From positions 248,001 to 312,000 of the forward strand of contig NIVC01000491.1 of NCBI GenBank assembly GCA_002269645.1: DNA of 64,000 nt. Reading direction: 5' to 3'. The position numbers and the translations under genes were made by a program. The DNA comes from Macrostomum lignano (taxonomy: Eukaryota). Every line of letters starts with the position of its first letter. Within the stretch, counting starts at the first letter, position 1. The notes under the pieces were generated by a model. That model was not told the DNA's origin and searched no databases. It saw only the letters and a list, made by a program, of their open reading frames with translations. Shown here one piece after another: positions 1-64,000 of this stretch.

Positions 1-312
1 ATCCAGGGTTGTAAAACTGGAATAGCTAGTTAGGTTAAATGAATTTATTATGGAACCCAGCTAGTCTTATCAGTCTAGCGCAGCAGTCTGCAGTGTACAT
101 TTGAAGTCTAATAAACAGTGTACATTCCAACCCTCTGCTCTCTCTCTCCACTCTATACATTACTGCTTTCTGAAATACACATATATATATACCGCCAAGC
201 GCACTTAATCGAGTACGTAACGTAGATTGTAGATTTTCCATGTAGATTGTTATGAATTCACTTTGGTCACAAAGAAAGATTGAGAAATATTCAATTAACA
301 ATATATTGATTC

Positions 313-1358
313 AAGTCTTCTCCTAATCTCACCTATAATTTGAGAAACCTGCTAATCTCACCCATGAGATAGCAAGCTCCCCAAATCTCACCCATGAGAT
401 AACTAGCTCCCCGAATCTCATCCATGAGATAGCAAGCACCCCGATCTCACCCATAAGATAGCTAGCTCCCCGAATCTCACCCATGAGACAGCAAGGCCCT
501 GAATCTCACCCATGAGATAGCAAAGCCCCTGAATCTCACTCATGAGATAGCAAGCTCCCCGAATCTCACCCATGAGATAGAAAGCTTTCCGAATCTCACC
601 CATGAGATAGCAAGTCCCAAATCTCACCCATGAGATAGCTAGCTCCCTGAATCTCACCCATGAGATAGCTAGCTCCCCGAATCTCACCCATGAGATAGAA
701 AGCTTTCCGAATATCACCCATGAGATAGCTAGCTCCCTGAATCTCACCCATGAAATAGCTAGCTCCCCGAATCTCACCCATGAGATAGCAAGGCCCCTGA
801 ATCTCACCCATGTGATAGCAAAGCCCCTGAATCTCACCCATGAGATAGCAAAGCCCCTGAATCTCACCCATGAGATAGCAAGGCCCCTGAATCTCACCCA
901 TGTGATAGCAAGGCCCCTGAATCTCACCCATGAGATAGCAAAGCCCCTGAATCTCACCCATGAGATAGCAAGGCCCCTGAATCTCACCCATGAGATAGCA
1001 AGGCCCCTGAATCTCACCCATGAGATAGCAAGGCCCCTGAATCTCACCCATGAGATAGCAAGGCCCCTGAATCTCACCCATGAGATAGCAAGGCCCCTGA
1101 ATCTCACCCATGAGATAGCAAGGCCCCTGAATCTCACCCATGAGATAGCAAGGCCCCTGAATCTCACCCATGTGATAGCAAAGCCCCTGAATCTCACCCA
1201 TGAGATAGCAAAGCCCCTGAATCTCACCCATGAGATAGCAAGGCCCCTGAATCTCACCCATGTGATAGCAAAGCCCCTGAATCTCACCCATGAGATAGCA
1301 AAGCCCCTGAATCTCACCCATGAGATAGCAAGGCCCCTGAATCTCACCCATGAGATAA
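313..1358. repeat. 30-bp minisatellite (gagatagcaaggcccctgaatctcacccat)n
   Basis: Direct tandem periodicity of 30 nt; explains spurious ORFs 418..1584, 596..1351 and 812..1399. Confidence 0.95.
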
Positions 1359-1365
1359 CAAGCTC

Positions 1366-1556
1366 ACCCACGAAAACGAAAGTGGCAAAAAGTGATTGAC
1401 AATTCCCAATAACGAAAGAACTCGAAAAGCATTGCCCAAATTTACATGTTGAAATTGAAAAAAATGAATAAAATCTTTCAATGATGAAATATTTCCTGCT
1501 TGAAGAAAGCTGGTCAAATAGGAATACATTGCAGCTAAGGCAGTTTCGAAGACGGC
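1366..1556 (-). CDS. Possible internal exon of an unidentified gene (hydrophobic peptide AVFETALAAMYSYLTSF...PLSFSW)
   Basis: Open frame bounded by a ttgcag acceptor and TGG|gtgag donor on the minus strand; no family recognised. Confidence 0.3.
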
Positions 1557-1875
1557 TGCAATGACTGAATAGATTTTTTTGCACTTTCTGTCAGCTTTAT
1601 TTATTGCTTTTAACAAACAGAATGTTTAGGGTTATAAGTAACAAAAATAAAATATAACACGACGCTTATGAATGTACATGCAATAATAATTAGAAGTTTT
1701 ACTAAGAAAATAATTAGGACAAAAATGCTAGCGACTACTGTTGAATTTGATATCAAGTAGTATAAATTTTGAGTAAATTGCGCGCAAATTAATATTTGAT
1801 TTTGAAATGCTTTAAGTAGAAATAAAATTGTATAAATGTTCACTGGATTTCAGATTGAGACACAGAACTACAGCA

Positions 1876-2505
1876 TCGGGACTCATTAGCTTCAGGATCG
1901 GGACTCATTAGCTTGAGGATCGGGACTAATTAGCTTGAGGATGGGGACTCATTAGCTTCAGGATTGGGACTCATTAGCTTCAGGATCTGGACTCAGTAGC
2001 TTTAGCATCGGGACTCATTAGCTTCAGGATCGGGACTCATTAGCTTCAGGATCAGGACTCATTAGCTTCAGGATCGGGACTAATTAGCTTAAGGAAGGGG
2101 ACTCATTAGCTTCAGGATTGGGACTTATTAGCTTCAGAACCGGGACTCATAAGCTAAAGGATGGGGACTTATTAGCTTCAGGATCTGGACTCATTAGCTT
2201 CAGGATCGGGATTTGTAGCTTTAGCATCGGGACTCATTAGCTTCAGGATCGGGATTTGTAGCTTTAGCATCGGGACTCATTAGCTTCAGGATCGGGATTT
2301 GTAGCTTTAGCATCGGGACTCATTAGCTTCAGGATCGGGATTTGTAGCTTTAGCATCGGGACTCATTAGCTTCAGGATCGGGATTTGTAGCTTTAGCATC
2401 GGGACTCATTAGCTTCAGGATCGGGATTTGTAGCTTTAGCATCGGGACTCATTAGCTTCAGGATCGGGATTTGTAGCTTTAGCATCGGGACTCATTAGCT
2501 TCAGC
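1876..2505. repeat. 22/21-bp minisatellite forming a 43-bp higher-order repeat
   Basis: atcgggactcattagcttcagg alternating with atcgggatttgtagctttagc. Confidence 0.9.
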
Positions 2506-2673
2506 ATTGAAACTGTAACTTTAAAAGTGGGATTCATATCGCACTCCGGATTAAAAAGCTGCAGTAGTTATTGACAATGATAATAAAAACGCACAGCAAA
2601 TCGTACAAGAGTTTGGCTTTCATATAAAAAGCATCAGTTGGGAATAAAATGATGGAGCAGTTCAGTCAGACAC

Positions 2674-3501
2674 TCAATCGAATCGCAGCCTAGGCAATGG
2701 CTTAGGAGCTTCAGCAGCCACCACAGCTTTTCGAACTGGCAGCTTACTGCCGAATACCCGGCCGCCGCCGCTAGCGGCAATGTATTGTCGAGTTGGCGAA
2801 GCGCTGCTCGCATCGACACCGCCGGTAAACCCGCGTCGACTGCCAGCAACAGTTTTAGCTAACTGCCTATTATTGTTCCACTTCAGGTCGCTACTCTTAG
2901 TAGTAGAAGAAGCCAGCTTGCGAGAAGGCTTCGGCTCGGTCACTGGGACGCGCCTCGGCATAGTGGCTACTGGTGACAAATTCTTCTGCTGCTGTAATTG
3001 TTGCTTTTTTCCGCTTCTTCCAGCGCCAGCATTAGCTGCAGACTGATGATTGTCTTCTTTTACGAGAATGCGCCGGGGCATATCTGCTATTGGAATTGCA
3101 GGAGCCTTCTTACTGACAGCATCTTTAGTCGCAGAAGAAGACAACTTTCGATGAGATTCGTTAGTCACGCCGACTAGAATGCGCCGGGGAAAATCGGCTA
3201 CGCAACCAGTACTCGCAGGGGCGGCTGCTGGCGAATCAAAGTCCAGCTTGACAGCCGATGAGGGGAATGGCTCGCCAGCGAACTGGACTCTACGCTGTTT
3301 CTGGCGTCCGCCGCCTACTGTTGCCGGGGCTTTGGCCACACGCGGCCGGCGTTTCATTGCGACCGAATTACTATTATCAGGCCGCTGCTGATCTGAGGGC
3401 GACAGTGATGGCACTATTGGCCGGGGCGTTGTCAAGCTGAGTGATGTCGTCTCTGGCGACAGAGTGAATGTGCCGTTCAACTTGCTTCCGGGCGGAGTAT
3501 C
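2674..3501 (-). CDS. Low-complexity basic/Ser/Pro-rich protein, unidentified (terminal exon, or single-exon CDS from ATG 3357, ~227 aa)
   Basis: ORF 2674..3525 is GC-rich in an AT-rich background; ttgcag acceptor at ~3502; first downstream ATG (3357, MKRRPR) is in frame; internal repeats (MPRRILV x3). Confidence 0.5.
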   Translation of the reverse strand, partial: DTPPGSKLNGTFTLSPETTSLSLTTPRPIVPSLSPSDQQRPDNSNSVAMKRRPRVAKAPATVGGGRQKQRRVQFAGEPFPSSAVKLDFDSPAAAPASTGCVADFPRRILVGVTNESHRKLSSSATKDAVSKKAPAIPIADMPRRILVKEDNHQSAANAGAGRSGKKQQLQQQKNLSPVATMPRRVPVTEPKPSRKLASSTTKSSDLKWNNNRQLAKTVAGSRRGFTGGVDASSASPTRQYIAASGGGRVFGSKLPVRKAVVAAEAPKPLPRLRFD

Positions 3502-3529
3502 CTGCAATTGGTGTTGTTTAGGCAAGGTT

Positions 3530-4015
3530 CTTAGGGCAGTTTAGGGGAGGTTTTTATGGCAGTTTAGGGGAGGTTTTTATGGCAGTTTAGGGGAGGTTTT
3601 TTGGCAGTTTAGGGGAGGTTTTTTGGCAGTTTAGGGGAGGTTTTTTTGGCAGTTTAAGGGAGGTTTTTTTGGCAGTTTAGGGGAGGTTGTTACGACAGTT
3701 TAAGAGGAGGTTGTTACGACAGTTTAAGAGGAGGTTGTTACGACAGTTTAAGAGGAGGTTGTTACGACAGTTTAAGAGGAGGTTGTTACGACAGTTTAGG
3801 GGAGGATTTATGGCAGTTTAGGAACAATTATAAAGGCAGTTTAGGGGTGATTCTTAAAGCAGTTTGGGGCGATTCTTAGGAGAGTTTAGTGGCGATTTTT
3901 AGGACAGTTTAGGAAAGGTTCTCAAGGTAGTTAGGGGCGATTCTCAGGGCAGTTTAGTGGCGATTTTTAGGACAGTTTAGGGGTGATTCTAAGGGCAGTT
4001 TAGGGGCGATCGTTA
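3530..4015. repeat. ~21-bp degenerate minisatellite (ggcagtttaggggaggtttt)
   Basis: Visible tandem periodicity. Confidence 0.85.
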
Positions 4016-5069
4016 GCAGCTTCAGTACTAATTTTTTAAATCAAAGAAAAATACAGAAAGAACAATAATTGCGTCCACGCGCATATACTGCTACTGATAC
4101 ACTTGCAAGTAGAAGTAGTGCGTATAATAAAAATTAATGCTGCACAAAACAGTCAAGACAGTTAGAAAAACTTCATTTCATACATAATGTCATGCAATAA
4201 AAATGGCAGCGGATAGGATTGAGTTAGTCAAACGGGCAAACAAGTAGAACAGAATGTGTGTGTAAATATACGAGAAATATTGTAATAAAAATCGAACAGC
4301 AAATAAGCGGCATACTTTGTAAAACAAAATTAGCTGTTATTTTTTTCAGACAAAAATGTGTGCACTAAAATATTTGTTTAAATATGAGCATACGATTATT
4401 AAGATAATATTTTTTAGAGACGGAATGTACCTATATATGCGAATGCATGCTTTCTTTTAGCAAAAAAGATTAATATATCCACATAGTACACTACTATATT
4501 AAAAATAAATAAGTAGTAAGGCTGAATATTATAAAACATTAATATATAAACTCAAGTCATTAAAATATTTAAATTGAAACTTCGGAATGCCAGAACTAAA
4601 TTATAAATAACTTTTAGATTAGTTCATATTTTCTAGTTCATAACTGAGAATGCAAGGCACAAGATGATATATTTAGTTTTATAATATAAAATTAACGTCA
4701 ACAAAAACAAATGTAATCTATACATATAGGTTTATTGTAGACCTGAAATTCATAGAATATATAGAGCTTAATTTGTAACTAAAAGTATTAACTAAACAGA
4801 TATTACAAAAGACGAAAAAAGTCTGTTTACATTTTACAAATAAAATAATAGTTTTATTTTTTTGTGTGACCGGTGCAAATATCACAGACAGAAGACAGAT
4901 TCTGCTTCAAGACTGTCCTCGAAGCATAATGAAGTCGACAGCAAAATAATAAAGTTGTGTCAACTTACAGACCAATACTTGCATATTAAAAATTAAAATT
5001 ACATGGCTGCCACTGTGAATCTTTTGACAGCTAATTGTAATTGGTAAAAATATCAACAACTATCAACTT

Positions 5070-5897
5070 CGGGTACTCAGACTGTAAGTCCTCAGCGTCC
5101 TCAGATTGTAAGCCCTCAGCGTCCTGAGACTGTAAACCCTCAGTGTACTCAGACTGTAAGCCCCTCAGTGTCCTGAGACTGTAAACCCTCAGTGTACTCA
5201 GACTGTAAGCCCCTCAGTGTCCTGAGACTGTAAACCCTCAGTGTACTCAGACTGTAAGCCCTCATGGCCTCAGGGTACTCAGACAGTAAGCTCCAAGGGT
5301 ACTCAGACTGTAAGGTCCAAGGGTACTCAAACTCTAAGCTCCAAGGGTACTCAGACTGTAAGCTCCAAGGGTACTGACTGTAAGCTCCAAGGGTACTCAG
5401 ACTGTAAGCTCCAAGGGTACTCAGACTGTAAGCTCCAAGGGTACTGACTGTAAGCTCCAAGGGTACTCAGACTGTAAGCTCCAAGGGTACTCAGACTGTA
5501 AGCCCCTCAGCGTCCTGAGACTGTAAACCCTCAGTGTACTCAGACTGTAAGCCCTCATGGCCTCAGAGTACTCAGACAGTAAGCTCCAAGGGTACTCAGA
5601 CTGTAAGCTCCAAGGGTACTGACTGTAAGCTCCAAGGGTACTCAGACTGTAAGCTCCAAGGGTACTCAGACTGTAAGCCCCTCAGCGTCCTGAGACTGTA
5701 AACCCTCAGTGTACTCAGACTGTAAGCCCTCATGGCCTCAGAGTACTCAGACAGTAAGCTCCAAGGGTACTCAGACTGTAAGCTCCAAGGGTACTGACTG
5801 TAAGCTCCAAGGGTACTCAGACTGTAAGCTCCTAGGGTACTGACTGTAAGCTCCAAGGGTACTCAGACTGTAAGCTCCAAGGGTACTCAGACTGTAA
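5070..5897. repeat. 24-bp minisatellite (cagactgtaagctccaagggtact) with 49-bp variants
   Basis: Visible tandem periodicity. Confidence 0.9.
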
Positions 5898-6075
5898 TCC
5901 GGTTTCATCAAAACCACGTTCCCCAGTTGACATAATTAAATAAACAATATTACAATGACACAAAAAACACACAATAGACAGCACATACAATGGCAGTTTA
6001 AAAGAATAAAAATCAAAAAAAATTGGATCAAACTACTTGGACAGGCAGCGCAAGTGGCCGAACAAGAATCCAGTT

Positions 6076-9000
6076 TCACATTGGAACAGACGGCTTACTA
6101 GTCACAGCCGTGGTAAGCCCGCCGTGCTGCAATTTGTAAGTGCTCCGGCCCCAGAACACTCGCCTAGGATTAGCTAATCCCTGGGCGTACACAATCCAAT
6201 TAAGCAGTTCTCTAAGCCACCAGGCGGCTAGAAAGGCCGGGAATGAGAATGGCAATGGGCCGTTTTGAATACGCTTCAATTGAGCGTAGTCTAACACAAT
6301 CCACACTGCGAGATGAACCAGCATAGCACAGTAGGGATTCACGTCGAATAGATAATAGACAGCCCAAGAGGTGTAAGCTCCCAATAGCAGACTCTCAGTC
6401 AGCGGCTCCAGCACCAGGGTCACAACCGGCATCATGCTGAGCCTCAGACGCCACCAACGAACCATTCGATCTTTGTAACTGGGTAGAGACGCCGTAGCAA
6501 CCATCTGTTCGGCTGGGAACGCCGACAATACCAGCTGATAGCCGGAAATGAGTAAATCTCTCGATAAGCAGAAATCTTCGGCCAGGTAGCGACCATAATA
6601 GGCTAATCCGCCTACCTTATCCAGATAAGGCTTACGGACTAAATAGCTCATGCCGGTGAATATGTGAGTACCCAATTGGCTCAGCGACAGGTACTGCTTG
6701 CCTAAATTGCAGCCAAATGCCACCTTCTCAACAATAGCAGCCATGCCGTGTACAGAGTCGTTGCGCATGAACGGCAGCTGGTGGACAATGGCCACGGTGG
6801 GGTCTTGTACAGCCCGAGCAACTAGGTCCATCAAAATCGGCGTCGAGGCCCGGATGCGAGAGGTGGACACCCAGACTAAATCGTGTTTGGCATTCTCGTA
6901 AGCTGGCACCATGTTGTGCACCATTGGATTCACTATGCCGTCTTTGCCACCTGCAATGCATAGGTGGAAAATATTAAAAGTAAAGTAATTAGAAGATAGG
7001 AGAAAAAGAACTGAGTGAGATGAGAGATGGATGAGAAACAGAACTGAGTGAGAGGAGAGATGGGTGAGAAAGAGAACTGAGAGAGAGACGTCGAGAGAGA
7101 TGTATGAGAAAGAGAACTGAGAGAGACAAGAGAACTAAGTGAGAGGAGAGATGGATGAGAAACAGAACTGAGTGAGAGGAGAGATGGATGAGAAACAGAA
7201 CTGAGTGAGAGGAGAGATGGATGAGAAACAGAACTGAGTGAGAGGAGAGATGGATGAGAAACAGAACTGAGTAAGAGGAGAGATGGATGAGAAACAGAAC
7301 TGAGTAAGAGGAGAGATGGAGGAGAAAGAGAACTAAGAGAGGAGAGATGAGAAAGAGAACTAAGATAAAAGCAAAATAAGAAAACTCGTACAGCGCTATG
7401 TACTAAACACCGACAATATAGAAAAACTTATTACTGTGTGGTGAGTCAGTTATGTCGCTAATTGGTTACTTGGCACTTTAAGCGTACTCAAGTACGCTGC
7501 TATAGATACGAGAATTCCTTAAAACACGCATGAAAGCTTTCAATTGACAAGAGAGACACAGAAGAATAGGCACAGCTACTGTCTTACTCTAACCCTTGGT
7601 AGGCAAGTCTGTGTGTGAAGGTATGCATTCAAAAAATGAATGCGCTCTGTGCATTTCAAATAAAACTCTCGTCTCTTCCCCCCACAACTCATCTTTCTCT
7701 CTATCTGGTAGTATCTAGCTGAGACTAGCCGGGGAAACTACTCAAACAATTTCTTTCTCAACCTCTCTACTCAGCTATTATATTGAGCAAAAGTTTAACT
7801 TGCTGTTTAGATAAACCTCATGTGTATAATTAATAGATCCGGTATCAATGCATCTTAGTGGCTCCCCAATTCAATAAATGAATTATTTAATATTATTTTT
7901 TTGCATTACTGCAGTGTATTTGCTATGCATGCACTTAGTAATTTTATACTGTACTGCACTAATCAGCGCGATATAATGTAACTCAACACGACAGCCTAGG
8001 GAAGGGCGTCGTGATAATTATAGGCAGCTAATCTCTTTATTACAATTAGACAATGCTGTCCGTTAGTCAGTCAGTGAGTCAGTCAGTGAGTCAGTCAGTC
8101 AGTGAGTCAGTCAGTGAGTCAGTCAGTGAGTGAGTCAGTCAGTGAGTGAGTCAGTGAGTGAGTCAGTCAGTGAGTCAGTCAGTGAGTCAGTCAGTGAGTC
8201 AGTCAGTGAGTGAGTCAGTCAGTCAGTGAGTCAGTCAGTCAGTGAGTCAGTCAGTGAGTCAGTCAGTGAGTCAGTCAGTGAGTCAGTCAGTCAGTGAGTC
8301 AGTCAGTCAGTAAGTCAGTGAGTCAGTCAGTCAGTCAGTCAGTGAGTCAGTCAGTCAGTGAGTCAGTCAGTCAGTGAGTGAGTGAGTCAGTCAGTCAGTC
8401 AGTGAGTCAGTCAGTGAGTCAGTCAGTCAGTAAGTCAGTGAGTCAGTCAGTGAGTCAGTCAGTCAGTAAGTCAGTGAGTCAGTCAGTCAGTGAGTCAGTC
8501 AGTCAGTCAGTGAGTCAGTCAGACAGTCAGTCAGTCAGACAGTGAGTCAGTCAGTGAGTCAGTCAGTCAGTCAGTCAGTCAGACAGTGAGTCAGTCAGTC
8601 AGTCAGTCAGTCAGTCAGTCAGTCAGACAGTGAGTCAGTCAGTCCCTAGCAACTCACCAATAAACAGCCGGCAGTCAACATTGGGAAAGCGCTCCCGCAG
8701 GTTATTAACCAGGCCAATGACCGGATCCTGCTCGTCCTGAACGCACAGCAGCAGCTCATATTTGGGGTACTGCAAAGTGAAATGCGACTCAAGGTTGCCC
8801 TCCAAAAAGGTGTCGATGCCCATCAGCGGTTTGACAATGCTGACGCCTGGCAGGCTGCCGCTCATGTCCGCTAAGGACTTCGGCCGGTGCAGGTGGTAGC
8901 GGCTGAAATTGAATGGTCGGTTAAACCTTTAGTGACTGAATGCTCATTGTGTGCTCTTGTTCAGTAGTTGCGGGAGTTGGGAAGATAAGAGATCTAGATA

Positions 9001-10170
9001 CCTAGGATGGATGGCAGATAGATGTGTGACATGGGAGATCTAGATACCTAAGATAGATGGCAGATAGATGCGTGACATGGGAGATCTAGATACCTAGGAT
9101 AGCTGGCAGATAGATGTGTGACATGGGAGATTTAGATACCTAAGATAGATGGCAGATAGATGCGTGACATGGGAGATCTAGATACCTAAGATAGATGGCA
9201 GATAGATGCGTGACATGGAATATCTAGATACCTAGGATAGTTGGCAGATAGATGCGTGACATGGGAGATCTAGATACCTAGGATAGCTGGCAGATAGATG
9301 CGTGACATGGGAGATTTAGATACCTAGGATAGATGGCAGATAGATGTGTGACATGGGAGATCTAGATACCTAGGATAGATGGCAGATAGATGTGTGACAT
9401 GAGAGATCTAGATACCTAGGATAGTTGGCAGATAGATGTGTGACATGGGAGATCTAGATACCTAGGATAGATGGCAGATAGATGTGTGACATGAGAGATC
9501 TAGATACCTAAGATAGATGGCAGATAGATGCGTGACATGGAATATCTAGATACCTAGGATAGCTGGCAGATAGATGTGTGACATGGGAGATCTAGATACC
9601 TAGGATAGTTGGCAGATAGATGCGTGACATGGGAGATTTAGATACCTAGGATAGATGGCAGATAGATGCGTGACATGGGAGATCTAGATACCTAGGATAG
9701 ATGGCAGATAGATGTGTGACATGGGAGATCTAGATACCTAGGATAGATGGCAGATAGATGTGTGACATGGGAGATCTAGATACCTAGGATAGATGGCAGA
9801 TAGATGTGTGACATGGGAGATCTAGATACCTAAGATAGATGTGTGACATGGGAGATCTAGATACCTAGGATAGATAGTTGGCAGATAGATGTGTGGAATT
9901 AGATATCTAGATACCTAAGATAGTTGGCAGATACCTGATAAGATTAAAGTGTCCCCACATCACTCACCAAGTATACCAAGCAATACCAAAGAACACCATC
10001 TGGTAGATCCACATCACCAGTGGAGGTATAGCCAATGAAAATAGAATATACGCCAGCACCAGATCGTTAACTGGCGTATCCGCCGCTCCAGACGATCCCG
10101 CCCCAGCCGACCAAGTGCCGAACATGCCGCTGTAACACAAAAAAACCAGCAGAAGTTTATTATGAAACAT
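6076..10170 (-). CDS. UGCG: Ceramide glucosyltransferase-like GT21 protein; 3 exons 10170-9968, 8902-8658, 6950-6076 (~440 aa)
   Basis: Motifs LPGVSIVKPLMG, YELLLCVQDEQDP, GGKDGIVNP, TGMSYLVRK, LAEDF, RMVRW, LEPLTES; GT-AG junctions keep the frame (phases 2 and 1). Confidence 0.88.
7000..7370. repeat. 33-bp purine-rich minisatellite in UGCG intron 2
   Basis: gagtgagaggagagatggatgagaaacagaact repeats. Confidence 0.9.
8065..8643. repeat. (AGTC/AGTG)n microsatellite in UGCG intron 2
   Basis: Tetranucleotide run abutting the exon 2 donor. Confidence 0.95.
8990..9935. repeat. 46-bp minisatellite in UGCG intron 1
   Basis: gagatctagatacctaggatagatggcagatagatgtgtgacatgg repeats. Confidence 0.95.
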
Positions 10171-10975
10171 TTCCTAATGCAGTTTTCTATCGTTAATAGA
10201 CTAGCTTAGCTTACCTAGTATCAGAGTACAAGAAATCAATAGTATCGCTTACTAATGACATATAAAAGCTAAACTAAATAGAAAAATAACACAATTAAAA
10301 AAGCAGAATAAAATACAAGAATAGATATAGTTGAACAACCATATGGAAAGATAAGGCTGTGTTTAAAGAGAGAGTCTGAGGGGTAGTGGATGAAGCGAGA
10401 GGCTGGTGAATAGGAGACAAAACAATAACGAACGCACAAGTGAAGCGGGAAGGAAAGGAAAGAGAGTACACATACTCACACAGGCATTGCATGGGTAGGT
10501 GATGTGCATTATCGGATTTTTTTCTGCAAGTCTATTTTTATATTCATTGTACGCAAGCTCAACATACTGAATGGAAGTGCAGAAGAGGCTCTGGAGTCTC
10601 AGATAGATAATTCAGAACTAATATAGGGATTAAGACAGACGCCCGTATTATAGAGTACTAATCTCCTATCAATATCTGTAGGATTAGTAAATAGGAAGGA
10701 CTACCTTTTAATTAAGAAAAAAAAAATTTAAATCCGTAACTCAACATAAAAGTTTGCCAAAGCTTATTGTTCAAAGTTGCAATTTGCAATTTGTACTTTT
10801 AAGAATAAAAGGTTCATCGCTTGCACAAGCTGACTGACGTACTCGTACATATACACAACAGCATTATTTATTTTAGGACTGATTTTAAAACAATGCTTTA
10901 TAAGTTTAAGATAAGTAGAGAATGCAACAGACAACGAGAAGTAATAAGTCAAATATATAGCCAAAACTTGATCAG

Positions 10976-12309
10976 CTAGTATTGAGAAGTCGATGGCGGC
11001 GGAGGCGGCGGCGGAGGCGGCGGTGGCGGCGGTGGGGGCGCTCGAACCGGAGGCGGTGGAGGAGGAGGCGGCGGCGGTGGAGGAAGCGTCGGGGGCGGAG
11101 GCGGTGGTGGCGGCGGCGGAGCGGACATGGAGACAGGCGGCGGAGGAGGCGGTGGCGGCTGCTGCATAGCCAGCTGCATTTGAGCAGCCGCAGCCTTAGC
11201 TTTCTGAGTCTCCAGATCGCGCAGCACTCCGCTAGTCCGGCCGCCCATACCGCCGAAACCGCCGCCAGAGTCTAGGCGGAATGCGAATTGAAAGAAGAAT
11301 TGTTTAGCATCCTTGTTCCAGTGAGACCACAGGCGTTTGCTGTCTTTGTCAACTTCTCTGGAGGGCACTTTGAATGCGATGGTCTCGTAGGGCTCGGCAG
11401 CGAATAGCAGGTACTGCCAGAGACGGTCGGGCGGCTCGACACGCTGCTCGTAGGCGCTCATGAATCTGGCGAATGCGGTGTTGCGATTAATGGGAGAGTG
11501 AGTTCGGTTACCAGGGGCGAGGGGGTGGTTTCAAGCTGAGTAGAGTGCGCTATCGGTGTGGTAAAGATAGGTGATTTTGGGGTGTGGTAAAAGTATATGA
11601 AGAGTGTGGTAAATGGAGTATTGCACAGGAGACAATGGAGTGTGGTAATGGAGTATTGTACAGGAGACAGTGGGAGTGTGGTAAACTGATTATTCTAAAT
11701 GAGACAGTGGAGTGTGGTAAACTGACTATTCTAATTGAGACAGTGGAGTGTGGTAAGCTGACTATTCTAAATGAGACAGTGGAGTGTGGTAAGCTGACTA
11801 TTATACAGGACAGTGGAGTGTGGTAAATGGACGTTTCTAAACGTAGTAAACGACAAAGTACCTGTGCCTCGGCAGCACTCCCTCGGCAATTTCAGGATAA
11901 TCAATCTGAAACAGCATAGACTGCTGTCCGGAATCCGGGTCCCGCTGTTTGGTCACTTTATAACCAGGCAAACCAATTTTAACGAATCGTTTCGGATCCA
12001 CCCTGGGCTTCTCAGGAGCCGGCTGCACAGGCGAATCTTTAGCCATTTCAGCGGCTCGCCTAGCCAAATTCTGTTGATGCTTTTTACCCTGAGTATGAGC
12101 CAAATAGCTGCCTTCGTTGTTGTGCAGAGTTAAACAGAGCTTGCACTCGTAAGTGCCCAAGTGATTCTTCATAAAGTAGGGATCTTTCTGCAGATCGATA
12201 GTCTCCAAAGCCAGCTGGCGAAGTCGCTCCGACGGTCCCTGTTGGAATCCGACCAAGAGGCGACGCCGCCTGTGCCGGTCTTGCCGCCTGGCCTGTGTTG
12301 AAAGTCCAT
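10976..12309 (-). CDS. SF3A2: Splicing factor 3A subunit 2 (SAP62/PRP11); exons 12309-11862 and 11465-10976; apparent 1-nt deletion at ~12229
   Basis: MDFQHRPGGKTG start; YECKLCLTLHNNEGSYLAHTQGKKH zinc finger; HR|FMSAYEQ across a GT-AG intron; polyproline tail. Confidence 0.93.
11575..11825. repeat. ~36-bp minisatellite in the SF3A2 intron
   Basis: gagacagtggagtgtggtaaactgactattctaaat repeats. Confidence 0.85.
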
Positions 12310-12387
12310 GATGGCTTGAGAGGTCGGTAGATGCGCTGCAATGACAGGGTGCCAGATTGCTAGATGGACTGGTCTGTATTGAACCTT

Positions 12388-14165
12388 GACTGAAGCCTGA
12401 ACCTTCAGGGAAGACCTGGGATGGTAGAGACTGAAGCCTGAACCTTCAGGGAAGATCTGGGATGGTAGAGACTGAAGCCTGAACCTTCAGGGAAGACCTG
12501 GGATGGTAGAGACTGAAGCCTGAACCTTCAAGGAAGACCTGGGATGGTAGAGACTGAAGCCTGAACCTTCAGAGAAGACCTGGGATGGTAGAGACTGAAG
12601 CCTGAACCTTCAAGGAAGACCTGGGATGGTAGAGACTGAAGCCTGAACCTTCAGGGAAGATCTGGGATGGTAGAGACTGAAGCCTGAACCTTCAGGGAAG
12701 ACCTGGGATGGTAGAGACTGAAGCCTGAACCTTCAAGGAAGACCTGGGATGGTAGAGACTGAAGCCTGAACCTTCAGAGAAGACCTGGGATGGTAGAGAC
12801 TGAAGCCTGAACCTTCAAGGAAGACCTGGGATGGTAGAGACTGAAGCCTGAACCTTCAGGTAAGATCTGGGATGGTAGAGACTGAAGCCTGAACCTTCAG
12901 GGAAGATCTGGGATGGTAGAGACTGAAGCCTGAACCTTCAAGGAAGACCTGGGATGGTAGAGACTGAAGCCTGAACCTTCAGAGAAGACCTGGGATGGTA
13001 GAGACTGAAGCCTGAACCTTCAAGGAAGACCTGGGATGGTAGAGACTGAAGCCTGAACCTTCAGGGAAGATCTGGGATGGTAGAGACTGAAGCCTGAACC
13101 TTCAGGGAAGACCTGGGATGGTGGCGACTGAAGCCTGAACCTTCAGGGAAGATCTGGGATGGTAGAGACTGAAGTCTGAACCTTCAGGAAAGCCCTGGGA
13201 TGGTAGAGACTGAAGCCTGAACCTTCAGGGAAGATCTGGGATGGTAGAGACTGAAGTCTGAACCTTCAGGGAAGCCCTGGGATGGTAGAGACTGAAGCCT
13301 GAACCTTCAGGGAAGATCTGGGATGGTAGAGACTGAAGTCTGAACCTTCAGGGAAGCCCTGGAATGGTAGAGACTGAAGCCTGAACCTTCAGGGAAGACC
13401 TGGGATGGTGGCGACTGAAGCCTGAACCTTTAGGGAAGATCTGGGATGGTAGAGACTGAAGCCTGAACCTTCAGGGAAGACCTGGGATGGTGGCGACTGA
13501 AGCCTGAACCTTCAGGGAAGATCTGGGATGGTAGAGACTGAAGTCTGAACCTTCAGGGAAGCCCTGGGATGGTAGAGACTGAAGCCTGAACCTTCAGGGA
13601 AGATCTGGGATGGTAGAGACTGAAGTCTGAACCTTCAGGGAAGCCCTGGGATGGTAGAGACTGAAGCCTGAACCTTCAGGGAAGATCTGGGATGGTAGAG
13701 ACTGAAGTCTGAACCTTCAGGGAAGCCCTGGGATGGTAGAGACTGAAGCCTGAACCTTCAGGGAAGACCTGGGATGGTGGCGACTGAAGCCTGAACCTTT
13801 AGGGAAGATCTGGGATGGTAGAGACTGAAGTCGGAACCTTCAGGGAAGACCTGGGATGGTAGAGACTGAAGCCTGAACCTTCAGGGAAGATCTGGGATGG
13901 TAGAGACTGAAGCCTGAACCTACAGGGAAGATCTGGGATGGTAGAGACTGAAGCCTGAACCTTCAGGGAAGACCTGGGATGGTGGCGACTTAAGCCTGAA
14001 CCTTCAGGGAAGATCTGGGATGGTAGAGACTGAAGCCTGAACCTTCAGGGAAGACCTGGGATGGTGGCGACTAAAGCCTGAACCTTCAGGGAAGATCTGG
14101 GATGGTAGAGACCGAAGCCTGAACCTTCAGGGGGATCTGAATGGTACAGACTGAAACCTGAACCA
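12388..14165. repeat. 41-bp minisatellite, ~43 copies
   Basis: actgaagcctgaaccttcagggaagacctgggatggtagag, contiguous with no spacers. Confidence 0.95.
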
Positions 14166-14606
14166 ATTCAGGGGGATTTGGAAGAGTGGCAGCCAAACCT
14201 TTATTAGTTAAAAGGCCATACAACTGACTAGAATAATGGTCAATCAACAGATGCTTATAAAAAGGAGAAAAAATAGAACTAAAATAGAGTTGTTTTCATT
14301 AAATTAAATAAATTCTGTATATTTTACATAGTAAAAATCATAAAACATTCATATCAACAATATACTACTTTAATACTTGTAGCTGGTAGTTACAATAGAA
14401 ATGACACATAATAATTAATAAAAAACCTAACAAACATCCAATTCTAATATAGGTTTACTGTAAGTTAAAAAAAAACTTACCAACCAAATTGACAAACATA
14501 ACTGCGACCCGCATCTGAAATGTGGTGGTTGTTCTTTGTAAGTTAAACAGTAAAGAGAAGCAGCACAGATGATTAATGACCTACATTAATAAAAAATACT
14601 TTTACA

Positions 14607-14668
14607 TCAGTAACAGCCTCTAGAAAATTGATCACGATTGGATCATATATATGCTAGTAACTCATCAT
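14607..14668 (-). ncRNA. SNORD95: Box C/D snoRNA, U95-like family A
   Basis: ATGATGA...CTAGAGGCTGTTA-CTGA; guide complementary to 28S AACAGCCUCUAG; the +5 rule gives the A equivalent to human Am2802. Confidence 0.8.
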
Positions 14669-14705
14669 AAATCCAATTAAAGTACAATGACGAACAGTAA
14701 TAAAA

Positions 14706-15570
14706 ATGAGGATCTGGAAGGCTGTGGCCCAGCAACTGAAGATCTGGGAGGCTGTGGCCCAGCAACGGAGGATCTGGGAGGCTGGTGGCCCAGCAACGGA
14801 GGATCTGGGAGGCTGGTGGCCCAGCAACAGAAGATCTGGGAGGCTAAGGCCCAGCAACAGAGGATCTGGGAGGCTAAGGCCCAGCAACAGAGGATCTGGG
14901 AGGCTAAGGCCCAGCAACAGAGGATCTGGGAGGCTAAGGCCCATCAACAGAGGATCTGGGAGGCTGGCACAGCAACTGAAGATCTGGGAGGCTGTGGCCC
15001 AGCAACGGAGGATCTGGGAGGCTGGTGGCCCAGCAACGGAGGATCTGGGAGGCTGGTGGCCCAGCAACAGAAGATCTGGGAGGCTAAGGCCCAGCAACAG
15101 AAGATCTGGGAGGCTAAGGCCCAGCAACAGAGGATCTGGGAGGCTAAGGCCCAGCAACAGAGGATCTGGGAGGCTAAGGCCCAGCAACAGAGGATCTGGG
15201 AGGCTAAGGCCCATCAACAGAGGATCTGGGAGGCTGGCACAGCAACTGAAGATCTGGGAGGCTGTGGCCCAGCAACGGAGGATCTGGGAGGCTGGTGGCC
15301 CAGCAACGGAGGATCTGGGAGGCTGGCCCAGCAACAGAAGATCTGGGAGGCTAAGGCCCAGCAACAGAGGATCTGGGAGGCTAAGGCCCAGCAACAGAGG
15401 ATCTGGGAGGCTAAGGCCCAGCAACAGAGGATCTGGGAGGCTAAGGCCCAGCAACAGAGGATCTGGGAGGCTAAGGCCCATCAACAGAGGATCTGGGAGG
15501 CTGGCACAGCAACTGATGATCTGGGAGGCTGGCACAGCAACTGATGATCTGGGAGGCTGGCCCAGCAACT
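14706..15570. repeat. 30-bp minisatellite (aggatctgggaggctaaggcccagcaacag)
   Basis: Tandem periodicity; explains ORFs 14654..15620. Confidence 0.95.
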
Positions 15571-15797
15571 GTGGATCTGGGGAGTGTACCAGTCATTGTA
15601 TTAATTGGACTAGTTATTAATAATAACTCTGTTGTACAAGACTGAATCTTTTGAAACAGCACACTCACAAGAAGCTTCATATATAGATTATTGTCTCGGA
15701 TAGATCTGAAATGAAGCAAGGAGTGCATTGGTGGAGTTGTTAAGTAATATATAAGAAATCCATTTATATATTATACGACTGCAAATTTAAAGCTACA

Positions 15798-15858
15798 TCA
15801 GCAACAGCCTCTAGAAACTAGATCAGTTAAAGATCAGAATGAACTAGTAACTCATCAT
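15798..15858 (-). ncRNA. SNORD95: Box C/D snoRNA, U95-like family A
   Basis: ATGATGAGTTACTAG...CTAGAGGCTGTTG-CTGA. Confidence 0.8.
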
Positions 15859-16070
15859 GTGTGAATATTCTGAATATTGGAATTAATTTAGTATTGATTT
15901 AGCTACTTACTTTTAGGTGCAGAAGAGCGAATAATACTGAACCACACGTACTGCAGAAAGATACAAATGGTGAAATCACCTAAAATTGTTAGGGAAAACA
16001 TGGATACTGTCAAAACTGAAAAAAATTATTTTCAATTAAGAATCTGAGAGATGAATGGATTTAATAACAA

Positions 16071-16146
16071 TCAGAAACCTGGGGGGTTGTAACGAGCTCA
16101 AAGATCGTCAATCATGCGTAATATGATTCTCAATAGTTATCATCAC
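16071..16146 (-). ncRNA. Box C/D snoRNA, orphan family X
   Basis: GTGATGA...ACGCATGA-TTGA...CTGA; core shared with the 18371 and 19211 copies. Confidence 0.55.
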
Positions 16147-16194
16147 GAAAGCGAACACAGTATGAAGTGCGCATATAAGTTCGACAAAAAGTAC

Positions 16195-16795
16195 CGACGC
16201 CTTAGATCCCCATCTAATGACGCCTTAGATCCCCATCTAATGACGCCTTATATCCCTATCTAATGACACCTTATATCCCTATCTAATGACACCTTATATC
16301 CCTATCTAATGACACCTTATATCCCTATCTAATGACACCTTATATCCCTATCTAATGACACCTTATATCCCCATCTAATGACACCTTATATCCCCATCTA
16401 ATGACGCCTTAGATCCCCATCTAATGACGCCTTATATCCCTATCTAATGACACCTTATATCCCTGCCTTATATCCCTATCTAATGACACCTTATATCCCT
16501 ATCTAATGACACCTTATATCCCTATCTAATGACACCTTATATCCCTATCTAATGACACCTTATATCCCTATCTAATGACACCTTATATCCCTATCTAATG
16601 ACACCTTATATCCCTATCTAATGACACCTTATATCCCTATCTAATGACACCTTATATCCCTATCTAATGACACCTTATATCCCTATCTAATGACACCTTA
16701 TATCCCTATCTAATGACACCTTATATCCCTATCTAATGACACCTTATATCCCTACCTAATAACACCTTAGATCCACATCTAATGACACCTTATAT
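16195..16795. repeat. 23-bp minisatellite (gacaccttatatccctatctaat)
   Basis: Tandem periodicity. Confidence 0.95.
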
Positions 16796-17233
16796 TACTC
16801 GTACCATCTATTTAGCAACCAATAAATAAATAAAAATGAATCTTAATTTAACTTACTTTTATCAACTCAATTCTAAACGTGATGGTTCTACCATCAAAGA
16901 CACAAATATAGAAGCCTAAAATGAGGTGAAAAATGTACAATAAAACATACTGACAGTTAATTAAATTGAGAAATAACTAATTAAATAAAAACGTTTCCCT
17001 TTTTATTATCAACAATGCACCAGACTTTTCAATCATACGTAATATGAATATAGTTTTTCATCATTTAGTATATAGGGAAACTGAATACAATAAACAGAGG
17101 AACTTACATATGACAGATGCGCTAACTCGGGTAAAAAACTGCATCTAAAAGGTACATAATTGGTCAAGATAAAAACCATATATACCAGTTAAAGTAATCA
17201 AACTAGAAATAAACAGTAACACAGATTTTACTA

Positions 17234-17281
17234 TCAGTAACAGCCTAAAATGGATCATAGTTTAAACTAGTAACTCATCAT
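17234..17281 (-). ncRNA. SNORD95: Box C/D snoRNA, U95-like family A, short (48 nt) copy
   Basis: ATGATGAGTTACTAG...TAGGCTGTTA-CTGA; guide shortened. Confidence 0.6.
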
Positions 17282-17368
17282 TTTACTTTCAGCTCCAAGT
17301 CACAACTGAAGTCATAATAATAAAACTAGAAAATCGGTTACATTTAACTCTAAAAGCTAAATGAGTAA

Positions 17369-17574
17369 ACTTTACAGAAAATGTCAACAAAGGGCCTGTC
17401 AACTTAAGCTCATAAAGTAGAGTCCCTAATTATGCCTTTGGTTGTTCTCCCCTATATCCCAAATCCAATTTTTGTCACTTTGCCAAATCCAGCTTCCTGG
17501 TGTCACTTTGAGCAGAATGACTCCACTTTATGAGCTTAAGTTGACAGGCCCTTTGTTGACATTTTCTGTAAAGT
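17369..17574. mobile_element. 206-bp MITE-like foldback with ~55-bp inverted repeats
   Basis: actttacagaaaatgtcaacaaagggcctgtcaacttaagctcataaagt and its near-exact reverse complement; no TSD seen. Confidence 0.7.
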
Positions 17575-17824
17575 CAGCGTCGAAACTATATGGGAAAACT
17601 GCAAATTTTAATATATAAAGCTCAAGTTCGCAATAATATAATATATTTCAAACACTTACTATTGTAATATTAGTAAACGCCATTTTCAGCTTATAGTGAA
17701 TTACAGCTTCTGAAAAGTGAACAATAATTACGACTCTGATAAGTAATATTTAATAGAAAGCTAACTCATTTAAGTTAAAACAAAACTTATTAAAGTTCAG
17801 ATCAACCTTTGTATATAGTTTTCC

Positions 17825-17868
17825 TCAATTGAATTTAAATTTCGGAAGACCGTCGTGTTTGTCATCAT
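17825..17868 (-). ncRNA. SNORD35: Box C/D snoRNA, U35/snR73-like, ultra-short form
   Basis: ATGATGA-CAAACACGACGGTCTT-CCGA...TTGA; guide complementary to 28S AGACCGUCGUG; targets the C equivalent to yeast Cm2959. Confidence 0.7.
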
Positions 17869-18091
17869 AAATTAGACTACTATAAGTAACACAAACACTA
17901 AATATAGTACTAAACATATATATATATGAGAGTATAATTTAAAATACTTACAGTTTGTTAAACAAGACATATTGAATCCGTGTTTTCTAAAAAGTAGAGT
18001 TTCAAACGACTTCTTAGGTTAGATTTTTTTAAATGCTTAACGTAAAACAACTTAAGCAACAGCTTTTTTATTTTAATAAACTTAAAGAAAG

Positions 18092-18168
18092 TCAGAGAAA
18101 AAGTTAGCATGCAACATCATTTCAGTTTCGTTCAGACGAAAGATGGTGTAATATGATTTATTCATCAT
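18092..18168 (-). ncRNA. SNORD32: Box C/D snoRNA, U32/U51 (snR39/59)-like
   Basis: C ATGATGA, guide CACCATCTTTCG-T-CTGA complementary to 28S CGAAAGAUGGUG (yeast Am807), C' ATGATGT, D CTGA. Confidence 0.8.
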
Positions 18169-18370
18169 AAAGTGAATGAAATTTAATGACTACCAAAAAT
18201 ATACTTAGACTTAAGATAAGAAACTTACCTTTGTCTGCATCTGATCGACTATCGATTCATTTAGAGCAAGGCGCTTATCGTGTCCAAAAGTGTCCTAAAA
18301 TAGATAAAGTCAGATAGTTTGAAATCAAAGCATAAAGTTTAAATGTGTCAAAACTTGTTTATTTTTTAAT

Positions 18371-18431
18371 TCAGTTTCGCCCCGAGAGACGCGGTCAATC
18401 ATGCGTGTTCTTATTATAATTTTATGCATCA
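18371..18431 (-). ncRNA. Box C/D snoRNA, orphan family X
   Basis: ATGATGC...GAACACGCATGA-TTGA...CTGA. Confidence 0.55.
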
Positions 18432-18608
18432 TTTGAATTATAAATACAAATCTAGACGTTTTTTATGATAAACAAAAATCCTTACTTACGTACTAACAGT
18501 AGATAAATGCAGAGCCGTATTGGAAAATCTAAAAATGTGAAAATATGCTATTTTAGCTGTGGAAAAGACTAGCAAATCAAGCATCTTTAAATTTTATTTA
18601 GATTTTCC

Positions 18609-18650
18609 TCATGACTATTAATTTCGGAAGACCGTCGTGTTTGTCATCAT
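18609..18650 (-). ncRNA. SNORD35: Box C/D snoRNA, U35-like, ultra-short form
   Basis: Same C box, guide and CCGA; terminal ATGA. Confidence 0.65.
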
Positions 18651-18842
18651 ATCACGTTTTTAACATTAATAAAAATTAAGCATTGAAAACTGACCAAAAA
18701 TTTCAACTTACAACTGTACACGGTACAACTTCTTGATTGTAGCTTGTTGATCTAAAAAAAGATTATTAAAAAGCAATACTTACATAAATAAAGACAAATT
18801 TTGGTTTTTATTAACAACAGAAAACATTTTACTCTTTTTAAA

Positions 18843-18923
18843 TCAGATACTTGATAATTGACATCATTAATATCTTATATTGATGTTCAGACGAAAGATG
18901 GTGTATATGTAGTTATTCATCAT
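18843..18923 (-). ncRNA. SNORD32: Box C/D snoRNA, U32/U51-like
   Basis: C, CACCATCTTTCG guide, D', C' and D all present. Confidence 0.8.
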
Positions 18924-19210
18924 TATTCATGGGCCACTAACCAACAATCAAATAAATCATTGGACAACTATGCTAATAGTAGCTCTAAAACATCTATCCT
19001 AACATGAAGAATACAATAAACCTATGAGTAATATAGATATTAGAGCTTACCAAACTAATTTTAATACACAATCAGACGGAATGTACTTCGGTTAGCTCGT
19101 ATCTTCGAAACGGTTTAGCTACAAAATAGTGTGTTATGGAAGCACAGTTTAACATTGAAAAGCATCAACAAATTATTAATCGTTTAATGGCGCATTGGTG
19201 CAGCGTTGAG

Positions 19211-19272
19211 TCAGTAAGTTACTAGGCAATGAAAGTCAATCATGCGTGTTCAACAAATTAAAAAAGCATCAT
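19211..19272 (-). ncRNA. Box C/D snoRNA, orphan family X
   Basis: ATGATGC...GAACACGCATGA-TTGA...CTGA. Confidence 0.55.
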
Positions 19273-19475
19273 ATATTAGACAACGAAAAACACTTATAGA
19301 GACTCAATTGCACACTCACTACTAATAGTAGCAAAAGTCCTCGCGCAGTAGTCTAAAATTATTTAGAAAAAATACCGAGTAACTTAAACACGTAACGACG
19401 CTACTTATTTGTTATATAACCTATACACCTTCAAGCTTAGCTTTCAGATTTTAAATGGTTTAGTTAAAGTTGTCC

Positions 19476-19518
19476 TCAATTGTATTAAATTTCGGAAGAC
19501 CGTCGTGTTTGTCATCAT
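19476..19518 (-). ncRNA. SNORD35: Box C/D snoRNA, U35-like, ultra-short form (degenerate extra copy at ~19762-19804)
   Basis: Same C box, guide, CCGA and TTGA. Confidence 0.65.
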
Positions 19519-19994
19519 ATATACAGCCTACTATAAGTAACAAAAATCTTCACACCAGGCAAAAAGGATTTTAAACACTTACCAGTTAATAAAAGTAGAA
19601 GCAGGAGTGTCAAACTTATTGATAGACTCTTCTGCAAAAAGTGTAAATTAATTTTATAGTGTTTAACTTACATTTAAGTACATTTAAATGACACAATAAA
19701 ACGTAATGAAAAGTAAAAACTCGAAAGCGTCAGACAAAACCAGTTAGTTAAAATTTTTTCCACAATTGTGCCAACTTTCAGAAAACCGTCGTGTTTGTCG
19801 TCATTTCTCAAGTATTCATTAAGTTTCAAAATGCGGGACACAAAACAAACAAAATAAACTAACCGAAATAAAAGCCAATCCAGCACTCCATAAAGGATCA
19901 ACGGTTGATGATTGGTCCCTAAAATTTAATTAAATAAATTGTAAAGAAACATTCCTAAGACTTATTTTACTTTTAAAATTACAATTGAAAACAT

Positions 19995-20067
19995 TCAGAT
20001 AATAAAAATGCTGACACTCATTAAAGTCTGTCAGACGAAAGATGGTGTATTGGAAAATATTCATCAT
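19995..20067 (-). ncRNA. SNORD32: Box C/D snoRNA, U32/U51-like
   Basis: ATGATGA, CACCATCTTTCG-T-CTGA, terminal CTGA. Confidence 0.78.
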
Positions 20068-20249
20068 ACAAAGAGTTCTAGCTATTAAAATATAGTATTA
20101 TACAAATATGAGCAAGTAGCTTACCAAAAATCCTCAGACAAGAATACTAACATCAGATTCTAAAACAGAATGGTTAAAAAATCGAATTTAGTTGAATATG
20201 AATATACACTTCTAAAGTCAGATTAATTTATGAATATGTATTAGATGGC

Positions 20250-20312
20250 TCAGTAATAATATAGGTTTTGATCACTACTGACTCAGACAATGTAGGTAAA
20301 TGTTGACATCAT
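20250..20312 (-). ncRNA. SNORD34: Box C/D snoRNA, U34/snR62-like
   Basis: ATGATGT, guide TACCTACATTGT-CTGA complementary to 28S ACAAUGUAGGUA (human Um2824). Confidence 0.8.
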
Positions 20313-20557
20313 TTTTCCGGCTTCTTAGCTACTGAATTTTAAACACATACAAGCACATAATTTACGCCTCACAAGACTTTGCATGGAAAACTAATTTTAA
20401 CAATCAACCACAAGGATACTGTTTTTTTAAATAGTAACTCACCGAATGTATTGAAGCACATTCAACAGGCTGAAAGGAAAGTAGTGATAAAGAAACAATT
20501 TATAACTATGTGTTGAAATGAACAAAATAAAGAAGCAATAGTAAAATTAAAATGAGA

Positions 20558-20621
20558 TCAGGGACTGCATGCTTCCGAACCGGTTAGTAATCACACGTGA
20601 TCATATTTTTGCTTTCATCAT
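20558..20621 (-). ncRNA. Box C/D snoRNA, orphan family Y
   Basis: ATGATGA...ATGA-TCACGT-GTGATTA...CTGA; internal D'/C' shared with the 21478, 24941 and 27796 copies. Confidence 0.55.
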
Positions 20622-20802
20622 TAGGCTTAAAAATATTAATTATAAACAGAGTCCACAAAAAGCACAAACGCTTACCTTGGATAAAACCAGGACAAATGTA
20701 AGATTTACAAAGACCTGAAAAGTTTTGCAAGAATTTACAGCAAATAATGTAGTTATGTCATCAACTTCAAGCACCCGCTTTGTAGATGCTTTTCCTGGTG
20801 TA

Positions 20803-21174
20803 TTTATTATTTTTTTATTAGAGGCAGGGGGTTGTGTGCACCCTGGCGCACTTTAAGCGACATAGGCACACAACCGGCGAGAGGCATTACTGCCCATTCC
20901 GCCGACTCCCCTGAGCAGGCATACAAGCGCGCGGATACGTACGCAGGCACACACTACACAGGAGTGTACAGCGGCCCTAACTTTATATTATCGTTAGGCA
21001 TGTACACTTCACTGCGCCTTGGGGGGTTGGTTCTCAAGGCCGTTAATTGCACGAGCAGAGCCAAGCCGAGATTCCAATTTAGCCACCAAATTAATGTGAC
21101 TGCACTTGGAATCGAGCTTGGGTTGCTGGCACACCAGAGCAGCTGCGCTACCGCTGGGCTACGCCCCCCTTTTG
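20803..21174 (-). mobile_element. tRNA-derived SINE (~370 bp) with 8-bp TSD ctggtgta
   Basis: Head GGGGGGCGTAGCCCAGCGGTAGCG (A box) ... GCTCGATTCC (B-box-like); A-rich tail; ctggtgta at 20795-20802 and 21175-21182. Confidence 0.75.
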
Positions 21175-21477
21175 CTGGTGTAACATCAGGCTCTCTTCGT
21201 TACCCCCTTTTAACGGCATACGCTGTTTGGCTACCCAACCCCCCCCCCTCCCTGCAGGGACATGGGGGTGTACTATAAAGCTGTCGTAGCGTAAGTTCGA
21301 TCGTACGTCGGAACTTTTACACTGCGAAAATAGGAGCTAAGATCGATCTTATCTTACGATGGCTTTATAGAACGGGCCCATGGTCTTTGGTCCGCCTCCG
21401 CCGGGGTCCGCCCCCCACTTCCCGCCAAAGCGGCAGTTGTAAGTAACAATTAATCCAAAATTATTAATGCGTTTCTT

Positions 21478-21544
21478 TCAGTCTGCGAAGTCCAGGAAAG
21501 CCATTCAGTAATCACATGTGATCAGCTGTTTTGATGGACATCAT
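21478..21544 (-). ncRNA. Box C/D snoRNA, orphan family Y
   Basis: ATGATGT...CTGA-TCACAT-GTGATTA...CTGA. Confidence 0.6.
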
Positions 21545-21690
21545 GTTGAGAAACTTTAGAACCATATAACCGCGTAAAAATTGTAGATAAAAGTTTTTTA
21601 ACTCACATAAAGAATGAGTCATAGTGATTTCAATTCAGTAACAACGGAGAAGCCAATAATAAGTATTTATTAAAAATAACTAATTTATCG

Positions 21691-21762
21691 TCAGGGTTAA
21701 AAAGCTTAAAGTTTACAATCATAGAATATTGGAATAAATCATAATTGGATCTATGTCATCAT
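21691..21762 (-). ncRNA. SNORD36: Box C/D snoRNA, U36/snR47-like
   Basis: AGCTTTTTAACC-CTGA complementary to 18S GUUAAAAAGCU (yeast Am619 / human Am668). Confidence 0.82.
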
Positions 21763-21968
21763 TTGAACAGGTACTCTACATTTACATTAGAGAGAGAACA
21801 GGGTATCGGTCGTACAACTTACCCAGATAGAAACAGCTGGTCAATTTCATAGAAGGCATCGTCTATCTATCTGAAATTGAATTATTTGAACAGGAACAGC
21901 TGATATTTGAAAACGAACTCAAAGGAGGCAAAAAAGCTCGTATCTAAATGAAAATCTCAAAGCTATAA

Positions 21969-22040
21969 TCAGATAAATTTTGGAACGGTAATTAGAATAA
22001 TATCAGTATTGTTTCTCATATGGCAGAATCTATTCATCAT
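21969..22040 (-). ncRNA. SNORD47: Box C/D snoRNA, U47-like
   Basis: GATTCTGCCA-T-ATGA complementary to 28S UGGCAGAAUC (human Cm3866), plus the ACCGTTCCA element. Confidence 0.82.
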
Positions 22041-22217
22041 ATAGTGGCAGACTTTACTGTACAATATAAAAACATGTATTAACAACTTACTATTAGTAAT
22101 GCAGTGAAGGTCTTCACCAAAGCTGAAAAGATGTTTAAGAAAACAATTTTTACTGACTTTAATTTTTCAATTGAATCTGAAATCTGCTTTTTTGCGAGCT
22201 ATAGTCAATGCGAATCA

Positions 22218-22294
22218 TCAGAAACAGCCTCTAAATTATCGATCACAATTTGATCAGATGCTTGGTGAATATAGTCTTATTACAAACTCATCAC
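22218..22294 (-). ncRNA. SNORD95: Box C/D snoRNA, U95-like family B
   Basis: GTGATGA...TTCACCAAGCAT-CTGA...TAGAGGCTGTTT-CTGA; terminal stem gaatca/tgattc. Confidence 0.82.
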
Positions 22295-22364
22295 TGATTC
22301 AAAAATTTTTTCCTTAAATCGAAACTCAGTTTATGCCACACACTGATGTAATCTAAGGAGACAG

Positions 22365-22590
22365 TGACCCTGGGATGTGAGGTGACAGAGTGATCCTGGG
22401 ATCTGAGGGGACGGTGTGATCCTGGGATCTGAGGTGACAGAGTGACCCTGGGATCTGAGGTGACAGAGTGATCCTGGGATCTGAGGGGACGGTGTGATCC
22501 TGGGATCTGAGGGGACGGTGTGATCCTGGGATCTGAGGGGACGGTGTGACTCCGCGTTTTGAGGTGACCCTGGGATCCGAGGTGACAGAT
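22365..22590. repeat. 26-bp satellite (gtgacagagtgaccctgggatctgag), array 1 of 6
   Basis: Same family recurs at 26745-27290, 28795-29360, 30700-31645, 32585-33165 and 33335-33410. Confidence 0.92.
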
Positions 22591-22737
22591 CACCTTATTG
22601 TAGCATCAAACAATGTAGGTAAGAGTTTAATCAATTATATTTTAATTTTAGGCTTGAAACTTGTGATTATTTTCAAATTCCTATAATTATATAGTTAAAG
22701 TTCCTATAATTAGACAGTTGCGTTATTAAAGTTTTCC

Positions 22738-22803
22738 TCAGTGAATACTATAACTAACTACTAATAGTAGTTAGTATCAGTAGACCGTCGTGTTTGTCAT
22801 CAC
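22738..22803 (-). ncRNA. SNORD35: Box C/D snoRNA, U35-like, long form
   Basis: GTGATGA-CAAACACGACGGTCTA-CTGA, internal hairpin (actactattagtagt), CTGA. Confidence 0.8.
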
Positions 22804-22954
22804 ATTATTAAGGAACATGGCCCTGTGTGTTTATTTTAAATTACTCCTAAACAAACATATACTAGAAAAATAGGCAATTACCTTCTTCACAAAACATATG
22901 ATCTAGACTTCATTTTGGTGAACTGCAATAATATTAAAATTAATTTCAATAGTA

Positions 22955-24247
22955 GGAGGGGCACTACAAAAGTGTTTAGCTACATCTAAACAGAAGCAGC
23001 TTTGAAGCTGAAATTTTCGCAGCTTGTCAAAGTATCCTCCTTCAGCCTGGATGCAGCGCCTCATACTCTGAAACCAGGTGACGAAGCAGTGGTGGGACTT
23101 GGAAGTCGACACCCCTTCACCATCTCGTCAAATGCATAAACAGCCTCCTCTGCAGTCGAAAATTGCCGGCCAAGCAAGGAATCCTTGACTTTAGGGAACA
23201 GGAAAGAGTCACACGGTGCCAGATCAGGCGAGCATGGCCGGTGACTGGTCAGCTGCAGACCCTGAGTCTGCAGAAACTACCGTGTTGCCTGAGCCGTGTG
23301 AGCGCTGGCCTTGTCCTGAAGCCTCGGACACCGGACTTTGGACGCGTCCTGCTCAGTCTGTGGATGACCTGCGGCAAGCAGACGCCAGTATACCAGGCCA
23401 CAGTCACCGTGCGCTGGTCCAGCAGCCGCACAGTCACCACGTGACCTGAGCGACGGAAAAAAGTTTCGACCATTTGCTTGCCGGTGCTCCTGCCTCGCAC
23501 GACCTTCGTTGGCGGCACCTCGTCTGGAAACGCCCACACCTGCGACTGGCACTTGCACTCTGGCTCGTAGCAGTACACCCAAGTCTCGTCGCATGTCACG
23601 ATGTCGGCGACCGCCTTTGACGCTCCATCGCTGTACTTTTGTAGCATTTGGCGGCACTAATCGACCCTAGTCTGTTTCTCCTCAGGCTGAACCAATTGGG
23701 GCACCCAGCGACTGGTCAGCTTGCGCAAGCCGATGTGGTTGTGAAGGATTTTAGCGATTGCCAGTGAATGGATGCCCATGGATTCCTCTATCTCCGTGTA
23801 GGTTATCCGCCTGTCAGCTTCAACCAGCTGGCGGACACGAGCCACTGTTTCTGGTGTCGTGGCAGTTGCAGTGTCGTGGCAGTCCTCATCTTCCAACGTG
23901 TCTCGGCCACAACGAAACTCGCGGAACCAGTTTCTGACAGTTGCAGGCGATGGAGCAGCTTCTGTGAAAGCCGCTGACAGCCTTTTGTGGTACTGGTGGC
24001 AATCAAGGCTGTTGCGATAGTCATAAAAGATCCTGGCACAAAAGTGCTCGCGATTCAGTTTCATGAGCTCTGCTGGAAAGTGTGCAGAGGTGCAGAAGTT
24101 ATCTGGCTCTAGCGGCTGAATGCTGCAAGATATTTGCCTGAAATTTTATCCATCATCGTCATTTTTGTTGTCCGTAGGCCTGTGAAAAAATAAAGCTGAT
24201 AGGACAAACAACTGATGTGTGGCTAAAAACTTTTGCAGTGCCCCTCG
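22955..24247 (-). mobile_element. Decayed mariner (Tc1/mariner, DD34D-type) transposon, 1293 bp, TA TSD
   Basis: TIRs (c/g)gaggggcact(g/a)caaaagt; TA at 22953-54 and 24248-49; transposase fragments (FREFRCGR..LED, IVTCDETWVYCYEPE, SPDLAPCDSFLFP) broken by a stop at 23657 and frameshifts. Confidence 0.92.
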
Positions 24248-24529
24248 TAATGTTGATTTGCAATTATTTATATAGCAATAGCAAATTCTAAAATATAATC
24301 AAACATAGTAAATCAATGTTAAAAAGCTGGAACAGATTGCAATCACTGACATTTGCATGCTAATGATTGGATCCAGAAATTTCAAAATTTCCATAATAAA
24401 CCGGATTAAAAAACAATTGTTCATAATTTGTAATATATTGCCGAGTTTAGTAGAAACAATTGTCAAATCAAACAATTGTAGGTAAGAATCGTTCTTTGTT
24501 TACCTCATTTCAACAGCATCCGCCCTTTC

Positions 24530-24860
24530 CTCCGCCCCAACCCTCAGCCAAAGCGGCATCCGCCCTTTTCTCCGCCCAACCCTCAGCCAAAGCGGCATCC
24601 GCCCTTTCCTCCGCCCAACCCTCAGCCAAAGCGGCGTCCGCCCTTTTCTCCGCCCCAACCCTCAGCCAAAGCGGCGTCCGCCCTTTTCTCCGCCCCAACC
24701 CTCAGCCAAAGCGGCGTCCGCCCTTTTCTCCGCCCCAACCCTCAGCCAAAGCGGCATCCGCCCTTTGCTCCGCCCCAACCCTCAGCCAAAGCGGCATCCG
24801 CCCTTTGCTCCGCCCCAACCCTCAGCCAAAGCGGCATCCGCCCTTTGCTCCGCCCCCACC
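24530..24860. repeat. 40-bp GC-rich minisatellite
   Basis: ccgccctttgctccgccccaaccctcagccaaagcggcat repeats. Confidence 0.92.
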
Positions 24861-24940
24861 TTCTGACGAAGTGGCATTCGCTCTTCATTTTAATCAACAT
24901 TTTATGAAACAATTAATCCGAAATTATTAATGCGTTTCTC

Positions 24941-25006
24941 TAAGTTTTCAAGCGTGGTAAGGTCTTTTAGTAATCAAATTTGATCAGCTGTTTCGACGTA
25001 CATCAT
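24941..25006 (-). ncRNA. Box C/D snoRNA family Y, degenerate D box
   Basis: C and D' retained; terminal box reads CTTA. Confidence 0.4.
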
Positions 25007-25407
25007 GTTGAGAAACTTTACAATTATACTACCGGGTAAAATAAATTGTAGATAAACATGTTCACTTACATAAATATTTAATGAGTCATATTGATTTCAA
25101 ATTCCATCACAGTAGTATTATTAGTAGGTCTGCAATGGTTTAAAGAATAAATTTAAGAAATTAAGATTACAATCATAGAAAATTAGAATGACTCATGATT
25201 GGATCTATGTCATCATTTGAACAGGTTCTCCACATTTACATTCGAGAAAACACACAGTATAAAATATGTAGTACTTAGCTTAACAACTTACTATTAGTAA
25301 CATAGTGAAGTGACGGCATTCCTTAACCTGAAAAGAAAAAATCAAAAGTCATTTAAAAGTTATACATGAAACATTCAAAAAGACGCTTTATCAATTACTA
25401 TTACTAA

Positions 25408-25474
25408 TCAGTAGTAACATTTGACTATCACATGGCGTAGCATCAAACAATGTAGGTAAGAATTTATTCATCAT
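25408..25474 (-). ncRNA. SNORD34: Box C/D snoRNA, U34-like
   Basis: ATGATGA, TACCTACATTGT-TTGA, GTGATAG, CTGA. Confidence 0.8.
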
Positions 25475-25828
25475 AATACTTGCGATCAGTTTCTAATTCC
25501 TAAATAATTATGTAATTAAAGTTTCTACAATCAGACAATTGCGTTATTAGTCTTCCTCACTGAATACTGACTACCTACTAATAGTAGTTTAGTATCAGTA
25601 GACCGTCTTTGGCTTTTGGCTTTGGAACATGGCTTTGTGTGTTTATTCTTCTATATACTTTTAAAAGAAAACAGATACTAGAAAAATAGGCATCAACTTA
25701 CTTCACAAAACATATGACGTAGACTTCATCGTTGGTGACCTACAATATTTTTAAAATAAGTTATAATTGTAATGTTGAATTGCAATTATTTGTGTAGCAA
25801 ATTCCAAAATATAGTGAAACTTATTATA

Positions 25829-25900
25829 TCAGGGTTAAAAAGCTCGAACAGATTGCAATCACTGACATTTGCATGCTCATGATTGGATCTATGTCATCAT
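25829..25900 (-). ncRNA. SNORD36: Box C/D snoRNA, U36-like
   Basis: CGAGCTTTTTAACC-CTGA. Confidence 0.85.
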
Positions 25901-26080
25901 TCTAATGATTTATAACTTCTCTCGAAATCTTCAGAAGCAATGTTCATTGTGCAATAGCAAAAACTCACTTGGCAATTGATTGATCAATATCTGAAAATTG
26001 AAAAAATGTTTTTTTGTAGAGATGCAAATATTAACTTATTCTAGAAAGATAGCGTTTTTTCAAATTATATATATTTACGA

Positions 26081-26152
26081 TCAGAAAATGATGGAACGGT
26101 AAAAAGATAAATATCAATATAAAATTATCATATGGCAGAATCTAATCATCAC
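26081..26152 (-). ncRNA. SNORD47: Box C/D snoRNA, U47-like
   Basis: GATTCTGCCATATGA and ACCGTTCCAT. Confidence 0.82.
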
Positions 26153-26350
26153 GTATTTTATGCATTTAATGTATTCAGCATTGCATATTGCAATAGATTG
26201 AACTTACAGTGTAAAAGTTGCAGTTGCAGTTTCGCTGCCAGTAACCATGATAAACTAAGCCACCTGGAATTTTGTAAAATAAATATTCACATAACAAGCA
26301 GAACTAAAAACAATCATTTATTTACTCTTGTAATGTATGTATCGCAGAGT

Positions 26351-26413
26351 TCAGTACAAAAATCTACTATCAAATTACAAAATCAAACAATGTAGGTAAG
26401 AATTGTTCATCAT
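26351..26413 (-). ncRNA. SNORD34: Box C/D snoRNA, U34-like
   Basis: ATGATGA, TACCTACATTGT-TTGA, CTGA. Confidence 0.8.
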
Positions 26414-26612
26414 AAACTACTAAATGGTGTAATTTTAATTTGAATAAACAATGAAACATAAAATTAACTTAATTTTTACCTGTTGGAATTTAAAAAGACA
26501 GGGATGTCTTCACCAGATCTGAAAAGATGTTTCAGAAAACATTTTTACTGACTTCAATTTTTCAATCGAATCTAAAATCTGCTCTTCTACGAGCTATAGT
26601 CAACGCGAATCA

Positions 26613-26679
26613 TCAGAAACAGCCTCTAAATTGTTGATCACAATTTGATCAGATGCTTGGTGAATATAGTAATCATCAC
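26613..26679 (-). ncRNA. SNORD95: Box C/D snoRNA, U95-like family B
   Basis: As the 22218 copy. Confidence 0.82.
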
Positions 26680-26744
26680 TGATTCACGGAAATTCTCCTA
26701 AAATTGAAACTTAGTTTACGCCACACACTAATGACAGAGCGATC

Positions 26745-27290
26745 TAAGGAGAGAGAGTGGCCCTGGGATCTGAGGTGACAGAGTGACCCTGGGATCTGAG
26801 GAGACAGAGTGGCCCTGGAATCTGAGGGGACAGTGACCCTGGGATCTGAGGAGACAGAGTGGCCCTGGAATCTGAGGGGACAGTGACCCTGGGATCTGAG
26901 GTGACAAAATGACCCTGGGATCTGAGGTGACAAAGTGACCCTGGGATCTGAGGAGACAGAGTGGCCCTGGGATCTGAGGGGACAGTGACCCTGGGATCTG
27001 AGGTGACAAAATGACCCTGGGATCTGAGGTGACAAAGTGACCCTGGGATCTGAGGAGACAGAGTGGCCCTGGGATCTGAGGTGACAGAGTGACCCTGGGA
27101 TCTGAGGTGACAGAGTGACCCTGGGATCTGAGGTGACAGAGTGACCCTGGGATCTGAGGTGACAGAGTGACCCTGGGACCTGAGGGGACAGAGTAACCCT
27201 GGGAGCTGAGGGGACAGAGTGACCCTGGGATCTGAGGGGACGGTGTGACTCCGCGTTTTGAGGTGACCCTGGGATCCGAGGTGACAGATT
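26745..27290. repeat. 26-bp satellite array 2
   Basis: Same unit as 22365. Confidence 0.92.
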
Positions 27291-27430
27291 ACCTTATTGT
27301 AGCATCAAACAATGTAGGTAAGAGTTTAATCAATTATATTTTAGGCTTGAAACTTGTGATCAGTTTCAAATTCTTATAATTGTATAGTTAAAGTTCCCAT
27401 AATCAGACAGTTGCGTTATTAAAGTTTTCC

Positions 27431-27497
27431 TCAGTGAATACTATAACTAACTACTAATAGTAGTTTAGTATCAGTAGACCGTCGTGTTTGTCATCAC
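27431..27497 (-). ncRNA. SNORD35: Box C/D snoRNA, U35-like, long form
   Basis: As the 22738 copy. Confidence 0.8.
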
Positions 27498-27795
27498 ATT
27501 ATTAAGGAACATGGCCCTGTGTGTTTATTTTAAATTACTCCTAAACAAACATATACTAGAAAAATAGGCAATTACCTTCTTCACAAAACATATGATGTAG
27601 ACTTCATTTTTGGTGAACTGCAATAATATTAAAATAAGTTATAATGGTAGTGTTGATTTAAAATAATTTATTTAGCAAATTTCTAAAATATGGCATCTTG
27701 CTCCGCCCTCACATTTCGCCAATGTGACATTCGCCTATCGGTGGCTGTTTTACCCGCATTTTATGAAACAATTAAAAAGCATGAATGCGTTTCTC

Positions 27796-27862
27796 TCAGT
27801 TTTCTTATGCAACCCAGCTTGTTTAGTAATCACATGTGATCAGCTGTTTCGACGTACATCAT
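27796..27862 (-). ncRNA. Box C/D snoRNA, orphan family Y
   Basis: ATGATGT-ACGTCGAAACAG-CTGA...GTGATTA...CTGA; flanking stem gtttctc/gagaaac. Confidence 0.6.
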
Positions 27863-28075
27863 GTTGAGAAACTTTATAAACCATACTACCGGGTAAAATA
27901 AATTGTAGATAAACATTTTCAAATTACATAAATAATGGGCATCTCGATTTCCCACCACATAGCAGGATCTATAGTAGGTCTGTAATGGTAAAAAAAAATA
28001 AATAAAAAGTTTAGAATTAATTTACAATGGGAAGGCAATTTAATAAGTATTAAATTAAAATTAACTAATGTACCG

Positions 28076-28147
28076 TCAGGGTTAAAAAGCTCGAACAGAT
28101 TGCAATCACTGACATTTGCATGCTCATGATTGGATCTATGTCATCAT
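28076..28147 (-). ncRNA. SNORD36: Box C/D snoRNA, U36-like
   Basis: Identical core to the 25829 copy. Confidence 0.85.
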
Positions 28148-28405
28148 TCTAATGATTATTTATAACTTCTCAAAATTGTCATAAGCAATGTTAATTGTGC
28201 AATAACAAACTCACTTGGCAATTGATTGGTCAATATCTGAATAGTATAACATATATTAAACGCACAGCGAGCAAGTTGTAGCCTCGCTGCCAGTAAACTT
28301 GATAGAGTAAGCCACCTGGAATTTTGTAAAATAAATATTCACTATAACATAAGCAGAACTAAAAACAACAAATTCTAATCTCTTGTAATGTATGTATCGC
28401 CGAGT

Positions 28406-28468
28406 TTAGTACAAAAATCTACTATCAAATTACAAAATCAAACAATGTAGGTAAGAATTGTTCATCAT
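28406..28468 (-). ncRNA. SNORD34: Box C/D snoRNA, U34-like, D box mutated to CTAA
   Basis: C box and guide intact. Confidence 0.6.
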
Positions 28469-28674
28469 AAACTACTAAATGGTGTAATTTTAAATTGAAT
28501 AAACAATGAAACATAAAATTAAGTTAATTTTTACCTGTTGGAATTTAAACCAGACAGAATGGACAGTCTTTGCCAAGTCTGAAAGGATGTTTTAGAGAAC
28601 AATTTTTACTGATTTAAAATTTTTTAACTGAATCTAAAATCGGCTCTTTTGCGAGGTTAAGTCAATGCGAATCA

Positions 28675-28741
28675 TCAGAAACAGCCTCTAAATTGTCTAT
28701 CACAATTTGATCAGATGCTTGGTGAATATAGTAATCATCAC
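28675..28741 (-). ncRNA. SNORD95: Box C/D snoRNA, U95-like family B
   Basis: As the 22218 copy. Confidence 0.82.
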
Positions 28742-28794
28742 TGATTCACGGAAATTCTCCTTAAATTGAAACTCAGTTTATGCCACACACTAAT

Positions 28795-29360
28795 GACAGG
28801 GTGATCTGAGGGGAGAGTGACCCCGGGATTTGAGGGGACAGAGTGAAATTGGGATCTGGGGTGACAGAGTGACCCTGGGATCTGACGGGACAGCGACCCT
28901 GGGATCTGAGGGGACAGCGACCCTGGGATCTGAGGGGAAAGTGACCCTGGGATTTGAGGGGACAGAGTGATCTTTGGATCTGGGGTGACAGAGTGACCCT
29001 GGGATCTGGGGTGACAGAGTGACCCTGGGATCTGACGGGACAGCGACCCTGGGATCTGAGGGGACAGCGACCCTGGGATCTGAGGGGAAAGTGACCCTGG
29101 GATCTGGGGTGACAGAGTGATCTTGGGATCTGTGGTGACAGAGTGATCTTGGGATCTGTGGTGACAGAGTAACCTTGGGATCTGAGGTAACAGAGTGACC
29201 CTGGGATCCGAGGTGACAGAGTGACCTGGGATCCGAGGTGACAGAGTGACCCTTGGATCTGAGGGGACGGTGTGACTCTGCGTTGTGAGGTGACCCTGGG
29301 ATCTGAGTGGACGGTGTGACTCTGCGTTGTGAGGTGACCCTGGGATCCGAGGTGACAGAT
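28795..29360. repeat. 26-bp satellite array 3
   Basis: Same unit as 22365. Confidence 0.92.
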
Positions 29361-29501
29361 CACCTTATTGTAGCATCAAACAATGTAGGTACGAGTTTAA
29401 TCAATCATATTTTAGGCTTGAAACTTGTGATCAGTTTTTAATTCCTATAATTATATAGTTAAAGTTCCTATAATCAGACAGTTGCGTTATTAAAGTTTTC
29501 C

Positions 29502-29567
29502 TCACTGAATACCAGAACTACCTACTAATAGTAGTTAGTATCAGTAGACCGTCGTGTTTGTCATCAC
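29502..29567 (-). ncRNA. SNORD35: Box C/D snoRNA, U35-like, long form (D box GTGA)
   Basis: C box, guide and D' intact. Confidence 0.65.
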
Positions 29568-29781
29568 ATTAATAAGGAAGGTGGCTCTGTGTACCTATTT
29601 TTATTACTTTAAAAACAAACAGAAATAATAAATCGGATATTAACTTACTTCACAAAACAGACGAACTAGACCTCATCTTTGCTGAACTGCAATAGTTTTA
29701 AAATAAGTTACATGTATAATAGTAATATTAACTTACAATTATCTATATAGAAAATTATACAATATAATGAGACTTATTAAA

Positions 29782-29853
29782 TCAGGGTTAAAAAGCTCGA
29801 ACAGATTGCAATCACTGACACTGGCATGCTCATGATTGGATCTATGTCATCAT
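29782..29853 (-). ncRNA. SNORD36: Box C/D snoRNA, U36-like
   Basis: CGAGCTTTTTAACC-CTGA. Confidence 0.85.
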
Positions 29854-30034
29854 TCTAAATACTGTCAGAAGCAATGCTCAATGTAAAAATGACAAACTCA
29901 CTTAGAAATTTGATTTGTCAATCAATATATCTGAAAATTGACAAAAATCAAAAGATAAAAATAGTTAAATTTTTCCAAAAAGATTATTTATCGCCAATTA
30001 CATAACATACTCGTATATGACATATATGTTAATA

Positions 30035-30105
30035 TCAGATAATTATGGAACGGTAAAGATAAATATCAATGCAAAAATTATCATATGGCAGAATCGAATC
30101 ATCAT
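30035..30105 (-). ncRNA. SNORD47: Box C/D snoRNA, U47-like
   Basis: GATTCTGCCATATGA and ACCGTTCCAT. Confidence 0.82.
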
Positions 30106-30297
30106 GATTGGAAATAGTTTTAGATAATTTAATAATCATATCTTTTACATTGAACTCACAGAATGCAAGTTGCAATTTCGCTGCCAGTGACCATGATATT
30201 CGACATAAGGGAACCTGCAATTAAAATATTCACATATTGTAATAAGCCGAACTACAGAAACAATTGTTCATTTCTTGGAATGCACTACAGAGTTAGC

Positions 30298-30360
30298 TCA
30301 GTATAAACATCTACTATCAAATTGTCAAATCAAACAATGTAGGTAAGAATTGTTCATCAT
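30298..30360 (-). ncRNA. SNORD34: Box C/D snoRNA, U34-like
   Basis: All boxes and guide present. Confidence 0.8.
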
Positions 30361-30574
30361 AAACTACGAGTACAGCAGAGGTGAAATTTATAAATTAAAT
30401 AAACAATGAAAGCAGAAGTTTAATTTTATTTACCTGTTAGGCCTTAAACAAACAGCGGCCGGTATTTATTAGATCTGGAATGATGTTAACAATTTTTACA
30501 GACTTCAAAAAAGTACATTAGAAGTGGACTATTAATATTTATTAGCACTCCCTTTGTGTAGTCAATGCGAATCA

Positions 30575-30641
30575 TCAGAAACAGCCTCTAAATTGTCGAT
30601 CACAATTTGATCAGATGCTTGGTGAATGTATTACTTATCAT
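30575..30641 (-). ncRNA. SNORD95: Box C/D snoRNA, U95-like family B (C box ATGATAA)
   Basis: Both guide segments intact. Confidence 0.72.
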
Positions 30642-30699
30642 TGATTCACAGGAATTCTCCTCAAATTGAAACTTATTTTATGCCCTACTAATAACGTGA

Positions 30700-31645
30700 T
30701 CTGCGGTGAGTCACCCTGGGATCTGAGGTGACAGAGTGACCCTGGGATCTGAGGTGACAGAGTGACCCTGGGATCTGAGGTGACAGAGTGACCCTGGGCT
30801 GAGGTGACAGAGTGACCCTGGGATCTGGGGTGACAGAGTGACCCTGGGATCTGAGGTGACAGAGTGACCCTGGGATCTGAGGTGACAGAGTGACCCTGGG
30901 ATCTGAGGTGACAGAGTGACCCTGGGCTGAGGTGACAGAGTGACCCTGGGATCTGGGGTGACAGAGTGACCCTGGGCTGAGGTGACAGTGACCCCGGGAT
31001 CTGGGGTTACAGAGTGACCCTTGGCTGAGGTGACAGTGACCCCGGGATCTGGGGTTACAGAGTGACCCTTGGCTGAGGTGACAGAGTGACCCTGGGATCT
31101 GGGGTGACAGAGTGACCCTGGGATCTGAGGTGACAGAGTGACCTTGGGATCTGCGGTGACAGAGTGACCCTGGGATCTGCGGTGACAGAGTGACCCTGGG
31201 ATCTGAGGTGACAGAGTGACCCTGGGCTGAGGTGACAGAGTGACCCTGGGATCTGGGGTGACAGAGTGACCCTGGGATCTGAGGTGACAGAGTGACCCTG
31301 GGCTGAGGTGACAGAGTGACCCTGGGATCTGGGGTGACAGAGTGACCCTGGGATCTGAGGTGACAGAGTGACCCTGGGATCTGAGGTGACAGAGTGACCC
31401 TGGGCTGAGGTGACAGTGACCCTGGGATCTGGGGTGACAGAGTGACCCTGGGCTGAGGTGACAGTGACCCCGGGATCTGGGGTTACAGAGTGACCCTTGG
31501 CTGAGGTGACAGAGTGACCCTGGGATCTGGGGTGACAGAGTGACCCTGGGATCTGGGGTGACAGAGTGACCCTGGGATCTGGGGTGACAGAGTGACCCTG
31601 GGCTGAGGTGACAGAGTGACCCCGGGATCTGAGGTGACAGAGCCA
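30700..31645. repeat. 26-bp satellite array 4 (largest)
   Basis: Same unit as 22365. Confidence 0.92.
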
Positions 31646-31884
31646 ATATAGAGTTTTCTAAACAATAAGAGGGCGTGAGTTTTTAATGTACTTATAGAAA
31701 TCCAAACCTACAGCTAATTAAGATAGATGGTTTTACCATGCGATAAGCAGATCAGCATTCTTCGTCAAACTTAAGGCGGATCGCAGCAATTCTGCAATAG
31801 AAATATGTGGTAATAAAATAAGAACAGTATGTATGTACATTGCTGCAATATTTTTGATTGTCAAAGAAAGCATCACAGCACAAT

Positions 31885-31953
31885 TCAGGGTTAAAAAGCT
31901 CATAAAGTTTGCAATCATTTAAATTGCAATCATTATTGGATCTATGTCATCAT
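31885..31953 (-). ncRNA. SNORD36: Box C/D snoRNA, U36-like
   Basis: GAGCTTTTTAACC-CTGA. Confidence 0.82.
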
Positions 31954-32134
31954 TGTTGACTATATTATTAATAATAACACAATAATAAAAATACACAAAA
32001 AAGCATGACACACGTACTGATGACAACCTTCGAACGCAGGTCAACTCTTGCATCTGTAATATAAAATTTTAAATTTAGCATAGAATATCATATATATATA
32101 TATACATACAAAATTATCACAAGTGTCTAAAGAA

Positions 32135-32211
32135 TCAGATAAGATTGAAGGGTAAAAGATTAATATCAGACCTAGCTAGAGCTGATCATATGGCAGAATC
32201 AATTACATCAT
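32135..32211 (-). ncRNA. SNORD47: Box C/D snoRNA, U47-like (second element diverged)
   Basis: GATTCTGCCATATGA intact. Confidence 0.72.
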
Positions 32212-32462
32212 TTTAGACTTTTGTTTGAAATGCAAATGTTTCAAGCACAGAGCTGTATATGAATGCTAAAAATGCGCATTTTACTCACTAGTCCCTAAGA
32301 TATGAATTTCCCAAAATAACTTACTTAAACGAAATTCTATTGTTGCGTGTGTTTAAGATCTGCGTCTGAAAAAAGATGATAAAAACATGATGTTGTAGTT
32401 ATGCAATTAATTTAAAACATGCTTTACGGTACTAAATAGTTTATTTGTTCAATAAATAGTCA

Positions 32463-32529
32463 TCAGAAACAGCCTCTAAATTGTCGATCAGATTTTGATC
32501 AGATTCTTGGTGAATGTATTACTCATCAT
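32463..32529 (-). ncRNA. SNORD95: Box C/D snoRNA, U95-like family B
   Basis: TAGAGGCTGTTT-CTGA. Confidence 0.8.
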
Positions 32530-32584
32530 TCAGTAAATAAAAACAGTATTTTTTCTAAAACTAAGATTCCACAAAGGTGGAATG

Positions 32585-33165
32585 ACTGGGATCTAAGGTG
32601 ACACTAACACAGTGACCCTGGGATCTGCGGTGACAGAGTGACCCTGGGATCTGAGGTGACAGTGACCCTGGGAGCTGAGGTGACAGAGTGACCCTGGGAG
32701 CTGAGGTGACAGAGTGACCCTGGGATCTGAGGTGACAGAGTGACCCTGGGATCTGAGGTGACAGAGTGACCCTGGGATCTGAGGTGACAGAGTGACCCTG
32801 GGATCTGCGGTGACAGAGTGACCCTGGGATCTGCGGTGACAGAGTGACCCTGGGATCTGAGGTGACAGTGACCCTGGGAGCTGAGGTGACAGAGTGACCC
32901 TGGGATCTGCGGTGACAGAGTGACCCTGGGAGCTGAGCTGACAGAGTGACCCTGGGATCTGCGGTGACAGAGTGACCCTGGGATCTGAGGTGACAGAGTG
33001 ACCCTGGGATCTTAGGGGACAGAGTGACCCTGGGATCTGAGGTGACAGTGACCCTGGGATCTGAGGTGACAGTGACCCTGGGATCTGAGGTGACAGAGTG
33101 ACCCTGGGATCTGAGGTGACAGAGTGACCCTGGGATCTGAGCTGACAGAGTGACCCTGGGATCTG
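32585..33165. repeat. 26-bp satellite array 5
   Basis: Same unit as 22365. Confidence 0.92.
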
Positions 33166-33196
33166 CTCTTTTACGAGCTATAGTCAATGCAAATCA

Positions 33197-33263
33197 TCAG
33201 AAACAGCCTCTAAATTGTCGATCAAAATTTGATCCGATGCTTGGTGAATATATTACTCATCAC
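33197..33263 (-). ncRNA. SNORD95: Box C/D snoRNA, U95-like family B (D' reads TCGGA)
   Basis: TAGAGGCTGTTT-CTGA. Confidence 0.75.
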
Positions 33264-33475
33264 TGATTCACGGAAATTCTCCTCAAATTGAAAATTAGTT
33301 CTAACCGCAGCAACTAGAGGGTGAACTAAGGAAACAGAGTGACCTAGAGATCTGAGGTACTGTGACAGAGTGACCCAGGGATCTGAGGTACTGTGACAGA
33401 GTGACACTGGCCTACATAAATGCTAGTCTAAACATATATTTATATAATTCAACAGCCAAAAAAGCACAAGTCGAT

Positions 33476-33542
33476 TCAGGGTTAAAAAGCTCAAAGTTTG
33501 CAATCATTGAAATTGCAATCATTATTGGATCTATGTCATCAC
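33476..33542 (-). ncRNA. SNORD36: Box C/D snoRNA, U36-like
   Basis: GAGCTTTTTAACC-CTGA. Confidence 0.82.
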
Positions 33543-33936
33543 TTAAGTCTTGTGCTGGTACAATTACATGTAATAAAATATTAAAAGTACAAAGAGAATA
33601 ATAAGACTGAAAACTTACCACGATGACAATTTAGCAAGCAGATGACCAATGACCATTTAGTCTGCAAGTGTGAATGGATAAATAAAACATGATAAGTATT
33701 TTTGTTCCGTTTTTAAAGTAGAGAAATGCAATAAATTTAAATTATGTTTAAACCCCAAAAGACTAACGCAGAATAAAAGCAAGTGGCACAAAAGACCGGC
33801 AGATGCGGCCCAGAAAGGGAAAACGAACCCCAACACCAACAGAAAGAGAGAGGAAGGAGACAAGCGTGTAAAATCAAATCAACGAGCCGCAGAATAAATT
33901 AAACCAAGCCAAAAAAGCCAGGTCCAAGCAATAGCT

Positions 33937-36048
33937 CTAAGACTCGTACCTGAGCTCGGGATCTGCTTCAGCCGTCGCAACTCGCTCCGCTCGAGAACTG
34001 CGCCAGAGACCGGGGCTCAGCGCGAGCGACGCCTGCTCAAGCAACCGGGCCGCCGTTGACTCATTGAGGCAGGCCCTGCGCAGATCTTCCGGCTGCGCCT
34101 TGGCCCGGCCGAAGTAGCGCAGCAGAAACAGCAGCATGTGGCGGGGATGCGTCAGGCAGCGCGACAGCGGGTCGCTCAGCAGCTGCCAGGACCCCGGCAT
34201 ATGGTGAGCTCGAAACTGAAAGTCGTGCCTCAGCGCTGCCAGAGTGGCCGTTTTGAGCAGGGTCATGACGATCGGGTTGCTGGAGGCACCGCGGTTGATG
34301 GTGCCGACCGCCGCGCTGCTGTCGACGTAGCAGGCCACCTTGCCGCCGGCCAGCTGCTCCTGGAACAGAATGATGGCGAGCAGCGGCAGTACCGTCTCCT
34401 TGGCGTTGATGTGCTCGCTCAGGAAGATGCCACCGGCGTCACTGCAGAAGTCGACGAGGCGGAACTCGCGCTGGCCATCAGAGGTGCTCAGGATCATGCC
34501 ACCGGCACTGACGCAGGCGTCCGTCTCGACCGCTGCCAGCATTCGTGCACGCCGCCACAGCTTGTCGGTCGGGAACACTGGGATTGCATGCTGCCAGAAC
34601 TGCAACTGGGCCAGTAGCTCGCCGCGCACCGGTACTCGATGATGCTGCTCAGGAATAGCGATGGTTATCTCCAGAAGCGCGCGAAGCAGGGCCTTTGCAG
34701 GTTTGGCCACTTTGCAGAACCAGTTCAGTTTGCCGACTAGGTGCTGAAGGCGACGTTTTTGCAGGCTCTTCGAGTTGGCGCAGTCCTGGAGAAGTTCTCG
34801 AAGGCCGTCCATCTTCTCGGCGGGCAGTGACAGCAGGCCAGTCAATGTGTCGATCTGCACACCCAGGAAAGTGACCGAAGTGGCTGGGCTCTGCGTCTTG
34901 GCCCAGTTGATCTCAAAGCCGAGGCGCTGCAGGGTGGCCAGCAGAAAATTGTGCAGCTGCAGGCAGACCTCGTAGTCCTGGGCAGCTATGCAGAAATCGT
35001 CGAGGTATGCGATGACGACGAATTTGGACAGATGCGAGAATTGCCTGTACATGAAGCGCTTGACAGCTTGCGTTAGGCGGTGGAAAATGTTGACTGATGC
35101 CGCCGCACCGAATGGGAGTCGCGTGTCAACCAGATAGGTGGGCTGACCGTCCAGCTCGAACGTCCACCGGAGCCCCGTCGCCTTATAGCAGTCTGGGTGC
35201 ACCTGAACACTTCGGTAGGCGTGGCGTAGGTCGACCTTGCTGATGAACCAGCTTGGTGCCAGCTGCCTGGTGAGATCCTCGACATTAGCAAACTTCATCT
35301 TCTGGCGGGGCTTGTACAGATCGTTGAGGCTGTTGCCCTGTGGCGCGGACGCGTCGTGAATCAAGCGGATGGCGCCGTCTGCCTTCGGGACGGCGCCCAG
35401 TGGGCTGATGATGGTCGGCCTGGCGATGCCCAAGTCAGTTGCGCGGATGTACCGGCCAGCCACGACCTCCTCTCTGATCTGCAGCTCAACGGCATTCCGA
35501 TTTGCCTCGCAGCAGGCGGATGCATGATTTTCGAGCTGGGATTCGCTGGTCGGAGCCGCGTCGGTGATGCGAAAGCCATCGCGAATTCCCGCGATCAGAA
35601 ACTCCGCGTCCGAGTCTCCGAGCAGGACTGGTGTCCAAGCAGCAGTTAACAGCGGCCAACGTTTTCGAAGTGCAGCCACCGGGCCGGCAACAGGGCCGGC
35701 AGCAGCGCCGGCAGCAGGGCCGGCAGCAGGGCCGGCGGCTGGGCCGGAAGCAGGGCCGGCAGCAGGACCGGCAGCAGGGCCGGCGGCTGGGCCGGCAGCA
35801 GGACCGGCAGCAGGGCCGGCAGCAGGGCCGGCGGCAGGGCGAGCGGCAGGGCGAGCGGCAGGGCGAGCGGCAGGGCGAGTGGCAGGTCGAGCGGCAGAGC
35901 GAGCGGCAAGGCGAGTGGCAGGGCGAGCGGCAGGGCCAGTGGCAGTGCGAGCAGCTGTCTCGCATGGAATTAAAATTTTGGACTGTCTATCAGACGCCGT
36001 CCGCTTAGGGCTAAAACTGGTGCCGCCGCGACCCGCCTCTTTGCTCAG
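33937..36048 (-). CDS. DIRS/Ngaro-type reverse transcriptase + RNase H (pol), probably made as gag-pol by -1 frameshift
   Basis: ISPLGAVPK, RLIHDAS, KVDLRHAY, RLPFG, YLDD, FLGVQID; RNase H TDA...HINAKE...VDSSAAV...HMPG..LSDPLSR; frame open upstream through the AAGP repeat to 36156. Confidence 0.88.
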   Translation of the reverse strand: MSKEAGRGGTSFSPKRTASDRQSKILIPCETAARTATGPAARPATRLAARSAARPATRPAARPAARPAARPAAGPAAGPAAGPAAGPAAGPAAGPAAGPASGPAAGPAAGPAAGAAAGPVAGPVAALRKRWPLLTAAWTPVLLGDSDAEFLIAGIRDGFRITDAAPTSESQLENHASACCEANRNAVELQIREEVVAGRYIRATDLGIARPTIISPLGAVPKADGAIRLIHDASAPQGNSLNDLYKPRQKMKFANVEDLTRQLAPSWFISKVDLRHAYRSVQVHPDCYKATGLRWTFELDGQPTYLVDTRLPFGAAASVNIFHRLTQAVKRFMYRQFSHLSKFVVIAYLDDFCIAAQDYEVCLQLHNFLLATLQRLGFEINWAKTQSPATSVTFLGVQIDTLTGLLSLPAEKMDGLRELLQDCANSKSLQKRRLQHLVGKLNWFCKVAKPAKALLRALLEITIAIPEQHHRVPVRGELLAQLQFWQHAIPVFPTDKLWRRARMLAAVETDACVSAGGMILSTSDGQREFRLVDFCSDAGGIFLSEHINAKETVLPLLAIILFQEQLAGGKVACYVDSSAAVGTINRGASSNPIVMTLLKTATLAALRHDFQFRAHHMPGSWQLLSDPLSRCLTHPRHMLLFLLRYFGRAKAQPEDLRRACLNESTAARLLEQASLALSPGLWRSSRAERVATAEADPELRYES

Positions 36049-37024
36049 TTTTTTGATTCGGCAGCCACCGAGCTGTGTTGCAGCTTTGAGTGGCTCCCTT
36101 CGCAGATGCGGCAGATGTGGGCGAAATTGCAGGTGTGTCTGTGACAGCCTTTGTTGCTATTGAACAGGCCGCAGATGACCTGTCCAGCGGATGACAGCTG
36201 GCCCCTGCTACGGTGACCCTGGACTCCTTGACCGACCGCGACTGGGCCAGCAGCTCGCAGGTTTTTGGGCGCCGTCATATGCTTGATGATGAGGTTCAGA
36301 TCGGGGCTGTCCCAGTCGCGCTGTCGCGAGTGCTGCTGCAGCCTCATGTCCTGGTCGTACTGGAGCACCACCTTCCAGTCGTAGCCAGCATCGATCAGCT
36401 CGCCGATGTGGATGTTAAAGTTGAGGTAGGCGTTCAGACTCTTGCAGTCGGGCTGTCCATCCGTACCGGGTGCCACCAGCTGGCCGGTCTCCAGCAGTCG
36501 CTGCATGATCCGCGCGTTGGCAGCCACCCACTGGCCGAAGTTGACTCCGGACAGGCTCGGCGTTGCGCCTTTCAGAGTCAGGCGACCACGATCCTGTGTC
36601 AGCCATCCTCCCGACTGCTGCCTCTCGTCCAGAAATTCCGGGATGAGCAGCGCTGATGGCGGCCGCTGGGCTCCGGCCGAATCAAACCTCGGTTGTCGGC
36701 TCTGGTCCCCGAACAGGCTGGCGTAGATGTCCGGCCCTCCTCTGGCCAGCGGGGGCGATGCGGCGCCACTGCGGATCGACTGCACTTCATCCCGCAACTG
36801 GGCCTCAGCCTTCTGCAGTTTAAGCAGCTCGATCCTCTTCTGAGTCTGCCGAATCTGCGCTTCTGTGGCCTCCTCCGCTGGCGCAGCCCGGCGCACGTCA
36901 TCCTCGTCCTGGTCGTCGTCACCGTCGTCATCGCTGGGAGCTCGTTCGGCCTGGCTTGCAGCGAGCAGGCGGCCTATCAGCTCTTCTTTATTGCCACTTG
37001 TAGGTAAGGCCTTCTCGCGTAAGG
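36045..37024 (-). CDS. gag-like protein, 3' part (SAP remainder, acidic tract, C-terminal CCCH/CCHH zinc fingers); 5' part at 47175-47130
   Basis: ICGLFNSNKGCHRHTCNFAHICRICEGSH; frame open from 37024 to the stop at 36045. Confidence 0.8.
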
Positions 37025-37030
37025 CATCTT

Positions 37031-37979
37031 ACTACTAAGGGCCGGCAGATCCGCCGACTCTGGAGGTGAGGTGGGTGTCAACCCTCCTCGCCTCTCATTG
37101 GCTGGCGCCCCGATCACTAGGTGATCGATACCCGTATCGATATCGGCGCTCGGCGCGCGCGCGCCGCAGGCACGTGGCGCCAAGCGCCGTCCAGCCGCAG
37201 GCGACCCTCCCCAGCCACCGGCGACCCTCCCCAGCCGCAGGCGCACCTACCGATATGTATGCTCACCCTACCGACATGTACCCCGATATGTATGCCCTCC
37301 CGAGCCGCAGGCGCACCCTCCCTCCAGAGCAGCAGGCGCCCATGCTGCAGGCGCCCCATGCTGCAAGCACCCCGAGTGTACACTCTCCCAAGCCGCAGGC
37401 ACCCGAGTGTACACTCTCCCATGCCGCAGGCACCCCGAGTGTACACTCTCCCCAGTACGGGTGTACACTCTACCACTCTCCCGATATGTATGCATACACA
37501 GATATCTAGTCAGCGATATTAGGCTAGTGAAAACTACTTATAGTAGATGAAATTGCGTATATTTACATAAAAAGTAGATAAAACATATTGGTAGGTGTGA
37601 ATAATGACGCATAATGCATATTAAAATGTACATATTGGAGCATATGAGCAGCAAAAACACACAATGTAGGTGCATGGGCAGAAATAGACAAAGCAGGTAC
37701 TGTAGGCGCTACATAGGTGGAAATACACACAGCAGGTTTACAAAGTGTACTTTCGATACATATCGGATTAATGTATAAAGCAGGTTTACAAGGCATGCAT
37801 AAGGTGTAGTTGTATAATGCAGGTGCGCATGTATAATCCGATTATAGGCAAACGCCCAGGTGCAATTTCAACAGACGCGTAAATAATGTCACACCGACTA
37901 AAGAGTAAATATTGTCTAACCAGCAGGTGCATAAAAATTTTAAACAAAAGCGGTTCGGGGAAATACCAAAAGGGAGGTT
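37031..37979. repeat. Left terminal inverted repeat (949 bp)
   Basis: Reverse complement of 46182-47129 with only a few mismatches and one indel seen. Confidence 0.95.
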
Positions 37980-38233
37980 TTAGCCGCCCGTTTTCGCCAC
38001 CACCGCCGCCCTAACCCTCTTATGGGTACAATTGCGTTGAAAGTATTTCGGGTCATTAGGTTGTAATGACCTCCATATTTTAGGTGGGTGGACTCGAGCC
38101 CGGGGCCAGCCCATTACAGTTTTTTGGGCCGGCCCCTCTGCCAATTTCCTCCCTAGGAGCGAGCTATCAGAATTGGTCTTTTAACCCCCGTGTATACACA
38201 CATAGAGGCCCCCCAGCTAGCGCCCATTCTAAC

Positions 38234-39310
38234 CTACCCAGTGTACAGTGTTGGGTTCCCCAAACCGCGTACAAAGAGAAAAACCCTTATCAGTCAATCT
38301 CCATACGCTCCCTCAGGGCTGTCTCGTACGCGGCCTCTTCCTCCACGCTCTCGAAGCAGTAGTCGGATGACTGGCAATGTGGAAATTATAACAGTCAATG
38401 TAGATAGAATATATGCAAGGTATATGATTAGATGAGTTGTGTATATAATGTAATATCTTACCAAATCTAAATCGTCCTCCAGCCGCCACAGACGTAGAGA
38501 CGCTGTATAGCGCACCAACGAAAGGTGCTCCTCCCAGTTGGAGGGACAGATAGCTGCGGCGGGCTCATCCCACGCGGTTGGCCGCGCTCCCGGACCGGCC
38601 AGGTACGCCTCAGAGTCGGGGGCATACGAATTGCGCCCCATCAACCAGTCCTGGTGCAGAGTCTCAGCCTCCAGCACCTCCCGTAGGCCGGCACCCCTCG
38701 CAACCAAAGTATCAAGAACCCGATTAAAGGCTCTGACAAAGGTGGCTTGGGAGGGCAGCCCGCCTGGGTGGCGAGACCTCAACCAGTCAATGTCCCCGCG
38801 GAAAAATGAGGCCACAATGCGGGGAAAGCGCTCACGAACCACGGCGATCTCCTCAGACATATCCTCGTCCTCGTCGTCGAAGAGAAGGAGCGTAGCGGCT
38901 GATGATATTGAGGCCCGGTGGGAGGTAGTTGAAGCAGCAGCAGAGACGGGCGTAGTAGAGGCGGCAGCAGCAGAGACGGGCGCAGCAGAGGCAGGGCCGG
39001 TTGTGGTCAGCTCCTCAACAGAGACGTCAAAGAGGGCGGCTGAGGCGGTAGTCAAATCGGAGGCAGTAGCAGCAGGGGCGCCGTTCACAACCCCGCCGAT
39101 AGCCAGCAGCGGGAGGTCAAAAACTTCAGACTCGGTGTCGCTATCATAGGACATAGCCCAAGCTAGATATTGATCAGCCTCCCAATTATCACTTCCGTTG
39201 TTTTCAGTGCCTAGGGGAACTATGTGTTCTGGGATATCCCCGTCGAGGCTGGTTAACTCTTCAGTCGGGCGATTATTATCCCAGAGGTTGGATAGAGCTC
39301 GGCGGGACAT
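38234..39310 (-). CDS. Orphan acidic/Ala-rich protein of the element; probably 2 exons (39310-38462 and 38367-~38227)
   Basis: 338-aa ORF with its own TATATAA (~39380-39387) and CCAAT; TTG|gtaag donor and ttgccag acceptor suggest a spliced 3' end; no family recognised. Confidence 0.55.
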
Positions 39311-39424
39311 GCTAGAATCAACAGAGAGTAAAGTATTAGAGCTGAGATAGGGTTTGACTCTCTGGAGAGGGGAAACACTAATTATATAGACGGATCGAGT
39401 GAGGCGGTGTGAGCCAATAGGAAA

Positions 39425-39958
39425 CTAGCAGTCCCAACCCTCGTTAAACAGATTTTCCCAGGGCGGAGATTGGTAGGGTTTGAGACCCACGAGCTGAAGA
39501 ACATCCACCTCAGTCCCGGCTACCGGAGGCGTGTCTGTCTTGACTCGCTTGGCTGGAGGGGGTGCCTCAGGTGCCGGCTTGAAGAGCTTGTCCAAATGGG
39601 CGGCAAACAGCCTGCGCCACAGTTCAGGCGTGAATTCGATCGTGTAGCGCCAATTAAACTTTGGTTCCCGATTGAGCCAATTGCGCAGCAAACGGATCCT
39701 CCCTCGCGAAGCTTCAACTGCCTTGAAATTGCCCAACAGGACCCGCTTGTTCACGTGAAGGCGGGCAGCAGCCTCCAGGTCAGGGCGCGCAGCTTCGAGC
39801 TTCTTCCACTCTGGCTCGGCCAAGTAGATTGCAGGGAAGCCGTCCTTCCACACTCCAGCCTCGTTGGTGTAGAGACGCCGAATTTCAATCAAGTTGTGTT
39901 CAGTTTCAAATGTGGGCTTCCGCGCCACAAAGTTTTCGTATAGAGAGATAGAAGACAT
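39425..39958 (-). CDS. Tandem PC4-like ssDNA-binding protein candidate (177 aa)
   Basis: IEIRRLY..EAG.WK.G..AIYLAEPEWKKL resembles the PC4 consensus DIR.Y...G...P.KGISL..EQW..L; second weaker copy RLLRNW...YTIEFTPELWRRL; NLS-like PAKRVK; TATA at ~40008-40013. Confidence 0.6.
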   Translation of the reverse strand: MSSISLYENFVARKPTFETEHNLIEIRRLYTNEAGVWKDGFPAIYLAEPEWKKLEAARPDLEAAARLHVNKRVLLGNFKAVEASRGRIRLLRNWLNREPKFNWRYTIEFTPELWRRLFAAHLDKLFKPAPEAPPPAKRVKTDTPPVAGTEVDVLQLVGLKPYQSPPWENLFNEGWDC

Positions 39959-40202
39959 GATTTAGCAGCAGCAGCAGCAGAGAGCTCTCTGACAGCCGTG
40001 CAGCGCCTTATATACCCCCGGATGGAGGGTGGGGTGGGTGGTGATTTTGGGGGTGATTTTTGATGATTTTGGTTGGTTTTTGGCGATTTATCCAATAACA
40101 GGCGAGCTGAGCAGATTTTTTAGTATATATACAGACCCCCAGAGCCAGGGTAGAGAGATAATCCTTCTCTCCGCTCGCTCTCTCACACTCTCTGTTTGCA
40201 AA

Positions 40203-43200
40203 ATGGCTAAACGCAGCGCCGCAGCAACTGCTTTCCAGGCTGACAAGAGGCAACGTCTTTATGGTAAGTTTTAATTAATTTCTGTCTAGACTGTAGTTGC
40301 TAGGGTGGGGGTAGGGGCTGAGCAGCAGCAGCAGCTGCAGGGTCTGTGGGACCGCAGAGTAAACAACAAAGACTGGGACTGCTGCGACAGCTGCAGGGGT
40401 CTAGACTGGAGTTGCTAGGGTGGGGTGCTGCGGCAGCTGCAGGGGTTTAGCCAAGACAGACTGGGGCTGCAGATAGGGTGGTGTCTAGACAGGCTGCAGC
40501 AGGGGTGCAGATAAGAAATTGCAGCAAAAACAGAGAGTAGCTGCGGCTGGGTGGCAGAGTAAACAACAAAGACTGGGACTGCTGCGACAGCTGCAGGGGT
40601 CTAGACTGGAGTTGCTAGGGTGGGGTGCTGCGGCAGGGTCTGTAACAGAGAGTTGCAGGGGAGGGCTAGACAAGTTTCAGCCGGGTTAGCAGCAGCTGCA
40701 GGGTCTGTGGGACCGCAGAGTAAACAACAAAGACTGGGACTGCTGCGACAGCTGCAGGGGTCTAGACTGGAGTTGCTAGGGTGGGGTGCTGCGGCAGCTG
40801 CAGGGGTTTAGCCAAGACAGACTGGGGCTGCAGATAGGGTGGTGTCTAGACAGGCTGCAGCAGGGGTGCAGATAAGAAATTGCAGCAAAAACAGAGAGTA
40901 GCTGCGGCTGGGTGGCAGAGTAAACAACAAAGACTGGGACTGCTGCGACAGCTGCAGGGGTCTAGACTGGAGTTGCTAGGGTGGGGTGCTGCGGCAGGGT
41001 CTGTAACAGAGAGTTGCAGGGGAGGGCTAGACAAGTTTCAGCCGGGTTAGCAGCAGCTGCAGGGTCTGTGGGACAGCAGTCTAGACTGGGGCCTCGGGTG
41101 GGGTGTTGTCTAGACAGGGAGGGTGTGCTGATAAGAAATTGCTGCAAAAACAGACAGTTGCTAGGGTGCTGCGGCAGATAAGAAATTGCTGCAAAAACAG
41201 ATAATCGTTGGGGCTGGCTAGACAGGCTGCAGCTAGGTGCAAATTGCTGCGACAGAGAGTTGCAGGGGTGAGTAAACAAAGACTGCTGCGACAGGCTGCA
41301 GCGGGGGTGCAGATAAGAAATTGCAGAGAGTTGCTGCGGGGACAGCAGAGTAAACTCTGTTAAGAAATTGCTGGGGCTAGGGCGGGGAAACACGCTGGGG
41401 CCAGGAAAATGACAGATTCTTCTGGTTTTTTATCTCCTTGTGTTTTTTCAGACGCGTTTGTTCCGCCTGCTCAACCTGAATCTGTTACCGGACCGGGTGA
41501 GTTATCTAGCCCCCATTCCTCAGACAGACCCACGGGCTGACTCACACTCCCCCATTCCCCCCATGCAGGTTTTACGGCCCGGCTGGATAATCAGCGCGAC
41601 CTCCCCAAGTTTAGGGCAAAGGGCGTTGAATATGTTGTAAAGCTAGATGACACCGAAGATTTACGCGAGACATTTGCCAGTTTGCTCGATGTCTTTAAGC
41701 AAGATTTGGCTGGTGATGACTTTATGGCGGCTAAATTCGAGAGTGATAATATGCTCAAAGCAGCCCACACTCCCCCGGTACGCGCAGCCCGCATGACAGC
41801 AGAGTTGTTGTTTAAGCACATTGACAAGATTGTGCAGTCAGACGCAAGCGTACTGTCGAGCAACTTTTCTATCCGGTTGCTAAAGGCCTGGGTGCCTCGA
41901 GGTGGCTGTGCTCTCGAGAACAAACATCTAGAGGAGCGCCACACCTTCTCCAAGCACTATGTCCGCATCACCAACTCGGACAAGAGATGCCTGCTGCGCG
42001 CTCTGGTCGTGGCCTGCGCCTACCTGCAATTTGTGGTCAAGTCCATCACCGAGCAGGTGTGGCGTACAATCAAGGCCAATTCGCCTGCCCAGACTAAGCT
42101 GGTGGCGGAGCTGCAAATCGAAGCGGGCCTCTACTCGGTAAGTTTCTAGTATTTTTCCTGATAATAATTTTTACACAGTCCTGGAATACTAAAAGAATTT
42201 ACACAGTATCAGGGAATACTAAAAGAATTTTTACACAGTATCGTGGAATACTAAAAGATATATTTTCTGATAAGAATTTTTACACAGTATCGTGGAATAC
42301 TAAAAGATATATTTTCTGATAAGAATTTTTACGCAGTATCATGGAATACTAAAAGAATTTTACATAGTATCAGGGAATACTAAAAGAAATATTTTACCCC
42401 CCACACAGACTCTTCAAACCGTCTCGCAGGCCGGTCCTTTTGGGGTGGATGCACTGCCCGAAGCGATCCGTGCCCTGAACCGGCTGCATCCAGGCCACGA
42501 TTTCGGTGTACGCGTGTACCGCGCAGAGGAGGCCAACAGGTGCATCTTCAACCTGCCTGGCACCGAGATTCTGCACCTCCACCTGGTCGAGCAGCACTTT
42601 AATGTGGTTACCAAGCTGCCTGCGTTTTTCGGCTCCGATCACTACTGCCCCAAGTGCGAGATGGCCTATGATTGCAGCAACGCCAAGCACAAGTGTGCTG
42701 ACGCCTGTAGCACCTGCAAGACTCCGGGCTCCAACTGTAAGGCAAACCGCGCATATGTAAGATGCCATGATTGCGGGCTAAATTGCTATAATGCTCAGTG
42801 CCTAGAAAATCACAAGCGCAAGAATAAGGCCGGCAGATCGCGCTGTGATTCGGTCCACGTTTGCGGCACGTGTGGTTATCTAGAAGAACTAAAAGTAGGC
42901 CAGCCCCCTGAGCATCAGTGCGGTTACGCCAAGTGTCCAGTCTGCAAGCAGTACGCCGAAACGGCCACCCACGAGTGCTTTGTCACCCCGCCAAAAGCCA
43001 AAGAGTCTAGCGCCCCGTATGTTTACTATGATTTCGAGACGTACTTGGACTCTGGCAAGCAGCACCGGGTACACTTGGTTACGGCTGCCACCTCCTGCGA
43101 GGCGTGTCCCAAACTCTTCCCCAGGCCCCGCTGCAGCGTGTGCGGGGGACTACACAGCTCAGCCAATTGCATTGCGGGACGCGATTTGGCACTCGATTTC

Positions 43201-44356
43201 ACGAGCTGTGTCTCGCACAATGACTGTGCCTGTGGGATGCGAGAGTTTGTATCTGTCGGGCCGCACTCTATCGATGCCTTTTACTGCTGGCTGACTAGTG
43301 TGTTCAAGCAGGGGGCAATTGCTATTGCGCACAATGGCTCCGCGTATGACGCATTCCTCCTGCTCGGCGCCCTACTCAACGGACTGGCCAAGAAGAAGCC
43401 GCAGGTGATCTTCCAGAACAGCCGCCTAATGTACATGAAGTGCGACAAGATCACCTTCAAGGACAGCCTCAATTTCATCCCTATTGGTCTGGCGCAATTC
43501 CCAAAGGCGCTTGGTTTGGGCACCCAACTGACCAAAGGAGATTTCCCGCACGTGTTTAACCAGCCGGAAAACTGGGGGTACGTGGGACCCTACTGCTCAA
43601 TTGATATGTATGGAGGAAAGAAAAACAAGCAGCATGACTCCATCGCCGACTGGCTGGCCAAGCAGGAGGGACAGGTGTTTAATTTCAATAAGGAGTACCT
43701 GGACTACTGCCTGCAGGACACGTTAATTTTGCGGGAAGGCTGTCTAAAGTATGCCCGCCTGATTAAGGACATTTGCGGACTGGACGCATTTGTTCAATCC
43801 AACACCATTGCGGGCTTGGCCATGGCAGTATTCACCACCAAGTTTATGGAGCCCAACACTCTTGGGGTGATTTCCCGCCGGTCCGATGTACAGTCGCACA
43901 AGGCGCGGTGCTGGCTTGCGCATTTGAATGCAACCGAGTTTGGCGGCCGGTTGCGGACAGCGGACTCGGGCGGCGAGGCTTTCGCCATGGGCCGTAAGGT
44001 CGACGGCTTCGACCCAGAGACCAGGACAGTGCTGCAGTTTCACGGCTGTTTCTTCCATGGCTGTCCCAAGTGCTTCCCCAACGGTGACGTGCTGCACCCG
44101 CTCAAGAACCAGCCAATGCGGGCGATTTATGAAGAGACTGAGCGCTTCAGCCGGCTGCTCTCCACTGCATACAATGTACGTGTCATGTGGGAGCACGACT
44201 ATCAGGGCGAGGGAGCGCCAGTCCAGCAGCCCATCCGCCTGGAGGAAGCCCTGTTTGGCGGTCGCACCGAGGCTTTTGTCCCGCACGCCGAGGCCACCGA
44301 GACTGTAGAGCTGCGCTATCGGGATGTGGTAAGTTTTTTCAAAATTTCTTATGTAC

Positions 44357-44391
<35 letters not shown>

Positions 44392-45826
44392 CACACAGTT
44401 GACATGGGTTTGAGTTTATCTTATCCTCTTATCCTCTAGGTGTCGCTCTACCCGACTGTCAACAAGTTTGACAAGTACCCTGTCGGGCACCCGGTTCACC
44501 ACCCCGAGCCTCATCTACTGGATGAGCTGCAGCTGGCCCGGTATTTTGGCATCGCCGAGGTGTCAATTCTGCCGCCAACCAATCTCCACATTCCGCTACT
44601 GCCCGCCAAGATTAACAAGAAGCTGGTTTTCGGCCTCTGCCGCGTCTGCATGGAGACACAGTGCAGCAGCGAGTGTACACACACTGACGCTGAGAGAATG
44701 CTCCGCGGCACGTGGTCGACCCCAGAGCTCCACAAAGCCCTGCAGTTGGGTTACAAGCTGCAGTCAGTTCATGCCCTGGCCTATTGGACCGAGACTCGCA
44801 CGGGCCTGTTTGCGGATTATGTAAACACCTTTTTAAAGCTCAAAGCAGAGTCTAGCGGTTCGCCGGGGATGACTGAGGACGCCAAGGCTGCCTACATGGC
44901 CAGCTTTTTCGAGCGCGAAGGCGTCCGGCTGGAAAAGGTGGAAGAAAATCCCGGCCTGCGCTTTGTGGCCAAGATTTTTCTAAACTCGTAAGTTTTTCTA
45001 CTTGCAGTGGGGGACCATGTTTTTCTACTTTCAGTAGCCAGATATACAAAAATTTATTTTTCCCTGCAGGCTCTGGGGCAAATTCTGCCAGCGTGACGAC
45101 CTGACCTCCACAGAGATTGTGGACAGCTACGAGGCGTGGCTGCAGCGCCTGACAGACCCCTCGATCAAGGTCAAGTCGTGTGAGCCAATTGGGGAGAGCT
45201 TCATGATGCTCGAGTACAAGCCCCGATTTGGCGGTGCTGGCGAGCGGGCATTCAAGTACGCCAATGTACCTATTGGAGTTTTCACCACCTCCCACGCCCG
45301 GCTGCGACTCTACGAGGCTCTGGAGGGTCTAGGAACCCGAGTCATTTACGCCGATACTGATTCGTAAGTAATTTTTTCACTGTCTCTGTCTCTCTTTCTC
45401 CCCTTAACACTATATCCTTCTCCTCCTCCCAGGGTCGTATACCGGTGCTCTCCGGGCGAGTACGAGCCTCCGGGCGGTTCGAGTTTGGGGCAGTGGACTG
45501 ACGAAGTACCTGCTGGCTGCCGCATGGTACAGTTCACCACGGGAGGCCCCAAGCTCTACCGGTACGTGGTGGAGAAGCCCGACAGGTCGCTGTACTCGGT
45601 GCTCAAGTGCAAGGGCATCAGAGTCACGCCCGAGATTTCCGAGCGTGAGGACGAGCTGCAGGAAATTCTGCGCCACGGGGGCTCTGTCCGCCTGCCCCAG
45701 GCCCAGTTCAGGCGCGATAAGGCCAGCTGTACAATCCGGACCCTGGAGATGGACAAGACTTTCCAGCGCGTGATGACTAAGAGGGTGTATGGGGCCGCCA
45801 GCCGTCCGTATGGCTTTCGGGAGTGA
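40203..45826 (+). CDS. polB: Protein-primed family B DNA polymerase, 7 exons: 40203-40263, 41452-41496, 41569-42137, 42409-44328, 44440-44987, 45070-45363, 45433-45826 (3831 nt, 1276 aa)
   Basis: ExoI YYDFET, ExoII AHNGSAYD, ExoIII YCLQDT; motifs YRDV|VSLYP, KIFLNS|LWGK and YADTDS|VVY are restored by GT-AG splicing; all junction phases checked against the ORF frames. Confidence 0.93.
40290..41400. repeat. Complex repeats inside polB intron 1, including a 361-bp tandem duplication
   Basis: Identical ORFs 40485..40673 and 40846..41034 offset by 361 nt. Confidence 0.85.
42165..42390. repeat. AT-rich minisatellite inside polB intron 3
   Basis: ttttacacagtatcgtggaatactaaaaga repeats. Confidence 0.85.
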
Positions 45827-46181
45827 GTGAGAGATAAGGATCTGTCTTTGCACGCCTGGGATTCCCCTATGTGCCCACTTGGGATCCCTTGACTCTTGGG
45901 GTTGAAAAATGGTTTTACGCTCGCACTGTACTTAGGGGTCCTTACTCATTTGACACCTCCACTGTACATTGAGCGGGATCCCCTCAAGTGTTAAAACTCC
46001 CATTTGACACCTATTCCCTCGGGGCGGTTTGTGGCCCAGCGGTCCGCCTCTTGGAGTAGAACTCCTGACATGAACTTGCTGCGCTGATTAGCGTACTGAT
46101 AGCGTAATCGAAATACGTCCATTTTCCTAGCCCACTTGTGGGTTTAATTGTGTTGAAAGTATATCGGGTCATTAGGCCGTG

Positions 46182-47129
46182 AACCTCCCTTTTGGTATTT
46201 CCCCGAACCGCTTTTGTTTAAAATTTTTATGCACCTGCTGGTTAGACAATATTTACTCTTTAGTCGGTGTGACATTATTTACGCGTCTGTTGAAATTGCA
46301 CCTGGGCGTTTGCCTATAATCGGATTATACATGCGCACCTGCATTATACAACTACACCTTATGCATGCCTTGTAAACCTGCTTTATACATTAATCCGATA
46401 TGTATCGAAAGTACACTTTGTAAACCTGCTGTGTGTATTTCCACCTATGTAGCGCCTACAGTACCTGCTTTGTCTATTTCTGCCCATGCACCTACATTGT
46501 GTGTTTTTGCTGCTCATATGCTCCAATATGTACATTTTAATATGCATTATGCGTCATTATTCACACCTACCAATATGTTTTATCTACTTTTTATGTAAAT
46601 ATACGCAATTTCATCTACTATAAGTAGTTTTCACTAGCCTAATATCGCTGACTAGATATCTGTGTATGCATACATATCGGAGAGTGGTAGAGTGTACACC
46701 CGTACTGGGGAGAGTGTACACTCGGGGTGCCTGCGGCATGGGAGAGTGTACACTCGGGTGCCTGCGGCTTGGGAGAGTGTACACTCGGGGTGCTTGCAGC
46801 ATGGGGCGCCTGCAGCATGGGCGCCTGCTGCTCTGGAGGGAGGGTGCGCCTGCGGCTCGGGAGGGCATACATATCGGGGTACATGTCGGTAGGGTGAGCA
46901 TACATATCGGTAGGTGCGCCTGCGGCTGGGGAGGGTCGCCGGTGGCTGGGGAGGGTCGCCTGCGGCTGGACGGCGCTTGGCGCCACGTGCCTGCGGCGCG
47001 CGCGCGCCGAGCGCCGATATCGATACGGGTATCGATCACCTAGTGATCGGGGCGCCAGCCAATGAGAGGCGAGGAGGGTTGACACCCACCTCACCTCCAA
47101 AATCAACGGATCTGCCGGCCCTTAGTAGT
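46182..47129. repeat. Right terminal inverted repeat (948 bp)
   Basis: Reverse complement of 37031-37979. Confidence 0.95.
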
Positions 47130-47175
47130 CATCTTTGAGGGCCTGCACGGTCATGCTGCCTAACGTAGAGTCCAT
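47130..47175 (-). CDS. gag 5' fragment (MDSTLGSMTVQALKD), cut off by the Polinton-like insertion
   Basis: Joins in frame to 37024 when one TSD copy and the element are removed. Confidence 0.85.
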
Positions 47176-47414
47176 TGTGAGTGCAGTGCTTGGCAAATCA
47201 GGCAGGCTAAAAATATTTTGCCAAAATTACGCCGACTCAGCGGCCGCGACGCGTGACTAAATAGCACAGAGCGGAGGGGGAGGCTGCCCTTAGCCCTGCA
47301 CGCACGCAGAGCACCAGCACCCCACCAACCCACCAAAGCGAGGCCAGGCCGGCGCGGGGGGGGGGGGTTTAAAACCAGTTAAAGTCAGATACCTGCCTCA
47401 AACTGACGTAATTA

Positions 47415-47489
47415 TCAGATGAATTTGGAACGGTAAATTAATTAATATCAAATTTATATCTAGATCATATGGCAGAATCTATTCATCAT
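47415..47489 (-). ncRNA. SNORD47: Box C/D snoRNA, U47-like
   Basis: GATTCTGCCATATGA and ACCGTTCCA. Confidence 0.82.
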
Positions 47490-47694
47490 TTTACGTGTTA
47501 AAATTTGTCACTGTAACGTAAATCACACTTTTAATACTCACCAAAGTGAAGATAGCACTGAAAAACTTATTGAAGTCAGACAGGACGAACAATTGTTCCA
47601 TCTGAAAAAACACAGAATATGGTGGCAGGTGGTGAACAAAGCGATAGTAAAAATTAAAACTATACACGGCAAATATACATGTATATATTCTAAA

Positions 47695-47757
47695 TCAGTA
47701 ACGGATTTCCCTATCATATTGTTAAATCAAACAATGTAGGTAAGATTTATTCATCAT
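47695..47757 (-). ncRNA. SNORD34: Box C/D snoRNA, U34-like
   Basis: All boxes and guide present. Confidence 0.8.
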
Positions 47758-47951
47758 GATTAAGTTTTTGCCTGTCAACTTATCATTTTTATTAATTGTG
47801 ATTGTTTTGAAGCGAAAAATCAAACTTACCACAATTTCAACTAAATCAAAGATTTCGGAAACCAGTCTGAAAACAGTTTAAAGTCTTTGAATAGTAAAAA
47901 TGTAAATATTTTCTATTAAAATGCACAATAAATTCTACGAGTACAAAATAC

Positions 47952-48013
47952 TCAGCTGCTTGGTGTACTCATCAGTTTGCAAACAATCAAACAATGTAGG
48001 TAATATTCATCAT
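47952..48013 (-). ncRNA. SNORD34: Box C/D snoRNA, U34-like
   Basis: ATGATGA, TACCTACATTGT-TTGA, CTGA. Confidence 0.78.
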
Positions 48014-49092
48014 TTACAGTTATCTTTCACGTAAATGTAAACAAATAATTCATAATTAGAATTCACTTAAACCTAGATGGCAGAGAGAACTCCCAGTTCC
48101 CCGTGTCAAGGAGACTCAAAAAACTAAAAACAATACAAAGAGTTCTTTAAAACTGAATAATTTGGTATCTCAGTCATCCATTCAGTTCATCTGCACTCGT
48201 CTCTGTTTACTCTCCCTCTCTGTCTAGTTCAGTCCTGTTGTTCTTATCTCTGTCCCTCCTTCCTTATCGTTGTCTCCCTTCTGCCTTCTGATTGGCTCTT
48301 TAATCTCAACTTCTTTCCTCAGTCGCGCTCTCAACCCCTAATTTTCTTATCTATCTACGCTTAACACATATTACACACCCTTAATTAAATACTTCTTTCA
48401 AATAGACTTGTTTGGGTGCCTATTTAAAAATGCTTCAAAAATTCCCAAATGCTTCGTTTTTGAGTGCCACGACTTAATTAGTTATCTAGTTAGCTTATCT
48501 CCTCCCGTCTCTGTTTTCTTATCTACTGTCTAGTTTAGTCTTGTGATTCTTTCCCCCTGCCGCCTTCTGATTGGCTCAGATGATCACGTCTCTTTTCCCA
48601 GTCTATCTATACTAAACAAACCTTACTAATTAAGTGTCCCTCATAAAAAGTTGTTTAGGAATGCGCCGCCACTTACTAATTTAATTTCTCTAAATGATCT
48701 CTGATATAACCCAACTTCAATTAATCTAATACACTAGTCACTTAACATTAGTTTTGTCTGAATTTTCTCTACATGAAACCGAATGTAATTTAGCTTTAAT
48801 TGACCGAATATATTAGCAGCTGACTTATTAGTGTGTACTTATTAGTATGTTGTCTGATTTTTTCTATAGAACACTATAACAAGTCTACTGAAACATGATT
48901 TTAAAATGCAAGTCATTAAAACGCATTTAAATTTTTAATAAAGTATGATCTTACCGATTAAGAGAATTAAAACCTTATAGCAGCACAACCAAAATGTCTA
49001 AAATGCAAACAGCAGAAAAATTATATCATTATTTTTAGTGCTGGGAAAAATTCAAAGCAAATGTATGCGCATACATTGTATGCATGCATTAC

Positions 49093-49161
49093 TCAGAAAC
49101 AGCCTCTAAATTGCCTATCAAAATTAAATTGGTCAGATGCTTGGTGAAAGGTACTCATCAT
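49093..49161 (-). ncRNA. SNORD95: Box C/D snoRNA, U95-like family B
   Basis: TTCACCAAGCAT-CTGA and TAGAGGCTGTTT-CTGA. Confidence 0.82.
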
Positions 49162-51559
49162 AATTGTATGCATATTTATGATAAAAGAATAAAGAAATGA
49201 AATTCACTAAAAACATACCTCAGAATTCTTGAAAAAAGTATTGGCTGGTTGAAATCTGCAATTGAGTAGGATACAAAATTATAAAAATGGTCTTATTACA
49301 TTTAAAGGACAAGAAAAATAAGGACATTATTTATAGACCTTGGCTTTAGTATAAAGGAAATTAGCTTTAGTGTCAGAAATTTCTAGCATATTTGTGTTAG
49401 CTAGTTCATACCTGGTGCACAAGTCTTATAACATATAACTTGATTATATGTCAAAACATTAGGTATGTTGCATGCACTACATAGATTAGCATATACACAA
49501 GCATATTTAAATTAAACCAGGAAAAAGCTCTGCTATGCCCCTATGTTATGCTACTATCGTTTTTTAAAGCATTCAATATAAATTTTGTTAAAGTATATAA
49601 ATAGTAAATTTTTAATAATAAAATAAGAACCATATAAAAACAACTTAAAAATTTCAAAATTATAAATCCTACTTTTGTGCTGCAACAATAAAGGACCTTT
49701 TTCCATTATTATGTTTGACATTTATATATACATTATAACAAAACATGGGTCTATTACTTCTTTATAGATGAAAAGTAAAAACTTGCATAGTATAAAAACT
49801 TGCAAGTACATATAGTTCTAATACATTATTATTGAAAATAGCCCTATTGCATTTAATTAATATTTTTTGTTTGCATTCTTACTACCTCTTAGTCTTTTTT
49901 TAACTTTACTTTTTTCAAAATGTTCTACTTTTGTTACAGAAACTATAAGACACTTGCACCTATTTAGAAATTGTTTTTTATACCACTTTTTGTATACCAA
50001 ATATAACTTTCTAAGATTCAAACATGCTAAATATGCATACCAATGAACTATAAAGGGCTTAACACATACCAGAAAATTCTAGCATATAGGACACCTTTTT
50101 GACTATGTTCTAGACCTTGGGATTAGGAAAGTGATATATAGGCTTAGTAGTTGGATAGTTATAGTCATTCTCATTCTAGCCTTTCCTTTACTTTACAATT
50201 TAAAAAAATTAAAGATATACAAAAATTTTTGTATAAAAAACAAAAAAATTTAAATTAAAAAATTATACAAAGATCTCATTCACACTCTAAATCATGTATT
50301 ATAATATGTCTAAAAATCTGGGCATGCACTGGACCCATAATCATAATATTTAAAAAATTATTCTATACAAATTATTATACAAAAGTCTTTCTTAAGGAAA
50401 TTCTACTCAAAAAACAGAATGACCTTTTTAGGTGGAATTTTTGGAATACATTTTAGGGAATTTTTATGCTTTTGGGCCTTGGCGTACACTGGCATACATT
50501 TAGCTAAGATAGGATTCTTGTTCTAGAATACACTACTACACCATCAGGAACCTTGGGCATTTGCCAATATTTATATTTGGAGCAGCTGTTCTAATGAACC
50601 TGGTATTAGCAGTTTAGCCACTCTTGACTCAACTAAAATCAACTAAATTATTACCCAACTAAAAAGGTCCTTATCACAATACAAAAAGGTCATTTTTGTT
50701 GCAACACAAAAAGGTCCTTTATTGACATATTGTTGCAATATTTTTTGATTTGTCCAACATATAGATCCTAAGTAGATTTGTTTTTTACATCAAAAATTCA
50801 AAAATTTGAAATTTACAACTATGGCTATAGGAATCTATGGAATGTGACAGCAACACTATATTTCCATAGGCATATCCATAGCTACCATTAATTGTGGTAG
50901 CACAAAAAATTGCATACCTGTACATGTATATTTGTATTGGCTACAAAAATGCAACAAAATATTGCAAATTATTTTGTGACTGTTTGCACAGTTTAAATTA
51001 CTGACTTTACTGTTTTAAATGTAGAATTACTACAAAGCGTAACATTTTATAGTTTTTTATTAATGAACTATTCAAATTTATTATTTTCTACTTAAAAAAG
51101 CAAAGCTAATCAGTCTACTATTTATTGTAACAAGTTATCTAAAAATGAGAGTATAAGACTATCGCAAAAAATTATTTTTCTATTGGTAATGCCAAAATTG
51201 TATCACTAAATTTAGTTCAAGATTGTCAAAAATTGCATTTGGTTCACTATCAAATTGCACCCTGAAAAAAGTTGCAATTTTCTATTTTATATGCCAGATG
51301 CAAGAATTCCATGCTAGGGCTGCTACTGCATAGACTCAATTTCTGGGGGGGGGGGGGGGGTCAAGGGTATGTGCCTTTGCAAACAAAGCTCTTATTGCAT
51401 ATAGAAGAATCTTTTTGAACCAAAATCAAAAAAATATCCACACTGTCACTCATAATGACTTTTACAGGTCACGGTTGCTTTGCCAGGTACTGTTTCCTTT
51501 GAAGTGCCCACCAGAGCAAACTCTGCCCTTTTTGCAATATTAAGAACAAAGATGCCAAG

Positions 51560-52657
51560 TAGAGGTCAAACAGGATTGAAATCTTTGGGCGGGATCAAGA
51601 TCAAGAATAATTTTTTCTTGAGATTGGGATTGGGATTCAGGAATCAGGATCAGGTCTTTTAGTGTATTGTACATGTAAAGTTAAACAAAATTGAGAAAAT
51701 ATTATTAAAATCAAGAAGTAAAACACAACGAAATTGATATGAAGTTTTGTAACCAACAAAGTAAATAATGTAATGAGCAAGGAGGACTTAAGTAGGACAG
51801 GAAACCTCGTTTCTTAGAAAAGTTTTGAAGGCACTTTTTCCCGAAAAAATACACTACGGAGATAGGAAGTTTTCATTTTTTCAGCACAAAAATTGTTATT
51901 GCGTTTGATAGGAGGCAGATTCAGTGTTCATCTTTTGATATTTTGTGCCTTTTTTATTGCTCTATTGATATTTATAAAGCTTTTTGTTCAGAAAATTAGG
52001 ATTCCATGTTAATTTTTTATTTTACGTATATTTTCGCGTGTCTTGTGCTTGAAATACATTAGAATGCCACGGCTTGGCTCTTTAGCTTTATGAGTCTTTT
52101 TTATCATTCTTACCCAACTGTGTAGCAAATATTTGTAACAGAGATGATAAAATAGGCTCATAAAACCAAATATTGGAGCTGTGTCATGCATTTTTGTGAT
52201 TTTTAGATACAGGAAATATATGTAGAATAAAAAATTAATATAGAATCCTAATTTTCTGAACAAAAAGCTTTATAAATATCAATAGAGCAATAAAAAAGGC
52301 ACAACATATCAAAAGATGAACACTGGATCTGCCTCCTATAAAACGCAATAACAATTTTTGTGCTGAAAAAATGAAGACTTCCTATCTCTGTATAGTGTAT
52401 TTTTTCGGGAAAAAGTGCCTTCAAAACTTTTCTAAGAAACGAGGTTTCCTGTCCTTCTACTTAAGTTGTCCTTGGTAATGAGTACAAGTTAAAGCAAAAT
52501 ACCTTCAAGTAATTACTAATTCTATAATTTTTTAATCAAAAGACTTGTTCCCGAATCTTGAGTTTTTTAGGGTCAGGATTCTGGTCCTGCGGGAATTCAA
52601 TTTTCCTTGGGATCCGGGATCCCAAGATTTGGGGATTGGGATCCCATCCAACCTCTA
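51560..52657. mobile_element. Non-autonomous hAT-type element, 8-bp TSD atgccaag
   Basis: Ends TAGAGGT...ACCTCTA; gggat(t/c) subterminal repeats; TSD at 51552-51559 and 52658-52665. Confidence 0.85.
51778..52474. mobile_element. 697-bp MITE with ~225-bp TIRs, 8-bp TSD gtaatgag, nested in the previous element
   Basis: CAAGG...CCTTG ends; long near-perfect inverted arms; TSD at 51770-51777 and 52475-52482. Confidence 0.88.
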
Positions 52658-55600
52658 ATGCCAAGCACTTTGTCTGCTACTACCCAGCCTTGAACTGAAA
52701 CTGGCTCAACCACCTCAGGCGGCCAGGCCCAACCTGTCCCTGGACGATGTTTGCCAGCCCAAGAACATCCCATGGCTCATCCGGTTCCTTTGGGCCACCA
52801 AGCGAGCCTCCATCTTCTCCACCGAAGACAACGATGCAGACAGGACTGGCAGACCTCCCTGACCGGCCCCGCGCCCTAGCCTATGCAGGCCTTTCAGGGA
52901 TTAGTGGAATGGGCGTCGCTTGCCTGTCGCCTCCATGCTGCATCTTCGGACTGCCCTGCAGCTAAGTCAAGTAAGTCAATAGGTCATAGACACACTAGAT
53001 GACGAAATGACTAGGAACCGGGGCTGTGTAGCCACTGAGCCCCTGTCCGTCTGCACTGGCGGAACTGCCACTGCGTGCCTATTTCGATTAGGGATATGCC
53101 GTATTGATAAAAATTGATACGTATAGGCTAATTATAATATTATCATAGGCCCCCTAATCATACCCATGATGGCTATGAATATAATATACACAACAAAAAA
53201 TATAGACCCAGTAGTATAGTGTGGCAGATTAGTAAAAGCTGACCTGTGTCGTTTTAAATTCCATATTTTACGTTTACCAAATGAACTGTTAATAAACTTT
53301 GAAGCGTGCGAACAAGATTATGAAGAGCGTGGAGCCGCTCCGCATTGAGGAAAAGGGAGAATCCTTTTCAAAAATTAATCAGTTAAAAGGCAAATTTAGT
53401 ATTTTCTAATAAAATTTTTTCAAAACAAAGAAAAAAATTAGGAAAAGTAAAACATTTATAGTTTTTTAATTACATTTTTAAGCATTATAAAATTGCTTTG
53501 TTTCACTTTTTGTAATTATAAACGGAAATTTTAAATATCCTTTCATGCGTCACGCAGCTCGGCCCGCGCCCGCAACCAACCCTTATTATTCTTACTTCAC
53601 TACTTGTTCTACATGCTTGAGTAGGCCTAGTCCTCGTGCTTGCATGCAGCTTGAATGAGTGAGTTAGTGAGAGAGTGAATGCATGAACTTTTCGCATATC
53701 ATCTTAAAATCGCACCATGAAAGTGAGCATAGGCCATAGGGTAGGGTGCGATTTGGATCATTTAGCACCTTGTTTTTGGCGAAAAAGAAAACCCTGATCC
53801 CTATTTGCTGAATCTAGTCCATTTTTGTAATTTGGTAATTACTTGGGTAATAACCTTTTGGTCCTTTTTGATAATAACTATTTTGGTGACAGACAATAAG
53901 ACCTTGGCTTGGACTAATATGATATTGATAACATAGCTCTATTATTGTTAACATTGTCATTGGTGTAAGACCAAGATGGCCACACACCAAGATGGCCACA
54001 ACATTGAATATTTATTATATCTACTCTCTTTTTCTATCTACTATTAATTAGCAATATAATATAGCCCCCCCCTATTAAATTATTTTTGTTTAATCAATTT
54101 TAGGCCTATTCATAATTCATAAATACTGATACAATAATAGATTTGAAACTAATTAGGCCTAATTAGGCCTATAATACAAAACCTTTATTTTTTTAGTGTT
54201 TGTGCCAATTTATTCTCTATCATTACATCTATCATATCTATTACAATCTGTTTATTAAAAAATGATTGCTAATGGTAATGCTAGCTATGCAAATAATTAG
54301 GATAAGTATGTAAATGTCATAGGGTAGGCCTTTTTATTTTGTGCTAGGTTACTTGTTTCATATAGTGGACAAATAGGTAGGCCCCTATAAGTTAGGCTAC
54401 AATAAAAGCTAGGCCTAAGTCCAAAAGGAATGATTATATAATACAATTCTATTATATCTATTTTCCTAATTATTAAAAAAGGATAAGAGTTAAATATATG
54501 TATCTCATCTTATTATTATCTATTTAGACAGTTAGAGCTATGGCCATCTTGGTATGTGACCATCTTGGTCATGTGCCTTGTCATTAGTCTTAGGCCTACA
54601 CTTGTAAGAATACTGGAGAATTTTTTAGCTGGATCTATCTTTAGCAGAAAAGAATGTCATCATTACAATTTTCATGTCTAATAGGCCAACAAAAAGTTAT
54701 AATGAAAAAGCATATAAGAGGTATATAAAACATTTGTATAGTCTTTATAATTATAATTTTCAATGATTACTAGGCCTATTCCTTTGATTTACAATCATTT
54801 TTCCACCCACATTTCAGTTTAGGATCCCCATGTAAATTTCTACTTTAGTAATAATGGCCTATTCAAAAATTGAAAAAAAAAACTAGGCCTAGGCATATCT
54901 GCATATTTGGTTCATTAAAGAAACTGAATTAAAATAGAAGATCTAGTGACTTGACTCTTGTGTCTAATGTCTTATATATCTATTTTGGTTCAGTTAAATT
55001 CATAATTATTTACATATATTGTTTCCATTTATATGATCATAAACCAAAGTGGGTATATAACTAATATAAGATTATCTTTATGGATTTGTCAATGGATTTG
55101 GAACTAGGGACCTATAAAATTGATCACTAAAACCTTTTTATACATGTTAATAAAATATAATGTTATAATGGATAACTAAAAAAAACATACATGCGCAACA
55201 GTCAGCCAATCTGGCCAACCGATTTGGCGGCCAATCAATGAAATCACAAAAATGCCCACTAAAAAATACCAAAGTAGTAGTACTAAGTAGCTGACGAGGC
55301 ATTTTGACTTAATAAAACATTTTTTACATGTAAGTTGCATTTTTGCCAAAAACTACATCGCATTTTTGTTAAAACTAAGTTGCATGGCCGACTGAATTTT
55401 GGAGGTTGCGCATGTATGAAAAAGAATAGGAGTGCTTGTCAATTGTTGCTTTGTGTTGGTTTTAAGTTGGTTTGTGTTGGCCACAATTTTGATAAAAACA
55501 ACATTGTCTTATCCCTCTCTAAGGGATAAGCTATCCCTCCCTGTCTTATCACTAATTTCAATGATCCTAAACCAAAGGAATGCCTAATGATTTATATGCA

Positions 55601-56926
55601 TAAATAGAAGGATTTTTTTGCTTCAAATTTGTTTAAATAAAGTATCTTACCAATTTTTCCTAAAAAGTTATTGGCATATACATAGTGACTAGCCTTGTTA
55701 TTTTCTTATAAGATTATACTAGGCCTTAGGCCAAACTTTTAATGCTCTTTGCGTCTTTGGCCACAAAAATGTAACTTTCCATGTTTATTTGACTGGTTGA
55801 AAACCATTTAATTGTAGCAATCACATTGTATCAAGAGCTAGCCTTTGAAGTATAATTGAAAAAAAGTTTGTTGAAAAAGTAAAGCACATTTTTAACCTTT
55901 TTGGCTATTTTGTTTTCTAGTGAAGAGGTGATAGCATGTTTTGAAAAAGGTAAAAAAATAGAAGGTTTAGTGATGCATACTCTGCATTCAATAAAAATAT
56001 AACCCAGATGTTAAAACAAGTAAATGTTAATGATTTTTTGTAACAGAGTTTGGGTATTAGCCATTTGCACCTTTTATTCATTGAAATATATACCATGGGA
56101 TGGTGGGTAAGTCAGCTGCATTAGTAGATTCTCTTCTGAGAAGTTGAAATTGTTATATCAATAGATCATCCAATATGAATTAATCTACTTTAGATTTGAT
56201 ATGCTTCTAACCAATAAACAAATAGACACTGAATCAGTCTTCTAAGTTCTAGAATCTAGTTAGCACTATCTTGTGAAAAAATTATGTCTTGTCTAGTCCT
56301 AGTCACCAGTTGATGTTTAAATATATCATAAAGAGGTGCCCCCAGTATCAGTAACTGGTATTGATCATTGATAGGATTTGACACTAGTGGTAAGTACTTA
56401 GTGTCCTATACTTACCATTGGTTACTTGCTTTACTCATATTTCTAGGCTTTAACACATTCTTCTGCTCAGGACATATTGTCTCACTCATGGCTGGCAAAT
56501 CTTCAAGAACATTTTAATATTCACAAACAAATCAGTTTGATTTGTCTAGTTTATGTAATAGGCTAGGATCTAGGTCAATGAAACAGACAGTTATGCAACC
56601 AGATAAAGGCTAACAGAAGCCAGTGTGTTCCCACACAGGTGTTGGGGATTGTTGATCCCCAATTGCACCCCTCCTACTAATCTGGCTGCGCTGTATGGTC
56701 GGTCATTTTTCCAGTGTATCTAAAAATAGAATGCCAGAGTGCCATTGAAAGTAAAGTGAAATCTGAATCTTTCCCCTTTAACCCTAATAGAAGAGATAGG
56801 CAGGCTCCCACGTTTTGCCATGGTAGATATAGATAAATGTGCACCTCTAAATGTACATTGTGAAATCTTTCCTATCCCTAGTCAATGTGCATTTCTTTCC
56901 TTCATGTTCGACCCTACTATCAAGCA

Positions 56927-59800
56927 ATGCCTGGCGCTAAAAAGCAACAGCAGCAGCAGCAAGACTACAGTCAGTTAAAACTGACCGAATTGCGAGAGCT
57001 TTGTCACAATCGCGGCATCAAAGTGTCCGGTAGGAAAAGCGAACTAATTGATCGATTAATTAATCTGGATTCGAACGGACTCGATTCGAACAATAGTTCG
57101 AATACTATTGCCGGGCATAGTAAGAAGAAGGCGGCAGCTGCAGCAGCAACAGATTCATTTGGCTTCAGCGTGGCTTACCGAGGCGCTCTGGTTGACTCCG
57201 GCGCCGGGGGCAGCGGCTCCGGCGGCTTTGACAGCTCATCAACGGCCACCATGGAAAGCAACGATCATTTGTCTCGAACCGAGTCGCAGTTTCAACTACG
57301 CCAGCTGGCTAAAGAACGCGAACGAGCCGAACGGGACCGATTAGTACTGTGGCGCCGTCCATTTGCTACAGTTTACTATGCACTGTTGGAGTGCAATTTT
57401 CTATTGACTAATTTGATTATACGGCTGTGGCATAATCGGCTGAGGGTAGGCCTAGTTGCTCTACTGCTCATGGCTCTGGCCGGTCTGAGACATGTTGAAG
57501 GTCCGCATCGTCGGTATTTGGACATCGTCGAAGACACTGGACTGTGGTGCTCCTGGTGGATCTGGCTCGGGATCTTGTCTAGTGTCGGCTTAGGCACCGG
57601 CCTGCACACGTTTCTCATCTATTTGGGCCCGCATATCGCCCGGGTTACACTGGCCGCTTACGAGTGTCGCACTTTGGACTTTCCTCAGCCGCCATATCCT
57701 GCCGAGATTGGCTGTCCTAGCGAGACTGTGCCAGATACAGTGCTGGCGCCTTCTATATGGGCCATCTTGTCTAAGGTATCTTCAACTGCCTTCTCAAATC
57801 CTCAAAAATCCTCTCTGCCTTCTCAAATTCTCACAGATCCTCTCCTGTCTTCTCAAATCCTCACAGATCCTCTCCTGCCTTCCCAAGTCCTCACAAATCT
57901 TCTCTGCTTTCTCAAATCCCCACAGATCCTATCCTACCTTCTCAAATCCTCACAGATCCTATCCTACCTTCTCAAATCCTCACAGATCCTATCCTACCTT
58001 CTCAAATCCTCACAGATCCTATCCTACCTTCTCAAATCGTCACAGATCCTATCCTACCTTCTCAAATCCTCACAGATCCTATACTGCCTTCTCAAATCCT
58101 TACAGATCCTCTCCTGCCTTATCAAATCCTCACAGATCCTCTCCTGCCTTTCCAAGTCCTCACAAATCTTCTCTGCTTTCTCAAATCCTCACAGATCCTA
58201 TCCTACCTTCTCAAATCCTCACAGATCCTATCCTACCTTCTCAAATCCTCACAGATCCTATCCTACCTTCTCAAATCCTCACAGATCCTATCCTACCTTC
58301 TCAAATCCTCACAGATCCTATACTGCCTTCTCAAATCCTTACAGATCCTCTTCTGCCTTCTCAAATCCACACAGATTATCAGGATAGGATCTGCCTTCTC
58401 GTAAATCCTAAGTTGGGATCCTAATCCGATTGCAAAAATCCGCAGGTCCGACTCGAGGCGTTCAGCTGGGGCGCTGGCACGGCCATTGGCGAATTGCCGC
58501 CCTACTTTCTTGCCCGAGCTGCCCGACTGTCCGGCATGGATCCGGACAGCGAAGAGCTGGACGAGTTAGAGGAGCTGCTGCACGAGCAGCGACATCTGGC
58601 CCGGTCGCCGGCTGCTAAAACCCAGTTGCCGTTTAGTACTCGAGTCAAGCTGCTTGTAAGCTGAACTGTGGTTGCTGTTAGTAAATTTGGGATTATTGAT
58701 GAAGGATAAAGACTTCAGGAGCATTGTCCCTCTCTGTGAATCTCCATTCAGGACAAAGACTTCAGAAACCCCCCTTTGAGAATATCCCTTCAGGACAAAG
58801 ACTTCAGAAACCCCCCTTGAGAATCTCCTTTTGGGATAAAGACTTCAGAAACACGCCTCTGAGAATCTCCCTTCGGGATAAAGACTTCAGGAACATTGCC
58901 CCCTCCCCTTTGAGAATCTTCCTTCAGGATAAAGACTTCAGGAACATTGCCCCTCCCCTTTGAGAATCTTCCTTTAGGATAAAGACTTCAGGAACATTGC
59001 CCCTCCCCTTTGAGAATCTTCCTTTAGGATAAAGACTTCAGGAACATTGCCCCCCTTTGAGAATCTCCCTTCAGGATAAAGAGTTCAGGAACATTCCCCC
59101 CTCCCCTTGAGAATCTCCCTTCAGAATAGACTTCAGGAACATTGCCTCCTCAGAGAATTTCCTTTCATAATGCTTCATCTAGAAAATCGCTCTTAATGCA
59201 AATCTATATAAATTGTTAGTTTTTAAGCATGCTTTGAACAATATCCTTATATACCTCAATTTCGAATCCCCACAGGTGCACAACCTTGTTCAGCGCCTCG
59301 GCTTCTGGGGCATCCTGCTGTGCGCCTCGATCCCAAATCCTCTATTCGATCTAGCCGGCATCACATGCGGTCATTTTCTAATCCCATTTCAAACATTCTT
59401 CTTTGCCACCCTAATTGGCAAAGCTGTGATTAAAATGCACCTACAGATGCTGTTTGTTGTGTTTGCATTCTCGCCGCATCTGGTTGAACGCTTGGCCACC
59501 TGGATTGGCGGGGCGCCATTGTTTGGCCAGTTCATGCAGTCGCTGATTCGCGACCTGCTAGAGAAACAGCGTCGGTCGCTTCATCGTCCAGCTGGTGGAG
59601 AGGCCGCAGCTGCAGCGGCAGCCTCCAGCGGTAGCGCCGGTCGCAGCCTCCTACAGCAGGGCTTTGAGCTACTGGTTGCTGGCATGATCCTGTACTTTCT
59701 AGTGTCAATTGTTAATTCCTTTGCTCAGAGCTACTACAAACGGCAATACCATCGGGACAAGGCGGTACGACGAGCTGAAGAGACGGCTAAGTTCTACTGA
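56927..59800 (+). CDS. VMP1: Vacuole membrane protein 1 (TMEM49) with N-terminal SAP domain; exons 56927-57775, 58446-58655, 59276-59800 (~527 aa)
   Basis: [32 protein letters not shown]|[44 protein letters not shown]; phase-0 GT-AG introns. The start could be the in-frame ATG at 56885. Confidence 0.93.
57780..58400. repeat. 30-bp minisatellite in VMP1 intron 1
   Basis: tctcaaatcctcacagatcctatcctacct repeats. Confidence 0.92.
58700..59160. repeat. ~41-43-bp minisatellite in VMP1 intron 2
   Basis: aggataaagacttcaggaacattgcccctcccctttgagaatc repeats. Confidence 0.88.
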
Positions 59801-60639
59801 TTGATTCGATTGATTTAATAATGAAACAGTGACAATAAAGGCTAAAAAGTAGTTGCAAACAGCTCACTAGTGACTCTTTGGCGACTTGTACCGAGACTTC
59901 TCATCGTTTAGAGTCGTTTAAAGTCAATCCTTTCTAATTTTACCCGTGGGACGCTTCTAGGTACAGTTTTCTAGGTACATATAGGTACAGTTTTCATTGC
60001 GGTTGGGTAGCATACCCAACAAGGTAAAAAAAACCCTTCAAATCAATGTAGGTCCATGGTATGGAAGAGAAACTATTTAGAAAAATATGAGAGATAAGGA
60101 AATAACCTCTTGGTCCAAATTATAAAGGTCTTTCCTTTTCTTATTTACAAATCGTTGAAAACTGTTCTCTCCCTTGTACCTGGCACAGTGAAATTCCAAA
60201 GTCCAGTTGCTTTTCGATTAGCTGGTTCTGTTTTGTGTTTGCTTTATTTCCTAGCGTCAAGTATGAGAAAATCACTTTCATCGTTTGCAAAAGAATTTCT
60301 GTGTGGAATTCAGTTTTTGTTTTGTCATTATATTTCTTTAATTCTAAACTTTTCGATTAAAATATACGTGCATTGTCACCTAGTTCGAACGATTTTACTA
60401 GTTTCCTAATTTTTTGAGTTCCTTGCTTTTTGTGTCTTTATTATCTGACTAGTTTTGTCGCAATCGTTCCGAAGTAGTCATTAAAAGCTAGTTAAGCTAT
60501 CTCGAGAATATTGCAAGTGACATTCTAACACCTAACTATAGTTTTATGTGTAGCATTCCAACCTTAGTCGTGTCATGTCTTAACTTTGAATTTTGTCACT
60601 TTCTGTTGTGAATCGCTTTTAAGATGGTTCGTTGAGCAC

Positions 60640-60860
60640 AAACAGCCTCCAACATCCTTATAGAAGGGCCTCCAAAGTCCTTATAGAATGGCCTCCAACA
60701 TCCTTATTGAATCGCCTCCAACATCCTCATAGAATCGCCTCCAACATCCTTATAGAATCGCCTCCAACATCCTTATAGAATGCCCCCCCCCCCAAATTTT
60801 TATTGAATCGCCTCCAACATCCTTATAGAATCGCCCCCAACATCCTTATAGTATCGTTTA
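60640..60860. repeat. 23-bp minisatellite (cgcctccaacatccttatagaat)
   Basis: Tandem periodicity. Confidence 0.88.
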
Positions 60861-63599
60861 CAACGTCACCCTTAAAAAGGTTTATTTTGAATTGCTAAAA
60901 TTTTCCCGAAACATTTGATACATTTGGCTCATCAATTGCTTTTAACTCGGCCGTTTCTTATGCTACTGATGCCACCATTAGCATAAAGTTCATAATGTTC
61001 TATCAAAAATTATTTGATATGCATTTGCTGTTAATTGTTTTCGGTAGTTATAAAATTTGATTTTACTTTCAAGTTTGATCTCTCTTACTATTGCTTTTCT
61101 ATGAGTAGTCTGTTATGATTTATCTTTGCCTCATTACATTCATTATTACAGCGATCCAATAGCAATTGATTGTGTGATGAATAACTTGTGCCATTTGTTT
61201 ATCCGCTCAAAAATTAGTTAACGTCTGATGCAATCCGTCATTCATTACGTACGAGCGTATATATTTGCACATGGGCTGTAACTGAGTCAGTCAGAAAAGA
61301 AATACGCGTTATTTATTTTCTTTGGCCGGTAATGGTTTCATTTTTGCTTACTTATAATTACAGGTCAAAGCCTTCTAATTGTTATAATATCTATGTACAC
61401 TTAACTGAGTATGTTTTAAGTGTTACTCATTAGCTTCAATTTTATTAGTAAAATAATACACGTGCTTAGCAGAATGCTTATGCGTTACTTCAGCATGATA
61501 TTTAATATTTTAATTCGCTCAGAATCGACTATGCCAAAGTTGTTTTCTTGCTTTTTATCTCCCTCCCTCCCTAACAACACTTTAACTCGTTGATAAAATA
61601 AACGGGACTTTGCACCGAATCAATGAATGGTTCTTTTGGCCATAGACATTTTAAATGGACAAGTGAACTTAAAACATCGATTCTATCAATCAAGTCTTTC
61701 TATTTTTAGAACTCTTTTTACACGTATAACTTTTTCCGACCTCGATTTGTTGTCTATGGTTGAAAGGCAATGATGTCCTGCATGTTAGGCTTGCCTCGGG
61801 GGGGAGGGGGAATGCGGCTGGCTTCTTAAGACTTAGAGCATAGTAGCAGCATAAAACAAAACAATGGGCAATGCTTCGCCAATTACTCATTATCGACATA
61901 GTCAGCTTCAAGGCCTGGCCTTGCTTCAATCGGAATCAGTAATTATCGTTGACAAACGGGAAGGCTATTCTTTCCCTACTAATAGTAAGCCTCGAGCAAA
62001 AGTAGAGGCATCAACAGGTAGAGAAAGTCGCTGCGTTGTTGTCAATGACGATCACCTGTTCCCAGACGCTGTAACTCCTAGCAAAGTTGATGTTAATCTG
62101 TGCGAAACCTACGACGTGCCGTATATGGACGATGATTGTTTCATACTGGACGAGTGTTGGTATATCACGGATGACAGCAGACTGACCTGCCTTCGCGGCG
62201 GAGAGTGATCAGGTCTGGACTAACATTTAACTACAATAATAATAGAAGTTGTTGAGTTAGACCTTTCTTGTTCCTGCTTAACCTTAAAATAGTTACAAGT
62301 AGTGCAACTTATACAATTTTCGCTACCAAATTCGTTGGTCAATTAAAGAACAAAATAACCCAAATTATAACCTGAACTCCCACCTCCACCTTGCATGAAT
62401 GTTTGAACTTTCTGTAACTCGTCAGTTCCTCGATCTATAACTTTGCTCTTGAATAACTTTTTCTACATGTACATGAGGCACAAACCTTGAGCAGACTTTG
62501 ATTGCGTATTGAGAAGTTTCAAAAGAAGTTCGCACACCAGGTTGGCATTTGCGACCTGTAGCTGTTTCGTTTCATTAAGAGGACTTAAGCACTTTCATAA
62601 CTAGAATAACTATATATATACCGTTGTAACATTTCATAAGGCCTATTAAAAACTCATATGAAATAGACATTATATGTAGGCATGGCTGTTATAGTTATTC
62701 AAATATTAGTTTTACGTTCACATAATTCACTGCATATTTGCCATAATAGTTCTCGCGTATAGATATTTTTAGATTAGTAAATAACCTTTCAAGCCGGGTT
62801 TTTCGATAGCTATACAATGTACGGGGCTCGTACATTTAAACTGTGTTGTACAGACCCCGTCAGTGGCTATTCCACGGAAAATCCATGGAAGAATTGAACC
62901 TTCCTCGTTTCTACATGTACATTCTGTAGTAAATTTGATTCCTTATCTGATCGCTCTCTGGTTCAGCTAAGGATAAAATACGCGCGTGTTGATAGAAGAT
63001 AGATGGTTGATAGATGGTTGGTAGAAGAGTTGTAGTCTTCGCAAACTAACTACTCTTCACAAAAACATGGTAGACAAGCAAATAACAAAGCAGGAAATGA
63101 ACTTAAAAGTTCCTGGGAATTCGGCCATCATCTCGGAGAAGTACAATTGCTGCTCAACAGAGTACACTGGACTTTCACTTTCAAGATTAAACTGGATTCG
63201 TTCTAAATGCTCCAGATTGTTCAAGCTTTGCAAACGCAGGTTCAGCAAGTGCCACCGCACGATCTGGGACCACAACTTGTTCGACTCTTCAATTTTCATA
63301 TTGTCATATTTGATTGACAGCTTCCGACACAGAATTAAAAATACTGTTCATTTCAATGTAAATATACTGCAGCAAAAAGTATTCAAAACCTTTTAATGTA
63401 TACATCGGATTTTCTCTCGAACGAGTCTGTCTATGGCCAAACCCCCAGTGCAGCGAGCGCTATTGCGTATCTGGAGTGGAAAGAGAAAAGAAAGGACGAT
63501 ATGTCGTTGAAGGCGTTGCACCAGGGTGCACCCACAACCGTCCTGTAGTAGACTCTCCGAACCAGTGGCGTGTACACAGAAATTTTATTCAGAGGGCGC

Positions 63600-64000
63600 C
63601 GCAAATTTTAGGGGCGTCGTGGTGGGCGCCCTTGTCTGTTGGTGGGCGCCCCTGTCTTTTGATTAGCGCCCCTGTCAGTTGGTGGGCGCCCCTGTCACTT
63701 GGTGGGCGCCCCTGTCTATTAATGGGCGCCCCTGTCTCTTAATGGGCGCCTCTATTTCTTGGTGGGCGCCCCTATCACTTAATGGGCGCCCCTGTCTATT
63801 AGTGGGCGCCCCTGTCTCTTGGTGAGCGCCCCTGTTTCTTGGTGGGCGCCCCTATCTCTTGGTGAGCGCCCCTGTCTCTTAGAGGGCGCCCCTGTCTATT
63901 AATGGGCGCCCCTGTCTCTTAATAGGCGCCTCTGTCTCTTGGTGGGCGCCCCTATCTCTTGGTGGGCGCCCCTGTCTCTTGGTGGGCGCCCCTGTCTCTT
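63600..64000. repeat. 20-bp minisatellite (gggcgcccctgtctcttggt), runs off the window end
   Basis: Tandem periodicity. Confidence 0.92.

Follow-up and report, generated by a model that had tools for sequence, protein, structure and literature searches.

Polintons/Mavericks are described as single self-synthesising units. What, then, is an element that carries a Polinton-type polymerase and encodes no integrase or capsid protein? The question is raised by an element of 10.1 kb in Macrostomum lignano, at 37031..47129 of the window (the whole stretch of 64,000 nucleotides that was analysed). Two Polinton/Maverick traits, long terminal inverted repeats (TIRs) and a 6-bp target-site duplication (TSD), are both present, and the termini are ACTACT. 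The left TIR (949 bp; 37031..37979, + strand) and the right TIR (948 bp; 46182..47129, - strand) are four substitutions and one 1-bp indel apart. The TSD CATCTT abuts the element exactly on the left (37025..37030) and on the right (47130..47135), with no strand assigned to either copy. The host of the insertion, outside the element, is a retroelement on the minus strand (33937..37030) that has ORFs for a SAP-domain protein and for a reverse transcriptase. The SAP-domain ORF is broken near its start by the element, and its frame is legible on both sides of the insertion. The first-pass annotation had described near-identical TIRs of about 950 bp, an exact CATCTT duplication and an intact spliced polymerase of 1276 aa, and all of these are confirmed.

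The polymerase gene (pPolB, + strand) consists of seven exons with GT/AG borders. They join into 3831 nt, or 1276 codons and a stop, and an exon-by-exon phase check finds no internal stop. Exon 1 (40203..40263) rests on the frame check; a similar MASKR-type start is found upstream of the family-2 polymerase described below. It is the least supported exon, because the joint of intron 1, like that of intron 6, is absent among the matches listed (15 of 17). Within intron 1 (40264..41451, 1188 bp) a stretch of 392 nt is duplicated at 99.7%, and the length of the intron differs from copy to copy. Exon 2 (41452..41496) is supported by spliced joints and the frame check. Exon 3 (41569..42137) contains the OTU-like domain's Cys and what is presumed to be the terminal-protein region. 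Exon 4 (42409..44328), whose acceptor is backed by a spliced joint, contains the OTU-like His, a Cys-rich region, the exonuclease motifs and an insert which we take to be nuclease-like. Polymerase motif A runs on from exon 5 (44440..44987) across intron 4. Motif B and the DTD motif are in exon 6 (45070..45363), and exon 7 (45433..45826) terminates in the stop codon. Spliced joints for introns 2, 3, 4, and 5 are seen in contigs of runs that may be RNA (X1, X10, and X19).

Pfam DNA_pol_B_2 (PF03175) matches exon 4 (E 4e-15) and exon 5 (E 1e-12) above the cut-off, and the element is predicted to specify a protein-primed polymerase of family B. Of the order TP-vOTU-EXO-PALM, the Cys, His and exonuclease motifs are found, and the terminal-protein region is presumed from the sequence; the domain names follow the relevant part of PMC11161782. 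Relatives outside the family show at most about 41% identity (150 relatives), and no relatives of the polymerase exon were found in viral contigs.

Two more genes lie on the minus strand. The PC4-like gene (39425..39958, 177 aa) is separated from the start of pPolB by a divergent intergenic region (39959..40202, no strand), where the promoters are presumed to be. Its Pfam PC4 match is at E 0.1, and the Atlas scores of 0.86-0.87 are a lead only. Homologues next to the family-2 polymerase are 44-45% identical, and those next to integrases of ordinary Polintons 30-34%. The gene is undetected in two family-2 copies (C1485 and C2285) and present in others. Its product is probably a single-stranded DNA-binding helper of replication. 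Within family 1 no selection on it is demonstrated (0-4 synonymous vs 4-9 replacement changes).

The orphan gene has a main exon (38462..39310), with an acidic, low-complexity N-terminal half, and a short last exon (38290..38370; frame check to 38294). The CT..AC joint 38370-38462 is found in X1 and X10, and the public gene model P0179 has the short exon as its end. The main exon shows 9-10 synonymous vs 2-3 replacement changes in every long copy compared (5 of 5); these copies are not mutually independent. This exon occurs in the long subfamily only; the gene is dispensable, since a short subfamily without it exists. Homologues are known from M. lignano only. One of them has the UniRef label DDE_Tnp_1_7, six homologues carry six different automatic names, and the best Pfam match among them is no better than E 0.008, so a transposase identity was rejected. 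It had been allowed that this ORF might prove to be an integrase or a capsid protein, and no such match appears in Pfam, PHROGs or Atlas. ORF and family searches agree with the described gene content: a PC4-like gene, an orphan gene, and no integrase, ATPase, protease or capsid gene among the ORFs of the element. The integrase must therefore come from elsewhere, as the annotation supposed.

The element belongs to a large family. Its TIR motif has 248 matches in the genome, and among the 100 matches covered by the listing, 31 of 35 TIR pairs span 8-11 kb (median 9.4). For a second polymerase family (family 2), 8 of 21 pairs span 8-11 kb and 11 are shorter. Insertions are numerous, and their 6-bp duplications differ. 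In 17 of 18 copies of family 1, a gapped copy being left out, the polymerase shows 37-97 synonymous vs 10-32 replacement changes. This synonymous excess of about 3 to 5 times indicates that the polymerase of the family is under purifying selection. The element thus belongs, as the annotation had proposed, to a lineage that maintains itself, and is no isolated deletion copy.

An element sharing its ends is found elsewhere in the genome. In the capsid-type element C2210, the outer 31 bp of the right TIR of the window element are present at both ends, and are followed by its own TIR of 671 bp. In the left TIR of the window element, too, it is the first 31 bp that the partner family has in common with it. 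No match to pPolB, PC4 or the orphan is seen in C2210 (best E 0.02). This partner family is about 10.5 kb and lacks a polymerase. It has genes for an integrase and a double jelly-roll capsid protein, others that are ATPase-like or protease-like, and several without a name. The integrase matches Pfam rve at E 1e-9, over the cut-off, with the D, D, and E residues visible; the chromodomain match (chromo, E 0.05) is below the cut-off. Pfam missed the capsid protein (1 of 12 members matched, E 0.005). A fold from a single sequence reached a pLDDT of 32, and the model built from 12 sequences reached 75.4. Foldseek aligns this model with capsid proteins of PBCV-1, mavirus and iridovirus at E 3e-16 to 5e-16, and the partner is thus predicted to encode a double jelly-roll major capsid protein. 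Searching PDB by sequence brought no useful match for either the capsid or the ATPase-like ORF. Walker A/B are recognised by eye in the ATPase-like ORF and His-Asp-Gln-Cys in the protease-like ORF; Pfam, PHROGs and PDB searches give neither a name. Pfam Pox_A32 has zero matches in the genome, which is uninformative because it also misses this ATPase-like ORF. A 387-aa ORF between the chromodomain and capsid genes, without a PHROGs match, is a candidate minor capsid protein, judging from its position and from Polinton gene content. The capsid alignment found no relatives in viral contigs; one metagenome locus (29%) has capsid and protease-like genes. Capsid proteins P0016-P0018, at 80%, point to an additional lineage.

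The same genome contains a second such pair, one polymerase family and one capsid family, whose shared ends are peculiar to it. Across the elements checked, 6-bp duplications flank 10 of 11 in one set and 9 of 10 in another. Introns 3-6 are at identical places in the two polymerases. Spans of 8-11 kb are seen in 19 of 22 pairs of TIRs for capsid family 1 (median 10.5) and 21 of 27 for capsid family 2 (median 10.2). Comparison of 100 polymerase-motif with 58 capsid-motif matches finds none within 47 kb of each other, the nearest being 47.9 kb apart. Capsid-motif matches lie between two capsid-type TIRs in 44 of the 58 cases (39 within 11.5 kb, maximum 14.3 kb), and 14 lack one or both TIRs. The mean identity of the terminal 31-mers is 0.77 and 0.75 within pairs vs 0.48-0.54 across pairs, with pair 2 represented by 5 ends and the within-pair values inflated because many ends were located by the terminal motif. 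When ends were chosen via internal TIR motifs, the cognate type was found in 10 of 10 elements. Family 1 and its partner have only these 31 bp in common out of TIRs of 670-950 bp. TIR bases 32-50 of capsid family 2 are also present in polymerase family 1, that is, across pairs. Between the pairs, dN/dS is 0.067/2.2 for the capsid, 0.083/1.9 for the ATPase, 0.14/1.1 for the integrase, and 0.29/3.2 for the polymerase. Complementary essential genes combined with shared termini are a trait of multipartite viruses, and the sequences show it. For a further trait, segments that are packaged and all needed for propagation, purifying selection on the capsid genes and the similar lengths of the segments are only indirect signs.

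Based on these observations, the window element is probably the part responsible for replication in a bipartite Polinton, the two halves of which would complement each other in trans. Segment P (this polymerase family, about 8.5-10 kb) would supply the protein-primed polymerase and the PC4-like protein. Segment C, located elsewhere in the genome and about 10.5 kb long, would supply the DDE integrase with chromodomain and the capsid, ATPase-like and protease-like proteins, and no polymerase. The terminal 31 bp could serve as the common origin and the end recognised by the integrase. pPolB would make free linear copies of both segments, the integrase of segment C would insert both, and the capsid would package both, probably one segment of about 10 kb per particle. 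The two segments have complementary genes, the common 31 bp, independent insertions with 6-bp duplications, purifying selection, and a second pair like them. The first-pass annotation had proposed mobilisation in trans by a full-length helper Polinton with the same termini. Dependence on another element stands, and the helper is probably a different one: the best candidate is the partner of about 10.5 kb, which shares only the terminal 31 bp. Since this end-sharing element is itself a polymerase-less capsid/integrase element of equal size, the dependence looks mutual.

The dependence could instead be one-way, with host enzymes copying the capsid/integrase element, itself a virus or transposon lacking a polymerase, and the polymerase element riding along like a satellite or plasmid by mimicking that element's ends so as to be inserted and packaged. 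Shared ends and complementary content fit this too. Polymerase family 1 exceeds its partner in TIR-motif matches (248 vs 68; such counts are lower bounds, as motif searches overlook diverged copies), as a parasite might, and one of the unnamed genes of the capsid element could serve replication. However, Pfam gives no replication-protein family among the 14 ORFs of that element, the two families of pair 2 are about equal in number (68 and 73), and each polymerase family keeps its cognate capsid family. Such linear ends also require protein priming, which is established for Polintons in the pertinent section of PMC11161782. We regard this reading as unlikely. The sharing of ends within pairs, their difference between pairs, and the occurrence of the same split point twice would be left unexplained if both families were separate semi-autonomous parasites of ordinary full-length Polintons supplying the missing functions. 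Ordinary Polintons are abundant here: there are 73 capsid-domain matches, intronless pPolB frames over 1100 aa (close to a capsid gene in C4619 and C4948), and many integrases at 34-37% identity, one of them within polymerase-type TIRs in C106 (21 kb, 10 kb examined). Still, the terminal 22-mer, with up to two mismatches, has 38 matches and none on C4619, C4948, C2466, C201, or C234, and the ordinary proteins are overall only 30-37% identical. Parasitism of this kind is quite unlikely.

That both families arose by deletion from a full-length parent of this lineage, one that the assembly lacks or contains only in pieces, is very improbable. The assembly is in 5269 contigs, the 14 capsid-motif matches with one or both TIRs missing would suit such breakage, and the searches give lower bounds. 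One parent, however, predicts sharing of the whole TIR and not of 31 bp, and both halves are under purifying selection over a saturated synonymous distance. Five oversized spans, read whole or across the extra DNA, lack the complementary genes: the extra DNA is a 3.1-kb AT-rich insert in C2210, an insert after the ATPase without a polymerase match in C4 (5.4 of 13.9 kb read), and retroelement ORFs in C2285 and C2286, and C56 (18.4 kb) has no Polinton genes. C271 (40.6 kb), C1313, C4549, and C12 were outside this reading. The annotation had itself named an internal deletion as the alternative; no parent with the same TIRs is present in the spans and motif matches examined, and no neutral decay is seen, so the window element was rejected as a defective deletion derivative.

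Returning to the bipartite reading, a single split predating the divergence of the two pairs would be the simplest history. With slightly better than even confidence, these elements could be taken further, as a truly bipartite lineage of integrating double-stranded DNA viruses, in which P replicates both segments, C integrates and packages both, each segment travels in a separate capsid with room for about 10 kb, the split is old with at least two co-diverging pairs, and spliceosomal introns were gained on the polymerase segment only.

No split Polinton was found in the literature (Repbase was outside the search). Polintons/Mavericks (adintoviruses), as defined in the relevant parts of PMC8097293 and PMC11071296, resemble the two segments joined: pPolB with OTU-like Cys/His, rve integrase and chromodomain, double jelly-roll capsid, long TIRs, and 6-bp duplications. 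Here the genes are instead divided between two elements, each about 10 kb long and each inserting on its own. Intact vertebrate Mavericks measure 12.7-24.6 kb, have all genes intronless, and end in (AGT)2, (AG)3 or (AC)3A, whereas here pPolB has six introns, the element is 10.1 kb, and the ends begin with ACTACT or ACTACG. Of their two modules, the one with pPolB includes the ATPase; here the split runs differently, with the ATPase-like gene on the capsid segment.

Bidnaviridae (Bombyx mori bidensovirus) and Drosophila Vesanto virus are also segmented and linear, with Polinton-derived pPolB, matching termini, and separate packing of segments, according to the pertinent passages of PMC4061559, PMC8502044, and PMC8363768; packing here would be similar. 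They are single-stranded, with a parvovirus-type capsid, pPolB and capsid on one segment, and no integrase, whereas here both segments integrate and the double jelly-roll capsid is encoded by the one that lacks pPolB. The pPolB segment has no parvovirus-type capsid or superfamily 3 helicase ORF, and membership in Bidnaviridae was rejected. Cytoplasmic linear plasmids and transpovirons are linear replicons of Polinton origin from which, as from segment P, the capsid module has gone (PMC11161782, in part). They have no cognate polymerase-less capsid/integrase partner, and transpovirons make use of a polymerase-helicase and of giant viruses. Membership was rejected here as well, given the many insertions with distinct 6-bp duplications, the full exonuclease motifs, and the lack of a helicase match.

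If the bipartite reading is true, two mutually dependent non-autonomous elements that selection maintains would provide a natural model of the origin of multipartite viruses, and a double-stranded, integrating counterpart of the segmented bidnaviruses, whose polymerase came from Polintons. That a capsid element incapable of copying itself is under purifying selection bears on whether animal Polintons form particles. Surveys often demand the full core gene set inside a single 20-kb block, as one of nematodes did, and would overlook split forms. Since the host is a laboratory flatworm and spliced polymerase contigs are present in public runs, free segments and particles can be sought directly. 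Non-autonomous Polinton derivatives keep the ends, lack the genes, and are mobilised in trans, and derivatives of the present families that are short or without genes are seen as well (C56, C251, and C1). By contrast, the gene sets of both main families are complementary, intact and under selection, and the search for a full-length parent found none.

As the first-pass annotation had described, the element at 37031–47129 ends in near-identical TIRs (949 and 948 bp, differing by four substitutions and one base), has the exact 6-bp target duplication CATCTT on either flank, and encodes a pPolB that is intact once spliced. It sits within the SAP-domain ORF of a retroelement and breaks it, which indicates that CATCTT is a true insertion scar. 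The pPolB gene has seven exons totalling 3831 nt (1276 codons and a stop). All exon borders, examined singly and including phase, are GT/AG, and DNA_pol_B_2 scores above the Pfam cut-off in exons 4 and 5. Introns 2, 3, 4 and 5 and the intron of the orphan gene are skipped by joints in contigs of three sequencing runs (guessed to be RNA), whose joint-bearing reads may derive from other copies. No joint crosses introns 1 or 6 among the 15 joints listed of 17. A joint at intron 2 (41497–41568) also occurs in run X2, which is guessed to be DNA; one of its sides has only 18 letters. Of the 17 stored copies compared in this region, 16 align throughout and one partly. The PC4-like assignment is weak taken by itself. 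The orphan gene has no protein family match and has homologues only in Macrostomum lignano; 11 of the 12 closest polymerase homologues (55–99% identity) are labelled M. lignano, pointing to this flatworm as the probable host. The interrupted retroelement (33937–37030 and 47130–47160), which we take to be DIRS/Ngaro-like, contains the SAP-domain ORF, which ends in a Cys/His motif, and a reverse transcriptase ORF that overlaps it, with no recombinase or integrase ORF downstream.

The window element is a member of a family, not an accident. By DNA search, 18 of 18 scored candidates (of 546) are further copies, 90–95% identical. Its TIR motif has 248 matches in the genome (control, 0), counted as assembly loci that may include duplicated haplotypes. 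The first 100 matches listed form 35 pairs, 31 of which span 8–11 kb. Different duplications were expected at other copies, and each of nine further polymerase-type pairs, picked for intact ends, has its own 6-bp duplication. Exon 4 differs from the window by 37–97 synonymous and 10–32 replacement changes in 17 of 18 copies, one gapped copy being left out; one of the 17 has a stop. A short subfamily has no orphan gene. The polymerase motif also occurs in a third version (C110:785244, C561:123433 and C561:394993), possibly representing a third polymerase family.

The terminal 22-mer of the window element has 38 matches in the genome, one of them in a 13.9-kb element, C2210, flanked by the 6-bp duplication CACAGG. 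The first 31 bases are common to C2210 and the right end of the window element; C2210 then continues into its own 671-bp TIR. A full-length helper Polinton sharing the termini had been envisaged, but nothing in C2210 matches pPolB, PC4 or the orphan gene. C2210 encodes an rve integrase, a Fic protein, a weak chromodomain, ATPase-like and protease-like ORFs named from motifs alone, and a 427-aa protein (model pLDDT 75) matching the major capsid proteins of PBCV-1 and mavirus (E about 3e-16). Its TIR motif has 68 matches forming 22 pairs, 19 of them at 8–11 kb (median 10.5 kb); the three longer spans contain inserts or no genes. The Fic-domain gene (L032:2471–3334, E 6e-14) adjoins the TIR of this capsid family 1.

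The same pattern is repeated in a second pair, with polymerase family 2 at 63–64% identity and capsid family 2 at 86–88%. C1485 is a 9.6-kb TIR element with pPolB, in which a search for the capsid module gave no match. The integrase and capsid module are found in C1070, a TIR element of 10.1 kb without pPolB. Their terminal 31 bp are 90% alike and start with ACTACGTA, versus ACTACTA in pair 1. Introns 3–6 of polymerase family 2 are positioned as in the window pPolB. Spans of 8–11 kb account for 21 of 27 in capsid family 2 and 8 of 21 in polymerase family 2, where 11 are shorter. The Fic-domain gene was not detected in C1070. Integrase and chromodomain share one frame in C1070 (357 aa) and in several capsid family 1 copies (379 aa); in C2210 the two lie in separate frames.

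Among 41 ends, many of those in pair 1 located by a terminal motif, mean identity of the terminal 31-mer is 0.77 and 0.75 within pairs versus 0.48–0.54 across pairs. Ten elements with ends selected via internal TIR motifs all retain the cognate end type, and nine of them have perfect 6-bp duplications (scripted).

Among the motif matches compared, the two gene sets were never found in one element. The two capsid genes share a motif with 58 matches, of which 44 are flanked by capsid-type TIRs on both sides (39 within 11.5 kb and all within 14.3 kb), 13 by one TIR and one by none. A motif likewise shared by the two polymerases has 100 matches. Capsid and polymerase motifs co-occur on only four contigs, at distances of 48, 166, 468 and 606 kb, and no element with both sets was found among the 100 and 58 matches, a motif search that overlooks diverged copies. 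Comparison of the two pairs gives dN/dS values of 0.067/2.2 (capsid protein), 0.083/1.9 (ATPase-like gene), 0.14/1.1 (integrase) and 0.29/3.2 (polymerase), with saturation in the protease. These values, with no whole element found, indicate that both halves have been maintained in working order through a long separation.

Ordinary Polintons are present in the same genome and could serve as helpers. C4619 and C4948 contain intronless pPolB frames of 1469–1478 aa, 8 kb from 30% capsid genes, and the 34–37% integrases of such Polintons are numerous; the terminal 22-mer has no match on these two contigs. At C106:354003–374984 (L080), an ordinary-type integrase-chromodomain gene is enclosed by polymerase-type TIRs 21 kb apart; the first 10 kb contain none of the family-1 genes. 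Homologues of the PC4-like gene adjoin ordinary Polinton integrases, which points to descent from an ordinary Polinton.

The polymerase and capsid segments have complementary contents and common ends, insert independently and are under selection. They probably complement each other as a bipartite Polinton. A real two-segment virus is slightly favoured. Judging from Polinton biology in the available part of PMC11161782, the pPolB terminal protein would prime at the shared end and copy both segments, the integrase would insert both, leaving 6-bp duplications, and the capsid, ATPase and protease would package both. Since both segments are near 10 kb, there is a hint that each particle may carry one segment, as in bidnaviruses. 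The window element alone fails as a Polinton, with no integrase or capsid in cis, with introns and with other ends (reference values from the available part of PMC8097293), whereas together with its partner it holds the Polinton core gene set, counting the motif-named ATPase-like and protease-like ORFs.

No split or bipartite Polinton was found in the papers searched; the polymerase and capsid families may already be catalogued separately in Repbase or Dfam. None is described in the available parts of PMC11161782, 10.1101/2022.07.12.499685, PMC8502044, 10.1101/2023.08.22.554363, PMC4061559, PMC11071296, PMC6431247, 10.64898/2026.10.13.758929, PMC8363768, PMC11131425 and PMC12220804.

Positions about 8–27 of the terminal 31-mer (window 37031–37061; ends in L004–L020 and L031–L079) show a few discrete variants. 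Within a pair, polymerase-type and capsid-type elements both carry these variants repeatedly, in mixed order. This recurrence suggests that ends were exchanged among co-replicating molecules. In two copies, C135:296891–306596 and C41:487604–497376, the paired TIRs are just 85% and 74% identical in the parts compared, and the 6-bp duplications are perfect all the same; these copies are either mosaics formed before insertion or assembly artefacts. Mixed variants and unlike TIRs are consistent with a pool of free linear molecules exchanging ends. Just inside the terminal 31-mer, about 20 bases of the capsid family 2 TIR (L053:513–535) are common to window 37062–37080, crossing pairs to polymerase family 1. 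Elements of different families are often nested or within a few kb (C261, C251, C816, C382, C1485 and C157), and each keeps its own ends. The clustering might reflect insertion hot spots.

Follow-up and report, generated by a model that had tools for sequence, protein, structure and literature searches.

The window analysed here, a 64,000-nucleotide stretch of the Macrostomum lignano genome, contains a 10,099 bp (10.1 kb) element flanked by terminal inverted repeats (TIRs) and a perfect 6-bp target-site duplication (TSD), CATCTT. Its polB gene probably supplies the functional polymerase of a mobile replication module that derives from Polintons and relies on help in trans. The evidence supports the view that the six introns of this Polinton-type polB are real spliceosomal introns. 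The features are listed in Table 1. The insertion broke a retroelement that is presumably DIRS-like.

Table 1. Features of the polB element and of its insertion site, in window coordinates
Feature	Position	Strand	Remarks
Retroelement, insertion target, outside the element	33937..37028	-	SAP-domain gag-like ORF and 739-aa reverse-transcriptase frame
TSD CATCTT, left	37025..37030	.	6 bp
Left TIR	37031..37979	+	~949 bp; begins ACTACT
ORF-L2, accessory gene of unassigned function	38291..39424	-	probable seventh GT-AG intron, ~38371-38461
ORF-L1, PC4-like single-stranded-DNA-binding protein	39425..39958	-	177 aa; Pfam, Atlas, Foldseek
Intergenic region between the divergent PC4-like gene and polB	39959..40202	.	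TATA-like runs on both strands
polB exon 1	40203..40263	+	61 nt, also in 17/19 sisters; homologous first exon in family B
Intron 1, phase 1	40264..41451	+	copy-specific 361-bp duplication; assigned by conservation
polB exon 2	41452..41496	+	45 nt
Intron 2, phase 1	41497..41568	+	skipped in 3/4 runs
polB exon 3	41569..42137	+	569 nt
Intron 3, phase 0	42138..42408	+	variable-length minisatellite; 138-320 nt in sisters
polB exon 4	42409..44328	+	1920 nt; Cys-rich region, exonuclease motifs I-III, start of motif A
Intron 4, phase 0, within motif A	44329..44439	+	skipped in 3/4 runs
polB exon 5	44440..44987	+	548 nt
Intron 5, phase 2, within motif B	44988..45069	+	skipped in 4/4 runs
polB exon 6	45070..45363	+	294 nt
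Intron 6, phase 2, within motif C	45364..45432	+	skipped in 2/4 runs
polB exon 7 and stop codon	45433..45826	+	394 nt
Right TIR	46182..47129	-	ends AGTAGT
TSD CATCTT, right	47130..47135	.	6 bp

A preliminary description of this DNA had placed six frame-preserving GT-AG introns in polB, three of them within the catalytic motifs A, B and C. Both points hold. Removal of the introns at the coordinates of Table 1 leaves a single protein-primed PolB frame of 1,276 codons and a stop (3,831 nt) with no internal stop, and introns 4, 5 and 6 interrupt motifs A, B and C. All six start with GT(A/G)AG and end with a pyrimidine tract and (C/T)AG, and four of them measure 69-111 nt. As in Polintons, the motifs Exo I-III and Pol A-C are all present, with catalytic residues as in the homologues (80 compared). 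Without introns 4, 5 and 6, the motif stretches equal in length those of 79/80, 80/80 and 56/80 homologues, a control biased by the choice of these 80 out of 98 for contiguous A and C motifs. The expectation that ORF searches would miss or fragment the gene was half right: polB is fragmented rather than missed, because exon 4 alone matches PF03175 (4e-15) and chimeric gene models are present in UniRef.

Spliced reads across the junctions had been proposed as a check, and spliced contigs were found. Contigs from four runs of four studies, which are probably RNA (their RNA status is a guess, and the contigs carry neither strand nor level), precisely skip introns 2-6, and one contig of 1,679 nt skips introns 4, 5 and 6 together. 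Intron 3 is skipped exactly in two of the four runs and with two variant letters in a third. At many of the sites they have in common, contigs and window carry different letters, so the transcripts come mainly from sister copies; the splicing of introns 2-6 is thus family-level evidence. For an uninterrupted sister polB, the search covered the intron-4 junction, which was closed in none of the genomic copies (64 polB places). The marks of U2-type introns (GT(A/G)AG, pyrimidine tract, YAG and removal from RNA) are thereby combined in introns 2-6, intron 1 being assigned by conservation.

Family A, to which the element belongs, counts about 64 copies in the genome, a number possibly inflated by assembly duplication although TSDs differ between copies; a published M. 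lignano assembly is reported to hold 180 Mb in duplicated blocks (PMC5730564). Across 19 sister copies, GT..AG was kept in all 94 measurable instances of introns 2-6, and GTAAGT..CAG of intron 1 in 19 of 20 loci, which are all those measurable. Intron lengths drift among sisters and represent all three mod-3 classes. Donor sites had 7 substitutions in 570 positions and acceptor sites 0 in 285, compared with 404 substitutions plus 2,233 gaps over 10,640 positions of intron interior. In the exons, differences amount to 1.8, 0.9 and 10.2% at codon positions 1, 2 and 3. The median dN/dS, another of the proposed checks, is 0.074 between the window and 19 copies and 0.092 over all pairs (0.07-0.09). 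This shows that purifying selection acts on the coding part of polB, which has lost none of its exonuclease and polymerase motifs.

It could be argued that polB is a dead gene recently disabled by insertion of these intervals, or that it was domesticated by the host. Small exon deletions, mostly with in-frame stops, affect 11 of the 18 sisters measurable over exons 2-7; they represent decay or assembly error. Moreover, intron 2 of the window copy can be read through in frame, and likewise intron 4 of many family-B copies. However, the spliced contigs, the conserved splice sites, a dN/dS below 0.1, the positions common with family B and the dozens of scattered insertions, which lie between TIRs and differ in their TSDs, have already largely refuted this reading, which we regard as extremely unlikely.

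Family B is a second family, with ~60% amino-acid identity to family A and the same intron positions. Its motif-A intron is present in 22 of the 24 loci examined, the remaining internal introns agree with those of family A in place and phase in every case in which both flanks were recovered, and its exon 1 is homologous to that of family A. A FastTree phylogeny of 30 sequences joins A and B as sisters (support 1.0) and nests them within Polinton polymerases. The introns are therefore supported as old enough to be common to both families. Perfect 6-bp TSDs flank the window element, 12/12 family-A copies with both ends seen and 6/6 such family-B copies, two of which sit in simple repeats, supporting a lineage that is still mobile.

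The preliminary description had pictured an old, nuclear, spliced lineage that was still mobile and had taken up host satellites, visible as repeats in introns 1, 3 and 4. The introns shared by A and B and the TSDs (12/12) uphold its age and mobility, and the repeats are real, but their reading as host satellites is not supported. They are copy-specific, and the introns had zero matches in 282 kb of non-family DNA of the same genome, by which host-satellite capture is rejected. The repeats look like local expansions: the 361-bp duplication brings intron 1 of the window to 1,188 nt versus 487-762 nt in sisters, and a CA run of at least 10 units occurs in 2 of 20 copies.

Intervening sequences have been described in other Polinton-like elements, namely dinoflagellate proviruses colonised by introners (PMC12166617) and Polinton-like viruses (PLVs) with group I introns (PMC12220804). 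In contrast, the introns of the present element are old, position-conserved and, for introns 2-6, seen to be spliced in the polymerase core. An introner origin is ruled out, as the introns are mutually unrelated and their flanks share 0-3 nt, which is not TSD-like; so is group I/II self-splicing, with zero Rfam matches at the gathering score over the element. Nor are introns a general Polinton trait in this host, where two other families have open polymerase frames of 750 and 1,036 aa across motifs A-C.

Likeness to Polinton/Maverick elements extends beyond the pPolB, which is 30-37% identical to Polinton polymerases outside Macrostomum. The TIRs of ~949 bp fall inside the 100-1,500 bp range set for these elements, and the TSDs of the window and of the 12/12 sisters within 5-8 bp. 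By contrast, the element lacks genes for an integrase and for a capsid, is shorter than the 13-25 kb reported for Polintons (bioRxiv 2023.08.22.554363), carries six introns whereas vertebrate Mavericks are reported as intronless (PMC8097293), and has ACTACT//AGTAGT ends instead of the (AGT)2, (AG)3 or (AC)3A of vertebrate Mavericks. Adintoviruses carry an animal-associated PolB of the same broad class, but are defined by a hexon and a chromodomain-bearing rve integrase beside PolB (PMC8502044, PMC11071296), both missing here; the available text of these papers contained no mention of spliceosomal introns in adintovirus PolB. In the segmented bidnaviruses and the Drosophila Vesanto virus a pPolB also lies on a TIR-flanked unit, and their segments share terminal sequences, a model for a possible partner (PMC8363768, PMC8502044). 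These are, however, ssDNA viruses with NS1 and a parvovirus-type capsid (PMC8363768, PMC8502044), whereas the element is integrated between 6-bp TSDs and NS1 was not seen in it; as for segmentation, its ends are shared with polB-less units, whose genes may or may not complement its own. Viral contigs scanned for exon 5 or for the tip pattern gave no match. Neither a spliced polB in Polintons nor any Polinton of Macrostomum was described in the literature searched; the genome tables of bioRxiv 2023.08.22.554363 may include these polymerases.

Beside polB, ORF-L1 has a Pfam PC4 match that is weak in the window copy (E 0.1) and above cut-off in 3/3 family-B homologues, and its Atlas leads point toward PC4 (0.86-0.87). 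Its predicted structure resembles PC4 1pcf (Foldseek prob 1.0, E 0.012), the fold search giving no match at E<=0.001. The last ORF of L217, a canonical relative, is also PC4-like in our reading. ORF-L2 had no usable match in Pfam or Atlas and is missing from 8 of 19 sister left ends. The intergenic region may be a bidirectional promoter. No rve integrase was found in the element by ORFs or Pfam, nor in the window by tblastn with the L217 integrase; ORFs and Pfam likewise revealed no major or minor capsid gene or packaging ATPase in the element, and the L217 capsid and ATPase queries had no match in the window. A protease gene is counted as absent because no coding room is left. The genome-wide Pox_A32 search was empty, yet Pfam finds such ATPases in individual loci, making this blank uninformative.

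We propose a module ordered TIR, accessory ORF, PC4-like single-stranded-DNA-binding gene, polB and TIR, which would work as follows. The polB transcript is spliced at canonical GT-AG sites, as seen at family level for introns 2-6, and purifying selection preserves the coding sequence with its full set of exonuclease and polymerase motifs. By analogy with Polintons, a linear excised form would be copied by the polymerase together with the PC4-like protein, protein-primed from the TIR ends. New copies would be inserted, with the 6-bp duplication, by an integrase of retroviral type from outside the element, which has none itself. A single gain of the six introns would have preceded the divergence of families A and B. 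They would have been kept because the element replicates from DNA to DNA and never passes through cDNA; an intron within a catalytic motif could be lost only through exact deletion.

The source of the integrase may be ordinary parasitism, for which the chances are a little below even: the element would have arisen by deletion and would be moved by the integrase that a co-resident complete Polinton family provides. Several capsid- and integrase-encoding Polinton families do reside in the genome. Cargo is variable in families A and B (ORF-L2 is absent in 8/19, and one B copy has a frame that we read as dUTPase-like), a 463-bp TIR-only element exists, and C. elegans has 10 loci with polB and TIR but no integrase (bioRxiv 2024.01.15.575659). 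Against this, the ends are ACTACT/ACTACG versus AGTAG in complete families, no capsid-bearing parent of the polymerase appeared among 37-38 scored candidates (pPolB1 queries), and the architecture is stable across two diverged families. A homologue search with the family-D integrase gave no Macrostomum-named entry among 120 matches listed of 2,025.

The TIR tips bear on a second reading. The ACTACT tip pattern has 146 exact tips in the genome (control 0), and positions 10-27 of the left TIR form a tip cassette that differs from copy to copy. Of the TIR pairs formed by the first 100 of these tips, 15 have a family-A polB between them and 16 lack one. Median sizes are 9.5 kb and 8.9 kb, respectively, and 15 of the 16 polB-less pairs span 7-10 kb. 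Examples of the polB-less pairs are G000:C56:88644-97024, C93:602814-611469, C176:800975-809109, C436:114944-124196, C660:142160-151060 and C1575:298727-307895. A third polB family within the latter is ruled out, as 0/90 places of the search lie inside them. Under parasitism, the polB-less elements would be further non-autonomous derivatives. They could instead, though we hold this as a tentative and rather doubtful idea, be the dedicated partner segment of a bipartite Polinton, carrying the integrase and perhaps the capsid, with polB on the other segment. This would refine the proposal of an integrase acting in trans. The two medians sum to ~18 kb, inside the Polinton range of 13-25 kb (bioRxiv 2023.08.22.554363), and, counted by eye, 7 of the 16 polB-less pairs share their exact tip cassette with a polB element. 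Those capsid-bearing families with ends seen begin with AGTAG and not ACTACT, and a dedicated integrase is therefore plausible. An integrase core lies 6.5 kb inside the unpaired tip G000:C150:81056, but this may be nesting, another family-A copy being found ~700 bp from a family-D integrase. Moreover, none of the 16 polB-less pairs overlaps the 73 DJR-capsid, 141 major-capsid or best 150 integrase matches, lists for which 126 of 195, 140 of 384 and 150 of 2,793 candidates were scored and in which intron-split genes would score low. The possible, if unlikely, bipartite integrating Polinton would thus have an equal-sized partner with the same ACTACT ends, exchangeable 18-nt cassettes, and integrase and capsid genes that may be split by introns and invisible to ORF searches. 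No segmented integrating Polinton was found in the papers searched.

The motif introns could also act as a regulatory switch, in which splicing limited to the germline or stem cells would set the sites of active polymerase production, or shield the transcript from the silencing of intronless mobile elements. The P-element is a precedent for introns as such a switch. That motifs A, B and C should each hold one intron is improbable by chance (2.5e-4 to 4e-3 according to the motif width used, calculated post hoc), and HUSH is reported to silence intronless elements in human cells (PMC8770142). Unspliced contigs across the introns are also present, but may be pre-mRNA or DNA. Introns are not required in this host, because its other Polinton families keep intronless polymerase frames, and we consider a switch improbable.

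Overall, the preferred reading is of a replication module that seems to depend on the splicing machinery of its host and on help from another element, since it has six introns and no integrase or capsid of its own and is still spreading. Polinton surveys take intronless ORFs as a mark of intactness and seek polB beside an integrase (PMC8097293; bioRxiv 2023.08.22.554363; bioRxiv 2024.01.15.575659). The present family fails both filters, yet it is transcribed, spliced, selected and recently mobile, so surveys may score live elements as fossils. The host, a laboratory flatworm with RNA data and intronless capsid-encoding Polintons in the same genome, offers a natural comparison that could address how a virus-like element becomes a nuclear transposon dependent on splicing and what keeps introns inside catalytic motifs. 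Should the polB-less look-alikes prove to be its partner segment, the two would make up a segmented integrating Polinton, and the introns in three catalytic motifs would put its replication under the control of host splicing.

The six intervals proposed as introns in the preliminary description of polB are canonical GT-AG introns (see the table), and the seven exons join into a reading frame of 3,831 nt with zero internal stops. Exons 4 and 5 match the Pfam domain PF03175 (DNA_pol_B_2). The protein was aligned, with an X at each exon break, to 80 full-length homologues, selected out of 98 because their A and C motifs are contiguous. All the residues of Exo I, II, III, A, B, C and KxY are present, and breaks 4, 5 and 6 interrupt motifs A, B and C, as had been proposed. 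The chance of three of six introns lying within these motifs, computed post hoc, is 2.5e-4 to 4e-3. Inteins in B-family DNA polymerases likewise prefer motifs A, B and C. Introns 3, 5 and 6 lie at or within a TCG serine codon both in family A (the window copy and its sisters) and in family B, a second family with its own ends.

Four presumed-RNA runs from four studies (4 of 23 listed) were aligned to 41400-46150, spanning introns 2-6. Exact skipping was observed in all four runs for intron 5, in three for introns 2 and 4, and in two for introns 3 and 6, one more run skipping intron 3 with two variant letters. A single 1,679-nt contig lacks introns 4, 5 and 6. The closed intron-4 junction was found at 0 places in the assembly (gap of 0-30 nt allowed), so no intronless DNA copy there accounts for the joined contigs skipping intron 4. 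Since the contigs and the window have different letters at many of the sites they share, splicing of introns 2-6 is demonstrated for family A, not for the window copy. Exon 4 starts in these contigs at the upstream acceptor, not at the candidate downstream.

At least 40 genomic matches, window copy included, share 90-100% identity (40 of 268 candidates scored), and a 20-mer from exon 4 has 64 genomic sites (control, 0). The top protein matches are named Macrostomum lignano, with identity of at most 99%. Among the 19 best sisters, GT..AG is kept in 94 of 94 measurable cases of introns 2-6, with lengths drifting from 138 to 320 nt (intron 3) and from 65 to 121 nt (intron 4). Intron 1, measurable in 19 of 20 loci, has invariant ends and, in the sisters, a length of 487-762 nt. 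The polB coding sequence is under purifying selection: family A sisters differ by 1.8, 0.9 and 10.2% at codon positions 1, 2 and 3, with dN/dS medians of 0.074 (window against 19 copies) and 0.092 (190 pairs, dS at most 0.18). However, of the 18 sisters in which exons 2-7 could be measured, 11 carry small exon deletions, most with stops. A perfect 6-bp duplication, of a different sequence in each case, flanks all 12 sisters whose two ends are visible; family A integrated recently, and the lineage is mobile as had been claimed.

The repeats of introns 1, 3 and 4 are real, but their reading as host satellites was not supported. They are copy-specific: none of 19 sisters has the 361-bp duplication of intron 1, and 2 of 20 family A copies carry long CA runs. 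No intron matched the 282 kb of other genomic DNA compared. On this small sample, local slippage explains the repeats better than captured host satellites.

Family B, with about 60% protein identity to family A, is mostly 9.6-10.4 kb long with ACTACG ends and 6-bp duplications in all six copies whose ends were both seen. Intron positions proved conserved: the motif-A intron is present in 22 of 24 family B loci examined, introns 2, 3, 5 and 6 agree with family A in position and phase at every site where the two flanks could be located, and exon 1 is homologous, with a phase-1 donor. Alignment between the intron sequences of the two families is lost. In the tree, both are sisters nested within Polinton polymerases. 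Among 85 related viral and metagenome loci, motifs A, B and C are contiguous in 76/81, 60/72 and 58/65 covered cases, and a single open frame spans A to C in 40/55; closer inspection covered the gaps of four loci and the motif variants of 19. Two GT-AG introns also split the metagenome Polinton polB L251, both at positions unlike those of family A; one lies just ahead of motif A, about four codons before the family A intron in that motif. As L251 also lies apart from both families in the tree, introns were probably gained more than once in Polinton polB.

Features of the window and of related loci
Feature	Position	Size	Details
Mobile element	37031-47129	10,099 bp	TIRs ~949 bp, ends ACTACT//AGTAGT
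Target-site duplication	both sides of 37031-47129	6 bp	CATCTT
polB introns 1-6	40264-41451, 41497-41568, 42138-42408, 44329-44439, 44988-45069, 45364-45432
Candidate alternative acceptor	42409-42429		21 nt into exon 4; counterpart of family B acceptor
Variable tip cassettes	37040-37057, 47103-47120	18 nt	inside each end
Second SAP-domain ORF	56882-58387	501 aa	reads into 30-bp minisatellite
26-bp minisatellite	22363-33405		at least five separate arrays
Small inverted-repeat elements	51791-52458, 17369-17574, 53969-54570		probably MITE-like
L251 introns	1864-1941, 2232-2308
polB-less elements, family-A ends (fifteen)	G000:C56, C93, C176, C181, C201, C303, C436, C558, C625, C660, C843, C1197, C1201, C1575, C1607	7-10 kb	family-A and family-B polB both absent
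TIR-only element	G000:C670	463 bp

The insertion site of the element is the SAP-domain ORF of a retroelement, which retains an open 739-aa reverse-transcriptase frame. The second gene of the element encodes a PC4-like protein on several lines of evidence, each modest, and a further ORF has a probable seventh intron. Integrase and capsid are absent in cis: queries from a canonical relative (L217) for integrase, major capsid, minor capsid and ATPase found no match in the window. Several Polinton-like families with capsid and integrase genes exist in the genome, two of which have visible ends, starting AGTAG; intronless polymerase frames of 750 and 1,036 aa span motifs A-C in two other families. 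The genome has four or more additional capsid families of Polinton-like type (L101-L120, L109:1-3722), one with a PLA2-like domain adjoining the integrase; F5/8 domains are also present, as are exchangeable replicases, either a D5 primase-helicase or an endonuclease-VII-bearing ORF. The left module of family B copy L082 holds a dUTPase-like frame and a PC4-like gene, both missing from other copies; read from this sequence, family B cargo appears variable.

The genome contains the family-A tip pattern 146 times, and TIR pairs among 100 of these tips enclose family-A polB in 15 cases and lack it in 16. The polB-less elements may be non-autonomous derivatives. That they form a partner segment of a bipartite system is a tentative reading, favored by similar median sizes (9.5 kb with polB, 8.9 kb without) and by the exact tip cassette of a polB element in 7 of the 16 polB-less pairs (counted by eye), but none of the 16 overlaps the capsid or integrase matches listed. 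Cassettes vary strongly among copies as mosaics of two ~9-nt blocks, mostly the same at both ends of a copy; the window element's ends have four mismatches within the first 30 nt. Left and right cassettes are unlike in 4 of 15 polB-bearing pairs, which suggests that ends were exchanged between copies before integration. Family-A ends twice adjoin integrase genes of another Polinton family (L025:1926-3700; G000:C150:74124-81089), which suggests that family A is nested within other Polintons at these places or, for C150, that a partner segment is present. The family-A copy L021:1289-6172 (G000:C271) is broken near its 5' exons by a ~30-kb insert, and within this insert lies an intronless protein-primed PolB unrelated to that of family A (1,036-aa frame).

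The element works like a Polinton replication module, but departs from Polintons in integrase, capsid, size, end motif and their intronless genes. By analogy with Polinton biology, a linear form would be copied by protein priming, assisted by the PC4-like protein, and integrated by an rve integrase supplied in trans. Introns would persist because the element replicates without going through cDNA and because a catalytic motif can lose its intron only by precise removal; a putative regulatory or anti-silencing role is also possible. According to PMC8097293, introns are lacking from intact vertebrate Mavericks; protist Polinton-like elements with introners or with group I introns have been published (PMC12166617, PMC12220804) but are a different case. 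Among the papers listed by the literature searches, none describes splicing of a Polinton polB. The intron-split polB is a real feature.
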